Position numbers and translations under genes: made by a program. Below are positions 1 through 64,000 of a DNA stretch of 64,000 nt, piece after piece. Within the stretch, counting starts at the first letter, position 1. The number at the start of each line of letters is the position of its first letter. The notes below the pieces were generated by a model. The model did not search any database, had not been told where the DNA came from, and was given only the letters and a program-made list of their open reading frames with translations. Source of the stretch: Lytechinus pictus (taxonomy: Eukaryota); NCBI RefSeq assembly GCF_037042905.1, contig NC_087251.1, positions 682,001 through 746,000 of the forward strand, in the 5' to 3' direction.

Positions 1-117
1 CATGAAATTTACCACACATAGATCTTGAGCTAAAGATGTGCAAGACACATTTTACATACATGTCACAAATTGTGTTGCCATGGTAACCACATATTATGGA
101 CAAAAACCCAGGAACAC

Positions 118-2658
118 CAGCGGCGTAACAGGAGTCGGTGGCCAGGGGGGGCAAGAGCCAAAAATTTCCCGGTCATATCATGGTATGAACAGGCGTAATG
201 GTGTAATGAGGCGACTATTTTAAGAAGGCCGGATATTGCGTATCGAGCAAAATTTATCTTTTAAAAAAATTGCGAGCGAGCAAAATTTTTGACCTTTTTG
301 ATACAAAAATCAAATTTTGTGATAGATTTTGACATGATATCCAGAGAATAACATATTTCACTCTTCTCTCTTTAGATTCCCTTTTTGTCTCACCTGCATA
401 GCAGAGTGAGACTATAGGCGCCGCTTTTCCGACGGCGGCGGCGTCAACACCAAATCTTAACCTGAGGTTAAGTTTTTGAAATGACAGCATAACTTAGAAA
501 GTATATGGACCTAGTTCATGAAACTTGGCCATAAGGTTAATCAAGTATTACTGAACATCCTGCCTGAGTTTCATGTCACATGACCAAGGTCAAAGGTCAT
601 TTAGGGTCAATGAACTTAGACCATGTTGGGGGAATCAACATCAAAATCTTAACCTAAGGTTAAGTTTTTGAAATGTCATCATAACTTAGAAAATATATGG
701 ACCTAGTTCATGAAACTTATACATAAGGTTAATCAAGTATCACTGAACATCCTGCATGAGTTTCACATCACATGACCAAGGTCAAAGGTCATTTAGGGTC
801 AATGAACTTTGGCCGAATTGGGGGTATCTGTTGAATTACCATCATAACTTTGAAAGTTTATGGATCTGATTCATGAAACTTGGACATAATAGTAATCAAG
901 TATTACTAAACATCCTGTGCAAGTTTCAGGTCATATGATCAAGGTCAAAGGTCATTTAGGGTCAATGAACTTTGGCCAAATTGGGGTATTTGTTGAATTA
1001 CAGCCATAAATTTGAAAGTGTGTTGGTCTAGTTCATAAAACTTGGACATAATAGTAATCAAGTATCACTGAACATCCTGTGCGAGTTTCAGGTCACATGA
1101 TCAAGGTCAAAGGTCATGTAAGGTCAAAGAACTTTGGCCACGTTGGGGGTATTTGTTGAATTGCCATCATATCTCTATAAGTGTATTGGTCTAGTTCATA
1201 AAACGTGGAAATAAGAGTAACCAAGTATCACTGAACATCTTGTGCGAGTTATAGTAGTTTTCAAAATCAGCACTGCTGCTATATTGAATCGCGTGATGCA
1301 GGTGAGACGGCCAGAGGCATTCCACTTGTTTGTGGTCTGTACGCCACTGTGAACAGGATTCTTTGCGGCAGTAGCGTGAGAGTAAAAAAAAAAAACGAGG
1401 GGCGCAGTATAGCACATGTGCTAAAAAGCTGCTTTATATAAGTCCCGAGAGAGCGAAGTGAGCGAGAAAAAAATCAACTATTAATGAGAATCTAACTTTG
1501 AGCTATTATTGACATTATATTCAGTAAATAAAACCGTATCCTACACTTTTCCTTTGCTTTTCTTTCCTCCTTTTTTGTTGTTCTTGTTTGTAGAACTTTT
1601 TGGAGCCATGGCCCAACTCTGCCATACGCAGTGCTGTGCAGTTGGGGTCCGGGGCGGAGCCCCCAGAACTTTTTTATATCAAAGCCATTAAACCTCGCAT
1701 ATTGCCGCTATTATTTTTAATCAAATCGCGGGCATATACAGAATATAGCTTTTACACAACACATTCATTCAACCCAGTTGCGTAATGAACCAAATATTTT
1801 GAGGGGGCAAAACATAGCAATGTGTGAAAAATTAGTAAAAAGTTGCCAGCGTGCAAAGCGAGCTGGAAAAAAGAAATTGCCTATTGAAATTAAATTATAA
1901 TTATGTGATAGATTTTTTCATTATATTCAGCAAATAACACATTTCATTGTTTCTATTCATTTCATTATATGTTGTCTCCTATAGTTTCTTTTATTTCCTC
2001 TTGGGTGTGGAACCAAGACCACCCCCCCCCCCCCCCCCCCCGCGCCTGTATGCAAGTGATTGAACGGGGTGCGTTATAGAGCCATTTGAAGGTTATAAAT
2101 AATGAAGAGCCCCTACTGCGTGGGGTCTGGGGCAAAGCCCCTTGCTTATTTGCGTGAAATTTAGCAAGCTTATAGCACAATGTTATTTGCAGTCCATCTT
2201 TCTTCCCGCTCTTTAATTTCAATCATCGGTAGCCCGGTCGTGTTATTATTTTTTTTGTCCCTTTGCTTTGTTTTCCAATTTAGCTTTTGATTAATTACAT
2301 TCTACCTTCGTTTCCCGCTATTGTTTGCCGTTTTGCCATCTTTTAATTTATTTCCCACCGTGCTATTGCATTACATAGGCCTATTTCGGAATGATTTGTT
2401 CTTTCTCAAATGTTCTTCTTTCGTACATTTTCCCGCTTTCCTTCCTTTTTCATTAAAAAAAACGTTTTTCCTTCGTTTTCTTTTCCCTTTTCCCCTTCCC
2501 TTTCCTTTTCCTCCTTTCCTTTTCCCCTTTCCTCCCCCTTTCCCTTTCTTTCTCCCTCCTTTTTTTCTTTTTCCCGTTTTTCTTTTATTTTCCTGGTGAA
2601 ATCCGCCAGGGGGGGCAGCTTGCCCCCCCCCCCCCCCCCCCCGCCTGTTACGCCACTG
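118..2658. mobile_element. hAT-like non-autonomous DNA transposon carrying a nested HINE
   Basis: TIRs CAGCGGCGTAACAGG / CCTGTTACGCCACTG; perfect 8-bp TSD AGGAACAC at 110-117 and 2659-2666. Confidence 0.85.
384..1330 (+). mobile_element. Helentron-associated non-autonomous element (HINE / DINE-1 / pearl-like), family A copy 1
   Basis: Inserted in a T-run. 5' subTIR GTCTCACCTGCAT with a nearby inverted GTGAGAC, a (GGC)n microsatellite, 4+ internal ~162-190-bp tandem units, 3' subTIR ATGCAGGTGAGAC and terminal CCACTTGTT. Confidence 0.8.
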
Positions 2659-2792
2659 AGGAACACTCATTGTATAAATGCTTTTTCAAGAGCACAAATT
2701 GAGTTGGGTATGAGAAGAGGTGATTTTGATTAAAAATCAAAATTCATTTGATATAATCTGAATTTTAAAATATGATTGTTATTATTGTTTAG

Positions 2793-2856
2793 GTACAACG
2801 TGGAACAAGAACAAAAGCTTGCAAATGAGACTACAGTACTTGTGGAGAATTACACA
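2793..2856 (+). CDS. ACTR2: Arp2 exon ([21 protein letters not shown])
   Basis: tttag acceptor ending at 2792, gtaagt donor at 2857; peptide matches Arp2; not in the ORF track. Confidence 0.95.
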
Positions 2857-5800
2857 GTAAGTAATGATTAAATATGCATCAATATATAGACCTTTAATGA
2901 TAAGTGCAAATTGTAGCACAGAGAGCAATCAAATTTTGTTCATGATATTGTTCTTAAACATGGCCCACTGCAAAAGATTGCTCTTCCATTGGCCTCACAC
3001 TAAAAATGTAACAACTGAAACTACCTTGCTGATAATCAGGGGTAGTCCTTTGTGTGCTTATCTATGTCCAGTATATGTGACCTTTAGAAGAATTTAGTCA
3101 ATTTACTATCTTTTGGAAATTTCATTGCTTCATTCAGCTCTCCACCTCAAAAAAAAATCTGTTTACAAAATGCCCGTCAAATTAGCAGTGGATGGACATA
3201 CAGACATAAGGATGACTTTTCTTTTACAGATATACTTCATGAAGAAAATCTGAAATACCTCTAAGAAGTTCTGAATGTCTGAATAAAAAATGCATTGTAA
3301 AAAGAAAAATGTCACAAATTGAACTATCCCTTACCTCTTACAAATTTTGCCCCTACATCAGCTTGTGAGCAAACAAAAGTTCTTCACTGCATTATCAACA
3401 ACCTTTCACAAATCATAACTCTCATTCTTTTATGGATTTCATCAAACCTTTCAATATTTCAACTAATTTTTCTGCTTTTATTAAACCAATCATAAGGGTA
3501 AACTTCCTGTTTAACAATTAAAATTGTTTATTTTCAAAGATGAGATTCAACTTGTAGCTAATGCTAATCAGCAAATGAGATGATTGATAATATGAAGAAA
3601 AGGTCACCAGTCTTGTTACACCACCCTGGTTTAATGTAGTGACTAGTTTTATTATGGCTAACTTCCTAGACTAAAGTTGAAATACCCTATTGCTTTACCT
3701 TTCAGCTTCCTGATGGACGTCAGATAAAGGTCGGAGGTGAAAGGTTTGGTGCTCCTGAAGCTCTCTTTCAACCACATCTTATCAACCAGGAAGGAGTTGG
3801 AATTTCAGAATTACTCTTCAATACTATCAATGTAATAATAATAATCTATCAAATGGGGGTCAGTTTGCACAAAGTGGTCTTGGACATTAAATAGAAACAA
3901 TTCATAGTTAAACACTTTCAAATTTAATGGGTTATTTCATAAGCAACTCTCATGATGAAATGGTCCTCAGGGGGTCTTTGACATGAGCTTACTAATAGGT
4001 CATTAATGCTGTATCATAGTTTAGAGAGGTCTCTTCAAATTTGAAATCAATGTCAAGGTTGATTGAAATATTAGGTAATAGCACACAAATGATGAGGAAG
4101 ATTAGGTCTGGAACCAAAAATAAAGGCGTAGTTTTCACCTTTTAAAAATCTGACCAAGGGAAGTCAAATAACATAATTGCCAGGACAATAATCCTCATGA
4201 AAAAATTTCAACATGGATTAGTTTGTTTAATGAATTACCTGGGGTAGGACCCGTGCTGAAATGAAATGAAAAATGAAACCTTTTATGATGAATCGGAACC
4301 CTAAAAAAAAAGGAAAGGAACTGCTTACATGTATAAAATGCATACTAAGATTAGCTTTGAATGTACCTACAGACATAAGGATGACTTTCTTTTACAGAAG
4401 TACTTAATGAAGAGAATTTGAAATACCTCTAAGAAGTTCTGAATGTCTGAAAGTAATATCCATTGTAATTAGAAAAAAGTCACAACTTGGAGTACACCTC
4501 GTCTCTTCGCTGAATCCTGTATATTGATGTATTCAGTGGTTTCATAGGAATGGATAATCTCTAATATATATTATAAAGCCTGTATGTCTTGAAGTAGATA
4601 ACAATACGATATCAGAATCAGTTAAAAGCAATGAAGCACCCACTACCATACATGTATTTACATTATTGAGGCCAAGCCAATTATGCTGTACCATGGGATT
4701 TCTTTGCCTGGTTAGTTTCAGACTAGGGATGGTGAGATAATGTTCTTTTCTATATCAGGCAAGAATAATATCTATTTATTATAAAATTTAATTCTATTGG
4801 TTGAGATCTGTTGCTTTTGTAATTCCCTCTAGGGGTATGAAGGGTAATTCTAAACATCACAAGTTTGTCTTAAAATAATTTTTTTTTATAGAAGTTAACT
4901 TCACCATGAAGGTGTTTTTTTTCAGCATTCTTGTACATTGTATATTCATACCACCACTCTCCTGTTTGGTAAAAAAAAAAAAACTTTTTGAATGATTTAT
5001 TTCAGGCTGCTGATATTGATACCAGATCCGAGTTTTACAAGCACATAGTATTATCTGGTGGTTCTACCATGTATCCAGGCTTCCCATCCCGTTTAGAAAG
5101 AGAGATCAAACAACTCTACCTTGAGCGAGTACTGAAGGGTGATACTGCTAAATTATCTGTAAGAACTTCTTTTATTGTAGTTTTTTTCTCACATGTATAG
5201 CAGAGCAACACTATATACGCTGCTTTTCTGACGGCGGCAGCAGCAGCGAATCTTAACCAAGATTTATATAAAGTTTTTGAATTGTCATGACTTAGACCTA
5301 TTTCATGAAGCTTGGACATACGGGTAATCAAGTATCACTTAATCATCTTGCACAAGTTGCATGTCACCTGACAAGGGTCAAAGGTCATTTAGGGTCAATG
5401 TACTTTGAAATCTTAAAGTAGGTTAAGTTTTTGAAATGTCATAACTTTAAAAGTATAGATCTATTTTATGAATCTTACATAAGAGTAATCAAGAACCAGT
5501 GAACATTACTGTGCAAGTTTCAGGTCACATGACAAAGTTTAATGGTCTTTGGCCATGAAGCAGTCAGTCTGCAAGCCCCTGAGTTAATGAGCAAATGAGC
5601 AAGATTTATCCAAGTCCTCTCGTGGCTGAATTCATGTCCCTGCAAAATCTTGTGAATTGTGAGACTTTGTTTCTCAAAGAATTTAACCACTTTTTCTTGA
5701 GTAAAATTGATTATTTTTATACCATATGAAAGAGTAAACGTTACTCTTTTATACTGATTATTTCTTTTGAATAAAATATTATGATAAATAAGTGAATTTT

Positions 5801-8800
5801 AGGCATGAAAAGATGCCTCAAACAGTTTTCTTCCTCTTTTTTCTCTTGCAAATTGTGTTTTAGGCACAAACATTATTGATATCATCAGAAAGCTCAAACT
5901 CTATACTTTCTTACTATGTCACTTTTGATATGTGGCACCTTTTAGATGGGTCAGCAGCCAGCTTTTTCCAACAAATGTTAGACAAGATTTCTTAAATTTC
6001 TGAGTAGCATAAAATCCAGAGTTCTGATTGGTTAAATAGTGTTTTCAAAACAACAGGTGTGGGTAATTTGATGAGATTACCACATGGTGAGTGTGACCTT
6101 GCAGAGGCCCAGTGTGGGAACATTGGAATTTGCGTGGGTGTGTGGTCTCTATGACCAATCAGAGCGCAGTATTCTTGTTTTTAAACTGCTAAATGTACTT
6201 GGCCTGTAAAAAGCTGGTTGCTGACCCATCTAAGATACCTCTTCTTATAAAAATTATATCATATTAAAGCTTAGATCTTCAGCTTTATCATAATCTAAAG
6301 ATTATTTGGGCCCAACCAGAAATTAGGTGTAAAAACAACAAGTTTTGTTCGCATAAAAATAATTATTTTGTTTCATGTTTTAGATCAAAAGTTTCATCTA
6401 TGTTACAAAATCTTTTTTTTAATCCAGAAACATGACCTGAAAGAATGATATTTCTTCTTTATAATGACACCAAAAACATGAAATTTGGTCAATATTTAGA
6501 GCAGCAATGGCCGAATAAAAAGAGGTGTTTTCATCCGCACCAAGCTCATTAACAATGCAAAAACCCTCTAGTCATGAATATCACTTGGATAAAAGAAGCA
6601 ACCGGGGGGGGGGGGGGCCATTATGGCCCCCCCCTTAAGATCTCAGCCGCGGATTGCGCGATCACAACGAAAATTTGCATGATGGTAGAGAACGACGTAA
6701 TCTACGCAGTTGCATTGGCAAATTTCACTGAATTCATATATTTTTATTTTATATGAATTCATTATGCTAATTTATTCATGAAATCGTATTTTTTGCTCTG
6801 ATACACTAAATAAAGCTCCTAGAATGCTATTTTTTGGTGAAAATATTCTTTATAGCATTCCTAACAATTGTAAATGAAAAAAATTCTGGTACCAAGACCG
6901 ATTTCTTATGTATTTTATTGTTTTTTAAATTTCTTATGTATTTCTTTGTTTTTTTACTTTTTGTTTTGTTATTGTTTTTTCGATGGAAATCGTTCCAGAC
7001 TTAATTCTGATCATAAACAAGGCAAAATTAATTAAGTTTGATAAGTAAAAGTAGAAATAATGATACATTTATGAATTTTGGCTAATACACAATCTGCATT
7101 GGATTTGTACATGAAATCACGAGCAATTTAGGGTCTGACATGCACTTACATAATGTTGTGTAATGTCGTAACCGCGTACCCGGGAGTCACAAAATTGGTC
7201 TAAAACTTTGCGCGAGACTTAAAAGTAAAAAGTCAGTGAGCGGCAAGGTCAAAAAAATTTGCACAGCAGATATATCGCGAAAATTGTCGAGGGTGGGCCA
7301 TTATGCCCCCCCCCCCCCCCGGGAGAATTAGGGTTAAGCCCTTGAAGTGTTTTTTTTTTTTTTTTGGGGGGGGGGGGTTGTTTTGTTTACATACTCTGTA
7401 GGATTTTGATCAAATGCAATGAAAACCTGTCTCTGCTGATTGGGCTACCCTTTTTAAATATATGTAATAAATAAAATTTCTGGTTTTTGGATTCATTTTA
7501 TAGTTTGTGGGAATTTTGTATTTATTTCTGTATTTTTTCCCTTTTTTATTGTTTTTTATGGAAATTGGATGGAAAGGAAATTTTTCCAATCATAAACAAC
7601 ATGAAATTAATTGATTTCAATTAGTAATAGTAACTATGACATACCTACCAATATTCCTATTTTAGGGAAAAGAAAATTGCCATTTTAACTGAATGGCAAT
7701 ATTACTAAATTGTACTTTTGCGAGCCCTGGCCATGGAAAAAAATTTTCTTACTCTCTTCTTTTCTTTAATTTTTGTCTTGCCTGCATAGCAGAGCGAGAT
7801 TATAGGCGCCACTTTTCTGACGGTGGCTGCGGCGTCGTCAACATTGAAATCTTAAAGGTGAATGAAACCTTTGGAATAAGTGGGCTTGTGTCGAAACAGA
7901 AAAATCATAGAAACAGATCATCAAAAGTTTGAGAAAAATCGAACAAACAATGTGAAAGTTATGAGCATTTGAATATTGCAATCACTATTGCTATCGAGAT
8001 CCTCCCATTGGTTATGCGACAAGGATGTGTGATGTCACATGTGAACAACTTTCCCTTTGATGGAATACCCCCAAAATGTCTCTTTTTGCTTTTTCTTATG
8101 GTGATACAAACTCTTTATCCAAGATGTATTCTTTAAAAATCTGAATTACATGCCCTCCTATAGAAAGAACACATGATCTACTGATAGATGTGATAAAAGA
8201 GGCAATTGAAAGGGGAATCCAACCCAAATAAAAAGTTGTTTTTATAAGAAAAAGAAAAATCAGACAAGTTGATAGGTGAAAGTTTGAACAATATTGGACA
8301 AACAACAAGAAAGTTATGAATTTTTAAAAGTTGTAAATATTCGTAATCACTATACTCATGGAGACTTCAAATTGGCCGCATATGGGATGTCATAGTGATG
8401 TAAGGCAAGGACTACTCTTCCATGTACTCCAATACATATTATGGCTAAGATGTCATTTTTCCCAAAAGTTTTACTTCAAATTATATTTTTCTTTCATGAG
8501 GACATTAAACAATATACTACCTGGGTTATATTTAGATTACTGCCCCAGGGGAATGGATACTTAGGAGAAAACCACAAATCCCTGATAATAAAGTACATGG
8601 CCTATGGGAAAGTAGTCTAGTTCTAGACGATTTTAAACGAATCTATTTGCACCACGATATAATACGTTCTATTCCGTGCGTACGCCCAGCCGAGTGTGCG
8701 CGCAAAACCGAGAACCTGTACTCCGAGGAAAAATCGTCTAGACCAGTTGCTCTGCGGTGACGTCAGAGGTCAAAGGTCAACGGACGAGTGCTTCATAAAT

Positions 8801-11800
8801 ATGCATGAGTTACTTGTCAATCTCGCCGCGCCGAACAACAGTGCAACGTTGTTTACGTTTTGCACGTGTTATCAGCTGTGTGCATGCATTGTACACATGG
8901 GATTGATGTAATACTCAGTAGATCTACGTGATATCAATACATGTACACGTATCATACGAAAGTTTGAGATAGTTCATTATTTTTAAGGCTACAAATAGAC
9001 ATTTCATTGTTGGGAAATTACTGTAACATGCATAGGCCTATAGTTATTTCACTCAATGTGCATATCTTGGTTAAATCTGTGGGTATGATGTTACCATCAT
9101 GATATATGAAAGAAGGTGCTATTGTACCAAATTTCAAACTTCAAAACAATACAGACTAGTTTTTCCACTTTATTCAGATGGAATAATTAATATACAAGTT
9201 TGAATGATATATTTTATATTCTTCTTCATCTACACATGTAATTACATAGAGGTAATTTGTCTTAGTATGGGTATTGAAAATTAAGACTCATAAATGTAAA
9301 CTCTCATTCTTGTGAATGGATCACATCACGGTACATTTTACTGTGGGCACTTGTAAATATATCATTTTCAATGTCTTCTTCACATATTTCACTGTCAGAG
9401 AGTATGACAAAAAGGGTTGAGAAGTACATGTACTTTGTACAGATTAGTACAGAGCTGTGAAAGGGATAAGGAAAACAGAATAAAAATCATTAATGATTTT
9501 TAAAAGTAGATTAATCTCAGGCTCACAAAAATTTTGTATGCGGATTTTGATGCGTGCAGTACATCAGATTTTGGAAGAAAATCTTTGCAGTTGTCCTTGG
9601 AACTTTTAGTTTATTTATTTACTTTAAAAGAACATCTAGATAATGCGTACAATTATTTTTGTTGTTCAGCTACATTATAATCTAGCTACATGTAGCCAGG
9701 AAATGATATTGCCAATGATGTACATGAAGCCTCTTCGATAAATAAAGGCACCTTTTCTCATTACATTTGAAGTACAGTATTTATGAAATATATTTTTGCA
9801 GCCATTATGAAAGAGCATATTGTGTTCAGATCTACATGTAATTTGCCAGTTAATTAAATTGCTAGTAACTATTCCATTGCAGTGTAAGTTTTACATGTAG
9901 TTTGCATAGGCGGATCCAGCTTTTGGCGAAAGGGGGGGGGGGCACACTGCCGAGCGGCGCACATAATTATTTTTGCACTTCACCGGCGCCATAAAAGAAA
10001 ATGTTGAAAAAGGGCTAAAGTCTGACCCTGTCAAATGCTCTTTTCAAAATGTAGGACTTTCAGTCATGCCATTTTACATGACCACACGCAGATAATATTT
10101 CCGGGGGGGGGGGGGGAACTCGAACATATTTTTGAAAAAAATAAAAATAAAAACGATAGAGTAAACGGACCGAGCTGCTCAATGGGGCGATTATTTTTTT
10201 TACAAGTGTAATAAAAGTATTTGGTGCACATCTCACATTTGCACATTTTTCATAGTTTTCATGAAATGTTAAGGGAAAAAATGTGTTTTCACAACAACTG
10301 ATCGGGAATTTGCCCCCCCCCCCCTTCCCCCTTGCTGCGTACGAACATTCCCTGAAGTCCACTTAAACATATATCATTATAACAGAAAATATACATGAAT
10401 ATAAACATATAATCTTTCTAAGACATATATAGAGAGAGATTGAAAAACTTATTAAAGAAAGAAACAAACAAATTATGCATGTTATGTGCGATTTCAAAAT
10501 CTCGTGTACTAACCCTTTTATTGCGATGAGGCAAATACTTGTGTATATTAATTGAGATACAAGTTTTTTTTTTACTATATATACAAAGGGGCGTCGATCC
10601 TTTTTTCAGATTGGGGGGGGGGGCAAAATCATGAATCAACTTTCCAAAGACGCTCGATCACACAAAACAAACTCACACACACTCATATGTATATATATAT
10701 ATATATATATATTTCAGCGCGAGCTGAAATTTTTTAGTATACTGACCTGAAAACAGGAAAAAGGTGCCTTTTAAAGACTGTTTGTAGTAACTCATGAGGA
10801 GAATACATATCTCACTACACAGATAATGCGAGTGCCGAGGGCGAGCTGAAATTTCTTTATATTCTGACCAGAAAGCTTGATATCTTATATGCATTTTGGT
10901 ACCAATGATTAAGATGGGTATCTAAAAAAGACAATAGATGCGAGCGCGAAGCGCGAGCTTAAAATTTTAATATTTCGATCTGAAAAAAATGAGTTTAATG
11001 GACGTTTTTAAAAAAGAACAAGATTATATCCAACAAAACAATATGATCGACGCCTCTGTATATACAATGATACTACATCATGAATCATTCGGAATACATC
11101 ACCAATCCAGGTTTATATATTATCATTCAATTTTCATGTACATGATGTATACATCATGTACAGAATTTAGTATATATTGTGATGCTTTTCACTAAATCTA
11201 ATGCAATTTGTAATGATGAGTAATTTTATCTAATTAATTTGATGAAACTGGATATGATGGTTATGACCTGAATTCAGAAAGAGATCCTTCAAGACAGAGC
11301 TTTGGAAATAGTTCTCCTGTTTTACAGGTATCGTTATCTTTGTATTTAACTTCTTCCTGAGTGATCAGATGAATAATATTTAACTTAATGGAAGATGAAA
11401 ATAAATCAAATTTTGTGGCGTAAACATTTAAACGTTAAAACAAAGATATTGACAAACTGTATTAATACATTGAAAATGATATTTAGTGGTTTAAGGTCTA
11501 ACGAATATACGTCTGGTTGCGTAATTATACACTCCCTGTAATAGCAACGGGTTTTAGCAAAGTTTTGGACTAAAATATCGAATCATCTTCATAAAACACT
11601 TTAGTAGCTGTCTTACACTAAAGGCCATACAGGTGGCACAACGTGGAATGTGTAAAGAAGAAAAGTGACTGACCTTTTTTATTAAAGCATTGGAAAATAA
11701 GATCAAAATTAAAGGATTTGCTCTACGCTTTTGTATGATTCTGGGATATTTTTCAATAACAAAAGTTTAGATTTTATGACATCTGTGTGAAACTCCCCCG

Positions 11801-14800
11801 CCCCAGTCCACTCTGTAAGGGCATGTGATAAGCTTTGTTATGACCATTCAACAATAAAATGTATAACCAGGTGCCGCTGACCATTCTTGACCGGCGCCGA
11901 TCTAGATTTGGTTGGCAATAGGCCCTTCTTCATTATTCTACCGGCGCCTAATTATTGGAACCAGGGGACGCTGATTATTCTTGACCGGCCCGATTTAAAT
12001 TTAGGTGGCGCCGGTTAAGACAAAGGCAGTGCCGATTTGTCTTGACCGGCGCCGATTTAGAACAAGTAGTGCTGATTATTTTTACCGACGTCCAGACGTC
12101 ACGTAAGATTCAGGCAGCGGCAAATGATCGACTGGCGCCGATTTAGAACCAGGAGGCGCCGATTATTCTTGTCCGGCGCCGATTTAGATTTAGGTGGAGC
12201 TGATTATTCTTGATCGGCGCCGGTTAAGACTCAGGCAGTGCCGATTTATAATCGGATGGCGCTGATTATTCTTGACCAGCCCCGATTTAGAATGGCGCTG
12301 ATTATCCTTGATCGGCGCCGGTTAAGAACTCAGGCAGCGCCGATTTTTCTTTACCAGCGCCGATTTATAACCAGATGGCGCCGATTATTCTTGCCCGGCG
12401 CCGATTTAGATTTAGGTGGAGCTGATTATTCTTGTCCGGCCCTGATTTAGATTTAGGTGGCGCTGATTATCATTGATTGGCGCCGGTTAAGAACACAGGT
12501 AGCGTCGATTTTTCTTGGCGCCGATTTATAACCAAATGGCGGTGATTATTCTTGTCCGGCGCCGATTTAGATTTAGGTAGCGCTGATTATTCTTGATTGG
12601 TGCCAGTTATATGCTGGCAGCGCACAGCTGATAATTTTTTACCGGCGAAGTTGTTGGGAAAAGGGTAGTTAAAAGAAAAGATAAGGAAGATGATATGACA
12701 TTATTGTGCTTTGCTGGGGGATAGTATTTCCTTTACTGTCGCTAATATTATATCAGTGTATATTTTTTTTAAGCGGCGCCTTTTCTTTTCTTTCCTTTAT
12801 TTTTATTTTTTCAAGCAGCGCCTTTTCTTTCTTTTACTTTTCTTTTATTTTTTAGGGGGGGGGAGCGCTCCCCCTGCGCCATCCCCCTGGATCCGCCACT
12901 GGTTTGTGATTTTTTTTATTTAGAAGCTGTAGTATTAAGAAGTAAATATCTTAAAGTCACTATAGCGTATCTAAGGGGGGGGGGCAGTCTGCCCCCCTGA
13001 CGAGCCACAACCCATGCAAAGGACGTATCCTGGCCCCCTGACGAGATTGAAAGGCCTTTTTTGCCCCCCCCCCCTGACGAGCTTGAAGACCTTTATTGCC
13101 CCCCCCCCCTGACGAGCTTGAGCTTGAAGACCCTTTTTTTTTTGCTTGTCAATTTTTTTTTCAGGTACGAAGTTCTTTATTTCACGGTGATTGAATACTT
13201 TTTTTTTTGCCCCCCCCCCCTGTGGAAAATTCTAGGTACGCCACTGTTTCAATTCAATTCAAATTTATTTATTTCACTTCCATCAAACAAAAACAAATTG
13301 TGTACCATATATAAACATAAATTTTTGTATCCGTTGTAAACAAAATTAATGATACATCTGTTGTGAAAAAAACACTTAGACAATTTGGGCAACACATTGT
13401 AGGTTTTAAATATGTATACTATTTTTCAATAGAAATTAAATTAAGATGGAAATGGAGGGACCCACTAAAAAGCAATGCTTGTACATTGTGGGCCCCTCAA
13501 GAAATAGATAACACAACAAATAACAAAATAACAAAGTATAAATACAGATAATCAAATGAGAAAAAATGAATAAATGAGAGGGAAACACTCACAAAATAAA
13601 TACAAAGTTATCAAAAATATATAGTTTGATAAAGGACAAAACAACCCGTCCTCAATACCTACCCTTCCCCATCCCCCCCCCCCCCCCAGAAAAAGAGAAG
13701 AAAAAAGGGGAGAATGCCCTGAGAAGATGGATGGGTGCTGCTGTACGTAGATAGAACACATGCCTCAAGCAAACTGGATTCAATGATGTGTATAAAAGGA
13801 GAAAAAATATATAAAATAACCTGGAAAGAATATAATGCACAAAAAATATGATTGATGCCGTAAACAAATAACCGGTAGGAAGGCGGATAAGCGGACAGGA
13901 GATGAGAAAATAAAGGAGAGGATATACACAATAATGAGCACATCTGAGAAGGACTTGTGTCAGATTTTTTTTTTAAATAAAAAAAGGATAATAATTATTT
14001 TATGTTTTAATTGTAGTTTAAAGTAATAATGATGACTTGACAGAGATGATGAATTAAACTTAATTTGGGAGTATATTATAAGGTTTTAATAGAGATAATT
14101 TGAATTTAGTCTTAAAAGAGTTCAAAGATTTTGCATTTGTTATATCATTATGAAGTGAGTTCCATAACTTCGGTCCATCATATATAAATGTGTTCTGAGC
14201 CCGCAACGTTCTTAAAAGTGGTAAATGAAATTCACCCAATCGCCTTGTTGGATAGTTGTGAATGGATTGATTTTTTTGGAAACATTGAATTAAATACATT
14301 TGGGAGGTTGTTGTTGTTATAGTTATACATAAACTGACCGAGATTAAAGTGATTAAAGTGATATACTGTACGTACAAATATGACCGACTTGTTTCGAGTT
14401 TTGTTTTACCGCATTCAGGTCATGGTTCTTTATGATTTTTTTTGTTCCAGAGAGAGTTTACTCAGTCCACTTCAACATATGCAAAATGGAGACAATTACT
14501 GGATTCTTGTTCTACTGCAAATGCCAATTATTGTTTGGTCAGCCATACTATGAAAAAACTGTACATTTCAGATCAAACTTGCCAGTTAAAGGACAAGTCC
14601 ACCTCAACAAAAAGCTGACTTGAATAGATAAAGAAAAATCAAACAAACATAACTCTGAAAATTTCATCAAAATCGGATGTAAAATAAGAAAGTTATAACA
14701 TTTTTAAGTTTCGCTTAATTTTTCAAAACAGTTATATGCACATCTTAGTCAGTATGCAAATGAGGGGACCGATGACATCATTCACTCACTATTTCTTTTG

Positions 14801-17800
14801 TATTTTATTTTATGAAATATGAAATATTTTGATTTTCTCGTCATTGTCTGTGAAACAAAGTTGTCTGTGAAACAAAGTTTCATTCCTCCCTGAACACATG
14901 TAATTCCATTATTCTCACATTTTGTGGTTCGAGCAAAGGGGTACTAATTGTCGAATTCGTACAAATTGAAATATTGTATTATTCAAACAATAAAAAACAC
15001 AAGAAATAGTGAGTGAGTGACATCATCGACTCTCTCATTTGCAAATCACCGAGTTGAGTATAGAACTGTTTTGTGAAAAATAAGCAAAACTTTAAAATGT
15101 CATAACTTTCCTATTTTACGTCCGATTTTGATGAAATTTTCAGCATTATTCATGTTTGATTTTTCTCTATTTATTAAAATCAATTTTTTCTTTGCCATAT
15201 TACTGCCATGTGAACAAAGGAAGCAACTCTGTCTCTGTGGAACAAGTTTATGAGGAAATTAGTAAAATTGTCATTGTCATTTTACATGTGGAAATATAGA
15301 ATTTCTTGTTTTTTTTAAGAAACTTGGGGCCATGTGACTTCAATTAAACTGGCATCATGAAGAGCTTACATAATTAACCCAAATCAAGGGGGATGGTCAA
15401 TTTTGAAGGATAAAAAGTTGCTACCCTCCCAGTAGGAACACTCAAGAAGACATCGTGGCCTCGGAGGAAACTTTTTAATTCGAGAGAACTTTGTTCTGTT
15501 GGATCTTCAAAGTCGTTGTTCCCAACTGTTTGGACATAGGCCTATGTATGCAGGATGGAATCTCTGATAGAATGACGTTCATTTTCCGTCGCCATCACAC
15601 CATATAAAAAAAACGAAGATAAGTGATCAAGACCTGTATGCACACTATAGCTGATTTGGTAAACAAGCAAGAAACTGAATTTGGAAACCGCGCGCAGTAT
15701 ACAATACACAATACAACCAGGGAGTCTCCCTGATACAACAGCACGATACAGTACACAAATCTATGGCTTATGTTGTGCTGCTTTGTGCGATCCGATTGAT
15801 TCTGTAATCCATATACGATAGTCTACGCTTATAAACCCTATTGTAGGTATCAGGGGAAACATACACGATACGATTCATTTCTGATGTTTTTGTGTGTTTA
15901 ATTTGATTTCTTTTATCAATTATTTATAACAAAAAGTCCTTTCTTAGGTAATTGATATTCATTTTATCGGTAGATCACACCATATTTCTCAACCGAGTAA
16001 TCTTCCCTGCTGTTAACAAAGACTAGCGGCTAAACGGGAGGCGTGTCCACTTTTAACGACTTTCCCTCAAAAATCTGAGGGAGTGACGTCACCGCAGAGC
16101 AACTGGTCTAGACGATTTTTCCTCGGAGTACAGGTTCTCGGTTTTGCGCGCACACTCGGCTGGGCGTACGCACGGAATAGAACGTATTATATCGTGGTGC
16201 AAATAGATTCGTTTAAAATCGTCTAGAACTAGACTAATGGGAAAGTTGTCCTTGCCCCTTGTCATAATTTACTTACACAGTTGCCAATTTGAAATGTACA
16301 TACTATTAGTGATCTCAATTTTAAAGCAGCTATAACTTTCTTATTGCTTGTCCGATGTCTTTCAAACTTTCACCATTCTGTTTCATTTATTTTTCTCCTT
16401 CCCAACACAACAGTTTATGGCCAAGGCTGGATTCCCCTTTAAGTGAAATATATACTAAAGTAATGGGGAGAGTTGTTCACAAGTGACATCACACATCTTT
16501 GTCGCATTGCCAGTGTGAGGATCTCCATAGCATTACTGATCGCAATATTCAAATGCTCATAACCTTCACATTATTTGTCCGATTTTTCTCAAACTTTCGT
16601 TGATCTGTTTTCTGTTTTCACAAAAGCTATCTTGTTCTAAAGGTTTCATTCTCCTTTAACCAAGGTTAAGTTTTTGAAATGTCATCATAACTTAAAAAGT
16701 ATATTGACCTAGTTCATGAAACTTGGACATAAAGGGTAATCAAGTATTACTGAACATCCTGCCTGAGTTTCAGATCACATGGCCAAGGTCAAAGGTCACT
16801 TTGGGTCAACAATCTTTGACCATTTTGGGGGTATTTGTGGAATTGTCATAACTTTGAAATTTTATGGATCTAGTTCATGAAACTTAGACATGATAGCAAT
16901 TATAAGTATCCCTGAACATCCTGCCCGAGTTTCAGGTCACATGACCGAGGTCAAAGGTTATTTAGGGTCAATGAACTTTGACCATTTTGGGGGTATTTGT
17001 GGAATTGTCATCATAATTAGTTTATGGATCTAGTTCATGAAACTTGGACATAGAGTAACCATGTATCCCTGAATATCCTGTGCACGTTTCAGGTCACATG
17101 ACCAATATCAAAGGTCATTAAGGTCAATGAACTTTGGTCATTTTAGGGGTATTTGTTGAATTGGCATCACAACTTAAAAAGTTTATGGATCTACACATGT
17201 AGTTCATGAAACATAGATATAAGGGTAATCAAGTATGTTTTGCACACATCTTAGGTCACATGATCATGGTCACGTTGAGTCAATGGACATAGTATTTTAT
17301 TGTCATATGAGTGTTTTCTTTTGTGAATAATTTTTCAATAGCTGTTTTCAAAGACAGCTTTGCTGCTATATCGAATTGCATTATGCAGGCGAGACTGCCA
17401 GTGGCGTTCCACTTGTTACTTATTTATATATAATTATTCATTTTCAAATCGTATTTTTGTCTCGCCTGCATAGCAGAGCGAGACTATAGGCGCCGCTTTT
17501 CCGACGGCGGCGGCGGCGTCAACATCAAATCTTAACCTAAGGTTAAGTTTTTGAAATGACATCATAACTTAGAAAGTATATGGACCTAGTTCATGAAACC
17601 TGGACATAAGGTTAATCAAGTATTATTATAGAATGGATGGGGAAATCCCTGCAATCTGATTGGTTGAGAGCTATGCAAGAATTTTTACTGGCTGCATGAA
17701 CGATATCCCGATAATCAAAACGATATCCACTGTAAACAAGCTATCGTCCGAAAAGGTCATTGTGATGTCATTGCGCATGTACTGTTACGCTTGTTTACGT

Positions 17801-20800
17801 CAAATTTTTGAATTTTCGATCAAGGCAGAATGAATCAAATAAAGGATGCAAAATTATCTGTAAGTACAAATACGGTACCGTAATTGTCATTAGGATTAAA
17901 ACTGCCTACATACTCGTTAGTTGAGAAGTCCAGACATACGATCTAACGTGCCCTGGGCTGGCTGTGCACAGCCAAACCTCAACTGCAGGCCCAGGCAGCG
18001 GCGTAGGCACTGGCCCCCGGCGCGGCCCGGGCATACCGGTACCTAGTCAATGCAAAGCTGTATCTGGCATTTTGGGTATAATAATGCCTTTGTGCCAACA
18101 TATTTTCAAGTTAGGCATACATATTTTTTGTTGTCCAGGGTTATCAATTGGTCTGCATTACATTTTGGAATTTTCATACATCTGGTAATAAATCATGCGT
18201 CCGGTAAAAAAAATCATGCGTCCGGTAAATATTTTCATGCGTCCGGTAAATTGAATTTACCGGACGCATGAAATTACCATGTATCCGGTAAATCATTAAT
18301 TTTTGTGGTTTATTCAATAATTTTTTTTCCATTCTATAAAACAGATGATGCATGGGTTTATTTCGTGGGTCAGTGGAACTGTGTGCACTCGGTAACTTTG
18401 GCATTATGGTCTAAACCCACTCGGCTGCGCCTCGTGGGTTAAACCATGCCAAAGTTACCTTGTGCACACAGTTCCTACTGACCCACTCTAACCCATGCAT
18501 CATTTGTATACTGAACATCCTGCCTGAGTTTCAGGTCACATGACCAAGGTCAAAGGTCATTTAGGGTCAATGAACTTAGACCATGTTGGCAAAATTATTT
18601 TCAAAATCTTAACCAAAGGTTAAGTTTTTGAAATGACATCATAACTTAGAAAGTATATGGACCTAGTTCATGAAACTTGGGCATAAGGTTAATCAAGTAT
18701 TAGTGAACATCCTGCTCGAGTTTCAGGTCACGTGACCAAGGTCAAAGGTCATTTAGGGTCAATGAACTTTGGTCAAGTTGGGGGTATTTGTTGAATTACT
18801 ATCATAACTTTGATTATTTATGGATCTAGTCCATGAAACTTGGACATAAGGTTAATCAAGTATTAGTGAACATCCTGCCTGAGTTTCAGGTCACATGACC
18901 AAGGTCAAAGGTCATTTAGGGTCAATGAACTTTGGCCAAGTTGGGGGTATTTGTTAAATTACCATCATAACTTTGAAAATTTATGGATTTAGTTCATGAA
19001 ACTTGGACATTAGGTTAATCAAGTACCACTGAATATCCTGTGCGAGTTTCAGGTCACATGACCATGGTCAAAGGTCATTGAACTTTGGCCGTGTTGGGGG
19101 TATTTGTTGAATTACCATCCTAACTGTGAAAGTTTATGGATCTAGTTCATAAAACTTGGGATATAAGAGTAATCAAGCATCACTGAACATCCCCTGTGAG
19201 TTTCAGGTCACAAAACCAAGTCAAAGGTCAGTTAAGGTCAATAAACTTAGGCCATGTTGGGGTAATTGTTGAAGTGCCATCATAACTTTGAAAGTTTATG
19301 GATAGAGTGAATGAAATGTGGACATGGGTGTAGTTGACAGTCTTAAGTCTCCGTTCAAATGTCATTTATGGTCAATGAACGTGGTATTATGTCATTATAT
19401 GAATGATGTTTTTGTGAATGATTATTTTATAGTAGTTTTCAAAGTTAGCACTGCTGCTATATTAGATTGCGTAATGCAGGCGAGACTGCCAGAGGCGTTC
19501 CACTTGTTTTCTTTACATTGTACAGATTTTGTATGTTTTATGGCCAAATAAATGATAATAATGATAACTCCAGTGTTCTTATTTCTGGAATTTCCTTGTA
19601 ATTTGTTCCCATTTCTGTCAGGATTGGCAGCTATGTAATTATACAATTATGAATTTTGGGTCTAACATGCAGTTGTATAATTTTGGTAATGAGTAACAGC
19701 ACAAATTCAGTCTTCAAATGGTGCATCACGACGTTGTAGATTTATCATGTAAATAGTTGAAAGACATACTGGCCCGAATTCACATTGGTATTTTGAACCC
19801 ATGGTTCATGCAGATTTCCTGTATGAATTAAGCCTAATTTACCACATATAATACAAATGTCCTATGCTGACACATTTTGTCACAGTGTGCCAAATTGACG
19901 TCTGTGGCCATAGTTAAGTACGCTATTTTATTCACGATTCCACTGCTTTGAATGAAATGAGTCCCTGTTCAAAAAAGGGAACTCATGAATAAAATAGCAT
20001 ACTCAACCATGGCAACAGGTGTCATTTTGGTGCACTGTGACGAAAGAGCATCAGCATTGGACAATTTTTATTATACGTGGTATTTAAGCGTCATTTATAG
20101 TGGGTTCAACCGATGGTTTTCAAAACCACCTTTGTGAATTTTTAGGTTTAAGGCATGGTCTTGTGACTATTGCTGCTAATTCTCTTTGCCCTGATTATTG
20201 TTGTAGTTAGTACAGTACTACTCGTCATGTGATAACAAATGATTAGATTCACTGTGATAGACAACTTATTTAGATCAATTCAATTAAATGGGGTTTTTCA
20301 ATGTTTCCTTTTTCAATGTGATATAGTCCTGTACTTCGTCCAAAAAACAAGTTATTTTCATTGTTTGTAACTTCCCTTTGTTTTGTTTTGAATAAAGGTG
20401 ATATTTAAAAAAAAACAGCTTAAACTGATTATTTTCCTGCATTTGTTACTCTACATAATTTTCTATATTGGTACTTTTTACTTGTTTTGTTTTATAATCC
20501 ATGATATTGACCTGCCATTTGTTCGAAATCGACCTGGTCTCTTTATGTATGTATTATATCATTGTCTTTAAACTTGAATAAAGTCATGATTCCACAAACC
20601 TCAAGATATTTCTAAAATTTTGAAGACTTGGTTTTTATCAGTTTTGGGAGATAACTATGTTTATTCTTGTCATAAATTTTATTTTATATTTCATGAGATT
20701 GACATTAACACTACTATTGGGAGAATGATTAATGTTTCCTCAAGAAAACATCAAGAGATTAGCCCTGCACAATTTTGTTATCCATGCTCGTAACATTTTT

Positions 20801-20999
20801 TTGACGTTGTGATTTGTTTTTACCTCAGAAATTCAAGCTAAGGATTGAGGACCCACCCCGACGTAAACACATGGTGTTCCTTGGTGGAGCTGTTCTAGCA
20901 GACATCATGAAAGACAAAGATTCTTTCTGGATCTCAAGGGAAGAGTACAATGAAAAAGGCCTCAAATGTTTGGAGAAGCTAGGAGTGGGTCCAAAATAG
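2793..20999 (+). CDS. ACTR2: Actin-related protein 2 (Arp2/3 complex), 3' part; exons 2793-2856, 3706-3831, 5006-5158, 20829-20999
   Basis: The spliced exons (all AG/GT bounded, phases compatible) read (G)[170 protein letters not shown]. This is recognisably the C-terminal ~170 aa of Arp2. Upstream exons lie before the window. Confidence 0.97.
3201..3281 (+). ncRNA. SNORD61: Intronic box C/D snoRNA, U61/SNORD61-like (guide for 18S rRNA), copy 1
   Basis: Terminal stem CAGACAT/ATGTCTG; C box AGGATGA at 3209-3215; D box CTGA at 3271-3274. The guide CCTCTAAGAAGTT just upstream of D is the exact complement of the conserved 18S stretch AACTTCTTAGAGG and is the same guide-plus-D box as remembered vertebrate U61. 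Sense to the host gene. Confidence 0.85.
3706..3831 (+). CDS. ACTR2: Arp2 exon ([14 protein letters not shown]...LLFNTIN)
   Basis: ttcag acceptor, gtaata donor; 42 codons with the actin-family LPDG..I.VG.ERF.APE.LF.P motif. Confidence 0.95.
4370..4449 (+). ncRNA. SNORD61: Intronic box C/D snoRNA, U61/SNORD61-like, copy 2
   Basis: Same stem, C box (4378-4384), guide and D box (4439-4442) as copy 1, located in the next intron; differences are confined to the middle of the RNA. Confidence 0.85.
5006..5158 (+). CDS. ACTR2: Arp2 exon ([25 protein letters not shown]...KLS)
   Basis: ttcag acceptor, gtaaga donor; 51 codons; lies within ORF 4988..5200. Confidence 0.96.
5186..5556 (+). mobile_element. 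HINE family A, degenerate 5' fragment
   Basis: Diverged 5' end (catgtatagcagagc...gacggcggcagc) plus about two tandem units; no 3' end. Confidence 0.65.
5580..6553. mobile_element. Palindromic MITE-like element, unclassified
   Basis: Inverted motif pairs TTAATGAGC/GCTCATTAA and TTAGATGGGTCAGCAGCCAGCTTTT (5942) / AAAAGCTGGTTGCTGACCCATCTAA (~6208); boundaries approximate. Confidence 0.45.
6600..7333. mobile_element. piggyBac-like MITE fragment
   Basis: Right end ATTAGGG followed by TTAA; GGGCCATTATG(G)CCCCC motif near both ends; left TIR not found. Confidence 0.45.
9905..12901. mobile_element. Composite TIR element(s) with hAT-like ends, inside the AcademH-like element
   Basis: Ends CATAGGCGGATCCAG / CTGGATCCGCCACTG; only a 5-bp GTTTG repeat flanks it (no 8-bp TSD); other element ends lie inside. 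Confidence 0.5.
11870..12650. repeat. GC-rich degenerate tandem array built from ~20-bp subunits (GGCGCCGATTATTCTTGACC / GGCGCCGATTTAGATTTAGGT)
   Basis: Visible alternating subunits, each beginning GGCGC(C/T)G. Confidence 0.85.
12960..13246. mobile_element. Small hAT-like MITE
   Basis: Right end CTAGGTACGCCACTG, decayed left end, internal CCCCCCTGACGAG repeats; no TSD recognised. Confidence 0.5.
13248..14310 (-). mobile_element. 5'-truncated non-LTR retrotransposon (CR1/L2/Crack group) 3' end
   Basis: ORF 14060..14377 ends with the typical ORF2 C-terminal motif HNYPTR...FHLP..RT...[11 protein letters not shown]...I....SL.SFK..FK..LL; the 3' tail on - is AATAAAT(TTGAA)n. Confidence 0.85.
14590..15190. 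mobile_element. Kolobok-like MITE C, right TIR lost
   Basis: TTAA followed by AGGACAAGTCCACC; same family as 54564-55168. Confidence 0.7.
15424..15595 (-). pseudogene. Decayed N-terminus of a RecQ-like SF2 helicase (transposon-borne)
   Basis: ATG at 15595. Reads [17 protein letters not shown], then in a shifted frame [17 protein letters not shown], then back in frame [16 protein letters not shown], resembling the Q-motif and the lead-in to Walker A (..G.DVF...PTG.GKS). Confidence 0.6.
17456..19508 (+). mobile_element. HINE family A copy, interrupted at 17626-18508
   Basis: Full 5' and 3' ends and about 5 tandem units; the unit sequence caagtatta|ctgaac is split by the insert. Confidence 0.85.
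17626..18508. mobile_element. Unclassified insertion with a long terminal hairpin (possibly Crypton-like)
   Basis: TA on both sides; TTATAGAATGGA inverted at ~18328-18339; ~170-bp imperfect palindrome at 18340-18508 centred on CACTCGGCTGCGCCTCGTG. Confidence 0.6.
20829..20999 (+). CDS. ACTR2: Arp2 last coding exon ([20 protein letters not shown]...GPK*)
   Basis: cctcag acceptor, TAG stop at 20997-20999; lies within ORF 20814..20999. Confidence 0.96.
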
Positions 21000-21875
21000 A
21001 ACCCCTTCTTTTATAGCGCACCATCTGACTGCATACAAAAGAACATTATCTCTACATATTGAAAGTCACTTGCTGCAGTACAGTGACAAGTCTATATTTT
21101 TCTTCTGATTAGTGCTCATTCCTTTTACAAAAGACTTTCCTTTTTGGTGCAAGTTTAGTAAAAAGCGTACAAGACTACTCAAATGTCTTTGAAGACAGGT
21201 GGTCTGTATCTCTTTTTGTACATACTCTTTTCTATGTTTTGTTCCCCCATCCATGGAGAAATATCTTTTTTTTTCAATATAGTCGCAATATTAAATGATT
21301 GATCAGGTACATGCAAGTTATAAAATAGGCATAAATTGTGATTGACCCATGTAGTGTATGATTGTGACAGAGTATTTCTTATCAATCTGTTTGTCTAGAG
21401 AGCTCATTTTATCTCAACATCAGGGCGAATTTCCATAATACAACAACTGGGTTTTATGATGATTATGACATGTTGTGTATCAGAGCATTCAGCCAGCATA
21501 CAATTAATTCACTTCTCCTCAATGAATCTTTGAAAACAATTAATATGAGTCCCACCTCACAAAGAGTTACAATAGTTCCAATGAAACTCAATTTGTGATT
21601 GATCTCAATTTGTGTAATTAAGATATTAATTTTAGATCAATTGCAATTTGATTTTAATCTATCCCAATCGCTTGTAAGATGGAGCCGTGATATACCACTC
21701 AAGTGCCACAGGTAATGTCATTTATACATATTGCCATAGAGGAACTGTATCCTACAATAGGTCCATATTTGGTTTTCAGAATTCTGTATATCTGTAATAC
21801 AAAGCTCAGTATAAGGTTGATTTTTAAGCTTAACTGCATTGATCATTATATGCAATCAATTTTACAAATTAACCT

Positions 21876-22162
21876 AATAATAGTAATAGTTACATTTATA
21901 TAGCGCTTAATACACACATTGCAGTTATTATTACATTGATAATTTGATCCTGGCATGTCCACACATAATGTATGCACTTTCTCCACGCCCTGAGAATCAT
22001 TCCAACAAGAGTTCTAAGACTCAAATTCTATGCATACCCATTTAAACACATGAGTGGCAGTGTGGATCAACACCTTGCCTAAAGATGCTTAGGCCGCAGT
22101 GGGATTTGAACACATGACCCTCTGATTACAAAGCATGAGTCCAAACCACTTCACCACAGTGC
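21876..22162 (-). mobile_element. tRNA-derived SINE, decayed
   Basis: On -: A-box-like TGGTGAAGTGG, B-box GTTCAAATCC, and tail AGCGCTATATAAATGTAACTATTACTATTATT. Confidence 0.7.
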
Positions 22163-24623
22163 TAGACTGCTAGCACAGATTAATGGTTATTCTTTGTGTT
22201 ATAGTCTCCTACCAAGGCCCAGTCACATTTTACCCCAAAATTTGTTTAAATCCATGACAAAGTGTAGTACCATTAAATCAGTTGTTGCACCATGGACATG
22301 TTATGCCCTCTTTTTATCAAAGATTGAAAAAATATTTTCTAGAATAATGGACATTCTTGTCATTCTAAGATTTATTGTACAGATTTTATACAGTCATATA
22401 TATATATATGATAATTTGAAGAAAGCTTATTTCATGTTGTCATAGTAACAATACCTTATACATATGTATTGTTGATAAAAAAAAATGTAGGACTTTTTTT
22501 CTACCAAAGATCCATTAGAGAATTGAGTAAATGTTTTCCATTTGGTTGTTTTCCAAATATCATCCATTGTATACATGGCCAGAGTATTTAATTTGGGTTT
22601 CCATGATATATCAATTAGATACCAAGACTTAATGAATTCACAGAATCTGACGTTTATAGATGAAGATGAGTAGGTTTCATTCTTAGGATATCTTCTACTT
22701 AAATGTACTCAAGCACTACAAATACTAAGCTATCAAATATTAAGTCATTAGATATAATTATGATTATATAACTTTACACATTTTATTCTTTGCTTTCTTA
22801 TTCATTATTTAAGCGGCATTGAGATCTTCCATTTTGGTGTTAGAAATGATGTCATTAATGTAACAATATGAGGTATGTGTGGTTTGTATGTAGCCATTAT
22901 TCTGTTCATAACTTGCCATATTAGTAGTCTCCCATATTTTCCTTTTCACCAACTTTCTTTATTCACTTTAATAATAATCATAACATTTATATAGCACCGT
23001 CTATCTAGAAAAATTTTATTCCAAGGCACACAAGAAAAAAGAGAGAATAACAGAGTTTGAATGGGTATCTTTGTTAATTAAAAGATCATGAATGATTATT
23101 ATTTCTCTCTAAAAAAAAATCAGAAATCTCCAAATACTTTAGAACTTACTAAATTTACACATGTATATGAATAATGTATAGTAGTGCAGGCAAATGATGT
23201 AAATCTTTATAGTGTAAATTGATTTGATATATATTTTGCACATAGATTTTTGTATATGTAATTTTTTTTTATTGCAAAAGGAGAAATGCTCTGATTTCTC
23301 CCCATCCACTTCTGCATTTATTGTTAGAAGAAGAGACTGCAATTCACATTTGATTATTTGTATCTGTTTGGTTAGTATATTATAATACATGATGTTCCTA
23401 GTTTCATTTCTGTTTGGAAAGATTTTCATGAATTTACTCTTGACTTGAATATTAAATGCAACAAGAGAACATAAGAATAATACATTACCTTCAATAATCT
23501 ATTAAATTGTGATAATAACTATTGGCTATTTCAACCTATTATGATAACCATACTCCAGTCAATTTCAAATGCATGGCTTCATCTTTCTGTTCAAAGGAAT
23601 TGATAATTATGCTTTTCAATAATGATAGCTAAAATGTTCTATTTAAAATGATAAAGATGTGAATGTCCTGTTTTATAAAGCTGTTCTCATGACTGTAACC
23701 CTAGATGAGATATAAGTAACACAAGTTTTCCTTGGTTTAACATTATGGGAGTGTTAAATCAAGTTTAAATGAGAATATTGAATTTTTTATGCAGGCAATT
23801 GTAAAAAAAAAAAAAAGATTGGATTTTCAAGTTTATTTGAAGGGAATGGAAATGATTGAGAATTTGGTACTCATAGAAGGGTTGTTCATTAAGTTAGGCA
23901 TAACTGACAAACAGCTTTATAAAAGACTACCCAGATATGATCTTTATGTAATATTGTGGGAGCCTTTGTGCCTTCACCTCACCACCCTGACAATGTATAG
24001 AGACTTGCTAGGGTTCTAGTCTAAACTTTGTAGTTAACATGTCTGTCACATTACATACTTGTTTGTGTCCACAATTATATGTGTAGTATATTATTATTGG
24101 TATTTGCAGATTGTCTATTGATAATAAAATGAAAGCATATTAATTGGTTATGTGTTGGGTTTTTTTTTCATGGATTGTAATATTTTTTTTCAATTGTTTT
24201 GAGATCTTATTGATTTCACAATTTTATTTTAATTATCTGTTTGAGTGAATAATTAGGGTCACATGATCTAAAAATCCATTCACAGGAGTAAGATGTTCTT
24301 AGACTTTTTTTTTCAAATAAAGCTAAATATGTAAAGGGTACTCTGGACTGAAATATGGAGATGGTTTGAAAAAAAAGGGAATGGAATAAGTGAATAAGTA
24401 AAATGCTGAAAATGTCATTTTATGTAGTAGATTATGAATTTTATTTAATGTACATGTATATAGTTTTGAGTATTAATGAAACAGCAGTGCATGTTGGCTT
24501 GAATGTATGTAATTAGTAAAGCACTGATGATGTCACATCTTCCTTTCTCTTCAAAAACATCTCCCCTGTTCAGATAAGCTAAAGCAATGATCATCGTACA
24601 GAATGAATGAGGAGTTTATTTTT

Positions 24624-24802
24624 TTCTCTCCTGCATAGCAGAAGTGAAACTAAGGCATCAACACCCTAGGATCAGTTTGTTTTTATATGTCATAACTTTG
24701 AAAGTACAATGACCTTTATCATGAAACATGGACATAAGGGATGATCAAGTATAACTGATCCTTTGCCATGAATTTCAGGACTCGTAATCAAGATCAAAGG
24801 TT
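24624..24802 (+). mobile_element. HINE family A, old remnant
   Basis: cctgcatagcagaagtgaaacta plus one diverged tandem unit. Confidence 0.5.
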
Positions 24803-25411
24803 AAACATTGTTAAACCATATATGTGGTATCATTGTAAAAAATATTAACCAAAGCTCTCCAATTGTTTTTAAAAAATATAGGCCTATATATATATCTTTT
24901 TCTTCTAAAATATTAAAAGTGAGTAACGTCCTGTTTGTTACCCATCTATATTGATTTTTTTCTCTGTTATGGTAAAAACATGTGAAATGCCATATCTTTG
25001 ATTTCATCTGATTGAAATGCAATTTTGGTGTTGACCCTACCTTTTTGAAATACAGATGCACTTGAATCATCCCATTACTTTAAGACCACCTGAAAATTTG
25101 TATAATACAGCACATGTATTTAATTGTAACATACTGTAATAGTTGCATTTAAAACTGGCCAATATATTATTTGTTGGTGTTAGGGAATTTAGTTTAAAGA
25201 ATTGTCCAATAGCTTTACTACCGTAATCCTTTTGTTAAAAAAGTTTGAAAAAATACTTTGGAAAACAAAAAGGACCAGTTAAGCTATTGGACAATTTCTT
25301 TCAACTAATTTCCCTTTAACCATTCAAATCAAACACAGAATCCACACCAACAAATTAATGTTAATGACAGTTTTTTTTATACAGTTTATTACAAGTATTA
25401 CATGCACTATA

Positions 25412-25894
25412 CTCGGGGGGGGGGGGGGGGGGGGGGCACTCAGTAAATAATGCATAGTGGGTACGTGCCGCGGAGGGGACCCCCATTTTTACACTCAAAT
25501 CTCCGTTCCAAGGCATAGCATTTTTGTCTTATTGAGAAAAAGAACAAAGAAAGCCGCTCCAAAGCATAGCATTTTCTTATCGAGAAGAAAGAAATCCGCT
25601 CCATTGAGCCGCAATTTTGGTGAAAAGCGGGCGCAAAACGCTGTTCGACCATCGCCTCTGCGCTAGCGCACCCGGCGCCCGTGCCGCCGGGCTAGCTGCA
25701 TGCACGTATGCTCGTTCCATAGGCAGGCGACCCGTTCCAAGGACCCCTGTTTTCACAAACATTTGTAGTTCCGAAGCCCGTTCCGAGGACCCCCTTTTTA
25801 CAATTAGCCCGCTCCAAGGCCCCCGTTTTTTGTCTCTTCCGCCGCACATACCTACTACTTTTTTTGGTCGAGTACCCCCCCCCCCCCCCCGGAC
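25412..25894. mobile_element. TIR MITE with CCCGGGG(n)..ACTC ends, unclassified
   Basis: CTCGG(n)CACTC ... GAGTAC(n)GG; ACTATA repeated on both sides. Confidence 0.65.
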
Positions 25895-25950
25895 TACTAT
25901 ACAGAAAAGATATATGTGGTCTTGAACTTTTGCAAAAGATGGTATGTATT

Positions 25951-28900
25951 CACGTACGTGAATCCCTCCAACTCAGTGTAAAAAGTGGGCGGAGCTTAAT
26001 CGGATTTTCGGGCCTAGCAACCCTGTTAGCAACGCCTGTTAGCATCGTTTGGCTCAATCTCCATAATGTCTGCGATATTAAAATCCTACGAACTGATGGA
26101 ATTATTCAAATTTAGTAAGGCTATGAATGTTTATCATTTACACTGACTATCGGTGTACAAACTCATACCGAATTTAAAGGCAATTGCCGGTTATATTACG
26201 AATTATCAGTCATTTTGATGAGTGATACAAAGTGCCAAAATTTATGAAAATATAGCGTAAATTTTATATAGCATTTCAAAATCCTTATTTTCAATATCCC
26301 CATAATTTTTTGTTGTTTTAAAAAATATCTTATTACATTAACCAGAATTTTCCCGACCTGATAACGTTAATAGATTACTGTTTCTCGGCTTTATGAGGAA
26401 ATGCCAGACCTTCAAAATCAGGTTAATTTTTGTTATATTTCTAACAGAAAATTGTTAGATTCTAACTACTATACCAACTGTACGCCCGAAGGAGGGTTAT
26501 CATCTCGTATTGTTGTGTAAATGATACATAACAATTCATTTCAGGAGTGTAGTAATCCATGTTAGATAATCTTTTTCACGATGAGTTTTGTAATGAAGAT
26601 AAAAAATCAAGTTCATTCTTGGCACGCGAGCCGCAGAATGATAAATGTTAGCGTGCGCAGACGGGGCTGATCCCTAGTGTGTCGGACGGGATTATCTAGT
26701 CCCATACTGGTCATGCTGGTTTCGGGTGGTATATTCCACGTACCTTTTCCCCTTGCGATGACCACTGTCCAGTTTTATAGTGCTTAATGTTGATACTTAA
26801 TCTGTGAAATGAATAGTTTACCGATATCTAAAAATGCTCTAATATACCTGACACATGAATGATTTCATTTTCGAGAATCATTATTTCTTTCGACCTGCAT
26901 GAATCACAAAAAGTCAATCTTATGGGTAAAGAATGTGTACATTGACTGTATATACTCTAGTTAAAAATGAAAGAATTGTCAAGGCTTGGGAAATATCGTG
27001 TTAAGTTTGCCCAATGTCATGAGTATCTCACTGTATGTTAAACAGATCACAGAATGACTGTAAACTTTGTAAATTCCACGGCTGCCTCCACGAACTGGGA
27101 CATGAAGACGACATGGCGGCTCCTGATTTGTTAAAATAAAAATGATGGCAATATTTACAACAATTTTGAATCATACAACTGCGATAAACCAGGCTCTCGT
27201 GATTCGGTGGATAGTCCCTATAACCATTGCAAGAAAGCAAAACATAATTTCGTAATGACCTGGGCTGATTGGCACTTTGCGAGAAATGTCTCGTTTTTGT
27301 CTCACCTGCATAGCAGAGTGAGACTATAGGCGCCGCTTTTCCGACGGCGGCGGCGGCGGCGTCAACACCAAATCTTAACCTGAGGTTAAGTTTTTGAAAT
27401 GACAGCATAACTTAGAAAGTATATGGACCTAGTTCATGAAACTTGGCCATAAGGTTAATCAAGTATTACTGAACATCCTGCCTGAGTTTCATGTCACATG
27501 ACCAAGGTCAAAGGTCATTTAGGGTCAATGAACTTAGACCATGTTGGGGGAATCAACATCAAAATCTTAACCTAAGGTTAAGTTTTTGAAATGTCATCAT
27601 AACTTAGAAAATATATGGACCTAGTTCATGAAACTTATACATAAGGTTAATCAAGTATCACTGAACATCCTGCATGAGTTTCACATCACATGACCAAGGT
27701 CAAAGGTCATTTAGGGTCAATGAACTTTGGCCGAATTGGGGGTATCTGTTGAATTACCATCATAACTTTGAAAGTTTATGGATCTGATTCATGAAACTTA
27801 GACATAATAGTAATCAAGTATTACTGAACATCCTGTGCAAGTTTCAGGTCACATGATCAAGGTCAAAGGTCATTTAGGGTCAATGAACTTTGGCCAAATT
27901 GGGGTATTTGTTGAATTACAGCCATAAATTTGAAAGTGTGTTGGTCTAGTTCATAAAACTTGGACATAATAGTAATCAAGTATCACTGAACATCCTGTGC
28001 GAGTTTCAGGTCACATGATCAAGGTCAAAGGTCATGTAAGGTCAAAGAACTTTGGCCACGTTGGGGGTATTTGTTGAATTGCCATCATATCTCTATAAGT
28101 GTATTGGTCTAGTTCATAAAACGTGGAAATAAGAGTAACCAAGTATCACTGAACATCTTGTGCGAGTTATAGTAGTTTTCAAAATCAGCACTGCTGCTAT
28201 ATTGAATCGCGTGATGCAGGTGAGACGGCCAGAGGCATTCCACTTGTTAGACTTTCGGCCATGCAATCTAAAGCACTTTTTAAAAAATCTTTCTAACAGT
28301 AGTTTATTAATTTTAAAATTAAAAAAAATGTAGTTTCTGTGTTGAAAACGGAGGGAAGATTGGAGAAGCCTTTCGGCTCTCAATCCAGTTCCTCTTCCTC
28401 CTCCTCCTTTTGTATATACCATCCCTTTATCTTTCTTATTTCTAATAGTAATTCCTGTTTTTATCGTGTAAATATTAAGATTTTACCTTTTATCATAATG
28501 GGGATCCTACAATAAGCTTTCCAGCTGTCCGAGATTACTGATTTTAATGCTACTGTATTTTATTTTGGTGACTGTATTCAATACAGTCAATAAATTGATT
28601 TTATTAGCCAATCTGGCTAAACACAATCAATTCATCAACCAATCAGTCAATTTTCTGCTGGTCCCATTGGCCCCCATTCTCTGCTACTGAGACTGACTAG
28701 GTGGTAGAGGGAGGGGGGGGGAATAATCATCATCTCACCGTGCTCACTGCCGCCCCAGACAAGTGCCTGTTTGATATATTTTAATTGCAAGGGCTTCTCT
28801 TTTCCTCCTATATCTCCCTGTTCTCTCTTTCTTTGTTTTTGCGTTCGTGCCATTATATATCTCAAAGATCAGCTCTCCCTATTTCCACTGTCTTGTATTA

Positions 28901-30349
28901 TTCCTTCCCTCCTGTTATGGTCAAGCTCTCCTCAAATAAAGCTTGCCCTATTAATATTTGCCCCTCTGTCATTCTACCGGCCTGCAATCTCCTTTTGGCC
29001 CCTTAATTTTTTTTTTCTCTCGGCCTCGACCCCTCCCCAATCTATTTCATCCAACCCTTTTTACTCCCCCAACTCACCATGATTATAATTTATAATCACA
29101 AGAGCCTGGTAATAGGCATATTGAAGGTCCTTATAAATATTGCTATTACTTTCATTTTAACAAATAATTTGAGTGCCCCCCCCCCCCCCCGGCGGTCATG
29201 CAGGTCGGCTTCATATGTTCCATAATGGTGTAGGCGGTCGTGGAATTTACAAAACATATAGTTGTTTTATATTTTCTGTTTAACATATACCGAGATGCTG
29301 ATGACATTGGACAAACTTAACACGATATTTCCCAAACCTATATCTTTAACTATACAGTCAATGTTACACATTCTTGACATCAGTTTGACTTTTTGTAATT
29401 AAGGAAAGAAATAATAATCACCGAAAATGAAATAATTTATGTGTCAGGTATATTCCGAGCATTTTTAGACATCGGTAAAGTATGAATTTCAGAGACTGAG
29501 TATCAAAATAAAACACTAAAACTGCACAGTGGTCATCGCGAGGGGAAAAGGTACGTGAAATATACCACCTGACTCCAGTATCGGACTGGATAATCTGAAC
29601 AGACAGCCAGGGCGATCAGCCCCGTCTGCACACGCTAAAATTTAGCATTCTGCGGCTCGCGTGCTAAGAATGAACTTGATTTGTCTGTTCATTACGTAAC
29701 TCATCGTGAAAAATGTTATCCAACATTGATTGCTACACTCGTAATATTTAATGTTATGTATGATATACACAAAATTATGAGATGATAACCCTTCTTCGGG
29801 AGAACAATGGTATAGTAGTTCGAATCTAACTATTTTCTTTTAGAAATATAACAAAAAATAACCTGATTTTGAAGGCCTGAAATTTTCTTATGAATGATGG
29901 AGAAAATAAGCTACCAACGTTATCAGGTTGGAAAAATTATAGTTAATGTAATAAGATATTTTTTTAAACAACAAAAAATTATGGGGATATTGAAAATAAG
30001 GATTTTGAAATGCTATATAAAATTTACGCTATATTTTCATAAATTTTGGCATATTGTATCACTCATCAAAATGACTGGTAATTCGCCTTCTTACACACAC
30101 TTGCTTATAGTTTCGATATAGGTTGATACATCGATAGTCAATATAAATGATAAACATTCATAGTCTTACTAAATTTAAACGATTTAATTAGTTTTTAGGA
30201 TTTTAATATCGCAGACATTTTGGAGAGTGAGCAAGAAGATGCTCGTAAGTGTTGCTAACAAGATTGTTAGGCGACCTACCGCGAGAGGGCTTTTATAATG
30301 GCGGGCTCCGCTGAGTTGATGCAAAGCCTATAGGCGGTTCACGTACGTG
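25951..30349. mobile_element. Fold-back DNA transposon derivative with ~1.15-kb inverted arms (Chapaev/CMC-like ends)
   Basis: Ends CACGTACGTGAA / TTCACGTACGTG; 4-bp TSD TATT (25947-25950, 30350-30353); arms ~25951-27110 and ~29205-30349 align as reverse complements. Confidence 0.8.
27296..28248 (+). mobile_element. HINE family A copy, nearly identical to 384-1330
   Basis: Same ends and units; differs by two extra GGC and only a few substitutions seen by eye. Confidence 0.88.
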
Positions 30350-30808
30350 TATTAGGATGGTAATTCTGTACACCATTGCATCTAGGTTGAATAAAATATT
30401 CATCACAAATATTTGTGCCTTATTGTCAAACCAAATTTTCAAGCAATTGGTATAATGTTTTTTTTCAAATCTGTGTTGAATATTATTCAGACATACAGCA
30501 TTTGGATATAATGTTATTATTAAAAATGACAACAGAAAGAAAAGAAATGGGCATCGTCTGCTACATGTACCACAAATAGCATTTTAGAACTTTTATGATA
30601 CACTTTGAGATAAAGGACAAAAGACTCCCAACTAACTGACAAATAATCTCAATCATATAATACCCCTCTAGTAAATCAGAATAATCCTCATTTAATCCCC
30701 AAAGCAAACAAACACATATGAACATGAGGGGAAATACCAGCATGTGCACTTTTCCTTCAGTAAACTAAATTCTTTGAGATAAAGAGTTTATTTATGATAT
30801 CAGACCAG

Positions 30809-30968
30809 GGGGCCGTTTCATAAAGCTGTTCGTAAGTTAAGAGTGACTGGTGATCCTTTCTTACGCGCTAAACCATCGCCAATTCAATATACCATTTACC
30901 ACAAGAAAGGTTCACCAGTCGTTCTTAAAGTCGCTCTTAACTTACGAACAGCTTTATGAAACACCCAC
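30809..30968. mobile_element. PIF/Harbinger-like MITE (GTTTCATAAAGCTGTT family)
   Basis: Long TIRs GTTTCATAAAGCTGTTCGTAAGTTAAGAG; CWG flanks; relatives at ~57290-57458 and ~63386-63553. Confidence 0.7.
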
Positions 30969-31491
30969 CTGGACTATTTTGAGCCATGAATTACTGTCAG
31001 TCATCACTAGTTAGGAATCCATAAAACAAATATTTTGATCCTGTAATCACTAGATAATCACTCTTGTATATTGACAGATCACTAAAATTGGTGAAATTAA
31101 GAAAATGTGAAGGAGATTGGCACCTGTCAACATGATTTCTCATCTCTCAAATTACACGTATTCAGATTATTATTGCAGTTCTTCCTACAGATACATTCAA
31201 GTATTTGTTTCAATGATAATACCACCCCCCCCCCCCACAAAAAAAGAAAAAAAATATTGAGTTACAGGCATAAACAGAAAACATTGGAGTAAAAGGTTAG
31301 GATATCCGATCTAGGCCATTGTGACTCCTTATATTTCAGTCTATCATTTTTCCCCAATTTCACCCCCCCCCCCCCATTTTATCAGTTAATACAAATCAAG
31401 TTTGTATACATATTAAACAAAAATAATAAATCAGCTAGAGAGTGTCTAACAATAAACAAAACTGACTGATCACATTAAATGTAATATTAAA

Positions 31492-32022
31492 AGGGATGGT
31501 CCAGGCTGGAGATATTTATATCTCAATAGGAGCAAAATGCTGAAAAATTGATCAAAATCTGAGAACAAATAACGAAGTTATTGAATTTCAAAGATTTGCA
31601 TTATTCCGGTGACGTGTCTTTATGAATATTCATTACGTGGGCTGATGTCGTATCCCCACTTGTTCTTTTGTATTTTTTTATATGAAATTAGGTTTATTCA
31701 AATTTTTTCTTTGACAACTGATTAAGTGCATTTGTTTATTACCGCAACTTATTTCATCATAATGGAGACACATCATTTACAGATGTATGAAAAAATGAAA
31801 CAATTATGATTTCATGTAATAACATAAGAAAGTGGGGATGTGACATTAGCCCACCTAATCATGACGATGTGCATATAACTGTTTTCACAAAATATAGATA
31901 ATCTTTAAAGTTCAATAACTTCGTTATTTGTTATCCGATTTTGATAAAAAATTTCAGCATTTTGCTCTGTGAATTTTACTCTATTTATTTAGATATAAAT
32001 ATTTTCAGCCTGGACCATCCCT
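31492..32022. mobile_element. Kolobok-like MITE (AGGGATGGTCCAGGCTG TIR)
   Basis: 17-bp TIRs and TTAA flanks; an isolated right half of the same family lies at ~32940-33122. Confidence 0.8.
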
Positions 32023-32730
32023 TTAAAGGGTCAAGATTTGTTCAACTTGCTCTCATTTCTTTATTTCTGTATCAATTGTGTTTACACTTTGTACAAATAA
32101 TCATTGGGTAACACCACACTTGTGTGGTTCATGAGGATGATAAGGTCATAGGTCATCTAAGGGTCATAATAAATCATACAAGACTCTGTTATTTATATGT
32201 GGTTCATAAAATATGGACATATGTAGTTAGAAATGAGGCAAAAATTTGGGGGATGGGATTGGTTGAGATATATTTGGGGAAAATTTGGAGTAGGCTAAAC
32301 AAGATAAGGAAAAGAAATCAGGAAAGGGAGGGAAAAGAAATGTGTGTCAATGTATAACTTCCCTCTTTTATTTTTTGCTCTTCACTCATCTTCTCTTAGA
32401 TGGTTGCCAAAGGAAATTTTTCAGGTTTTCTGTCCATTTGTCTGTCCCAATTTTCATTCTCATAACAAAAGAACTGTTGGAGGGATCAACTTTTAATATG
32501 GTCCAAGCATGCATACAGTAGTGTTGATATAGTGATAGGTTTGGGGTATTAAGGTCAAAGACCAAGTGTCACAGAGTTTTAAATTCCAAGCAAAGATATT
32601 CATTGACTAAAGATCCGGTATTTACAATAAACAACCAACAAATCCTCCTGTGTATAAAGCAGAAAGATACAAGGTGTACATACAAAGATTACTAGTATAT
32701 TAAAATAATATCTTGCTTTTGCGATACCCG

Positions 32731-32875
32731 GGGCCCGTTGCAGAAAGAGTTGCAATCGATTGCAACTCTAAAAATCATGCGCAACTTGATTTTCAACCAA
32801 TCAACAGCGCGCATTTGGGACTTGCGATTGATTTTTTGACTTGCGTTTAATCGCAACTCTTTCTGCAACGGACCC
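32731..32875. mobile_element. PIF/Harbinger-like MITE (GGGCCCGTTGCAGAAAGAGTTGC family)
   Basis: TIRs and CCG/CTG flanks; an inverted relative lies at 48565-48708. Confidence 0.7.
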
Positions 32876-34093
32876 CTGAAGATGGACAATGAGCTGATTT
32901 GGAGATCATGAGGTCAAATTTCTAAAGGTCAGAGGGGTAATCATCAGCCCACCTAATGAATATTCATGAAGACATGCCTTGAACTGTTTCACCGGAATAA
33001 TGCAAATCTTTAAAATTCTATAACTTCGTTATTTGTTATCCGATTTCGATGAAATTTTCAGCATTTTGCTCTGTGAATTTTACTCTATTGAAATATAAAT
33101 ATCTCCAGCCTGGACCATCCCTTTAAGATAATATGAGAAATCAACTGCAAACTTGGCACTGAGTGAAGATGGGAATTCAGGGTAACAAGGTCAAAGGCCA
33201 TTATTTCAAAATGGCAGAGTCATCAATCTTGAAGTCACTGACAACATGATTTATGAAACATTTGACCTTGTCTTGAATGCCAGTCATTGACACACACATA
33301 CATATATTGATTAACTACTTTAACACACCAGACATGATGATATAATTAAAGACACACCATAAATTGTTGTTTATAAATTAGCAAATTTATTACAAGCATT
33401 TCCCATTTTGTACACTAATATTGCTGAATTGAATTTAATGCATAGACAAAATCTGCCTCAGTAGGTAAAGCAATATTCTATTCCATATTCAACACAAGAG
33501 GGAGACTTTCACATGGCAAATAAAGCGATGTTTCTTCAATGAGGGGGAAGGGTGACTTTTACAAAACAAGACAAAGAAAATCATCATTTGGCTCATTTCT
33601 ACAGAGGTTGTTTTTCACATGGAGGGATGTGCAGGAATGCAAGTTTATGACTAAAAGAGAGTGTTGAAAGAGGGAGTTACATAAAATAAGGGGAAGATGG
33701 CATCTTTCATCCCTTTGTAAAGTGAATATTTGATAATTACATATTCACTTTACAAAGGGATGAAATATAGAAGGCAAGGCGACAATGAGAGTGAATAAAC
33801 TAAGAAAAACAATTAAGATATCAAAAAGAAGTTTAGATATTAACTCAGCTACCTGAAAAATAAAGAAAAGTATAGAATTTTAAGTTATGTTTTCGGTTCT
33901 TGCAGGTATCATTAACAAAGATACAATGACCTAATTCAGAAAAGCTTGAGAGATAGAGAGTGGGGAAGAAAAGAAAAATGCAGAAAGACGGGTTTTAAAA
34001 TTTGAACAAAGTATTACTTGGAACAGAAAGGAAAGAGAATGTGAATAGGATAAGAGATGGTGAGTGGGTCCCGAGAAGTAGAGAGGTTGATAG

Positions 34094-34664
34094 AACAAGG
34101 TGGTTCTCGAAACAAGGTGGTTCTCGAAACAAGGTGGTTCTCGAACCAAGAGTCTCGCCTGATATCATGATCAATATAATATGCAATATGATCTTTTGAC
34201 CTTAGCACCCTCATGGACACACGTGTGGTATTACCCACTGGTTATTTGTACCAAACACAATTGATGAAAAAATAAAGAAATGAGAGCAATTCAAACAAAA
34301 ACTTGACATTTTGACCCATTTATGACCTTTGACCCGATCACCCTCATGGACACACATGCGTATTACCCCCCAAGGATCATATGTACTAAGTGTCAACATA
34401 ACTGATGCAGAAATAAAAACAAGTTAAACAAAAACTTTAGCATTATCATTTGACCTTTTGACCCCTATATGACCTTTGACCCGATCACCCTCATGGACAC
34501 ACATGTTGTATTACCCTAGGATCATATGTACCAAGTGTCAACATAATTGATGCAGAAATAAAGAAATGAGAGCAAGTTGAACAAAAACTTTAACATTTTC
34601 GAACAGACTAACAGGTTAAGTGATTACGAGGTCTCTACCGAACTTCGTTCAGGCGAGACAAAAA
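34094..34664 (-). mobile_element. HINE family B, with a triplicated 3'-terminal 17-mer
   Basis: On -: T-run, subTIR GTCTCGCCTGA with nearby inverted AGAGAC, internal tandem units (TGACCTTTGACCCGATCACCCTCATGG on +), 3' subTIR TCAGGCGAGAC, hairpin GGTTCGAGAACC and CCTTGTT end. Confidence 0.75.
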
Positions 34665-36340
34665 GAGAGAATTATTGAAAAAGCAAAAAAGGGAAAGGGG
34701 AAAAAGTGTCTAAAAATGGAGACATACAAATGCACTCACACATCAGTAAGTATTAGAAGATGATTGAAAATGAAGAGTGGTTAAATAATTAAGGGAGTGA
34801 CTATGAAAAAGTAATCACAATTTTAAAGGAATTTACACATATAAAAAATAATAATAAAGGAGCAAACAATAAAATAAAAAATTGAATTTCTGAACTATAA
34901 AACAGCAGCAGATAGTACAAGGCTACAAGCACCTACATGCAGTGAAAATCACTAGTTATAAATAAATAAGAGAAAGAAAGGAAGTTAACAGAGTCCTGAA
35001 TTTTTTTTTATTTAGTATTCTGAAACTTTCACAACCAAATCTAGAAAACGCAGAAGAAAAATACACTCATTTTATGATAAATAAATAACTTTGGTTGAAG
35101 GATTTTGGACATTAATTAACAAATATCTTTACAGTATCATTTTAAGCTTAGAATAATTCAATAAAGAATGAGTTGTGGCTTTTGAAAAGGTTTTCATTGT
35201 AGTAAGAAAACCACCGGCAAATAACAAATTACATAAAGCTATATATACAACACTTAATTATTTAAATAATAAAATAGCTCATTTTTTAAATAATATATGG
35301 AGTTACATAATTATGAGCAATAGATATCAAGTGTCTGCAAGTGTGTATATACATTAAATGTAATGAGAAGCAATGGAAACTGGAAATAAAAGAAATTAAT
35401 TTGATACCTAATATCAATGAGGGTGGGAAATAAATCAAGAATGAATGGATCTTTAATACAGAATAATATATGTACAACCAGTGTACAATAAATGTAAAAT
35501 CAAAATTATAATTATAAGTACACTATTGTACAAAGAAAAGAGTCAACATAGACAAATAAAATAATAAAAGAAGAAATTCATTGAGTTGAGTTCAATGCAT
35601 TGAAACAAATTTGGCATAATATATTTCCACCTTCGCATAAGTGCAGAATCAATTTTACTATAAAGCAACATATTTTTGTGTGCACAGATCAAAATCAACC
35701 TAAAACAATAGATGCTACTGCAAACATTTCCATGCTGATTCAATATTTGAGCATTATGAGCAATTCTGCATTGATGTAATGACATAAAATCTGACTGCAG
35801 TGAACTCACTGAGAAATTATTCATTCATGTAGGGTTTGATATCTTGCCCCTTTGAGACTAGTAATATGCTCCAGTCATTTTCTAAAAGTTTTTTTTACCA
35901 GAGTAAGTCTATAAAAAAAAAAAATTACAGGAACAATTTTAAAAATGAATTTTTCTAAAAATTGTGATTGTCAAGAGAATATATGAGAAATAAGATTGCA
36001 AGGTTCATCAGATATCAGAAAGTAGATCAGAATTTTATTCTAAAACAAGGAATAGAAAATATATTAGGATTTACATGTATTGTAGTCTAGATGTATCATA
36101 CAAGCATGGATTGGAAATGAACTCATCAAACTGAAATACAAGTAGATCATTTGTTTGAGAGGCGACTACATCACAACTGGTATACAACATACAATGTATT
36201 CTCCAATTACGCTGGCTCTAACAATTAACTACATGATACCAGTATGGGACTTGTTCATTGCAATAAATTAACAATAGAATGTTTAACAGTCTCTTCTTTT
36301 GCACTAGTATGGGGAGTGAGCTTATTTGGTATTACAACAC

Positions 36341-36444
36341 TCATCGGAGGGGACCTTAAGCCGTCGGTCCTCTGGTTGCTTGCTTACAAGCATTCATGCT
36401 TTCTTAGCAATCAGGTAAAAAATCACCACCAATCAATCAATCAA
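36341..36444 (+). mobile_element. SINE/LINE 3' fragment
   Basis: GGAGGGGACCTTAAGCCGTCGGTCC core and a (CAAT)n tail. Confidence 0.45.
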
Positions 36445-39400
36445 ATGTTGGATTTAAGGAGGAAATAATCAAACAATATTAATGTATGATAGTAATGATA
36501 CTAGTAGTAGAGGAAGTAAAGCAAATATTGCATGTAGAGTTACTGTCTATGACCATTTCTGTCATTTTGAGACTTTTCACACTCAAGGTGGAATGCAATT
36601 CTTATTCAAGCATTGATTTATACTTTTTGTAAATACTCTTGCATATTTTTTATATCACAAACAAGGAAATTTTGGGTGATTTTTCAAGACTACAATAATT
36701 ACCATATATTCTAGGAACATATATTATCAAAGTTCAATTTCTTAGCAGAAATACACATTAATGACATCATAGGTGGGTTAAATTGAGTATACAAATATGT
36801 TTAGGGAATACAATGAGAATGAATAAACATTACCCTGTTATAAACTCTTCACTCTCCTGTCTCAATAGTATATTATGGTACCAATTATTTCAAGATCAAG
36901 ATTTAAAAAAAGGAATACTAATTAGGAGATAAAACCTTGTTTCTCTGAAACTGAATAGTTTAGGTAAACCAACAGAATCACCTGGAAAAAACAGCAATGT
37001 GATTAATCACTAAGTTTTATGTTATAAAATCGACAACCTATATGGTTTTAAACTTAAATTGACAGAATAGTGACTATATCCTGCAGCTTGAAAAGCAATA
37101 TCCTGACAGACCAATGTATGTTCATCAAAATTGAGTTACAAGGTTTTACCATATCACTAGCAATTGTATCTCAATATCAAGTGAAAATAGGACATTTCAA
37201 CGAAAGCAACTTTTTGGCAATATGATCCTTGCCTGGATACACTTTTAAAAAGATAACATTAATCATACTACAATATAGACAAATAAAAAAGGCACAAAGT
37301 GCAAAAGTTCAACACACAAGTTAAAAAAAAACATAGAAAGCAAACAAATAATTCATCACATTATTATTTTCTGCTCCAGTCCTTTGCATCAATGCTTAAT
37401 AGGCAGCCTTGCCACAAGTAATATATATATTTTATTATATCTATGTATATATATGTACAACATCCCTTTACAAAAGGGTCTCAAGAGTCAAAAAATGCAA
37501 AATTCTTTGTTAATGCTAACTGGCAACAACAATAATTTAACAGAAAACAAGCAAACAAAATCTTGAGTTAAAATAATATCCAGTGTATTTAATATTTCAT
37601 CTCCCTTTTTCAGAATTTCAATAGAGATGGAAATAATGCTTTGGAATAAGTCTTGAGTTGTTAGTATGAGCTTGAGCTTTTGTGATAAAGAATGAATGGA
37701 ATTTAATTAAGTCCACTACTGGGTCCCATATCACATAGATTTGCAACAATTGTAACTATCAAACGATCAAACAATGATCTGGATTAGACAACACCAATTG
37801 ATCGCAAACCTTTTGAGACTAGGTCTACACATCATTATCTTCCAAAATAGTTGTTAGCACTGGGATGTTATTTAGAAAATAGTTTTTGTCATCTGGCTGG
37901 CAGAAGGGTGTTAGAATTGACATGAATCCCCATTCCTGTTTGTCAGGCAGAAAGACAAACCACACCATACAGTAGCGTGTGCTTTATACCAGCAACAAAG
38001 AAAATCACTGGTTATGTACAACCTGCTGCCGTTCAGCCAGCCAGGCTGCTCATATACACCCACCACCCTTGGGCCAGCCACCCTTGTCATACACAACATA
38101 CGGCCCTTCAGCCAACCAAGCGACCATTTGTTTTTGTCCAGTCAATGTAAATTAGTAATTTTACTTGCAAATAAAATCAATACTTGTAAAGATTAATGTT
38201 ACATATCCAAAGCTCATGAATTTAGTCAAGAGCTTATAGTTAGTACTTTTATAACTCAACATAATGAATTATTTCATAGTCTAGTGATTAATAATAAATG
38301 TCAGTCTTTTGGTAGATATGAGTAACATTGTTAATCAAGAGAATATTACCTGGAATAAATTCCTGGTTAGAGTTAGCGAAGAGGAACACTTGTTGTCTGT
38401 ATGTTATAAACCTATCATGACCCATATACACACATAATAGTACTTTTCAAAAATCAATATCTTCCTTTACCAGCCCTATCTTCTGGGGACCTTAATTACA
38501 TACATGAGATAAAGTCATATAAAATATGTATAAGATGAGGGCGACGTTGCTTCTAACGCCATATAAAAGAATACGTTCCCTATTTCATATTCAAGTGACC
38601 AACATCATCATTGCTCGAGAAGTTTCATGATCACAACGGATCAATGTATACTATACAACTTCCATTTTTTGTAAATCTGACTCAGTTTTCAATAGGATAT
38701 ACACATTAACACTCAGTCACTAAGAGTAAATGCATTGATTGTCAAAGGAACATTTCACAACTGGGCTCCATACACATGTATGTATCTTCCTTCAAAAAAA
38801 TAGATTTGGAATATACATGACACACAGATTTTATGGCAGTGAATGTATAACAATCTACACAAAGTAATGTTCTTTCTTTTGATTAGTAGTGTATCTCTAC
38901 ATATGTTTCATGATGTAAAACTGTTGAGTTATTTAGCAAGTTAATATAAAGAAGAGAGATAAAGAGCAAAGTAAGGATGAAGGGAGAATAAGAAAATCAC
39001 AGTGTTTCAGACAAATCCAACATTGACATGAATACGTTTTTCAAATGTGACAACTGATGATTAACAAATGTTCATGTTTTCGACATATATAATGAACATT
39101 ATAATGTAAAGGTACATCATACATACAATGTCAAGCACCACAGATGTTTCTGCTTCAAATTTATAATGATTTTTCACTTTGAGATGATCATTATTTCCTT
39201 CACTGATTAAACTATAATATCCTATCACAAGTTTGGCACTATAAGTGAGTTTCACTAACTGTACATAAACAAAGGTGATCCTTTGAACCGTGTACTATGC
39301 ATTTCCTCTCCAAACACTATAGAGGATATCCATATAGTGGAATCACACAGAGCTGTATATTCAAAGATTGGTGTCATTAAAAATGAATCTAATTATTCAA

Positions 39401-39998
39401 TAATTTCACAGAACTTCAATAGTTCTCTCCAAGAATTTCAAGTGCATGTAAAGCTATTCAGATTCGCATGTATGCTCTCTGAAGTCTTTAATGGCACATA
39501 CAATATGTATGGCCTCACTGTAAATATAAATACCCGGTACACTCTGGATTTACCCTTCAGTTATACATTATGGGACAAAGGTATACTATGTATTCACTCT
39601 GGCCATCAGATAGCATTGCAACTTTGACAGATTAGGGCAGTCATTCATGAACATTATGAAGTATTGAATAGCTAATCCAAAGTTGAATTAATAGAGATAT
39701 CAGTTATATTGGCTAGTAGTTTATCCAAACTAGAGGCTATTATGACTTACAAGCATAGCGATCATGTGAATCCAGTTCCTGCAGACCTCTTTCTCTGAAT
39801 AAGTTGACAAAACAAAGGGGCCAAGGTCTTCCTTCATAGAGATGCATTTATTACCACAGTTTTCCTAACAATGAGACTTAAAATCTTGGCAAATGAAGAA
39901 AAGGTTACTGACATTGTAGAATATCTCTGTGGTATTTCTCATAAGGTCTTTCAGACAAGCTAATGAGAAAATAAAGAGTCTGTGATGATACATCTAGC

Positions 39999-40411
39999 TC
40001 ACACGGGTTGAATGCTTTTTCCAACGGCAAATAAATCACTGTACCTCTTCATATCCTTCCCATCTAACACCACACTATTAACACCTGACTTTGCTGGTAA
40101 ATTGTCTTTAAACATGGCAGAATCTCGAATTGAGTCTCTATTGTTGCTATTTTTCACATCTGTGTTTTTTGTCTTAACAGCCGTAGTAGTGATGGCTGGG
40201 GGTGGCTGACCCTTACCCCCGATGGGTTTGACATTGACGTGATAGAGCAAGCGGTGGCGCCGCTTTGTGACGAAAAGAAGAAGTAGAAGGACTATACAGA
40301 TTGCAAGGAGGATAACGAGAATTGACATAACGACTGGGTAGACCGGGAAAGGATGATGTTTAGCAGCAATAGGTGTCTGATTATCACCAGACTGTTCCGC
40401 AATGTTGGAAT
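39999..40411 (-). CDS. CRIM1: CRIM1 last coding exon: TM helix (VVMSILVILLAICIVLLLLLFV), basic stop-transfer segment, cytoplasmic tail ending SIQPV*
   Basis: caacag acceptor, TGA stop; lies within ORF 39999..40454. Confidence 0.9.
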
Positions 40412-43400
40412 CTGTTGGTTTAATAGAGAGAAAGAGAACACAGAAAGAATACACAGATATTAATTACCTAGGGTTTTTCATGGACAAAGTTATATTTTTC
40501 CCCACGGGATAATCTTTTGCCTGAAGCGCGCAGTGCTGAGGGAAAATATTCTCGCGAGAGAAAAATATACCTTCGGAGGGGAATTGAAATGTTATCTATT
40601 AAACAGACCAGGTAATATCTCTTATATTATATATAAGAACCATATTGCCTTCGTCTAAAGACTCGGGCCAATATGATTTTGTTGCGGACAATACATTTGA
40701 TGTTCCTCTCAAGGCCAGTCAATATGATATAAATATATAATGTCTATGCACACCCTGTTACCACGGCTTTACACAGATATTAACTAAAATATGGATATTC
40801 ATAAACTGCATTGTTGGGTATCTTGACATGTAAAATTTTTAGTTTCAATTGTGCTTTAATGAATAATGTAAGAAAGCTAACATTTTAACATTTAATGATA
40901 TAAAATATAAAATAATGCTTTCATTGACCATTAGCAGGTATAAAGAAAGCTAACCAAAGTTATCGACCAATCAAAATACTATTAATAATTGTAGATCCAC
41001 ATGAATGTGTTTTATAATCTAGCTGTCGTAACAGACTATTAAAAAAAAAATAGTATACATAGAATTTCATGTTAGCACGACTGTATACATTGCACAGATT
41101 TCCTGTGTGAAAAAAAAAATACTAATGATTATCCAAATTACCTTTATCATGATAAGGTTTTTTCGTCTTTGGTTTTTCAGGGCTTGGAACTGGCTCAGTT
41201 GCATCAAAATCTAGCAAAGACGGGGACAGAATGGCAACAAGCAAAAATTATTGGTAAAGGTATTGGTTCTGCAACATTAGTTGGCTACAGAACAGAGGTT
41301 TTAACCCATTATACTTTGAGCAACTATTAGATAAAAAACTTTCTAATAAGAACCTGTACTGTAGACAAAATATTATCAACAAATTTGTTATTCTCTTATT
41401 TATATAAAAGTTGTTCCTTTAAAATGAGAACTTTTCAAATGTATAACAAGTGGTGTGAATATTAATTAATTGCTCACCTTTTTCATCAGTGTGTGAAATC
41501 TTTGTAGGCCATTTGGTTTCAGGTTCAAATATGTCTTTATCTACAAATTCAACCAAATGATATTTCATTTGAAACAATTAACATTAATTACAAAATACAT
41601 CACAGTAATGATTCAATTGACATAATAGGCTGGACGAAATGCTAGGTTCAGGTTGGTATAAGGGTGAAAACTCCATTAATATAGCAAAACATGCATTTTT
41701 ATCTAAACTATCTATAACAGTATACAATCTAAAATTCAAAATCAAACTGTTTTGGGGAATATATGAAAATCTAAGGTAGTTTTTCACTTTATTACATATT
41801 TTTCTTTCCTTTTATTTTTGTAATCATGTCTGATTAATTAGATATCTAAAGAAGAAAAAGATGAGATAAAGAATGAATGGATTATGAAAATCTTGGAAAA
41901 TTCTAAAAGTATAGTGAATTCTTGTAAATTAAAATTTGCAAAGAAATCTTTTAAACAACAAATAAAATTTAATGTCAAATTTTTGCAATTTTTCAATTTT
42001 CTGAGTCAAGATTTTGACATCATTTTTTTCTGAGACAGAACATTTTACTAAAAGAACATTTTTACTACAATAAATATTTTAGTTGCATATTTGAATAATA
42101 CTAATAGATCACATTAGCCCTGAAAAATATTCTTGCACTGATAACGTTAACTTTAATAAACAAGATACTTTACAAATATTTATGGATAACATAGACATCT
42201 TGGCTGGTGACAGAAAACCAATTAAAAACAAAGAAAATGAACAGTCATCTTTATCACATATCTCTTAATATAAACACAGGTGTTTTGAGATAGGGAAAGA
42301 ATTTCAGTAAGCTATGATAACAAACCAGGGTCACATCTTATGTAAAGTTTAAATCAATATCAGCTATGGAAGGCCAGTAATGCCAGAATTCATCGCTAAG
42401 TCATCACTATACTCGTGCACTGCATGCATCAGCAATTTGAGCAATTAAAAAATCATTTTTCATTTACAAAATGACAGAGCAGTCTGATTTAACCATGCTG
42501 GCATACTATAGTGGAGAATTTGCGGCATGAGTTTCAATCAGTATAACTGTATTTAGTCATGCACACATTGATATTTTTTTGCATAGAAGAATATTCCACA
42601 AATTGAAGTCAATGCATTCTTGAAAATGGGTGTGCTAAAACTGTTTTTTGTTATAGAAGTCTTAAACTTTGTTTGCACATTGGAGACATACATGCAATCA
42701 AGAGGATTCACCCTTTGACCTTTCTGGCATGCGGTATTCACTTGAAGTATTTGTTTGAAGAATTTAGAAATGTAAATACTTGTAAAATAATTTAGTGGCT
42801 CTTTGAAATTGAATTAAGTATCAAACTATGAGACTTAGTGTCTGTGTTGGTTTAGGAGACCACATAAACCTCAGAGCCAGCAATTTATGATAAAATGCAA
42901 GTTTTGAGAATTTACACAAATTGTTAAAATGACTACCACCTTGAAAAAAAAGGTAATAATCATTCAACTTGTACAGTGGACGTATCCACTCTGGAGAGTG
43001 CTCCAGGCACTAGGTTTTGGGGGGTGGGGATTTGTATCCACTCTGGAGAGTGCTCAAGGCACTAGGTTTTGGGGGGTGGGGATTGGTATCCACTCTGGAG
43101 AGTGCTCAAGGCACTAGGTTTTGGGGGGTGGGGATTGGTATCCACTCTGAAGAGTGCTCAAGGCACTAGGTTGTTGGGGTGGGGATTGGTATCCACTCTG
43201 AAGAGTGCTCAAGGGACTAGGTTGTTGGGGGTGGGGATTTGCATCCACTCTGAAGAGTGCTCAAGGGACTAGGTTGTTGGGGTGGGGATTGGTATCCACT
43301 CTGAAGAGTGCTCAAGGGACTAGGTTGTTGGGGGTGGGGATTGGTATCCACTCTGAAGAGTGCTCAAGGGACTAGGTTGTTGGGGTGGGGATTTGTATCC

Positions 43401-46400
43401 ACTCTGAAGAGTGCTCAAGGGACTAGGTTGTTGGGGTGGGGATTGGTATCCACTCTGAAGAGTGCTCAAGGGACTAGGTTGTTGGGGTGGGGATTGGTAT
43501 CCACTCTGAAGAGTGCTCAAGGGACTAGGTTGTTGGGGTGGGGATTGGTATCCACTCTGAAGAGTGCTCAAGGGACTAGGTTGTTGGGGGTGGGGATTGG
43601 TATCTACTCTGAAGAGTGCTCAAGGGACTAGGTTGTTGGGGGTGGGGATTTGTATCCACTCTGAAGAGTGCTCAAGGGACTAGGTTGTTGGGGTGGGGAT
43701 TGGTATCCACTCTGAAGAGTGCTCAAGGGACTAGGTTGTTGGGGTGGGGATTGGTATCCACTCTGAAGAGTGCTCAAGGGACTAGGTTGTTGGGGGTGGG
43801 GATTGGTATCCACTCTGGAGAGTGCTCAAGGGACTAGGTTGTTGGGGGTGGGGATTTGCATCCACTCTGAAGAGTGCTCAAGGGACTAGGTTGTTGGGGG
43901 GTGGGGATTGGTATCCAATCTGGAGAGTGCTCAAGGCACTAGGTTTTGGGGGGTGGGGATTGGTATCCACTCTGAAGAGTGCTCAAGGCACTAGGTTGTT
44001 GGGGTGGGGATTGGTATCCACTCTGAAGAGTGCTCAAGGGACTAGGTTGTTGGGGGTGGGGATTGGTATCCACTCTGAAGAGTGCTCAAGGGACTAGGTT
44101 GTTGGGGGGTGGGGATTGGTATCCACTCTGAAGAGTGCTCAAGGGACTAGGTTGTTGGGGTGGGGATTGGTATCCACTCTGAAGAGTGCTCAAGGGACTA
44201 GGTTGTTGGGGGGTGGGGACTGGTATCCACTCTGAAGAGTGCTCAAGGGACTAGGTTGTTGGGGGTGGGGATTTGTATCCACTCTGAAGAGTGCTCAAGG
44301 GACTAGGTTGTTGGGGTGGGGATTGGTATCCACTTTGAAGAGTGCTCAAGGGACTAGGTTGTTGGGGGTGGGGATTGGTATGTATGTTTGTTTTTTCAAA
44401 ATCTTTATTTTAGTTCTGAATGTTTTGCTGTAATTTGTCAAGTTAAGGTACTCTGGATTTTTTGTTAAAAGTTTGTCTTGTAACTTTGACTAAACCTTAA
44501 TTATCAAATAAGAAAATAATCTTGTTTATTTGAAATTAGTAATATAATGAGAATGTTACAATCAAATACAAATTTGTAACAAACAATCTAGCAGGCTAAA
44601 ATGAGCTTAAATTTTTCATATGAGAAAATACTGCATGAAACATTTTGGGGTCCTCAAATTGAGTCATATAAAGCCTTGCATTCTGATCACAATTGATTAA
44701 TGGTCAGCTTGTTACAACAAAACAAAAGAATTCATTTCCTATAGCTAAATTGATCTATTAATTGCAAAATTGAATAATTAGATACAATCAGTAGCGTATG
44801 CATGTCAGTTTCTTGTAACATCTACAAATTTGCTTAATTTTCTGTCTTTTTTTTACACTAAACCCAGTATTATAGAAGGATTCTTCTTAAATCGCCTAAT
44901 TGCCTTGCTTATCATCTAATAACTAAACATACTACTACATTCCAGAGAAAAGGACTTATCACACCTGCAAATAAATTTCAAGCAAACATTGTGGAAGCCA
45001 AAATAAATTTCAAGCAATTACTAACATTGTGGAAGCCAAAATTAATCAATTTTAAATTGAATGACAATTAAACAATTTGAAAAGAATAAATACAATACAT
45101 TATATTTCATGTACAGAAATTTTCAAATTGTGGTATGCACAGACTTCATTGCACATTCTTTAAAAATATTTTCATGACTTGTGATATCTTGTTTTCTATG
45201 TCTTTTGTTTTCATAGGACAAAACAATATAAATATTTATGCATTATTTAAATAAGAATAAAGATGAAGATGTTGATGATGATGATGACGATGACGACGAC
45301 GATGATGATGATGATGATGATGATGATGGTGATGATGGAGACAAAGACTATGATAAATTTTAGTGAAACCTGTATCTAAATCAATGATGAAGGATGCAGA
45401 ATTACATTGTCCTTTATTGGCAATGGGTCCTAACAAGCATTTGGTGTGTTACATGAAAACCGATTCTCTTGATAGACTATTCAGTCAGAGGGTTTATTGA
45501 TTGACATGAAAACGCCATCACTATTCAATACAACAGGCTGATAACAAATTTCAATAATTCTTTAAAACTGCAATACAAATGAAATTTACCTTGACAAACT
45601 GGACAACATGTCCCTGCTACATAAACCAGATTTTCACACTTCATAACAGGACAGTGTGATATTGTACATGATACTCTGCTACCCTCACAGACACAGCTGG
45701 TACAGTTATCAACTCTCCAAGTTTCTCCACTAACATAGATGTCACCTCCTGACTTGCATACAAGCCTTGTATCAGGATCTAATTAGTATGAGAAATATTT
45801 CAATTCAATTGAATTACTGAAAAGTTTAGAACAATGGTGCTCAGGGTTGTGGCAAAAAATTGAATCACTTTATTTACAGGTTAATTAAGGTTACATTAGT
45901 AACAGAGTGACCAAGTATGAACTAGATTGATGATAGATCACTGTACTGATATCACAATGGAAAAGACATACAGTTAAAATGCACTCAATTTAACCCATAC
46001 CATTTATTATAGATCTAATGTTTAAAAAGCTTGTACATAAAACCTTTTAATTGTTTACAAATAAAAGATGGAAGAATTGTCTTTTTTTTTATTTACAGAT
46101 GATTCTATACCATGATAATTTATGCATAATGTTCCAATGAACACACTTAATTTTTTTTTTTATCTCTTTAGATCATTGCACCATAATAAAAACATCATGA
46201 CCTACACAAATTGAAGATTATTCTCTTGAATTTTGTATACAATATAGTATATTTGTGTTTAAAGAAATAGGATAGAATTGGGTAAATTCGAAAGGCTGTG
46301 AATGATTCTGGTTTAAATTGTAACAACAGTTATCCATATTTTGGATTACTTATTAAAGCAAAGTTTGTATATCCTGCTGAATAAATGAATGTTGTCTCTG

Positions 46401-49400
46401 ACTCACCAATACATGCTGGACAGCATTGTCCTTTCTTAAGAAGTGGTTTATCACAATCAACTGGTGGACAGGTCTGTGAGAAGCACATAATCTCACCATC
46501 AATACATTGACAACTAGTACAGCTATCTTCCTTCCAAGTAGCACCATGTTGAAAGGTTACTCCATCAGGTAACATACAGGTATCTTCTAACGTAGGCTCA
46601 CCAATAGCAACCTCAGGAAGCACTGAACAAAAAATAGACAAATTGTATGTTAAGTCAATAGAGGTATACAGATTTAACAACATTGACATTGCATAAGCAC
46701 TCTGGTTTTCTTTGATGGCAGATGTTTCAAATTCATAGATAACACTAGGTGTTGGTATTGGACAAATTTTAGGCCAGCCAAAGTACAAAATATGTAACGA
46801 GGCTGCTTCTGGGTCTTGAGCTCTCAATAAGATATGTATTATTTTTGTAGACCAATATTCAATGTTGGAGCTAGGTAAGAGAACATAACTCAATGTCTTT
46901 AGACCAACACCACTGCTTAACTTGAAATCTCCCATTCTATCAAGCCTAAAAACATCTTGTAACTAAGGGTACAACTCACAAAGCATCTTTGACATAACAA
47001 AAAATCTAACAATCATTGCATGAGTAGGTTTATACATCAAATGGGTTACATTTGAAATGAATAGAATATGGGAAAGAAAAATACTGACCGTCTTCGCATT
47101 CTGCACAACAGCGAGAATTCTTGAAAACAGGATTGACACATGGCAACGGTGGACATACTTCTGATGAGCATAGCACTTGTCCTGCATGGCACATGCATGA
47201 GGTACACTGACCTAGCATCCAGGTCTCTCCTTCTATGTAGTATTGACCACTGGCTGATTGACAAACCTCAGAGAGAATAGTTGGCTGATGGGTGACATCA
47301 GAGTCTGTTTCAAAAAATAAATAAATTATCATCAAAATGATGTATAGCAAATTACATTCAATCTAAATAAAACATTGATTAACCCTTAACGTGCCATGAA
47401 CACATATCTGTGCATCCACTGGAGTGCCACGAACACATTTTCGTGCAATGGTCATACAGCTATTGTTATGCCTATTGCATTTTGAGGAGTGCATTGTATG
47501 CATGAGTGATTCCATTGTTCAGTTCAGCTTATGGTCAAGAGGTTTAAAATTATTGTCTCAGGAGTGATTCCCTTTTTTTATAAAACAATTAAACATAGAC
47601 TCTTTGAAAAAAAAAATGGCACTCGCTGATAACAGTGAATGGCACATTAAGAGTTAAAAACATATTTAAATTTGTATCCATTCCATAGATAGACAAAGAA
47701 TGCACCATACAAGGAATTGACATACATATTTAAATATTAATTTAAAACATCTTTAATATAAATACATAATAATATTGAAAACAGCATTATGACTAAGAAT
47801 GGCAAAAGACAAGGTAATAAATTTTCATGCAGAATTTTGAATTTTGAATTTTTAGCAAATAAAATTATTTAGGTTTCCAATTTTCTGTTATATATTGAAT
47901 AAGAATTATGGTTAACCAAGTTACCAGAAAAAACAATAACTGAAAGCATTGTGAGCAGTATGTATTGAAATGAAACACAAATCGAATTTTCCGGGAAATT
48001 TCTCATTTTGCTAACATTACAATATTCAAAGTGACATTAAGATGGTCTGTTGAATATTGAAAGAGTAAGCATACCTTGGCATGTTGGACAGCACTGATCA
48101 GGTCTAATAACAGGCTTACTGCAGGCTGGTACCTGACATGTTATTAGACTACACATCTCCTGTCCATTACTGCAGTAACACTGACGACATCCATCATGCC
48201 AACTCTCACCATCATCATATACAACAAGATCTAAAGTTTGACATGAGCCTTCAGATGGAGTAGATGGTTTAGGATCTAACCCACTTGATGCTGAGATAAA
48301 AGACAAAAAACGAACAAAGAAAATATCAGTATCTCACAAAAGCTTACTAAAAACATTTTTTTAATGACAGGATAGGGCAGGATTTAAAAATCACAGTAGA
48401 AATTCGAATAAATTGGTGCAAAACTATAAGGCAAAAGCTAGTTACCAAAGAATTATGATGATGAGATTTTGCAGCTTTCAAAAAAAAAAAAAAAGCTAGT
48501 GTTCTAAAGGGGACATTATCCTCATTACCTGGTGCATCAGATAGTTCTTATTATTGTTGTACCGGGGGTCCGTTGCAAAGAGTTACGTTTACATGCAAGT
48601 AAAAAAATCTATCGCAAGTCCCAAATGCGCGCTAATGATTGGTTGAAAACCCAGTTGTGCATGATTTTTAGAGTTGCGATTGATCGCAACTCTTTCTGCA
48701 ATGGGCCCCTGAGGTAGCATTTACTGAAAACAGGATTTTTTTGTCATTTCAATGAGAAGCACACATATTATATGAAACCTAAGTTTGAATGGGATATCAA
48801 TGAACATGAAATATGGTTTTGTGAAACCACACCCTGGTTAAGCATGCTTCTCAGCAATCAGTTTAAACCAATAATCCAAACCATGGCAAATGATAAGGTC
48901 ATAGTTGATGTCATACAAACATTTACATTTGCCCAACCCCCCCAATATTTCATTACCACTGACATATACAATATTCTAAAAAGATTCACAATAAATGATT
49001 ATTAATGTAGTCTACTTCTTGAATTGTGATCAAATGCACAATATACAGTACCAGACTTCACTTTCTATTCCTGAACAAATAACAGCCGCTGAATGCATTA
49101 CTCTCCAAATCCAACATTATACTAACAGACTGATACAGGAGAAATAGACAATGATGTCAACAAATCAATTGCACATCATTGAATATTGTGGTAAAGAGAT
49201 ATGACTGAAAGAGATTATGTGGTTAAAAGAGATGCAAGTGTTTGTGGTTATTGCGGTTATTGACTGAAAAGCTGATCAGACTAAGCGGTTAAATGCCCTG
49301 TCCTAACAGTATTATGGGTTTTGTCCTGAATCTTATGCCAGAAAAAGAGGGCTATATATAAAAACTGATTCCTAATCAGATGTTATTATCCACTCCACAC

Positions 49401-52400
49401 ACAAATATGAGACCATAAATAAACCCCACACAATTAGTTTTGTCACATTTATCTCCTGTCATTTGAAGTAAAAACAAATTCATATTGCTGTTGTGTAGAA
49501 GGTTATTTTTTCCCTTCAATTCCTATCTCTGCATCTTCCTTAATCTGTCTTATTATCTTACTATCTATATGTTATTTTGCTCATTCTCTTTTTATGATAA
49601 GTATAATTATGAATACAAAATTATTAAACACACAGATACAAAAACAAACACACACAAGACAATATAAAATTTGGCATAGAATAATCTCCTTAACATTACA
49701 CAAATATTCTGGGTTATTTAAATTATTATCTGAGTGTTGTAACTGCTAACATATCTAGATGGAAAGTTCTGGAAAAAAGCATTGAGACTTCAATCCAATG
49801 TCTCTTCAGCATTCTCGTTGATTTTGGATGGATGATGTGAAATGGAAATGAGAATGAAAACTTACCCTGACATTTACATATCTGACATCCTCTATCATTG
49901 ATCTCAAAGCCATGTGTACAGAGTTTCTTGCAGTCTGTCAGGAGAGGACACTTTCTACACTTGCACTTGAGACATCCATGACGGCCCATCTGATAACCAT
50001 AGAGACAGGACTTTGTACAGGAATCCATAGGCTTGCATTGCTGGCAGCGACACGTATCACAACCATTCTCATCTTGACGGAAACCAAAGGCACACTTCCG
50101 CGTACACTCACTCATGTCCTCACAAACACTGATTTCTGGTGAAAGAACAAAATGGAAAACCGTATATTTACAGTTGATCTACAAATATTACAAACAACTT
50201 TTTTTTCTAAATGAATCATGTAAAATCTGGAAAATTTTTGAAAGCAAAAATGAGGATAAGCTGAATTATTTCCAATATCATAGCTGTTAATGTATTTTGG
50301 AAATCATTATCCAAGAAGAGTAATAATCTAGCATAGCCCTAAAAACTCAAGTAAACAGAAAAATCAACCAAAGTCAAACTTGTCAATTCTTGGCCATTCT
50401 GGCGAATAATTTTTTTTTATTTTTTTTATTGAGTCAACTGTTTATACAGGTATAGGGTGATTTTTTTTTTTCTTTTCATTGATAGAGTGTTGAAATGATA
50501 TGGATCTGAAACCAATTTACTCTTAATCAATTACACTGTGAAGAGTCTTCTTGTGGTGATGTAGTGTTTGTCAAGTGTCAGTCTGATCTACATTATATTT
50601 TGTCTGGTCGTGGTCTGATCTTGGTCTGGTCATGGTCTGGTCTTAGTCTGGTCTTGTACTGGTCATGGTCTGGTTATGGCCTGGTCTTTGTCTGGTCATG
50701 GTCTGATCATGGTCTGGTCATGGTCTGATCTTGGTCTGGTCATGGTCTGATCTTGGTCTGGGCATGGTCCTGTTATGGGTCATGGTCTAATCTTGGTCTG
50801 GTCATGGTTTGGTCTTGATCTGGTCTTTGTCTGGTCTTTGTCTGGTCATGGTCTGATCTTGGTCTGGTCATTGTCTGATCTTGGTCTGGTCATGGTCTGG
50901 TCATGGTCTGATCTTGGTCTGGTTATGGCCTGGTCTTTGTCTGGTCATGGTCTGGTCTGGTCATGGTCTGGTCATGGTCTGGTCTTTGTCTGGTCATGGT
51001 CTGGGTCTGGTCATGGTCTGATCTTGGTCTGGGCATGGTCTGATCTTGGTCTGGTCATGGTCTGATCTTGGTCTGGGCATGGTCCTGTTATGGGTCATGG
51101 TCTAATCTTGGTCTGGTCATGGTTTGGTCTTGATCTGGTCTTTGTCTGGTCATGGTCTGGTCATGGTCTGATCTTGGTCTGGTCATGGTCTGATCTTGGT
51201 CTGGTCATGGTCTGATCTTGGTCTGGGCATGGTCCTGGTCTAATCTTGGTCTGGTCATGGTTTGGTCTTGATCTGGTCTTTGTCTGGTCATGGTCTGGTC
51301 ATGGTCTGATCTTGGTCTGGTCATGGTCTGGTCATGGTCTGATCTTGGTCTGGTTATGGCCTGGTCTTTGTCTGGTCATGGTCTGGTCTTTGTCTGGTCA
51401 TGGTCTGGTCATGGTCTGGTCATGGTCTGGTCATGGTCTGATCTTGGTCTGGGCATGGTCTGATCTTGGTCTGGTCATGGTCTGATCTTGGTCTGGGCAT
51501 GGTCCTGTTATGGGTCATGGTCTAATCTTGGTCTGGTCATGGTTTGGTCTTGATCTGGTCTTTGTCTGGTCATGGTCTGGTCATGGTCTGATCTTGGTCT
51601 GGTCATGGTCTGATCTTGGTCTGGTCATGGTCTGATCTTGATCTGGTCATGGTCTGATCTTGGTCTGGTCATGGTCTGGTCTTGTTCTGGTCTTGGTCTG
51701 GTCTTCGTCTGGTCTTGGTCTAGTCTAACAGACGGGGGAGGAGCTTCATGAAGTAGTTTGTAAGTTGTGCGTCTCTTGACTGAAAATCCTCTCTTAGGTG
51801 CTAAATCAGGTTCTCAGTTATTTTATTCGCATTACCTACAGTTAAAATCTTTATTGTTAAATTATCATTATTAATTATCAATCATTATTACTACTAAATA
51901 TCTCTATGAAACAACTCCTGTATTCAAGGTCTTGTAAATGTGGGAATAAAATAATCATACACCTATCTAAAACTAAAGCCTAAAAGGACTGCACGTACAT
52001 ACCTGGTAAACAATCACATAATGAACATCCATACTTGTCAGTCACATAGCCATTACTACAGCTCTCTACACAGTCTATAAGAGGACAAACAATTTCTATG
52101 TGCCTTGTACTTGTAGGTGTGGTCATTGTTGATGTTGCTGCTTCATTCCTTGTAGATGTTGATACTTCTGAACCTGAAGGCAACATTGTTGTTGGTATTG
52201 CTCTTGACGTTGATGGTGTCGGCACAGGTTCTAGGAGTGTGATTCAAAAAATTAAAGAAGTATAAACTGATCAGAGTGCATATAATTACGATGTTGCCTT
52301 GTCAAAGTTTGTTATTTGTTCAGTAAGGAGAGAGTGGGCAGGATAGTATCCAGTGAAGTATACACATCATAAACCTTAGATTAAGTTTATAGGGAATCTG

Positions 52401-55400
52401 TCATTGATATTTTCATAATACTATAATTTTTGTTGTTTTTTTTCTATTGTTTGGTTATAGTCAATAACCTCACGAAATCAACAGAATGATGTGAAGAGAG
52501 CATGGTGGGCTTATTATACCAGTGTGTGAACAAAAGCTGTGAATGCTCTCTCACTATCGTGAAAGAATTGATAATATATAGAGGAATCTTTCATGGATCA
52601 ATGCGGTGTCTTGACATGAGCAACAGAAAGTACATAATATATAAATGGATGGATAGATAGAGAGATAGATTTAAAAAAAGATGGATTGATGGATGGAAGG
52701 GTGGGTGGATGGGTAGGTTGGCAGGCAAATTGGTGGGATCAGATACTTCAGAACCTACCTGGAAGACATTGACAGATAGGGCATTCATTCTCATCCTTCT
52801 CATAGCCATAAGGACACAGTAATGTGCAGTTAGACTGTGGTGGTGGACAATCTAGTGGGTGCATGGTTATGAAGTTAGTCACAGCTGACAAAGATAAGAA
52901 GTGATATTCATATTAACGGAGGTGCACTTGACAAAAGAACTTGAAAATCATAAGAGGTTATTATCTAAACCCTATGATCATTCGGTGAGACTTGGACATA
53001 ACTAAAGCATAGTATCAGAATGAAGGGAAGAATTGATACCAAGATCCAGTGGTATATGTTGGCAAGCATCACAGGACAGACCCCAAACCCTCTATCTAAA
53101 CCCTGATTCTGGAATGATATATATATATGTAGCAATTGCTTCTGATACATGTAATTAAGAAAACTGAAGTAAACTTGCAGCAATGAGTAACAGTTAGAAC
53201 TGAGCAAAGGACACAGAGGGGTCCTAAAAAATACTTAGAATGGCCTTGATTTTGGCAAACAATAAAAAGATGACTGTGAACATAAATACAGTTCACATCA
53301 ATGTGTTGGGACATATCTGATGTGACATTTCTACAAAAACATCTATGATCTCTAATATGCAAAGTTTGGTATCTGTTGATATTATACAAAAATATATACA
53401 AGGTTTCTCATACACAACTTGATTATTTGGTCATCAAAGTGAATTGTAGGCTAATAAAGCTGGTTATACTTACTATCACAGACTGGACAACATATTCCTG
53501 GTACTGTCCTTGGATTGTAGCATCTGACTACACAGCTAGAAGTCATACAAGCCGATGTGCCATCAACACATTCACACATAGTACAATCATCCTCATCCCA
53601 TTTCTCCCCATGAATCTTGATACCATGTCTACTAGTAAGACAAAGCTGATTCTCCTCAAGGTTACAGTCTTGTTGGACGATGCAGTGTGCCCAACCAGTC
53701 TCACATTGACAGGTCTTACAGTTACCTACAGTCCAGGATTCACCATCTCGGTAGCTGCGTTCATGGTGGGTACAACCTTCTGTTACAATACCTAATTAGA
53801 AAAGAAAGATCACAATATTATTAGATTCAAAAGAGAAACCTCCAGGTACAATATATACACAGAAAGGATTGGTGGAAATAATATCATAATTATGTAGAGC
53901 CATTGCAGGTGATATGTCTTTACTCCAGTGTTAGAAGGGTAGGGGACAATGTCATGTACCCAAGATCCAAAACTAAGTATATACTGTAAATACGTTTTTT
54001 GTGGAATATAATACAATTTGTTCAATTAATTAGATGCCTTATTCCCAAACGACGATTGATTTATGGCTTGTTCGATAGACCTGTAAACAAAACTATTTCC
54101 ATATTTTTGTATAAGGTTGAAATTGGCAACAAAAAGCAATTTTTAAGTATGGAAAGCTAATCCTGGGGGGCGTTTCATGAAAGGACTTGTCGGACATTTT
54201 ATCCGACAAGTCCCATTTTATCCGACAGTTACCATAGTAACAGTACCTCTCAGCCAATCAACATCAGAGAAAGATGTCAGATCTGACAACTTGTCGGATG
54301 AAAATGTTGATGAAACACTCCCCAGGATTGTTCTTATGTGTACTTATATCAGGAACACCATCCATCAAGGGCTCTGACAACCACATACAACAAGCCATTT
54401 TGTAATCAGAAAAGCCTTAACAACTGTCAGGGTTTGAATGCAGTCTATGGAAGAAAACTGTAATCTGTGTCCAAGAAACTGGTCAATACAAACCTTCTTA
54501 CCCTTCATGATCAACTTACATTTCACATTCACTTTGTTCACTTCACTTACCTCCCTTCTTTAAAGGCCAAGTCCACCCCAGAAAATTGTTCATTTGAATC
54601 GATAGAGAAAAATAAAACAAACATAACGCTGCAAATTTCAACAAAATCGGATGTAAAATAAGAAATTTATGACGTTTTTAAGTTTCGCTTATTTGTCACA
54701 AAACAGTTAAACGCACAACTCAGCGATATGCAAATGAGAGAGTCGATGATGTCTGTCACTCACTATTTCTTTTGTTTTTTATTGTTTGAATTATACAATA
54801 TTTCAATTTTTACAGATTTGACAATAAGGACCAACTTGACTTAACCATAAACTTTTAAATAATGGTAATTCCACATGTTCAGGGAGTAATAAAATTTTGT
54901 TTCACATGACAATGGGTAGATAATTAGAATTTTTCATATTTCATATAATAAAATACAAAAGAAATAGTGAGTGGGTGACGTCATCAGTCTGCCAATTTGC
55001 ATACCGTCCAGGATGTGTATATAACTGTTTTTTGTGAAATTAAGCAAAAGTTTAAAATGTCATAACTTTCTTATTTTACATCCGATTTTGATGAAATTTT
55101 CAGTGTTTTGCTTGTTGGATTTTTCTCCTTCTATTCAAATTAACTTTTTGGTGGGGTGGACTTGTCCTTTAATACATTCCATTGTGTAATGACCCTAGAT
55201 TTCAATTTGACTTGCAGGTGTACATGATGAAATTTCCCTGGGCAATTTGTCAGCAAACCTACTTTTCACATTAAGTTTGCAATCTACTTTGCAAGTTGAT
55301 GTTCTAGTTTCTTGCACAGAACTGACGGCCCATGTCAGGTAGATTCTTATCCCATGTGGTCGGGTTTTGCTTTACTGATCATATACAGTAAGTTGGACAT

Positions 55401-58400
55401 ACAGATTCTTATCAATTGATTTGATGACAACATATTATACATCATGCATAAAACAGAGAATTTACCTGAACATTGTTACTCTTAAAGTCACACACTAAAA
55501 TTTGAGAGTGAGAAAGTTGTATTTCATTTTCTGATCTCTTCAATTAATAATACGAAAATAAAATTGCTATATTGGCAACCATCACAACAGGTTGCTTAAT
55601 ATTGAACTAAAAATCACATATATGAAACATGATGAAATCTCTGTCAATTAATGAATGTGTTTGAAAACTGAATCTACAATAAATATCAAATACATTTTGA
55701 TTAGGCCTGAGTAGAACCAGTCAGTCCGGGACACTGGTGCAATTTCTTCCAGACTGATAGACTGCTAGAATAAAGAAAAACATGAAAAATTCAGTATCTT
55801 CAAAGACTGTTAATATCAACCACTTTTCAAAGCATTATTCCCTTATCTAGATCTATATATCAAAACTTTCACATGATACTAAATTTCAAAGTAAAGCTAT
55901 GAAAATAGTAATGAGCAAGATTTTTCAATTTTCTTGCTTGAATTTTATCAGCCCAAAACATTATAATCCCTGTTAACGAGCACAGCCATCTTATTCTGGT
56001 TGTGATCGCATTTGTTTATAATTGCAATTCTGCAGAGGAGTAACTAAAAGTGGAAAAATTGCAATCAGATTAAAATGGATGTGCCCATGCACCTGGGATT
56101 AAAACAATTCGGGCCTATAAATTGAAGCAAGAAGATTGAGAGATCATGCTCAGTTCTATTATTTTCATAGCTCTTCTTGGTTAATTTTAGGTTTGGAAAT
56201 TTAGTCTCATGTGAAAATTTTGATTTACAGATCAAGAAATAAAAAGTGATTGAAATTCATAGTATTTGGTGACACTGAATTTCTCATGTATTTCTTCATT
56301 TTGGTGGTCCACAGGTTAAAAAAAAAAACAGGATGTCTCAGGCCTAATTTTGACATTTAAAGCTTGGAAATATATACAAAAATAAGTGTGCATATCATTT
56401 CATAGAACACAATATAGCAATTTAGCATATACAAAGTACTCCTCCCATTTTTTGCTAAATTTTCAAACCTGAAACTAATTCTCTTAAAAAAGGATGGAAA
56501 CGTGAGACATAGGTATTTGATTCAGTAATTCTACTTGGGGTAACACTAAATCCATTCTCCTGTGTCTCCACATAGAATGGGGGCAAAAGAGACTTGAAAC
56601 CAATACAACATCAAAGGATCCTTGCGCCCATTGTCTTTTATAAAGTATCTTTAGAGCTTAGGGAATTAAACAATGCTTGCACCTTGGACACTCTGGAGTG
56701 AATTTCATGCTTCTTTTCAACTTCACATTCACTGATATCATGGCATGGAAGCTCACCGTGAAATTATCTTGTTTTAAATGTCAACAAAAGCATCATGACA
56801 GAGTTTGGCTGAGATGTAAAGACCATGCTCTTTATACTAAATGTAAAAGCTTATTTAATGCAGAGACATGTTTTCACTAGATACAACACTTTGTTCACTT
56901 TACATGTAGATGTTGAAAATTCATGTTCTTAATAGTTTCTAAGGCATGTTCACACTAGATGTTGTAAATGAATGTTCTCACTCAATGTCGGGTATGTTCT
57001 CACAAGGTGTAAATGCATGAAACACAATTTTGTAGATATACTCAAGTAGTTCAGAGTAAATATCAAGGTGATATTCACTAATCATTGATATTGTACTATA
57101 TTGTTTGAATATAGTTTTGCGAAATGTTTTAAAAAGTCTGTACATAAAGAAAATGACTTAATAAAAACCTAGACATGCAGCGAAATAATGACCTATTGGT
57201 ATAGGAGTCTGGATTTAGACTGCTTTAGATTTGATGGAATTCCCTGTTGACAGTCATCATCTTAAACTAATCCAATGAAGTGGTCCAGGGTAGGTGTTTC
57301 AAGAAGCTGTTTGTAAGTAACATATGATTTTATGAACGACTGGTGACACTTTCTCGTGCCAAATGATATAACCCTGTATAGCTAACTTAGTACCTGAGGT
57401 GTTCCAGTCCTCTGTAAAGTCATGCGTAACTTTAGGAACAGCTTTATGAAACACCCACCAGATGTAGTCTGTTGACATCATCAGCAGAATGTATAGCTCT
57501 ACTGGAGATACTGTTGGGCAATAAGGTCAATGCTCTCAGGAAGTTTGAAACATTCCATCTTGTGACTCAATAGTCTACATAACTCCAAGAATACACTCTA
57601 CCTCTGGGTACTTCTTTGCAATATTTCAATTCAAACCATGAACCCATAGATAAAGCACTGTTATACAGAAGACGTTACATGGTCTTAAGAAATAGTTTTC
57701 AGGATAGCTTCTTGAATCACTTCATGTGTCCACCTTACTACCGTAGCGGTCGCTGATAGATTGGTCTAGCATGAATTATTCAGGAAAGGTGAGAGTGAAC
57801 CAGGGGAGTGTTTCATCAACATTTCCGTCCGACAAGTTGTCAGACCTGACAACTTTCCTTGATTCTGATTGGCTAAGAAGCACTGTTACTATGGTGACTG
57901 TCGGATAAAGTGGGACTTGTCGGATAAAACGTCCGACAAGTCCTTTCATGAAACGCTCCCCAGGTCAGAGAAACCTAACTGATGATACTTACCAACAACA
58001 CATTCATAGACATCACAGCATGATCCAGGTTCTATAGTACCACTGGCTATTCTCCTAGGAGAATAACCTTGAGAACAGACTGGTGTCATACATCGCTCTA
58101 GGGCACAGCTACATCTATCATGTAATAACAAAGGTAAAATCAATGGGTTAAAATCATGCAATCGTCTCCATCAACTATCTTTTCATTCCAATCGTAGTTA
58201 CAGTAACTTAAGTGTAATCCAATGTCATTGCCACAGATGGATGGGAGGTGGTTTGTAATAATCAAGGTTGTCAATAGTCCTGCTGTGATTACATCAATTC
58301 TAACAAGTGTTTTATAGTGCCAGCTTCTTGCTGTTGCTTGACTGTCATATGGGTTCTGAATATCAACATTTATAACAATAAATCGGAGTTACAACAGTAA

Positions 58401-61400
58401 TTCAGTAATCTTTATTTTCATCACTTTTTTCACCAGATCAATTTTTTTCATACACGAATTCAGATAATACAACTAAAAACTCCTAACTGCTTGTCCTCTG
58501 TTTATATCAAGTTTTTGGGGGTGGTTTGGGTGTCTGTTTATCAAAATGTTCACATGTCTAAGGGTGTGTTTATGATTCCATTGCGAGGACAGAATTGGCA
58601 TTTCCAAATGCAATTTCAGAATGCTGATTGCAAACATGGTTCTGGGAGTGCTGTTTATGCTTAATTTTTCCAGAGGCAAAATCGGAATCTGCAGCTGGCT
58701 TCACATTATAATTTACATTGAGCAGGAAAGCGAAGTCGAATTGGGCACATCCTTTTTCAATTTTTTTTTGCAGAGTGTTGGAGTGGTCAACTGTTATTTT
58801 AACTTTGAACAACTTCTGATCTTTTAGTAATTGCATGGAGCTAGATGGCACCCCGGGGGGGGGGGGGGGGGGGCTACTCGAATTATAACATGATACCTAC
58901 GTGCCACACCAAAGTCGAAAAAAGGGGGCTCTGGAACTAAATATTGGTCTTTAAAATGGGTGTCTCCAGAATGGCCCTTGAATCAATAATTGCTAAAAAT
59001 GCATTGCTTTGGAATTGACCATATCAAACATGGGGGTCTCTGGAACTCATTGATTGAGCTCGCCGCCCCGACCGGCTGAGTAGTTAATGATGGGCGCGTA
59101 CTGGAACGAGAAAGTACAAATTTGAGGGTCTCTGGAACAGGGGAAATAGGAATTTCTATGACTTTCTAAATTGGTGATGCTCTGGAACGGAAATTTAGAA
59201 TGAAAATCGGGGTCTCGACCGCGCCATATACATATCATACATTTATGCTAAGTAGCCCCCCAGGGAATGGCATAGCCATTCCACCATGGTGAGGGTAATT
59301 GGAAGACAAAATAGAGTATGTAAGTACACATTCAAGCAAATAATGACATCAGGTTTTGTTTGGCTCAGTGATGTCTCCTCATTAGAACTCATGTTCAGTA
59401 AGTATGATCTCTTAACATTTATTCTGATGATGAATAAGAGAAGGATTAACTACAATAGCACTTTATTCAATAATCATACCTGCAAATTCTTGCTCATTAT
59501 TAAAACCAGGGAGTTGAGAGGTAATGATGCAACTGTATTTCCTCATGGATGCAATAGCGTTTTGACCTAATCACGTTTGAAAATTCTTATTCTGGCCTAA
59601 AAAGTGGAAGCATAAATGCTCCCTAATTTCATGGATATAACACATGTTTCTATGGGCTGTCAAAGAAGTTCCATAGCAGGAACCTTACTGACCTGCTTGG
59701 TAGGATACAGCAGCCATCATCTGACATTCCTCCCATCACAGCCTTAGAATCAGGAGGACACATCTCTTCAGAGCTATCCGGACAAACAACTCCATTGCAA
59801 TGATTGGGGTCCACTGAAATAATAAAAATAATAATAATTAACAAATAAGTATCATAACCATAACAAATAAATATTGAAAACAATAATAGTAAAAAAAAAA
59901 TAATAATATTAATAATAATAATAAAAGTAATAACAAGTAATTATTACAATAGTATTCCGCTTTTTGTGTAGTGCTTAATACACCGGATTGAGGTCTCCAA
60001 GTGATAGAAAGTATGATAGTTGTAAAATAACTAATAATCATGTTCATCATTATTAGTCCTAGCAGCAGTAATGGCAGTAGCAACAGCACTAGTCATCATT
60101 GTCACCATAGAGGTTGTGGTAGTAGTAGGAGAATTGCAGAAATAATAGGAGTAGTATTAGAATTAGAGGAAGTAATCATAATGTGGTGTTCAGGTGGTTT
60201 TCAGGAGGTGCAAGTGGTGGTGGTGGTGGAGGGGGTGCTGGTAGTGGTGGTGGTGATGACAGTGGTGGTGGTGGTGGTGGTGATGACAGTGGTGGTGACA
60301 GTGGTGGTGGTGTTCAGGTGGTAATGGTAGTGGTGATGGTGGTAGTGGTGGTGATGGTGGTAGTGGTGGTGGTGGTGGTGATGACAGTGGTGGTGGTGGT
60401 GGTGATGACAGTGGTGGTGGTGTTCAGGTGGTGACGACAGTGGTGGTGACAGTGGTGGTGGTGTTCAGGTGGTGATGGTAGTGGTGATGGTGGTGGTTGT
60501 AGTGGTGGTGGTGATGGTAGAATTTGAACTTAATTGATAGTACATTACATATGGGAATAACAGTAGACCAACTGGTATTAGACCAAAAAATATGAGCAAA
60601 CAAAAAATCAGATTTCAAATGATGAATCACCATAATTACAACTGATACTTTTAAACAAAAACTTCTTAAATTGGCCATAACTGGTATCATGCCCTCCATC
60701 CTGTGTCAAGGAATAGGGTGGTCTTTGATATGATCCATAATTTGGTATCGCTCTCTTAGAAATGGTAGAGAATAAAATTGAAATGACATCCCAAAGGAGT
60801 TTAGCACAATGAACAGCAATTTTAGTTGCAATTCATCATCTTCTTTCGCTAGTCTTCTTCCAAAAAAAAACATGCTATAATTTCAATATCTCTTTCATTT
60901 TACAAATTGAGGCACTTTAAACAAATAAGCCATAAAACCATCTAGATGACATCAAAAGGTAAGTTCAGAATTAAAATGAAGGAGATCAAGAAGATTCACT
61001 AACAAGGGCTAATTTAGATTTTAGGAGCAAAATGGAATTTGTCCCATGGACCTATGTACTTTTGCCTGAAGCAGATATAGATTGTACTTCAAGTCTATCT
61101 AACCTTCAAAATGTATTATTAGTATTATTCATTATTTTCACAGTTTCTAACTCCTTTTTTTCTTAGAAGAGGGCAAACTACCTATGAACTTTAATCCAAA
61201 CTTGAACATTTCTTTTGAATGTTGATCTACGTTCTAGACACTCTTCATTTACTAGCTTGGAAATTCCTAGAGATCTTACACTGTGTCTATAAATTCTGCC
61301 ACCTAGTTTTCACTCACTACAACACCATTATCATGATAACAATAGGTTTTCACAAGCTCACAAAAATGAATTGATTATTTAAAAAAATACTTTATACTAT

Positions 61401-63215
61401 TATAGTCTAATATAAGAGGAAAAGTAGCATTATTGCTTCCAAAAACTGAAGAAAAAAAATATGTAAAGACTCCATAATTGAAATAAAACTCTGTGGCTGG
61501 TATTGATTCTAGTTTGTGATGGCATTCTGTAAAAAGTGCATGGCTCATATTGTATGAAGGAAAGAAGACATGACAGGGGTATGGGAATAGAGGGGAACAG
61601 AGTTCATATTCTGATGAACTAGAGTAAAAAGATGATTGATATGGATTATTTCATTTCATGTAGGTCCTTGTCATCACATGTCCTAGGATTAGGATCTTTG
61701 AAATGGTTTTCTTTTAAAGGAATTGTGGACTAATGCATGCACAGATAAAGAATGTAATTTGTAGGCTTTCAATATATCAGAAAACGATCTATATAAGCTG
61801 CATTCACACTTGCCCAGTCACAAAAATAAATAAGTTTTCAGGCTTGAGAATAAGACTTCATTTTTTGCATTCACACCTACCTCAACCAGATAAAATTCCT
61901 GCAATTATGAGCTTGAAAGAAGATTTTCATTCCCCTACAACATTCTTCTTGCCACATATCAAAAGTTATCACAAGTTTTTTACCAAGGTGATAATCTCCT
62001 TGATTTTTTAATTTGACCAAGAAGAAATCCAGGCAAAGCTATTCATAATTGTGAAAAGTAATTATTTCAATTTGTTGTCATTTCTTTTAGGGATAACAAG
62101 TACTTTTTACACTGACACAAGTATTTCACATAATCTAGGAGATGTTAAAGCATTTGTAGAGAAACATTATTCAAGTAAGAATGTGGAGCATATAAACAGA
62201 ACATGGGTTTGGTTTCATAAAGCAGTTTAATACTGGTATAGAAACATGGCAATCCAAAATTCCATATGTAAATCTAGATTTAATCATTCCATTTTTATTG
62301 AATTAGCTAGAAAAATATCATTTATGCAGATTAACATTCTTATTGAGCTCACAAAAATGACTCTTCCTCATCAAAAGCAAGAATAATTTTTTTTATTACA
62401 ATATAATTGGGATCATTTGAAACCATCACAAGTTTTTTAATATCTGTAAAAAAAAATGACACATCATTTGGTATTTCTTATTCAAGTCATTCATAAAGTC
62501 ATATGTAGACCCTTTTTTTAAACAGAGTCATTGCACACATTGAGAACAATTGTTGCAAAGGAGGTGAAATATGGCATTTCTATCGGTAAATATACATGCA
62601 TATAGCTCAAAGAATAAAATAAAATTGAAGGACCAATGGATATTGGATATCTCTTTTATTTATTCATTGTATAATAAAGAGCAACACAGATAAATGCCTT
62701 GCTCAAGGAATTGGTTCCCAAACTTTTGTGTGTTAACCAGGTGCCTTAGAACATCTTAGCCTCAGCACCAATAGATGGTAATAAATTAATTACTGTGTTA
62801 TGTGATTAGACATCACCTTTAGAGTGTAGACTGTTCTTTGAATTCACATTCACATGAGCAAAGATACATCTATACCTGCTACCATCTAACAAATTTCAGC
62901 TAAAGAATCATGGTGGATTAACTGTTTAAAGGTCTATCAATACCCATCTAATTCTGATATACTCACTGATTGGTCTGCATTCATATGTAGCACAGCATGA
63001 TCCCGGCCTCCCATTACCAGCACTCATCTCATGATACTGGTAACCCTCAGCACAAACAACATCATGACACGCCCCCATGTCACATAAGCACTGAGGGGGG
63101 CGAGGGCAGCATTCACCTTCTTCCCGTTGAGCCTCTATCTTTAGACTATCTGGCGGACAATGGATATCAAAAACAATGTCGCAGCGTGCCTGAGAACAGT
63201 CTGCTGGAGTTGGCT
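39999..63215 (-). CDS. CRIM1: Cysteine-rich motor neuron 1 / cysteine-rich transmembrane BMP regulator 1 orthologue, partial (14 exons, about 937 aa; N-terminus beyond the window)
   Basis: Exons 63215-62967, 59813-59693, 58114-57993, 53791-53474, 52884-52759, 52230-52003, 50135-49866, 48290-48075, 47304-47089, 46622-46407, 45778-45590, 41540-41478, 41210-41142, 40411-39999 join in frame with AG/GT ends. Domain order is Cys-rich repeats, vWC x2, antistasin repeats, vWC x4, TM, cytoplasmic tail. Motifs such as DCSQARC, ESWHDGCRQCYC and KGQCCP match CRIM1. Confidence 0.95.
41142..41210 (-). CDS. CRIM1: CRIM1 small stalk exon (FDATEPVPSPEKPKTKKPYHDK)
   Basis: 69 bp, phase 1-1, ttgctag/gtaatt boundaries, open frame. 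Confidence 0.7.
41478..41540 (-). CDS. CRIM1: CRIM1 small juxtamembrane stalk exon (KDIFEPETKWPTKISHTDEK)
   Basis: 63 bp, phase 1-1, ttgtag/gtgagc boundaries, open frame; WPT resembles the vertebrate stalk (LWPT). Confidence 0.7.
42982..44380. repeat. Minisatellite, 51-53-bp unit, about 27 copies
   Basis: Unit GTATCCACTCTGAAGAGTGCTCAAGGGACTAGGTTGTTGGGG(G)TGGGGATTG; length varies in the G-run. Confidence 0.95.
45260..45337. repeat. (GAT/GAC)n microsatellite
   Basis: Direct inspection. Confidence 0.9.
45590..45778 (-). CDS. CRIM1: CRIM1 exon: vWC domain
   Basis: 189 bp, translated by hand: PDTRLVCKSGGDIYVSGETWRVDNCTSCVCEGSRVSCTISHCPVMKCENLVYVAGTCCPVCQ. Confidence 0.92.
46407..46622 (-). CDS. 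CRIM1: CRIM1 exon: vWC domain
   Basis: 216 bp; WKEDSCTSCQCIDGEIMCFSQTCPPVDCDKPLLKKGQCCPAC. Confidence 0.94.
47089..47304 (-). CDS. CRIM1: CRIM1 exon: vWC domain
   Basis: 216 bp; EGETWMLGQCTSCMCHAGQVLCSSEVCPPLPC...CCAEC. Confidence 0.94.
47383..47653. mobile_element. piggyBac-like MITE
   Basis: TTAA on both sides; TIR CCCTTAACGTGCCAT vs reverse complement CTCTTAATGTGCCAT. Confidence 0.7.
48075..48290 (-). CDS. CRIM1: CRIM1 exon: vWC domain
   Basis: 216 bp; ESWHDGCRQCYCSNGQEMCSLITCQVPACSKPVIRPDQCCPTC. Confidence 0.94.
48565..48708. mobile_element. PIF/Harbinger-like MITE, inverted relative of 32731-32875
   Basis: Reverse-complement similarity over its length; CCG/CTG flanks. Confidence 0.7.
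49866..50135 (-). CDS. CRIM1: CRIM1 exon: three antistasin-like repeats
   Basis: 270 bp; three C-x5-C-x3-C-x-x-G(F/Y)-x5-GC-x2-C-x-C units. Confidence 0.93.
50601..51726. repeat. TGGTC-based satellite (11/22-bp units GGTCTGGTCAT, GGTCTGATCTT) with higher-order blocks
   Basis: Direct inspection; the variant block GGGCATGGTCCTGTTATGGG recurs at ~50760, ~51075 and ~51495. Confidence 0.95.
52003..52230 (-). CDS. CRIM1: CRIM1 exon: Thr/Ser-rich linker plus antistasin-like repeat
   Basis: 228 bp; PVPTPSTSRAIPTT...CPLIDCVESCSNGYVTDKYGCSLCDC. Confidence 0.9.
52759..52884 (-). CDS. CRIM1: CRIM1 exon: antistasin-like repeat
   Basis: 126 bp; CPPPQSNCTLLCPYGYEKDENECPICQC. Confidence 0.9.
53474..53791 (-). 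CDS. CRIM1: CRIM1 exon: truncated vWC1 plus vWC2
   Basis: 318 bp, phase 1-1; IVTEGCTHHERSYRDGESWTVGNCKTCQC...HGEKWDEDDCTMCEC...PGICCPVCD. Confidence 0.92.
54166..54322. mobile_element. PIF/Harbinger-like MITE (CTTGTCGGA family)
   Basis: GGGG..GTTTCAT / ATGAAAC..CCC ends, CTG/CAG flanks; inverted copy at 57804-57960. Confidence 0.7.
54564..55168. mobile_element. Kolobok-like MITE C, complete
   Basis: TTAA TSD; TIR AGG(C/A)CAAGTCCACCCCA. Confidence 0.8.
55704..56344. mobile_element. TIR element with GGCCTGAG ends and TWA flanks (Zator- or Harbinger-like)
   Basis: TTA|GGCCTGAG ... CTCAGGCC|TAA plus long internal imperfect inverted repeats. Confidence 0.6.
57804..57960. mobile_element. PIF/Harbinger-like MITE, inverted copy of 54166-54322
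   Basis: CAG TSD on both sides; lies about 30 bp inside the intron next to the donor of exon 57993-58114. Confidence 0.75.
57993..58114 (-). CDS. CRIM1: CRIM1 exon (CSCALERCMTPVC...GSCCDVYECVV)
   Basis: 122 bp, phase 2-1, gtaagt donor. Confidence 0.92.
58851..59266. mobile_element. TIR MITE with CCCCGGGG(n)CTACTC ends, unclassified
   Basis: Right end AGTAGCCCCCCAGGG; internal repeats of (GGGG)TCTCTGGAAC; ATGGCA on both sides. Confidence 0.65.
59693..59813 (-). CDS. CRIM1: CRIM1 exon (DPNHCNGVVCP...DDGCCILPSR)
   Basis: 121 bp, phase 1-2, gtcagt donor; lies within ORF 59650..59883. Confidence 0.92.
60183..60520. repeat. (GTG/GGT)n compound microsatellite
   Basis: Direct inspection; recurrent GACAGT and GTTCAG variants. 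Confidence 0.9.
62967..63215 (-). CDS. CRIM1: CRIM1 exon (PTPADCSQARCDIVFDIHCPPDS...GSCCATYECRPI)
   Basis: 249 bp, phase 1-1, ttccag acceptor and gtgagt donor. Confidence 0.92.
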
Positions 63216-63385
63216 CTGGAAGACAAAATTGGAAACATATATTTCAACATTAATATTAGGATTTATGCATATTTATAAAGCATATAAAGCAAATAATGTA
63301 TGTGTGTGTGTGTGATTTGTGAAATCAAGAAGTGAAAGCTGATAATACATGTAAACGTGGCTGATGTACTATAAAATAGGTTCTG

Positions 63386-63553
63386 GTGGGTGTTTCATAA
63401 AGCCGTTCATAAGTTAAGAGCGACTTTAAGAATGACTGGTGATCCTTTCTTTTGGTAAATGGTATACACCAAATGTTCATTGGCGATGGGTTAGCACATA
63501 AGAAAGGATCACCAGTCGCTCTTAATTTAAGAAAAGCTTTATGAAACAGCCCC
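63386..63553. mobile_element. PIF/Harbinger-like MITE, inverted relative of 30809-30968
   Basis: GTTTCATAAAGC...GCTTTATGAAAC ends, CTG flanks. Confidence 0.65.
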
Positions 63554-64000
63554 CTGGACCCTGTTACATGAATACCTGTAGACACATATGATTGGATAAA
63601 ACAACTTTTCCTATGATCTTTGACCTGTCCTCAGCACTTGGCAGGCCTGATATCATTTCAAGCACAGACATCTATTGAATACATCTAATACTTCCTTTGA
63701 AAAGCAAAGTTCACCAACTTCATCTACACAATAACACTAAATCCATGGAAACATGAGCGGTGTGGGCAAAAGAAAAAAAAAAATGAGGCAAAATACAAAA
63801 CAGAAAATGAGGCAAAATAAAAAAATCTCGGGTGATCCCAGGACAATGAAATTTGCTCATGATCAAGCCCTAATGAAAATTTGAACAAATTTGAACAAAG
63901 GACGTGATCATATTTGAGGGTAAACATATGGCAAGAGAAAATGGCTCAACATTGTGCCAAGGCATTTATTAGGGAAGAGAAAAAGAGAAACTCTCCAGCT

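Follow-up and report, generated by a model that had tools for sequence, protein, structure and literature searches.

A pair of SNORD61-family snoRNA genes hosted by two neighbouring Arp2 introns in a sea urchin

Results and Discussion

Gene content of the Arp2 locus

The window, i.e., the whole 64-kb stretch of Lytechinus pictus DNA that was analysed, carries coding exons of Arp2 on its plus strand (Table 1); the 5′ exons of the gene were not found within the window. The exons were assigned to Arp2 with E = 1e-25, versus 2e-7 for Arp3 and 5e-7 for actin. In two stranded RNA runs with the same species label (X19 and X20), the splice joints 2856→3706 and 3831→5006 were each supported by 48–50 reads per run. 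According to these stranded junction reads, the two snoRNA copies described below occupy separate spliced introns on the host sense strand, 424 nt (copy 1) and 556 nt (copy 2) ahead of the respective 3′ splice site. The original prediction, made from the sequence alone, had named Arp2 as the gene to which both introns belong, and the junction reads and the phmmer matches agree with it.

The donor site of intron B (3832–3837, GTAATA) is off consensus at positions +4 to +6, and its junction reads are about as numerous as those of intron A. The last Arp2 intron (5159–20828), at approximately 15.7 kb, far exceeds both snoRNA-bearing introns and contains no Rfam snoRNA match to an E value of 5. A dispersed repeat with internal units of approximately 162 bp occurs at 350–1250, 5150–5570, and 7740–7830, in several Arp2 introns (families D1–D5). 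Tail to tail with Arp2, exons resembling CRIM1 (VWC and antistasin repeats) extend over approximately 40000–63300 on the minus strand; one of them has 94% identity to CRIM1 of Lytechinus variegatus and 67% identity to that of Diadema. This CRIM1-like region also contains low-complexity tracts resembling tandem repeats (43300–44100, 50750–51060, and 60030–60430), seen as repetitive open frames.

Table 1. Features of the Arp2 introns and their snoRNA copies (positions in the window).
Feature	Position	Strand	Evidence
Arp2 coding exon 5′ of intron A	2793..2856	+	read depth ~49, junction 2856→3706, translation
Host intron of copy 1 (Arp2 intron A; GT..AG, 849 nt)	2857..3705	+	49 and 50 junction reads (X19, X20)
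Copy 1 of the duplicated segment (snoRNA flanked by ~50 nt on either side; approximate left boundary)	3145..3339	+	local alignment, BLAST core
SNORD61/U61-type box C/D snoRNA, copy 1	3201..3281	+	Rfam RF00270 and motifs
Copy 1 stem	3201-3207/3275-3281	+	motif reading
Copy 1 C box	3209-3215	+	motif reading
Copy 1 putative D′ (CAGA)	3228-3231	+	motif reading
Copy 1 putative C′ (AUGAAGA)	3239-3245	+	motif reading
Copy 1 guide	3258-3270	+	motif reading
Copy 1 D box	3271-3274	+	motif reading
Arp2 coding exon between the host introns	3706..3831	+	phmmer, Arp2 residues 246-286, E 2.5e-18; RNA reads
Host intron of copy 2 (Arp2 intron B; GT..AG, 1174 nt)	3832..5005	+	49 and 48 junction reads
Copy 2 of the duplicated segment (approximate left boundary)	4300..4507	+	local alignment
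SNORD61/U61-type box C/D snoRNA, copy 2	4370..4449	+	Rfam RF00270; present in relative B
Copy 2 stem	4370-4376/4443-4449	+	motif reading
Copy 2 C box	4378-4384	+	motif reading
Copy 2 putative D′	4395-4398	+	motif reading
Copy 2 putative C′	4407-4413	+	motif reading
Copy 2 guide	4426-4438	+	motif reading
Copy 2 D box	4439-4442	+	motif reading
Arp2 coding exon 3′ of intron B	5006..5158	+	phmmer, Arp2 residues 288-338, E 1.1e-25
Last Arp2 coding exon (end approximate, at stop codon)	20829..20993	+	loose read ends at 5158 match 20829; Pfam Actin

Identity of the two snoRNA copies

When the whole window was compared with Rfam at curated thresholds, the sole matches within the 64 kb were the two SNORD61 copies (RF00270, gathering threshold 43 bits), both aligned to the full model length (1–72). 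Copy 1 scored 49.2 bits over 3206–3278, and copy 2 scored 43.7 bits over 4375–4446, just 0.7 bit above the threshold; the covariance model thus recovers the U61-like elements that had been proposed in the two introns. In the Arp2 part of the window (1–22000), Rfam yielded no further snoRNA to an E value of 5, except for a SNORD20 match of 26.5 bits overlapping copy 2.

The motifs could be read as originally described, with two copies of approximately 80 nt sharing an identical stem, C box, 13-nt guide, and D box. Both copies have the perfect 7-bp terminal stem CAGACAU/AUGUCUG, the C box AGGAUGA, the D box CUGA, and the same guide, and the elements of each are arranged in the order stem, C box, U-rich stretch, CAGA, loop of 7–8 nt, AUGAAGA, spacer, guide, CUGA, and stem. 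The putative CAGA and AUGAAGA are identical in both copies, and the gap between D′ and C′ is 7 nt in copy 1 and 8 nt in copy 2. The 17-nt string of guide and D box occurs exactly twice in the 64-kb window, with up to two mismatches tolerated, and two matches were obtained in none of 100 shuffles (shuffle mean, 0.01). The folding energy of the whole molecule is unremarkable (z = −1.9 and −0.8), as expected of a C/D RNA.

The C box departs from RUGAUGA by one base, a G replacing the conserved U, with the GAUGA core intact. The odd base occupies a bulge position of the kink-turn, and the core of G-A, A-G, U-U, and G-C pairs is unbroken. The protein 15.5K normally grips the box C uridine that is replaced here. 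The internal C′ and D′ boxes, which are putative assignments, are likewise imperfect in both copies. In published work on kink-turns, folding induced by ions depended least on the sequence of the loop (reported in PMC5689011), and one consensus kink-turn was required for activity (reported in PMC6770171).

Predicted target in 18S rRNA

The guide forms 13 of 13 Watson–Crick pairs with 18S rRNA from other eukaryotes, as had been claimed for a conserved 18S site, and the duplex has an energy of approximately −20 kcal/mol in all three 18S sequences tested. The complement of the guide was present in all eight eukaryotic 18S-bearing loci fetched, an observation that shows its existence and not its frequency, since the selection pattern contained the complement; all seven of these loci that were scanned matched the Rfam eukaryotic SSU model. 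These eight stretches lie in seven contigs of prokaryotic assemblies (L242–L249), which points to host or other contamination of those assemblies; no 18S was found in viral contigs. The chicken rRNA sequences searched contain the 18S site a single time.

The base at position D−5 is an A, which pairs with the second U of the site, and the base 5 nt further on is a G. This arrangement fits human Um1442 (SNORD61) and Gm1447, both of which are tabulated in PMC11550049; the assignment of U61 to Um1442 is also tabulated in PMC3511168 and PMC8817022. The D+5 rule had been taken to indicate the second U as the equivalent of Um1442, and both the pairing register and the published tables uphold that choice. 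Table S4 of PMC11014333 lists this methylation in human, Xenopus, Arabidopsis, and Dictyostelium and not in Drosophila or budding yeast; given that the corresponding Drosophila position is unmethylated, invertebrates can lose the mark. Drosophila Me18S-U1356 was considered as a U61 orthologue, and this was not supported: the same table aligns human position 1442 with the unmethylated fly position 1572; the two U1356 rows shown there lie in Uhg8. Judging from the sequence of the guide and its target, each copy likely directs one methyl mark on 18S rRNA, at the U matching human Um1442.

A second guide beside D′ was also considered. No match of more than 8 nt was found beside D′ in the partial 18S sequences of L250 and L251 (the L250 sequence being without 28S), and complements of 9 and 10 nt had no match in chicken 18S/28S rRNA. 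The D′-guide region is variable across 16 aligned homologues, and no convincing target of a D′ guide was found in any of the rRNA sequences searched.

Duplication between introns and sequence constraint

BLAST alignment of intron A with intron B revealed one block of 159 nt with 83% identity (E = 2e-43), whose core in copy 1 spans 3181–3339. Within the snoRNA, the paralogues are identical at 75 of 81 columns (93%), and all six differences fall in the middle, sparing the stems, the boxes, and the D guide; the "divergent middle" of the original prediction is therefore correctly placed, and the divergence is mild. The weaker similarity that had been noticed downstream amounts to 37 identical columns of 50 and ends near 3339/4507. 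Similarity upstream, which had been overlooked, extends over 51 columns, of which 29 are identical, a score reached in none of 300 shuffles. More than approximately 50 nt out on either side, similarity is at shuffle level. The suggestion that a segment larger than the snoRNA was duplicated between the introns is thus confirmed, with a length of approximately 190 bp.

The flanks are 57–74% identical, meaning that the two copies have diverged by 26–43% right beside the stems. The contrast between the snoRNA (75 of 81 columns) and the flanks (66 of 101) is significant at p = 6e-6, or at p = 0.004 when the downstream flank alone is considered. A contig of relative B (run X5), which spans copy 2 alone and not 3201–3281 (copy 1), provided a comparison between species. 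Among the differences listed, with 18 of lower support left out (seven of them from run X5), copy 2 has two substitutions in 80 nt, at 4404 and 4406, both in the D′–C′ loop, versus 20 in 255 nt of its flanks, a marginal deficit (one-sided p = 0.069; p = 0.059 when pooled with a second intron piece). The putative CAGA and AUGAAGA of copy 2 are unchanged among these differences. The earlier inference that both copies are under selection is borne out by the contrast between the paralogues, whereas the deficit in the relative concerns copy 2 alone and is marginal (p = 0.06–0.07). Selection on the copies is thus supported, indirectly, by patterns of sequence divergence.

Retroposition of the mature RNA was rejected as the origin of the second copy. 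Because both flanks were copied and no 3′ poly-A tail was seen by eye, a DNA-level copy from one intron to the other is favoured. Extended external stems were also considered and rejected, given that the predicted folds differ between the copies and that the flank of copy 2 has lost bases there in relative B.

Proposed function and alternative explanations

Taken together, we consider it very probable that the locus contains two genes of the SNORD61/U61 family of box C/D snoRNAs, situated in consecutive spliced introns of Arp2 and serving as predicted guides for the 18S equivalent of Um1442. In general, intronic box C/D snoRNAs are processed by an intron-trimming pathway. By analogy, Arp2 would be transcribed and spliced, and the snoRNAs would likely be released from the excised introns, each intron being trimmed to a C/D kink-turn protected by 15.5K, NOP56, NOP58, and fibrillarin; fibrillarin would then methylate the base that pairs with the nucleotide five positions upstream of box D. 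As to origin, U61 may have come to lie in one Arp2 intron, after which approximately 190 bp, including flanks, would have been copied into the next intron, a cis-duplication more likely to have occurred at the DNA level. Both copies would thus serve a single site, and they are likely redundant.

The RNA runs had zero depth over both introns, with reads on exons only and no peaks of read starts or ends; because these were 151-nt reads from long inserts, covering approximately 6% of each run, a 75-nt RNA would probably have been lost from them. In a further run (X15), a 33-mer shared by both copies had a depth of 10, close to the sum of the two introns (2–3 and 8), and therefore neither enrichment nor further transcribed copies were indicated; X15 consists of contigs, which cannot reveal RNA level.

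It is quite unlikely, in our estimation, that one copy works and the other is a young duplicate, or one kept similar by gene conversion, that is silent or decaying. Copy 1 does lie outside the cross-species coverage, neither copy was seen as RNA in the two runs unsuited to short RNA, and gene conversion over a tract with the snoRNA at its centre is another way in which identity there could have been raised. However, the six differences avoid every stem, box, and D guide, whereas the flanks diverge strongly right beside the stems; the Rfam score is higher for copy 1, and conservation in the relative was observed for copy 2. That both copies were weakened or killed by the variant C box, with an intact U61 elsewhere in the genome doing the work, seems highly improbable. 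The AGGAUGA box does contrast with the U present in most of the C-like boxes found among 127 metagenome matches to guide and D box; nevertheless, boxes, stem, and guide are kept between the paralogues and, for copy 2, in a second species, and G occurs at the same C-box position in the homologues L114 and L028, the former having the complete AGGAUGA. Hardly credible is the view that repetitive DNA or chance similarity, and not a snoRNA, accounts for the sequence. The window is indeed rich in repeats, but a high-copy repeat, which had been named as grounds for abandoning the prediction, does not fit the two copies found within 64 kb, and the covariance-model matches pass a curated threshold, with the stem, boxes, and 13-nt rRNA complement in the right order on the host sense strand.

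An extension of the preferred reading, in which both copies are working guides, concerns the history of the variant box. The lineage may have fixed G in place of the protruding box C U in both working copies, with Arp2 being an old and unreported U61 host throughout the echinoderms or ambulacrarians, a scenario that we regard as unlikely. If it were true, the old Arp2 host and the fixed G would constitute a natural test of the tolerance of 15.5K, with duplication offsetting weaker assembly.

Hosts of U61 in other eukaryotes

A metagenome scan with the guide and D box, covering 41 of 64 parts, identified at least 121 loci with at least 127 matches, and a C-like box lay 38–75 nt upstream in 58 of the 127. 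Among 20 loci hand-picked from the 121, Rfam detected SNORD61 above the threshold in 10 and the plant snoU61 in one. The coding segments flanking 17 chosen loci were translated, and host domains were assigned with Pfam. Beside SNORD61 matches, these domains included RRM (L027), ribosomal S4e (L016), TRAP-delta (L050, L066, and L071), myosin head (L062), and pinin (L032); the RRM gene of L027 is presumably RBMX-like. In L027, L066, and L062, the snoRNA has coding segments on both sides. In L016 it follows the coding segments, at the end of the contig, whereas in L032 it precedes the pinin segments matched by Pfam; one of the three guide/D-box copies of L032 was above the Rfam threshold. No host was assigned by Pfam for L018, L041, or L052.

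Several of these loci have features of their own. The three U61-like copies of L032 lie at 1337–3803 on the minus strand, the sense strand of the pinin-like gene, and two are near-identical and one is diverged. In a set of related contigs (L024, L050, L066, L071, and L072), a TRAP-delta (SSR4)-like gene has SNORD61 just 5′ of its final coding exon; the gene was checked with Pfam in L050, L066, and L071. U61 or U61-like elements occur beside RPS4 (L016, 1125–1196) and myosin heavy chain (L062, 4848–4917), and a U61-like element below the Rfam threshold occurs beside an MA3-domain (eIF4G-like) coding segment (L007, 231–247). A low-GC family (L002, L034, L040, L065, L067, L068, L070, and similar) has the guide and D-box match without an upstream C box; these are probably chance matches inside a conserved prokaryotic gene. 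Searches with four Arp2 exons of the window gave no tblastn match in the 121 loci from the 41 of 64 parts, many of whose contigs are short (41 of only ~600 nt).

In the host table of PMC2653536, chicken U61 is a single copy in intron 2 of RBMX; together with the RBMX-like locus L027, this substantiates RBMX as the vertebrate host named in the original prediction. The same prediction called Arp2 an unexpected host implying host-gene switching. The switching is real and not surprising, and Arp2 no longer appears unexpected, because the 20 hand-picked loci include SNORD61 matches within or next to genes of five other types. U61 changes host repeatedly, as predicted by the constrained-drift model presented in PMC3511168, and Arp2 is one more broadly expressed ancient host. 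In a full-text literature search, with most subscription journals outside its scope, no report of Arp2 as a U61 host was found, nor, judged by title, was any such pair found in the literature on sea urchin snoRNA host genes. The observation is an ordinary one, in that the host varies across eukaryotes and a guide of this kind is often copied into the adjacent intron. Both loci have, we assume, probably already been marked by automated Rfam annotation of sea urchin genomes. The value of the observation lies in the annotation and in one data point for snoRNA mobility with the footprint of an intron-to-intron duplication, and no model is changed by it. In practical terms, a sea urchin experiment that alters these Arp2 introns could delete a candidate rRNA methylation guide.

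Comparison with known snoRNA systems

The SNORD61 pair in the sea urchin Arp2 introns is real and well supported, and the family itself is already known. The pair shares with SNORD61/U61 (RF00270, clan CL00067; plant snoU61, RF01170) the box C/D layout, a core of approximately 72 nt, an intronic position on the sense strand, and a D-box guide to the same 18S site with a D+5 target matching Um1442. It differs in its host, which is Arp2 and not RBMX, in the presence of two copies, and in the C box AGGAUGA. With respect to the constrained-drift mobility described by Hoeppner and Poole (2012, PMC3511168), the locus likewise has a snoRNA of a LECA-level clan in an ancient, broadly expressed host gene other than its vertebrate host; however, the host-gene table in that paper includes RBMX, ARP3, and ARPC2, whereas ARP2/ACTR2 does not appear in it by name. 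Copying into a neighbouring intron is given as the principal route of duplication in chicken (PMC2653536) and is also described in sponges (PMC3412847). The urchin pair resembles these cis-duplicated intronic snoRNAs in occupying neighbouring introns with a conserved guide and boxes, and the identity of its copies (93%) is close to the 94% given for sponge copies in PMC3412847. In contrast to the chicken and sponge examples presented in those two papers, it belongs to another family and another host, and it retains approximately 50 nt of alignable flank on each side of the snoRNA.

Follow-up and report, generated by a model that had tools for sequence, protein, structure and literature searches.

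A young 7.6-kb transposon with identical 153-bp ends and a 9-bp target-site duplication, probably a non-autonomous derivative of the AcademH lineage

The stretch of Lytechinus pictus DNA analysed here (64,000 nucleotides, referred to as the window) contains, at 8613..16236, a 7624-bp element with the termini TAG...CTA. The question it raises is which transposon lineage supplied these ends, and whether that lineage has been described before. A sequence-only reading of the window had called it a young, non-autonomous, AcademH-like element with a decayed interior, and had proposed it as the window's best candidate for an undescribed system. The ends of the element, its empty site, its interior and its coding remnants are considered here in turn, and the positions of its parts are collected in Table 1.

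The two terminal inverted repeats (TIRs), 8613-8765 and 16084-16236, are complementary at 153 of 153 nucleotides (100%), and the identity ends exactly at base 153; no extended or bipartite TIR above chance was found past this point (local score 22, matched by 146 of 300 shuffles). The same nine bases, ATGGGAAAG, flank the element at both 8604-8612 and 16237-16245. Nine is the sole length among those from 2 to 15 tried at which the flanks match, a 3- or 4-bp target-site duplication (TSD) giving no match. With up to three mismatches allowed, the first 19 bases of the TIR are found at the element's two ends only, and two such matches were obtained in 0 of 100 shuffles. Elsewhere in the window, the one further TAG..CTA candidate having a TSD of 9-10 bp is at 31008-42398, where 9 of 14 end bases match, which was judged to be chance. 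The first 18 bases were also sought in metagenomes, giving seven loci at which the next 62 bases match at 13-21 positions only. None of the seven has a matching second end and TSD, and they were treated as chance. Two of them fall in LTR-retrotransposon-like coding DNA and one in a contig that resembles phage; a further two, which are the same sequence encountered twice, are inside another small inverted element.

Table 1. Positions, strands and supporting evidence for the element, its surroundings and its interior
Feature	Position	Strand	Evidence or remark
Outer host MITE, about 567 bp alone, exact TTAA duplication	7856..16655		arms, TTAA
Host MITE interrupted by the element, about 596 bp without it	8210..16438		arms, depth, joints
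Left TSD, 9 bp	8604..8612	+	exact copy at 16237-16245; empty-site joint
Left TIR, 153 bp, TAG start, CpG-rich	8613..8765	+	arm alignment
Exact 13-bp inverted repeat within left TIR	8622-8634 and 8730-8742		dinucleotide shuffles
Left backbone, low-copy	8766..9904		low depth in 4/4 runs; without recognisable coding remnant
Nested 3.0-kb TIR element, exact 5-bp duplication	9905..12901		ends 21/29 identical
Nested small TIR element, left end eroded	12960..13246		high depth in X1 and X10
Nested repeat, probably LINE 3' end	13247..14585	-	multi-copy depth in X10
Nested MITE starting at TTAA	14586..15192		81% identical to complete copy 54560-55172
Right backbone, low-copy	15193..16083		read depth
Candidate decayed 5' end of RecQ-like helicase gene	15377..15595	-	profile search
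Right TIR	16084..16236	-	identical to left TIR
Right TSD, 9 bp	16237..16245	+	exact copy of left; empty-site joint

The TIR has some structure of its own. Bases 3-16 of the left arm form a 14-bp near-palindrome, the ratio of observed to expected CpG is 1.73 (against 0.44 for the whole window), and the arm contains a 13-bp inverted repeat, a length attained in 0 of 1000 dinucleotide shuffles, the largest being 12. Allowing one mismatch, the 13-mer is present in the two TIRs only, and we suggest that the inner pair are candidate transposase-binding sites. The folding of the whole TIR is not that of an unusually stable hairpin (z -0.92), and Rfam gave 0 matches over 7000-18000. Ends built of a unit that includes an inverted 13-bp site, combined with TAG termini and 9-bp TSDs, could be the mark of an unclassified lineage. 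The excess of the internal repeat over chance is in keeping with this, as are the symmetry of the two ends and the fact that the first 16 bases of the TIR were not found in print in the literature searched. However, repeated binding sites within TIRs are common, and the TSD and termini here fit a lineage that is already described, as discussed below, and we consider an unclassified lineage improbable.

The insertion itself is documented by reads. A joint running from 8603 directly to 16237, which is the expected empty site, is seen in all four of the read runs examined (of 24 listed), and it omits 7633 bases, equal to the 7624 bp of the element plus one 9-bp copy of the TSD. Given that the flank is a multi-copy MITE, these reads represent paralogous empty copies, which fix the boundaries and the TSD and do not demonstrate polymorphism. 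The arms of the interrupted host MITE are identical at 81 of 104 positions, its read depth is 10^4-10^6 in X1 and X10, and there are joints from which it is absent. The arms of the outer host MITE are identical at 165 of 190, and this MITE in turn splits a dispersed repeat, which when rejoined is 166/182 identical to a copy at 17453-17640. We found no sign of an effect of the element on any gene. It might be argued that the structure is an assembly artefact or a chance inverted repeat, and none of the read contigs examined spans the entire stretch. Against this, the empty-site joints yield exactly one TSD copy in 4/4 runs, and pieces reaching from the TIR to the backbone are present in X1 and X8 (15705-16147 and 15803-16187), making such an explanation barely credible.

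There are 0 differences over the 162 paired sites of TIR and TSD, which bounds the divergence only at less than about 1.8%, and the active autonomous partner to which the sequence-only reading pointed is putative. Identical arms could in principle also arise in an old insertion that acquired its cargo in situ and whose ends were lately homogenised by gene conversion. Within the TIRs, related reads do depart from the window at 8643, 8673 and 8753, and pieces of backbone in the reads diverge from it by about 1-3%, so that the family is more diverged than the element's own pair of ends. However, the perfect match extends beyond the TIRs to the TSD, and the rows listed include no filled-site joint from other samples; we regard gene conversion as very unlikely. 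The element is confirmed as a real, recently inserted, non-autonomous cut-and-paste DNA transposon. The identical 153-bp TIRs and TAG..CTA ends reported by the sequence-only reading are borne out by the sequence, and its perfect 9-bp TSD by both the flanks and the joints; its description of a young non-autonomous transposon is supported by these same features and by the lack of any intact protein.

Its description of the interior needs some qualification. There is indeed no intact open reading frame, the longest stop-free stretch within the element being 119 aa, but the interior consists mainly of nested repeats and not of decayed coding sequence. These repeats account for about 5.2 of the 7.6 kb (two thirds), leaving a backbone of about 2.4 kb. 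The 3.0-kb nested element, which has multi-copy read depth in X10, itself contains an insert of 475 bp at 10584-11058 and, at about 12130-12596, a 41-bp tandem array. The presumed LINE end contains a 119-aa open frame at 14063-14419, which from its motif we take to be of L2/CR1 type. This frame has no Pfam family, and in Atlas it matches unnamed clusters only (0.92-0.93), eukaryotic where taxa are recorded. The nested MITE, whose own arms are identical at 99 of 117 positions, lacks its last 20 or so bases in the alignment, which implies an internal deletion at 15192/15193. Read depth over the right backbone is 14-17 in X1, 0.2-8 in X8 and 0 in X10. The arms of the nested elements are 72-85% identical, compared to 100% for the outer TIRs, and the cargo looks older than the ends that carry it, as the deletion into the nested MITE also suggests, although MITE arms may be imperfect from birth and their low identity is therefore soft evidence of age only.

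No transposase remnant was detected in any frame of the element with Pfam or NCBIfam. Of 13 chosen open stretches, five had weak Pfam matches, the best being PHD (E 0.0074, under its cut-off); for 24 read-through frames Pfam gave two weak unrelated matches and no MULE transposase family. NCBIfam gave one weak unrelated match over nine frames, and the six frames of the left backbone contain no relevant family in either database. A 2017 paper states, however, that Academ domains then had no Pfam match.

A candidate remnant of a helicase gene is in the right backbone. It opens with an ATG at 15595, has an in-frame stop at codon 18, and resembles the RecQ region as far as the start of motif I, after which the likeness is lost. 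The ATG shortly precedes the motif, and RecQ seeds likewise have the motif near their start. The stretch is the best of 2136 six-frame segments and the top-scoring one in the window with all four RecQ profile runs, but the E value is 0.21-0.34, which is not significant, and the score was attained by 9 of 150 and 1 of 40 shuffles. It should be added that it was spotted by eye before the N-terminal profile was built, and that the profile seeds are prokaryotic RecQ. When AcademH seeds were sought via RecQ, the 120 matches listed of 7999 were all prokaryotic RecQ, 87-100% identical to E. coli RecQ, and two viral-contig loci were also obtained. When E. coli RecQ was compared with the window using tblastn and phmmer, the stretch was absent among the matches listed, and a word search gave 0 of 35 candidates at E<=10. 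Neither Pfam nor NCBIfam recognised the stretch as a helicase. The PDB gave one unrelated match, and a profile-free search of 1.84 billion representatives gave two, both repetitive proteins without a helicase domain. RNA with the first mate on the plus strand has a depth of 1.08 (0 on the other strand) over 15235-15521, and 1.69 (against 0.9) over 15522-15808, about one read deep; provided that the library is stranded, this lean of the few reads over unique backbone is in keeping with a transcript from the minus strand. Identification of this stretch as the start of a decayed RecQ-like helicase gene is suggestive only.

Which lineage, then, do the ends indicate? Academ ends typically start with TAG. 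The AcademH lineage is said, going by the title of Kojima's 2020 paper (Mob DNA 11:15, cited in PMC10045372 and PMC10799480), to have been described from animals and fungi. In the relevant part of PMC10045372, the TSD is given as 9-10 bp for AcademH, in agreement with the sequence-only reading, and as 3-4 bp for AcademX; the 9-bp TSD of the element, a single insertion, therefore fits AcademH and not AcademX, and supports an AcademH reading. Our assignment is made on the ends and the TSD. For non-autonomous elements, the Repbase rule given in PMC4455052 compares at least the first 11 bases together with the length of the TSD. We estimate a probability of about 0.65 that the element is non-autonomous and descends, by internal deletion, from the helicase-encoding AcademH lineage.

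The main rival is a non-autonomous MULE or Rehavkus-type element with captured or nested cargo, in which the RecQ-like stretch is a matter of chance. The sections consulted in PMC6446971 describe MULEs with TIRs commonly of hundreds of bases, TSDs of 8-11 bp and frequent acquisition of foreign DNA, and Rehavkus with 9-bp TSDs and TIRs of 26-400 bp. The RecQ-like trace, not being significant, can be read in the same way. However, Pfam found no MULE transposase family in 24 frames (although a deleted copy would give the same result), and the best RecQ-like score of the window lies within the 2.4-kb backbone of the element, pointing inward. The usual first base of a MULE end is G or C, and a TAG start is atypical of the group. 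A MULE origin is unlikely, if still the strongest of the alternatives. The proposed AcademH membership is probable, favoured by the 9-bp TSD and the weak RecQ-like trace; it is weakened by the failure to find a transposase, by a trace that is below significance, and by a TSD and TIR length that MULE and Rehavkus fit too. The claim of an undescribed system fails, AcademH being an already described lineage, and the element is probably an ordinary representative of a known group.

On the AcademH reading, the parent element would have encoded both a transposase and a RecQ-like helicase, and some 60 codons from the start of the helicase gene may survive, 640 bp in from the right terminus and directed inward. 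The ends of this parent would have been retained through several insertions and one or more deletions, and the composite would then have been mobilised by a DDE transposase supplied by another copy. This transposase may bind at two kinds of site, the terminal palindrome and the 13-bp repeat, pairing the two identical ends, and would join them to target strands 9 bases apart, with host gap repair producing the TSD. What is shown is that all 7624 bp went in together, that the site was in one copy of an abundant MITE, and that 9 bp of target were duplicated. TSD length has been suggested to track the accessory enzyme (in a passage of PMC10045372), and the helicase might serve to open the longer 9-bp stagger. 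It is a speculative and rather doubtful extension that there is a helicase-carrying Academ branch which pairs identical ends with inverted 13-bp sites, in which end symmetry tracks accessory enzyme and TSD length, and whose ends can carry 5 kb of unrelated cargo.

Taken alone, the element is of modest importance, being another transposon without coding capacity that sits among nested repeats. As a young insertion with clean ends, it would be useful in tracing a putative autonomous partner in the host genome, and its two ends could be used directly in an excision assay. No biochemical work on AcademH or its helicase is known to us.

Among known systems, KolobokH would resemble the element in its accessory protein, a RecQ helicase, provided that the remnant is genuine. 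Kolobok has 4-bp TTAA TSDs and RR...YY ends, and in the part of PMC9587614 concerned KolobokH is reported from fungi only. The element has neither the TTAA duplication nor such ends, although a TTAA duplication flanks the outer host MITE. From MULEs it differs in having no trace of a MULE transposase, in its TAG ends, which are unusual for that group, and in a cargo that consists of other repeats and not, as far as tested, of host exons. What it shares with MULE/Mutator elements, including Rehavkus, is long TIRs, a TSD in the range 8-11 bp, and uptake of foreign DNA, going by the sections cited (PMC6446971). AcademX belongs to the same superfamily as our best guess and has a 3-4-bp TSD compared to the 9 bp found here. 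From AcademH the element differs in lacking a detectable transposase or a significant helicase, and in its nested cargo of about 5.2 kb. It resembles AcademH in its TIRs, its TAG ends, an animal host, a possible RecQ-like remnant, and a 9-bp TSD that is within the 9-10 bp of that lineage.

The focal element is genuine: a young TIR transposon that is non-autonomous and probably of the AcademH type. As the sequence-only reading had claimed, its TIRs (8613-8765 and 16084-16236) are perfect complements over 153 bases, ATGGGAAAG stands on both flanks as a duplication (among lengths of 2-15, only 9 fits), and the termini read TAG...CTA. Academ ends typically begin with TAG. Identity stops after base 153, past which the two ends show no above-chance likeness (local score equalled by 146/300 shuffles). 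None of 162 paired sites differs, giving a divergence bound of less than ~1.8%, which makes the insertion young but is not proof of a partner active today. The proposal of a recently mobilised, non-autonomous element holds. Related read sequence departs from the window at no fewer than 3 TIR positions, and seven metagenome matches to the first 18 TIR bases are chance.

Within the TIR, a 14-bp near-palindrome spans bases 3-16, and bases 10-22 and 118-130 form an exact 13-bp inverted repeat, a length reached by 0 of 1000 shuffles, whose 13-mer is confined to the TIRs. From their sequence, these are candidate transposase-binding sites. CpG o/e is 1.73 in the TIR vs 0.44 for the window, and the TIR folds in no unusual way (z -0.92). 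Both ends are identical and show no offset second block.

The element lies in the inner MITE, which lies in the outer MITE, which in turn splits a dispersed repeat; it is therefore the innermost and youngest of the nest. Other features of the window (GC 36%) are included in the table; its VWC and Antistasin exons mark it as animal DNA.

Features of the focal element, its surroundings and the rest of the window
Feature	Position	Details
Outer host MITE, ~567 bp	7856-16655	interrupted by inner MITE; exact TTAA duplication; arms 165/190 identical
Inner host MITE, ~596 bp	8210-16438	interrupted by focal element; arms 81/104 identical
Dispersed repeat split by outer MITE		rejoined halves match 17453-17640 (166/182 identical)
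Nested TIR element, 3.0 kb	9905-12901	exact 5-bp duplication; contains 475-bp insert and 41-bp tandem array (minisatellite)
Nested TIR element, 287 bp	12960-13246	one end eroded
Multi-copy stretch, LINE 3'-end look	13247-14585	Atlas: unnamed clusters only
Nested MITE	following 13247-14585	81% identical to copy 54560-55172; final ~20 bases missing
Dispersed repeat, near-identical copies	430-1250; 27348-28168	100% over 268- and 300-nt references; internal 162-192-bp array; older copies ~5150, 7770, 16660, 17450, 18400
Foldback-like element, ~4.3 kb	26012-30272	long interrupted arms, 81-94% complementary; no exact TSD at ends tried
Inverted arms, 165 nt, 90%	54162-57964	enclose 3.5 kb with a whole MITE of TTAA type (54560-55172); search for an exact TSD negative
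VWC and Antistasin repeat exons, presumably CRIM1-like	~40000-63243, minus strand	domain exons ~46-54 kb (5/7 frames match); likely membrane-spanning exon near 40000-40463
Tandem array	42966-44424	period 51-52 bp
Tandem array	~50480-51600	period 11 bp
Tandem array, GGT-rich	~60170-60530	period 12-15 bp

Four of 24 listed sequencing runs were aligned to 8060-16660 at an 85% likeness threshold. All four contain a joint 8603->16237 that skips 7633 bases, the focal element together with a single 9-mer (X1, 2 contigs; X10, 5 contigs; X8, 1 contig; X24, 346+275 reads with 172 starts). Because the flanks sit in a MITE of depth 10^4-10^6 (X1, X10), the simplest account of these joints is that they come from further MITE copies lacking the element. 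Such joints bear out both ends and the length of the TSD but do not demonstrate polymorphism of the focal locus. No piece among those listed for the four runs covers the whole stretch.

The element was inserted as a single unit with a 9-bp duplication, lacking coding capacity and carrying nested cargo. The interior had been read as decayed and without an intact ORF; the latter stands (longest stretch without a stop, 119 codons), but the interior consists mainly of nested repeats, not a single decayed gene. Of these, the 3.0-kb element has ends of a hAT-like look, for which a 5-bp duplication is unusual, and the LINE 3'-end label is our assumption from a motif. The cut MITE marks an internal deletion at 15192/15193. 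The nested-element arms are 72-85% identical vs 100% for the focal ends, from which we infer that the cargo was collected before the latest move, although MITE arms may be imperfect from birth. Without nested repeats the element measures 2389 bp, both TIRs included. Its own sequence outside them, the backbone (left 8766-9904, right 15193-16083), is low-copy, with 97-99% identical pieces in X1 and X8. In X10 the TIR has a depth of ~400 and the right backbone is uncovered; although depth does not equal copy number, this fits a TIR common to other elements with different interiors. In X1, depth is ~3x higher on the left backbone (8921-9781: 50-100) than on the right (15235-16095: 14-17), so the left end may be common to other derivatives.

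No transposase family was found in 13 open stretches and 24 read-through frames (Pfam) or in 9 frames (NCBIfam). The negative result carries little weight: according to a 2017 paper, Pfam then offered no match to Academ domains. A minus-strand frame with its ATG at 15595 and a stop at codon 18, spotted by eye, is RecQ-like until motif I begins. Two overlapping segments over it ranked 1st and 2nd of 2136 in a profile search, but with E 0.21-0.34. It also tops the window by frameshift-aware score with two profiles (equalled by 9/150 and 1/40 backbone shuffles); the helicase profile seeds were prokaryotic RecQ and other SF2 helicases, with no AcademH protein, and the N-terminal RecQ profile was picked after the stretch had been spotted. 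The stretch was not among the matches listed for E. coli RecQ as lone query; searches with the stretch itself returned 0/35 candidates (word search), one unrelated match (PDB) and, among 1.84 billion representatives, only two repetitive proteins, neither relevant. RNA reads on unique backbone are ~1 deep and skewed to the strand expected of a minus-strand transcript. A RecQ-like helicase remnant here is suggestive, not established.

It is worth adding that some Academ elements carry PHD fingers. So do some Rehavkus elements (PMC6446971). A weak PHD-finger match in the left backbone (9678-9890, minus strand; E 0.0074, 16.7 bits, cut-off 24) did not recur in the whole-frame scan and is probably chance.

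By analogy with DDE transposons, a transposase from another copy would bind both ends and excise the element, which would be joined to target strands 9 bases apart, host repair then closing the gaps. For an AcademH lineage, a RecQ-like helicase would come from the partner copy as well. PMC10045372 suggests that TSDs of 9-10 bp in AcademH vs 3-4 bp in AcademX relate to their helicase or nuclease; the 9 bp here does not fit AcademX. Nor does the TSD fit Kolobok (PMC9587614). The main rival is a MULE/Rehavkus element, which agrees in TIR length and TSD (PMC6446971), as the sequence-only reading had cautioned of MULEs and 9-bp TSDs; we consider it unlikely. An unclassified lineage is more doubtful still; a literature text search with the first 16 TIR bases gave 0 matches, which does not in itself show novelty, Repbase and Dfam being outside its scope. 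Rather than the undescribed system once proposed, the element is probably of the described AcademH kind, to which we give a probability of about 0.65. The focal element agrees with AcademH in TSD length and TIRs; the helicase trace is suggestive, and no transposase family was seen in the frames scanned.
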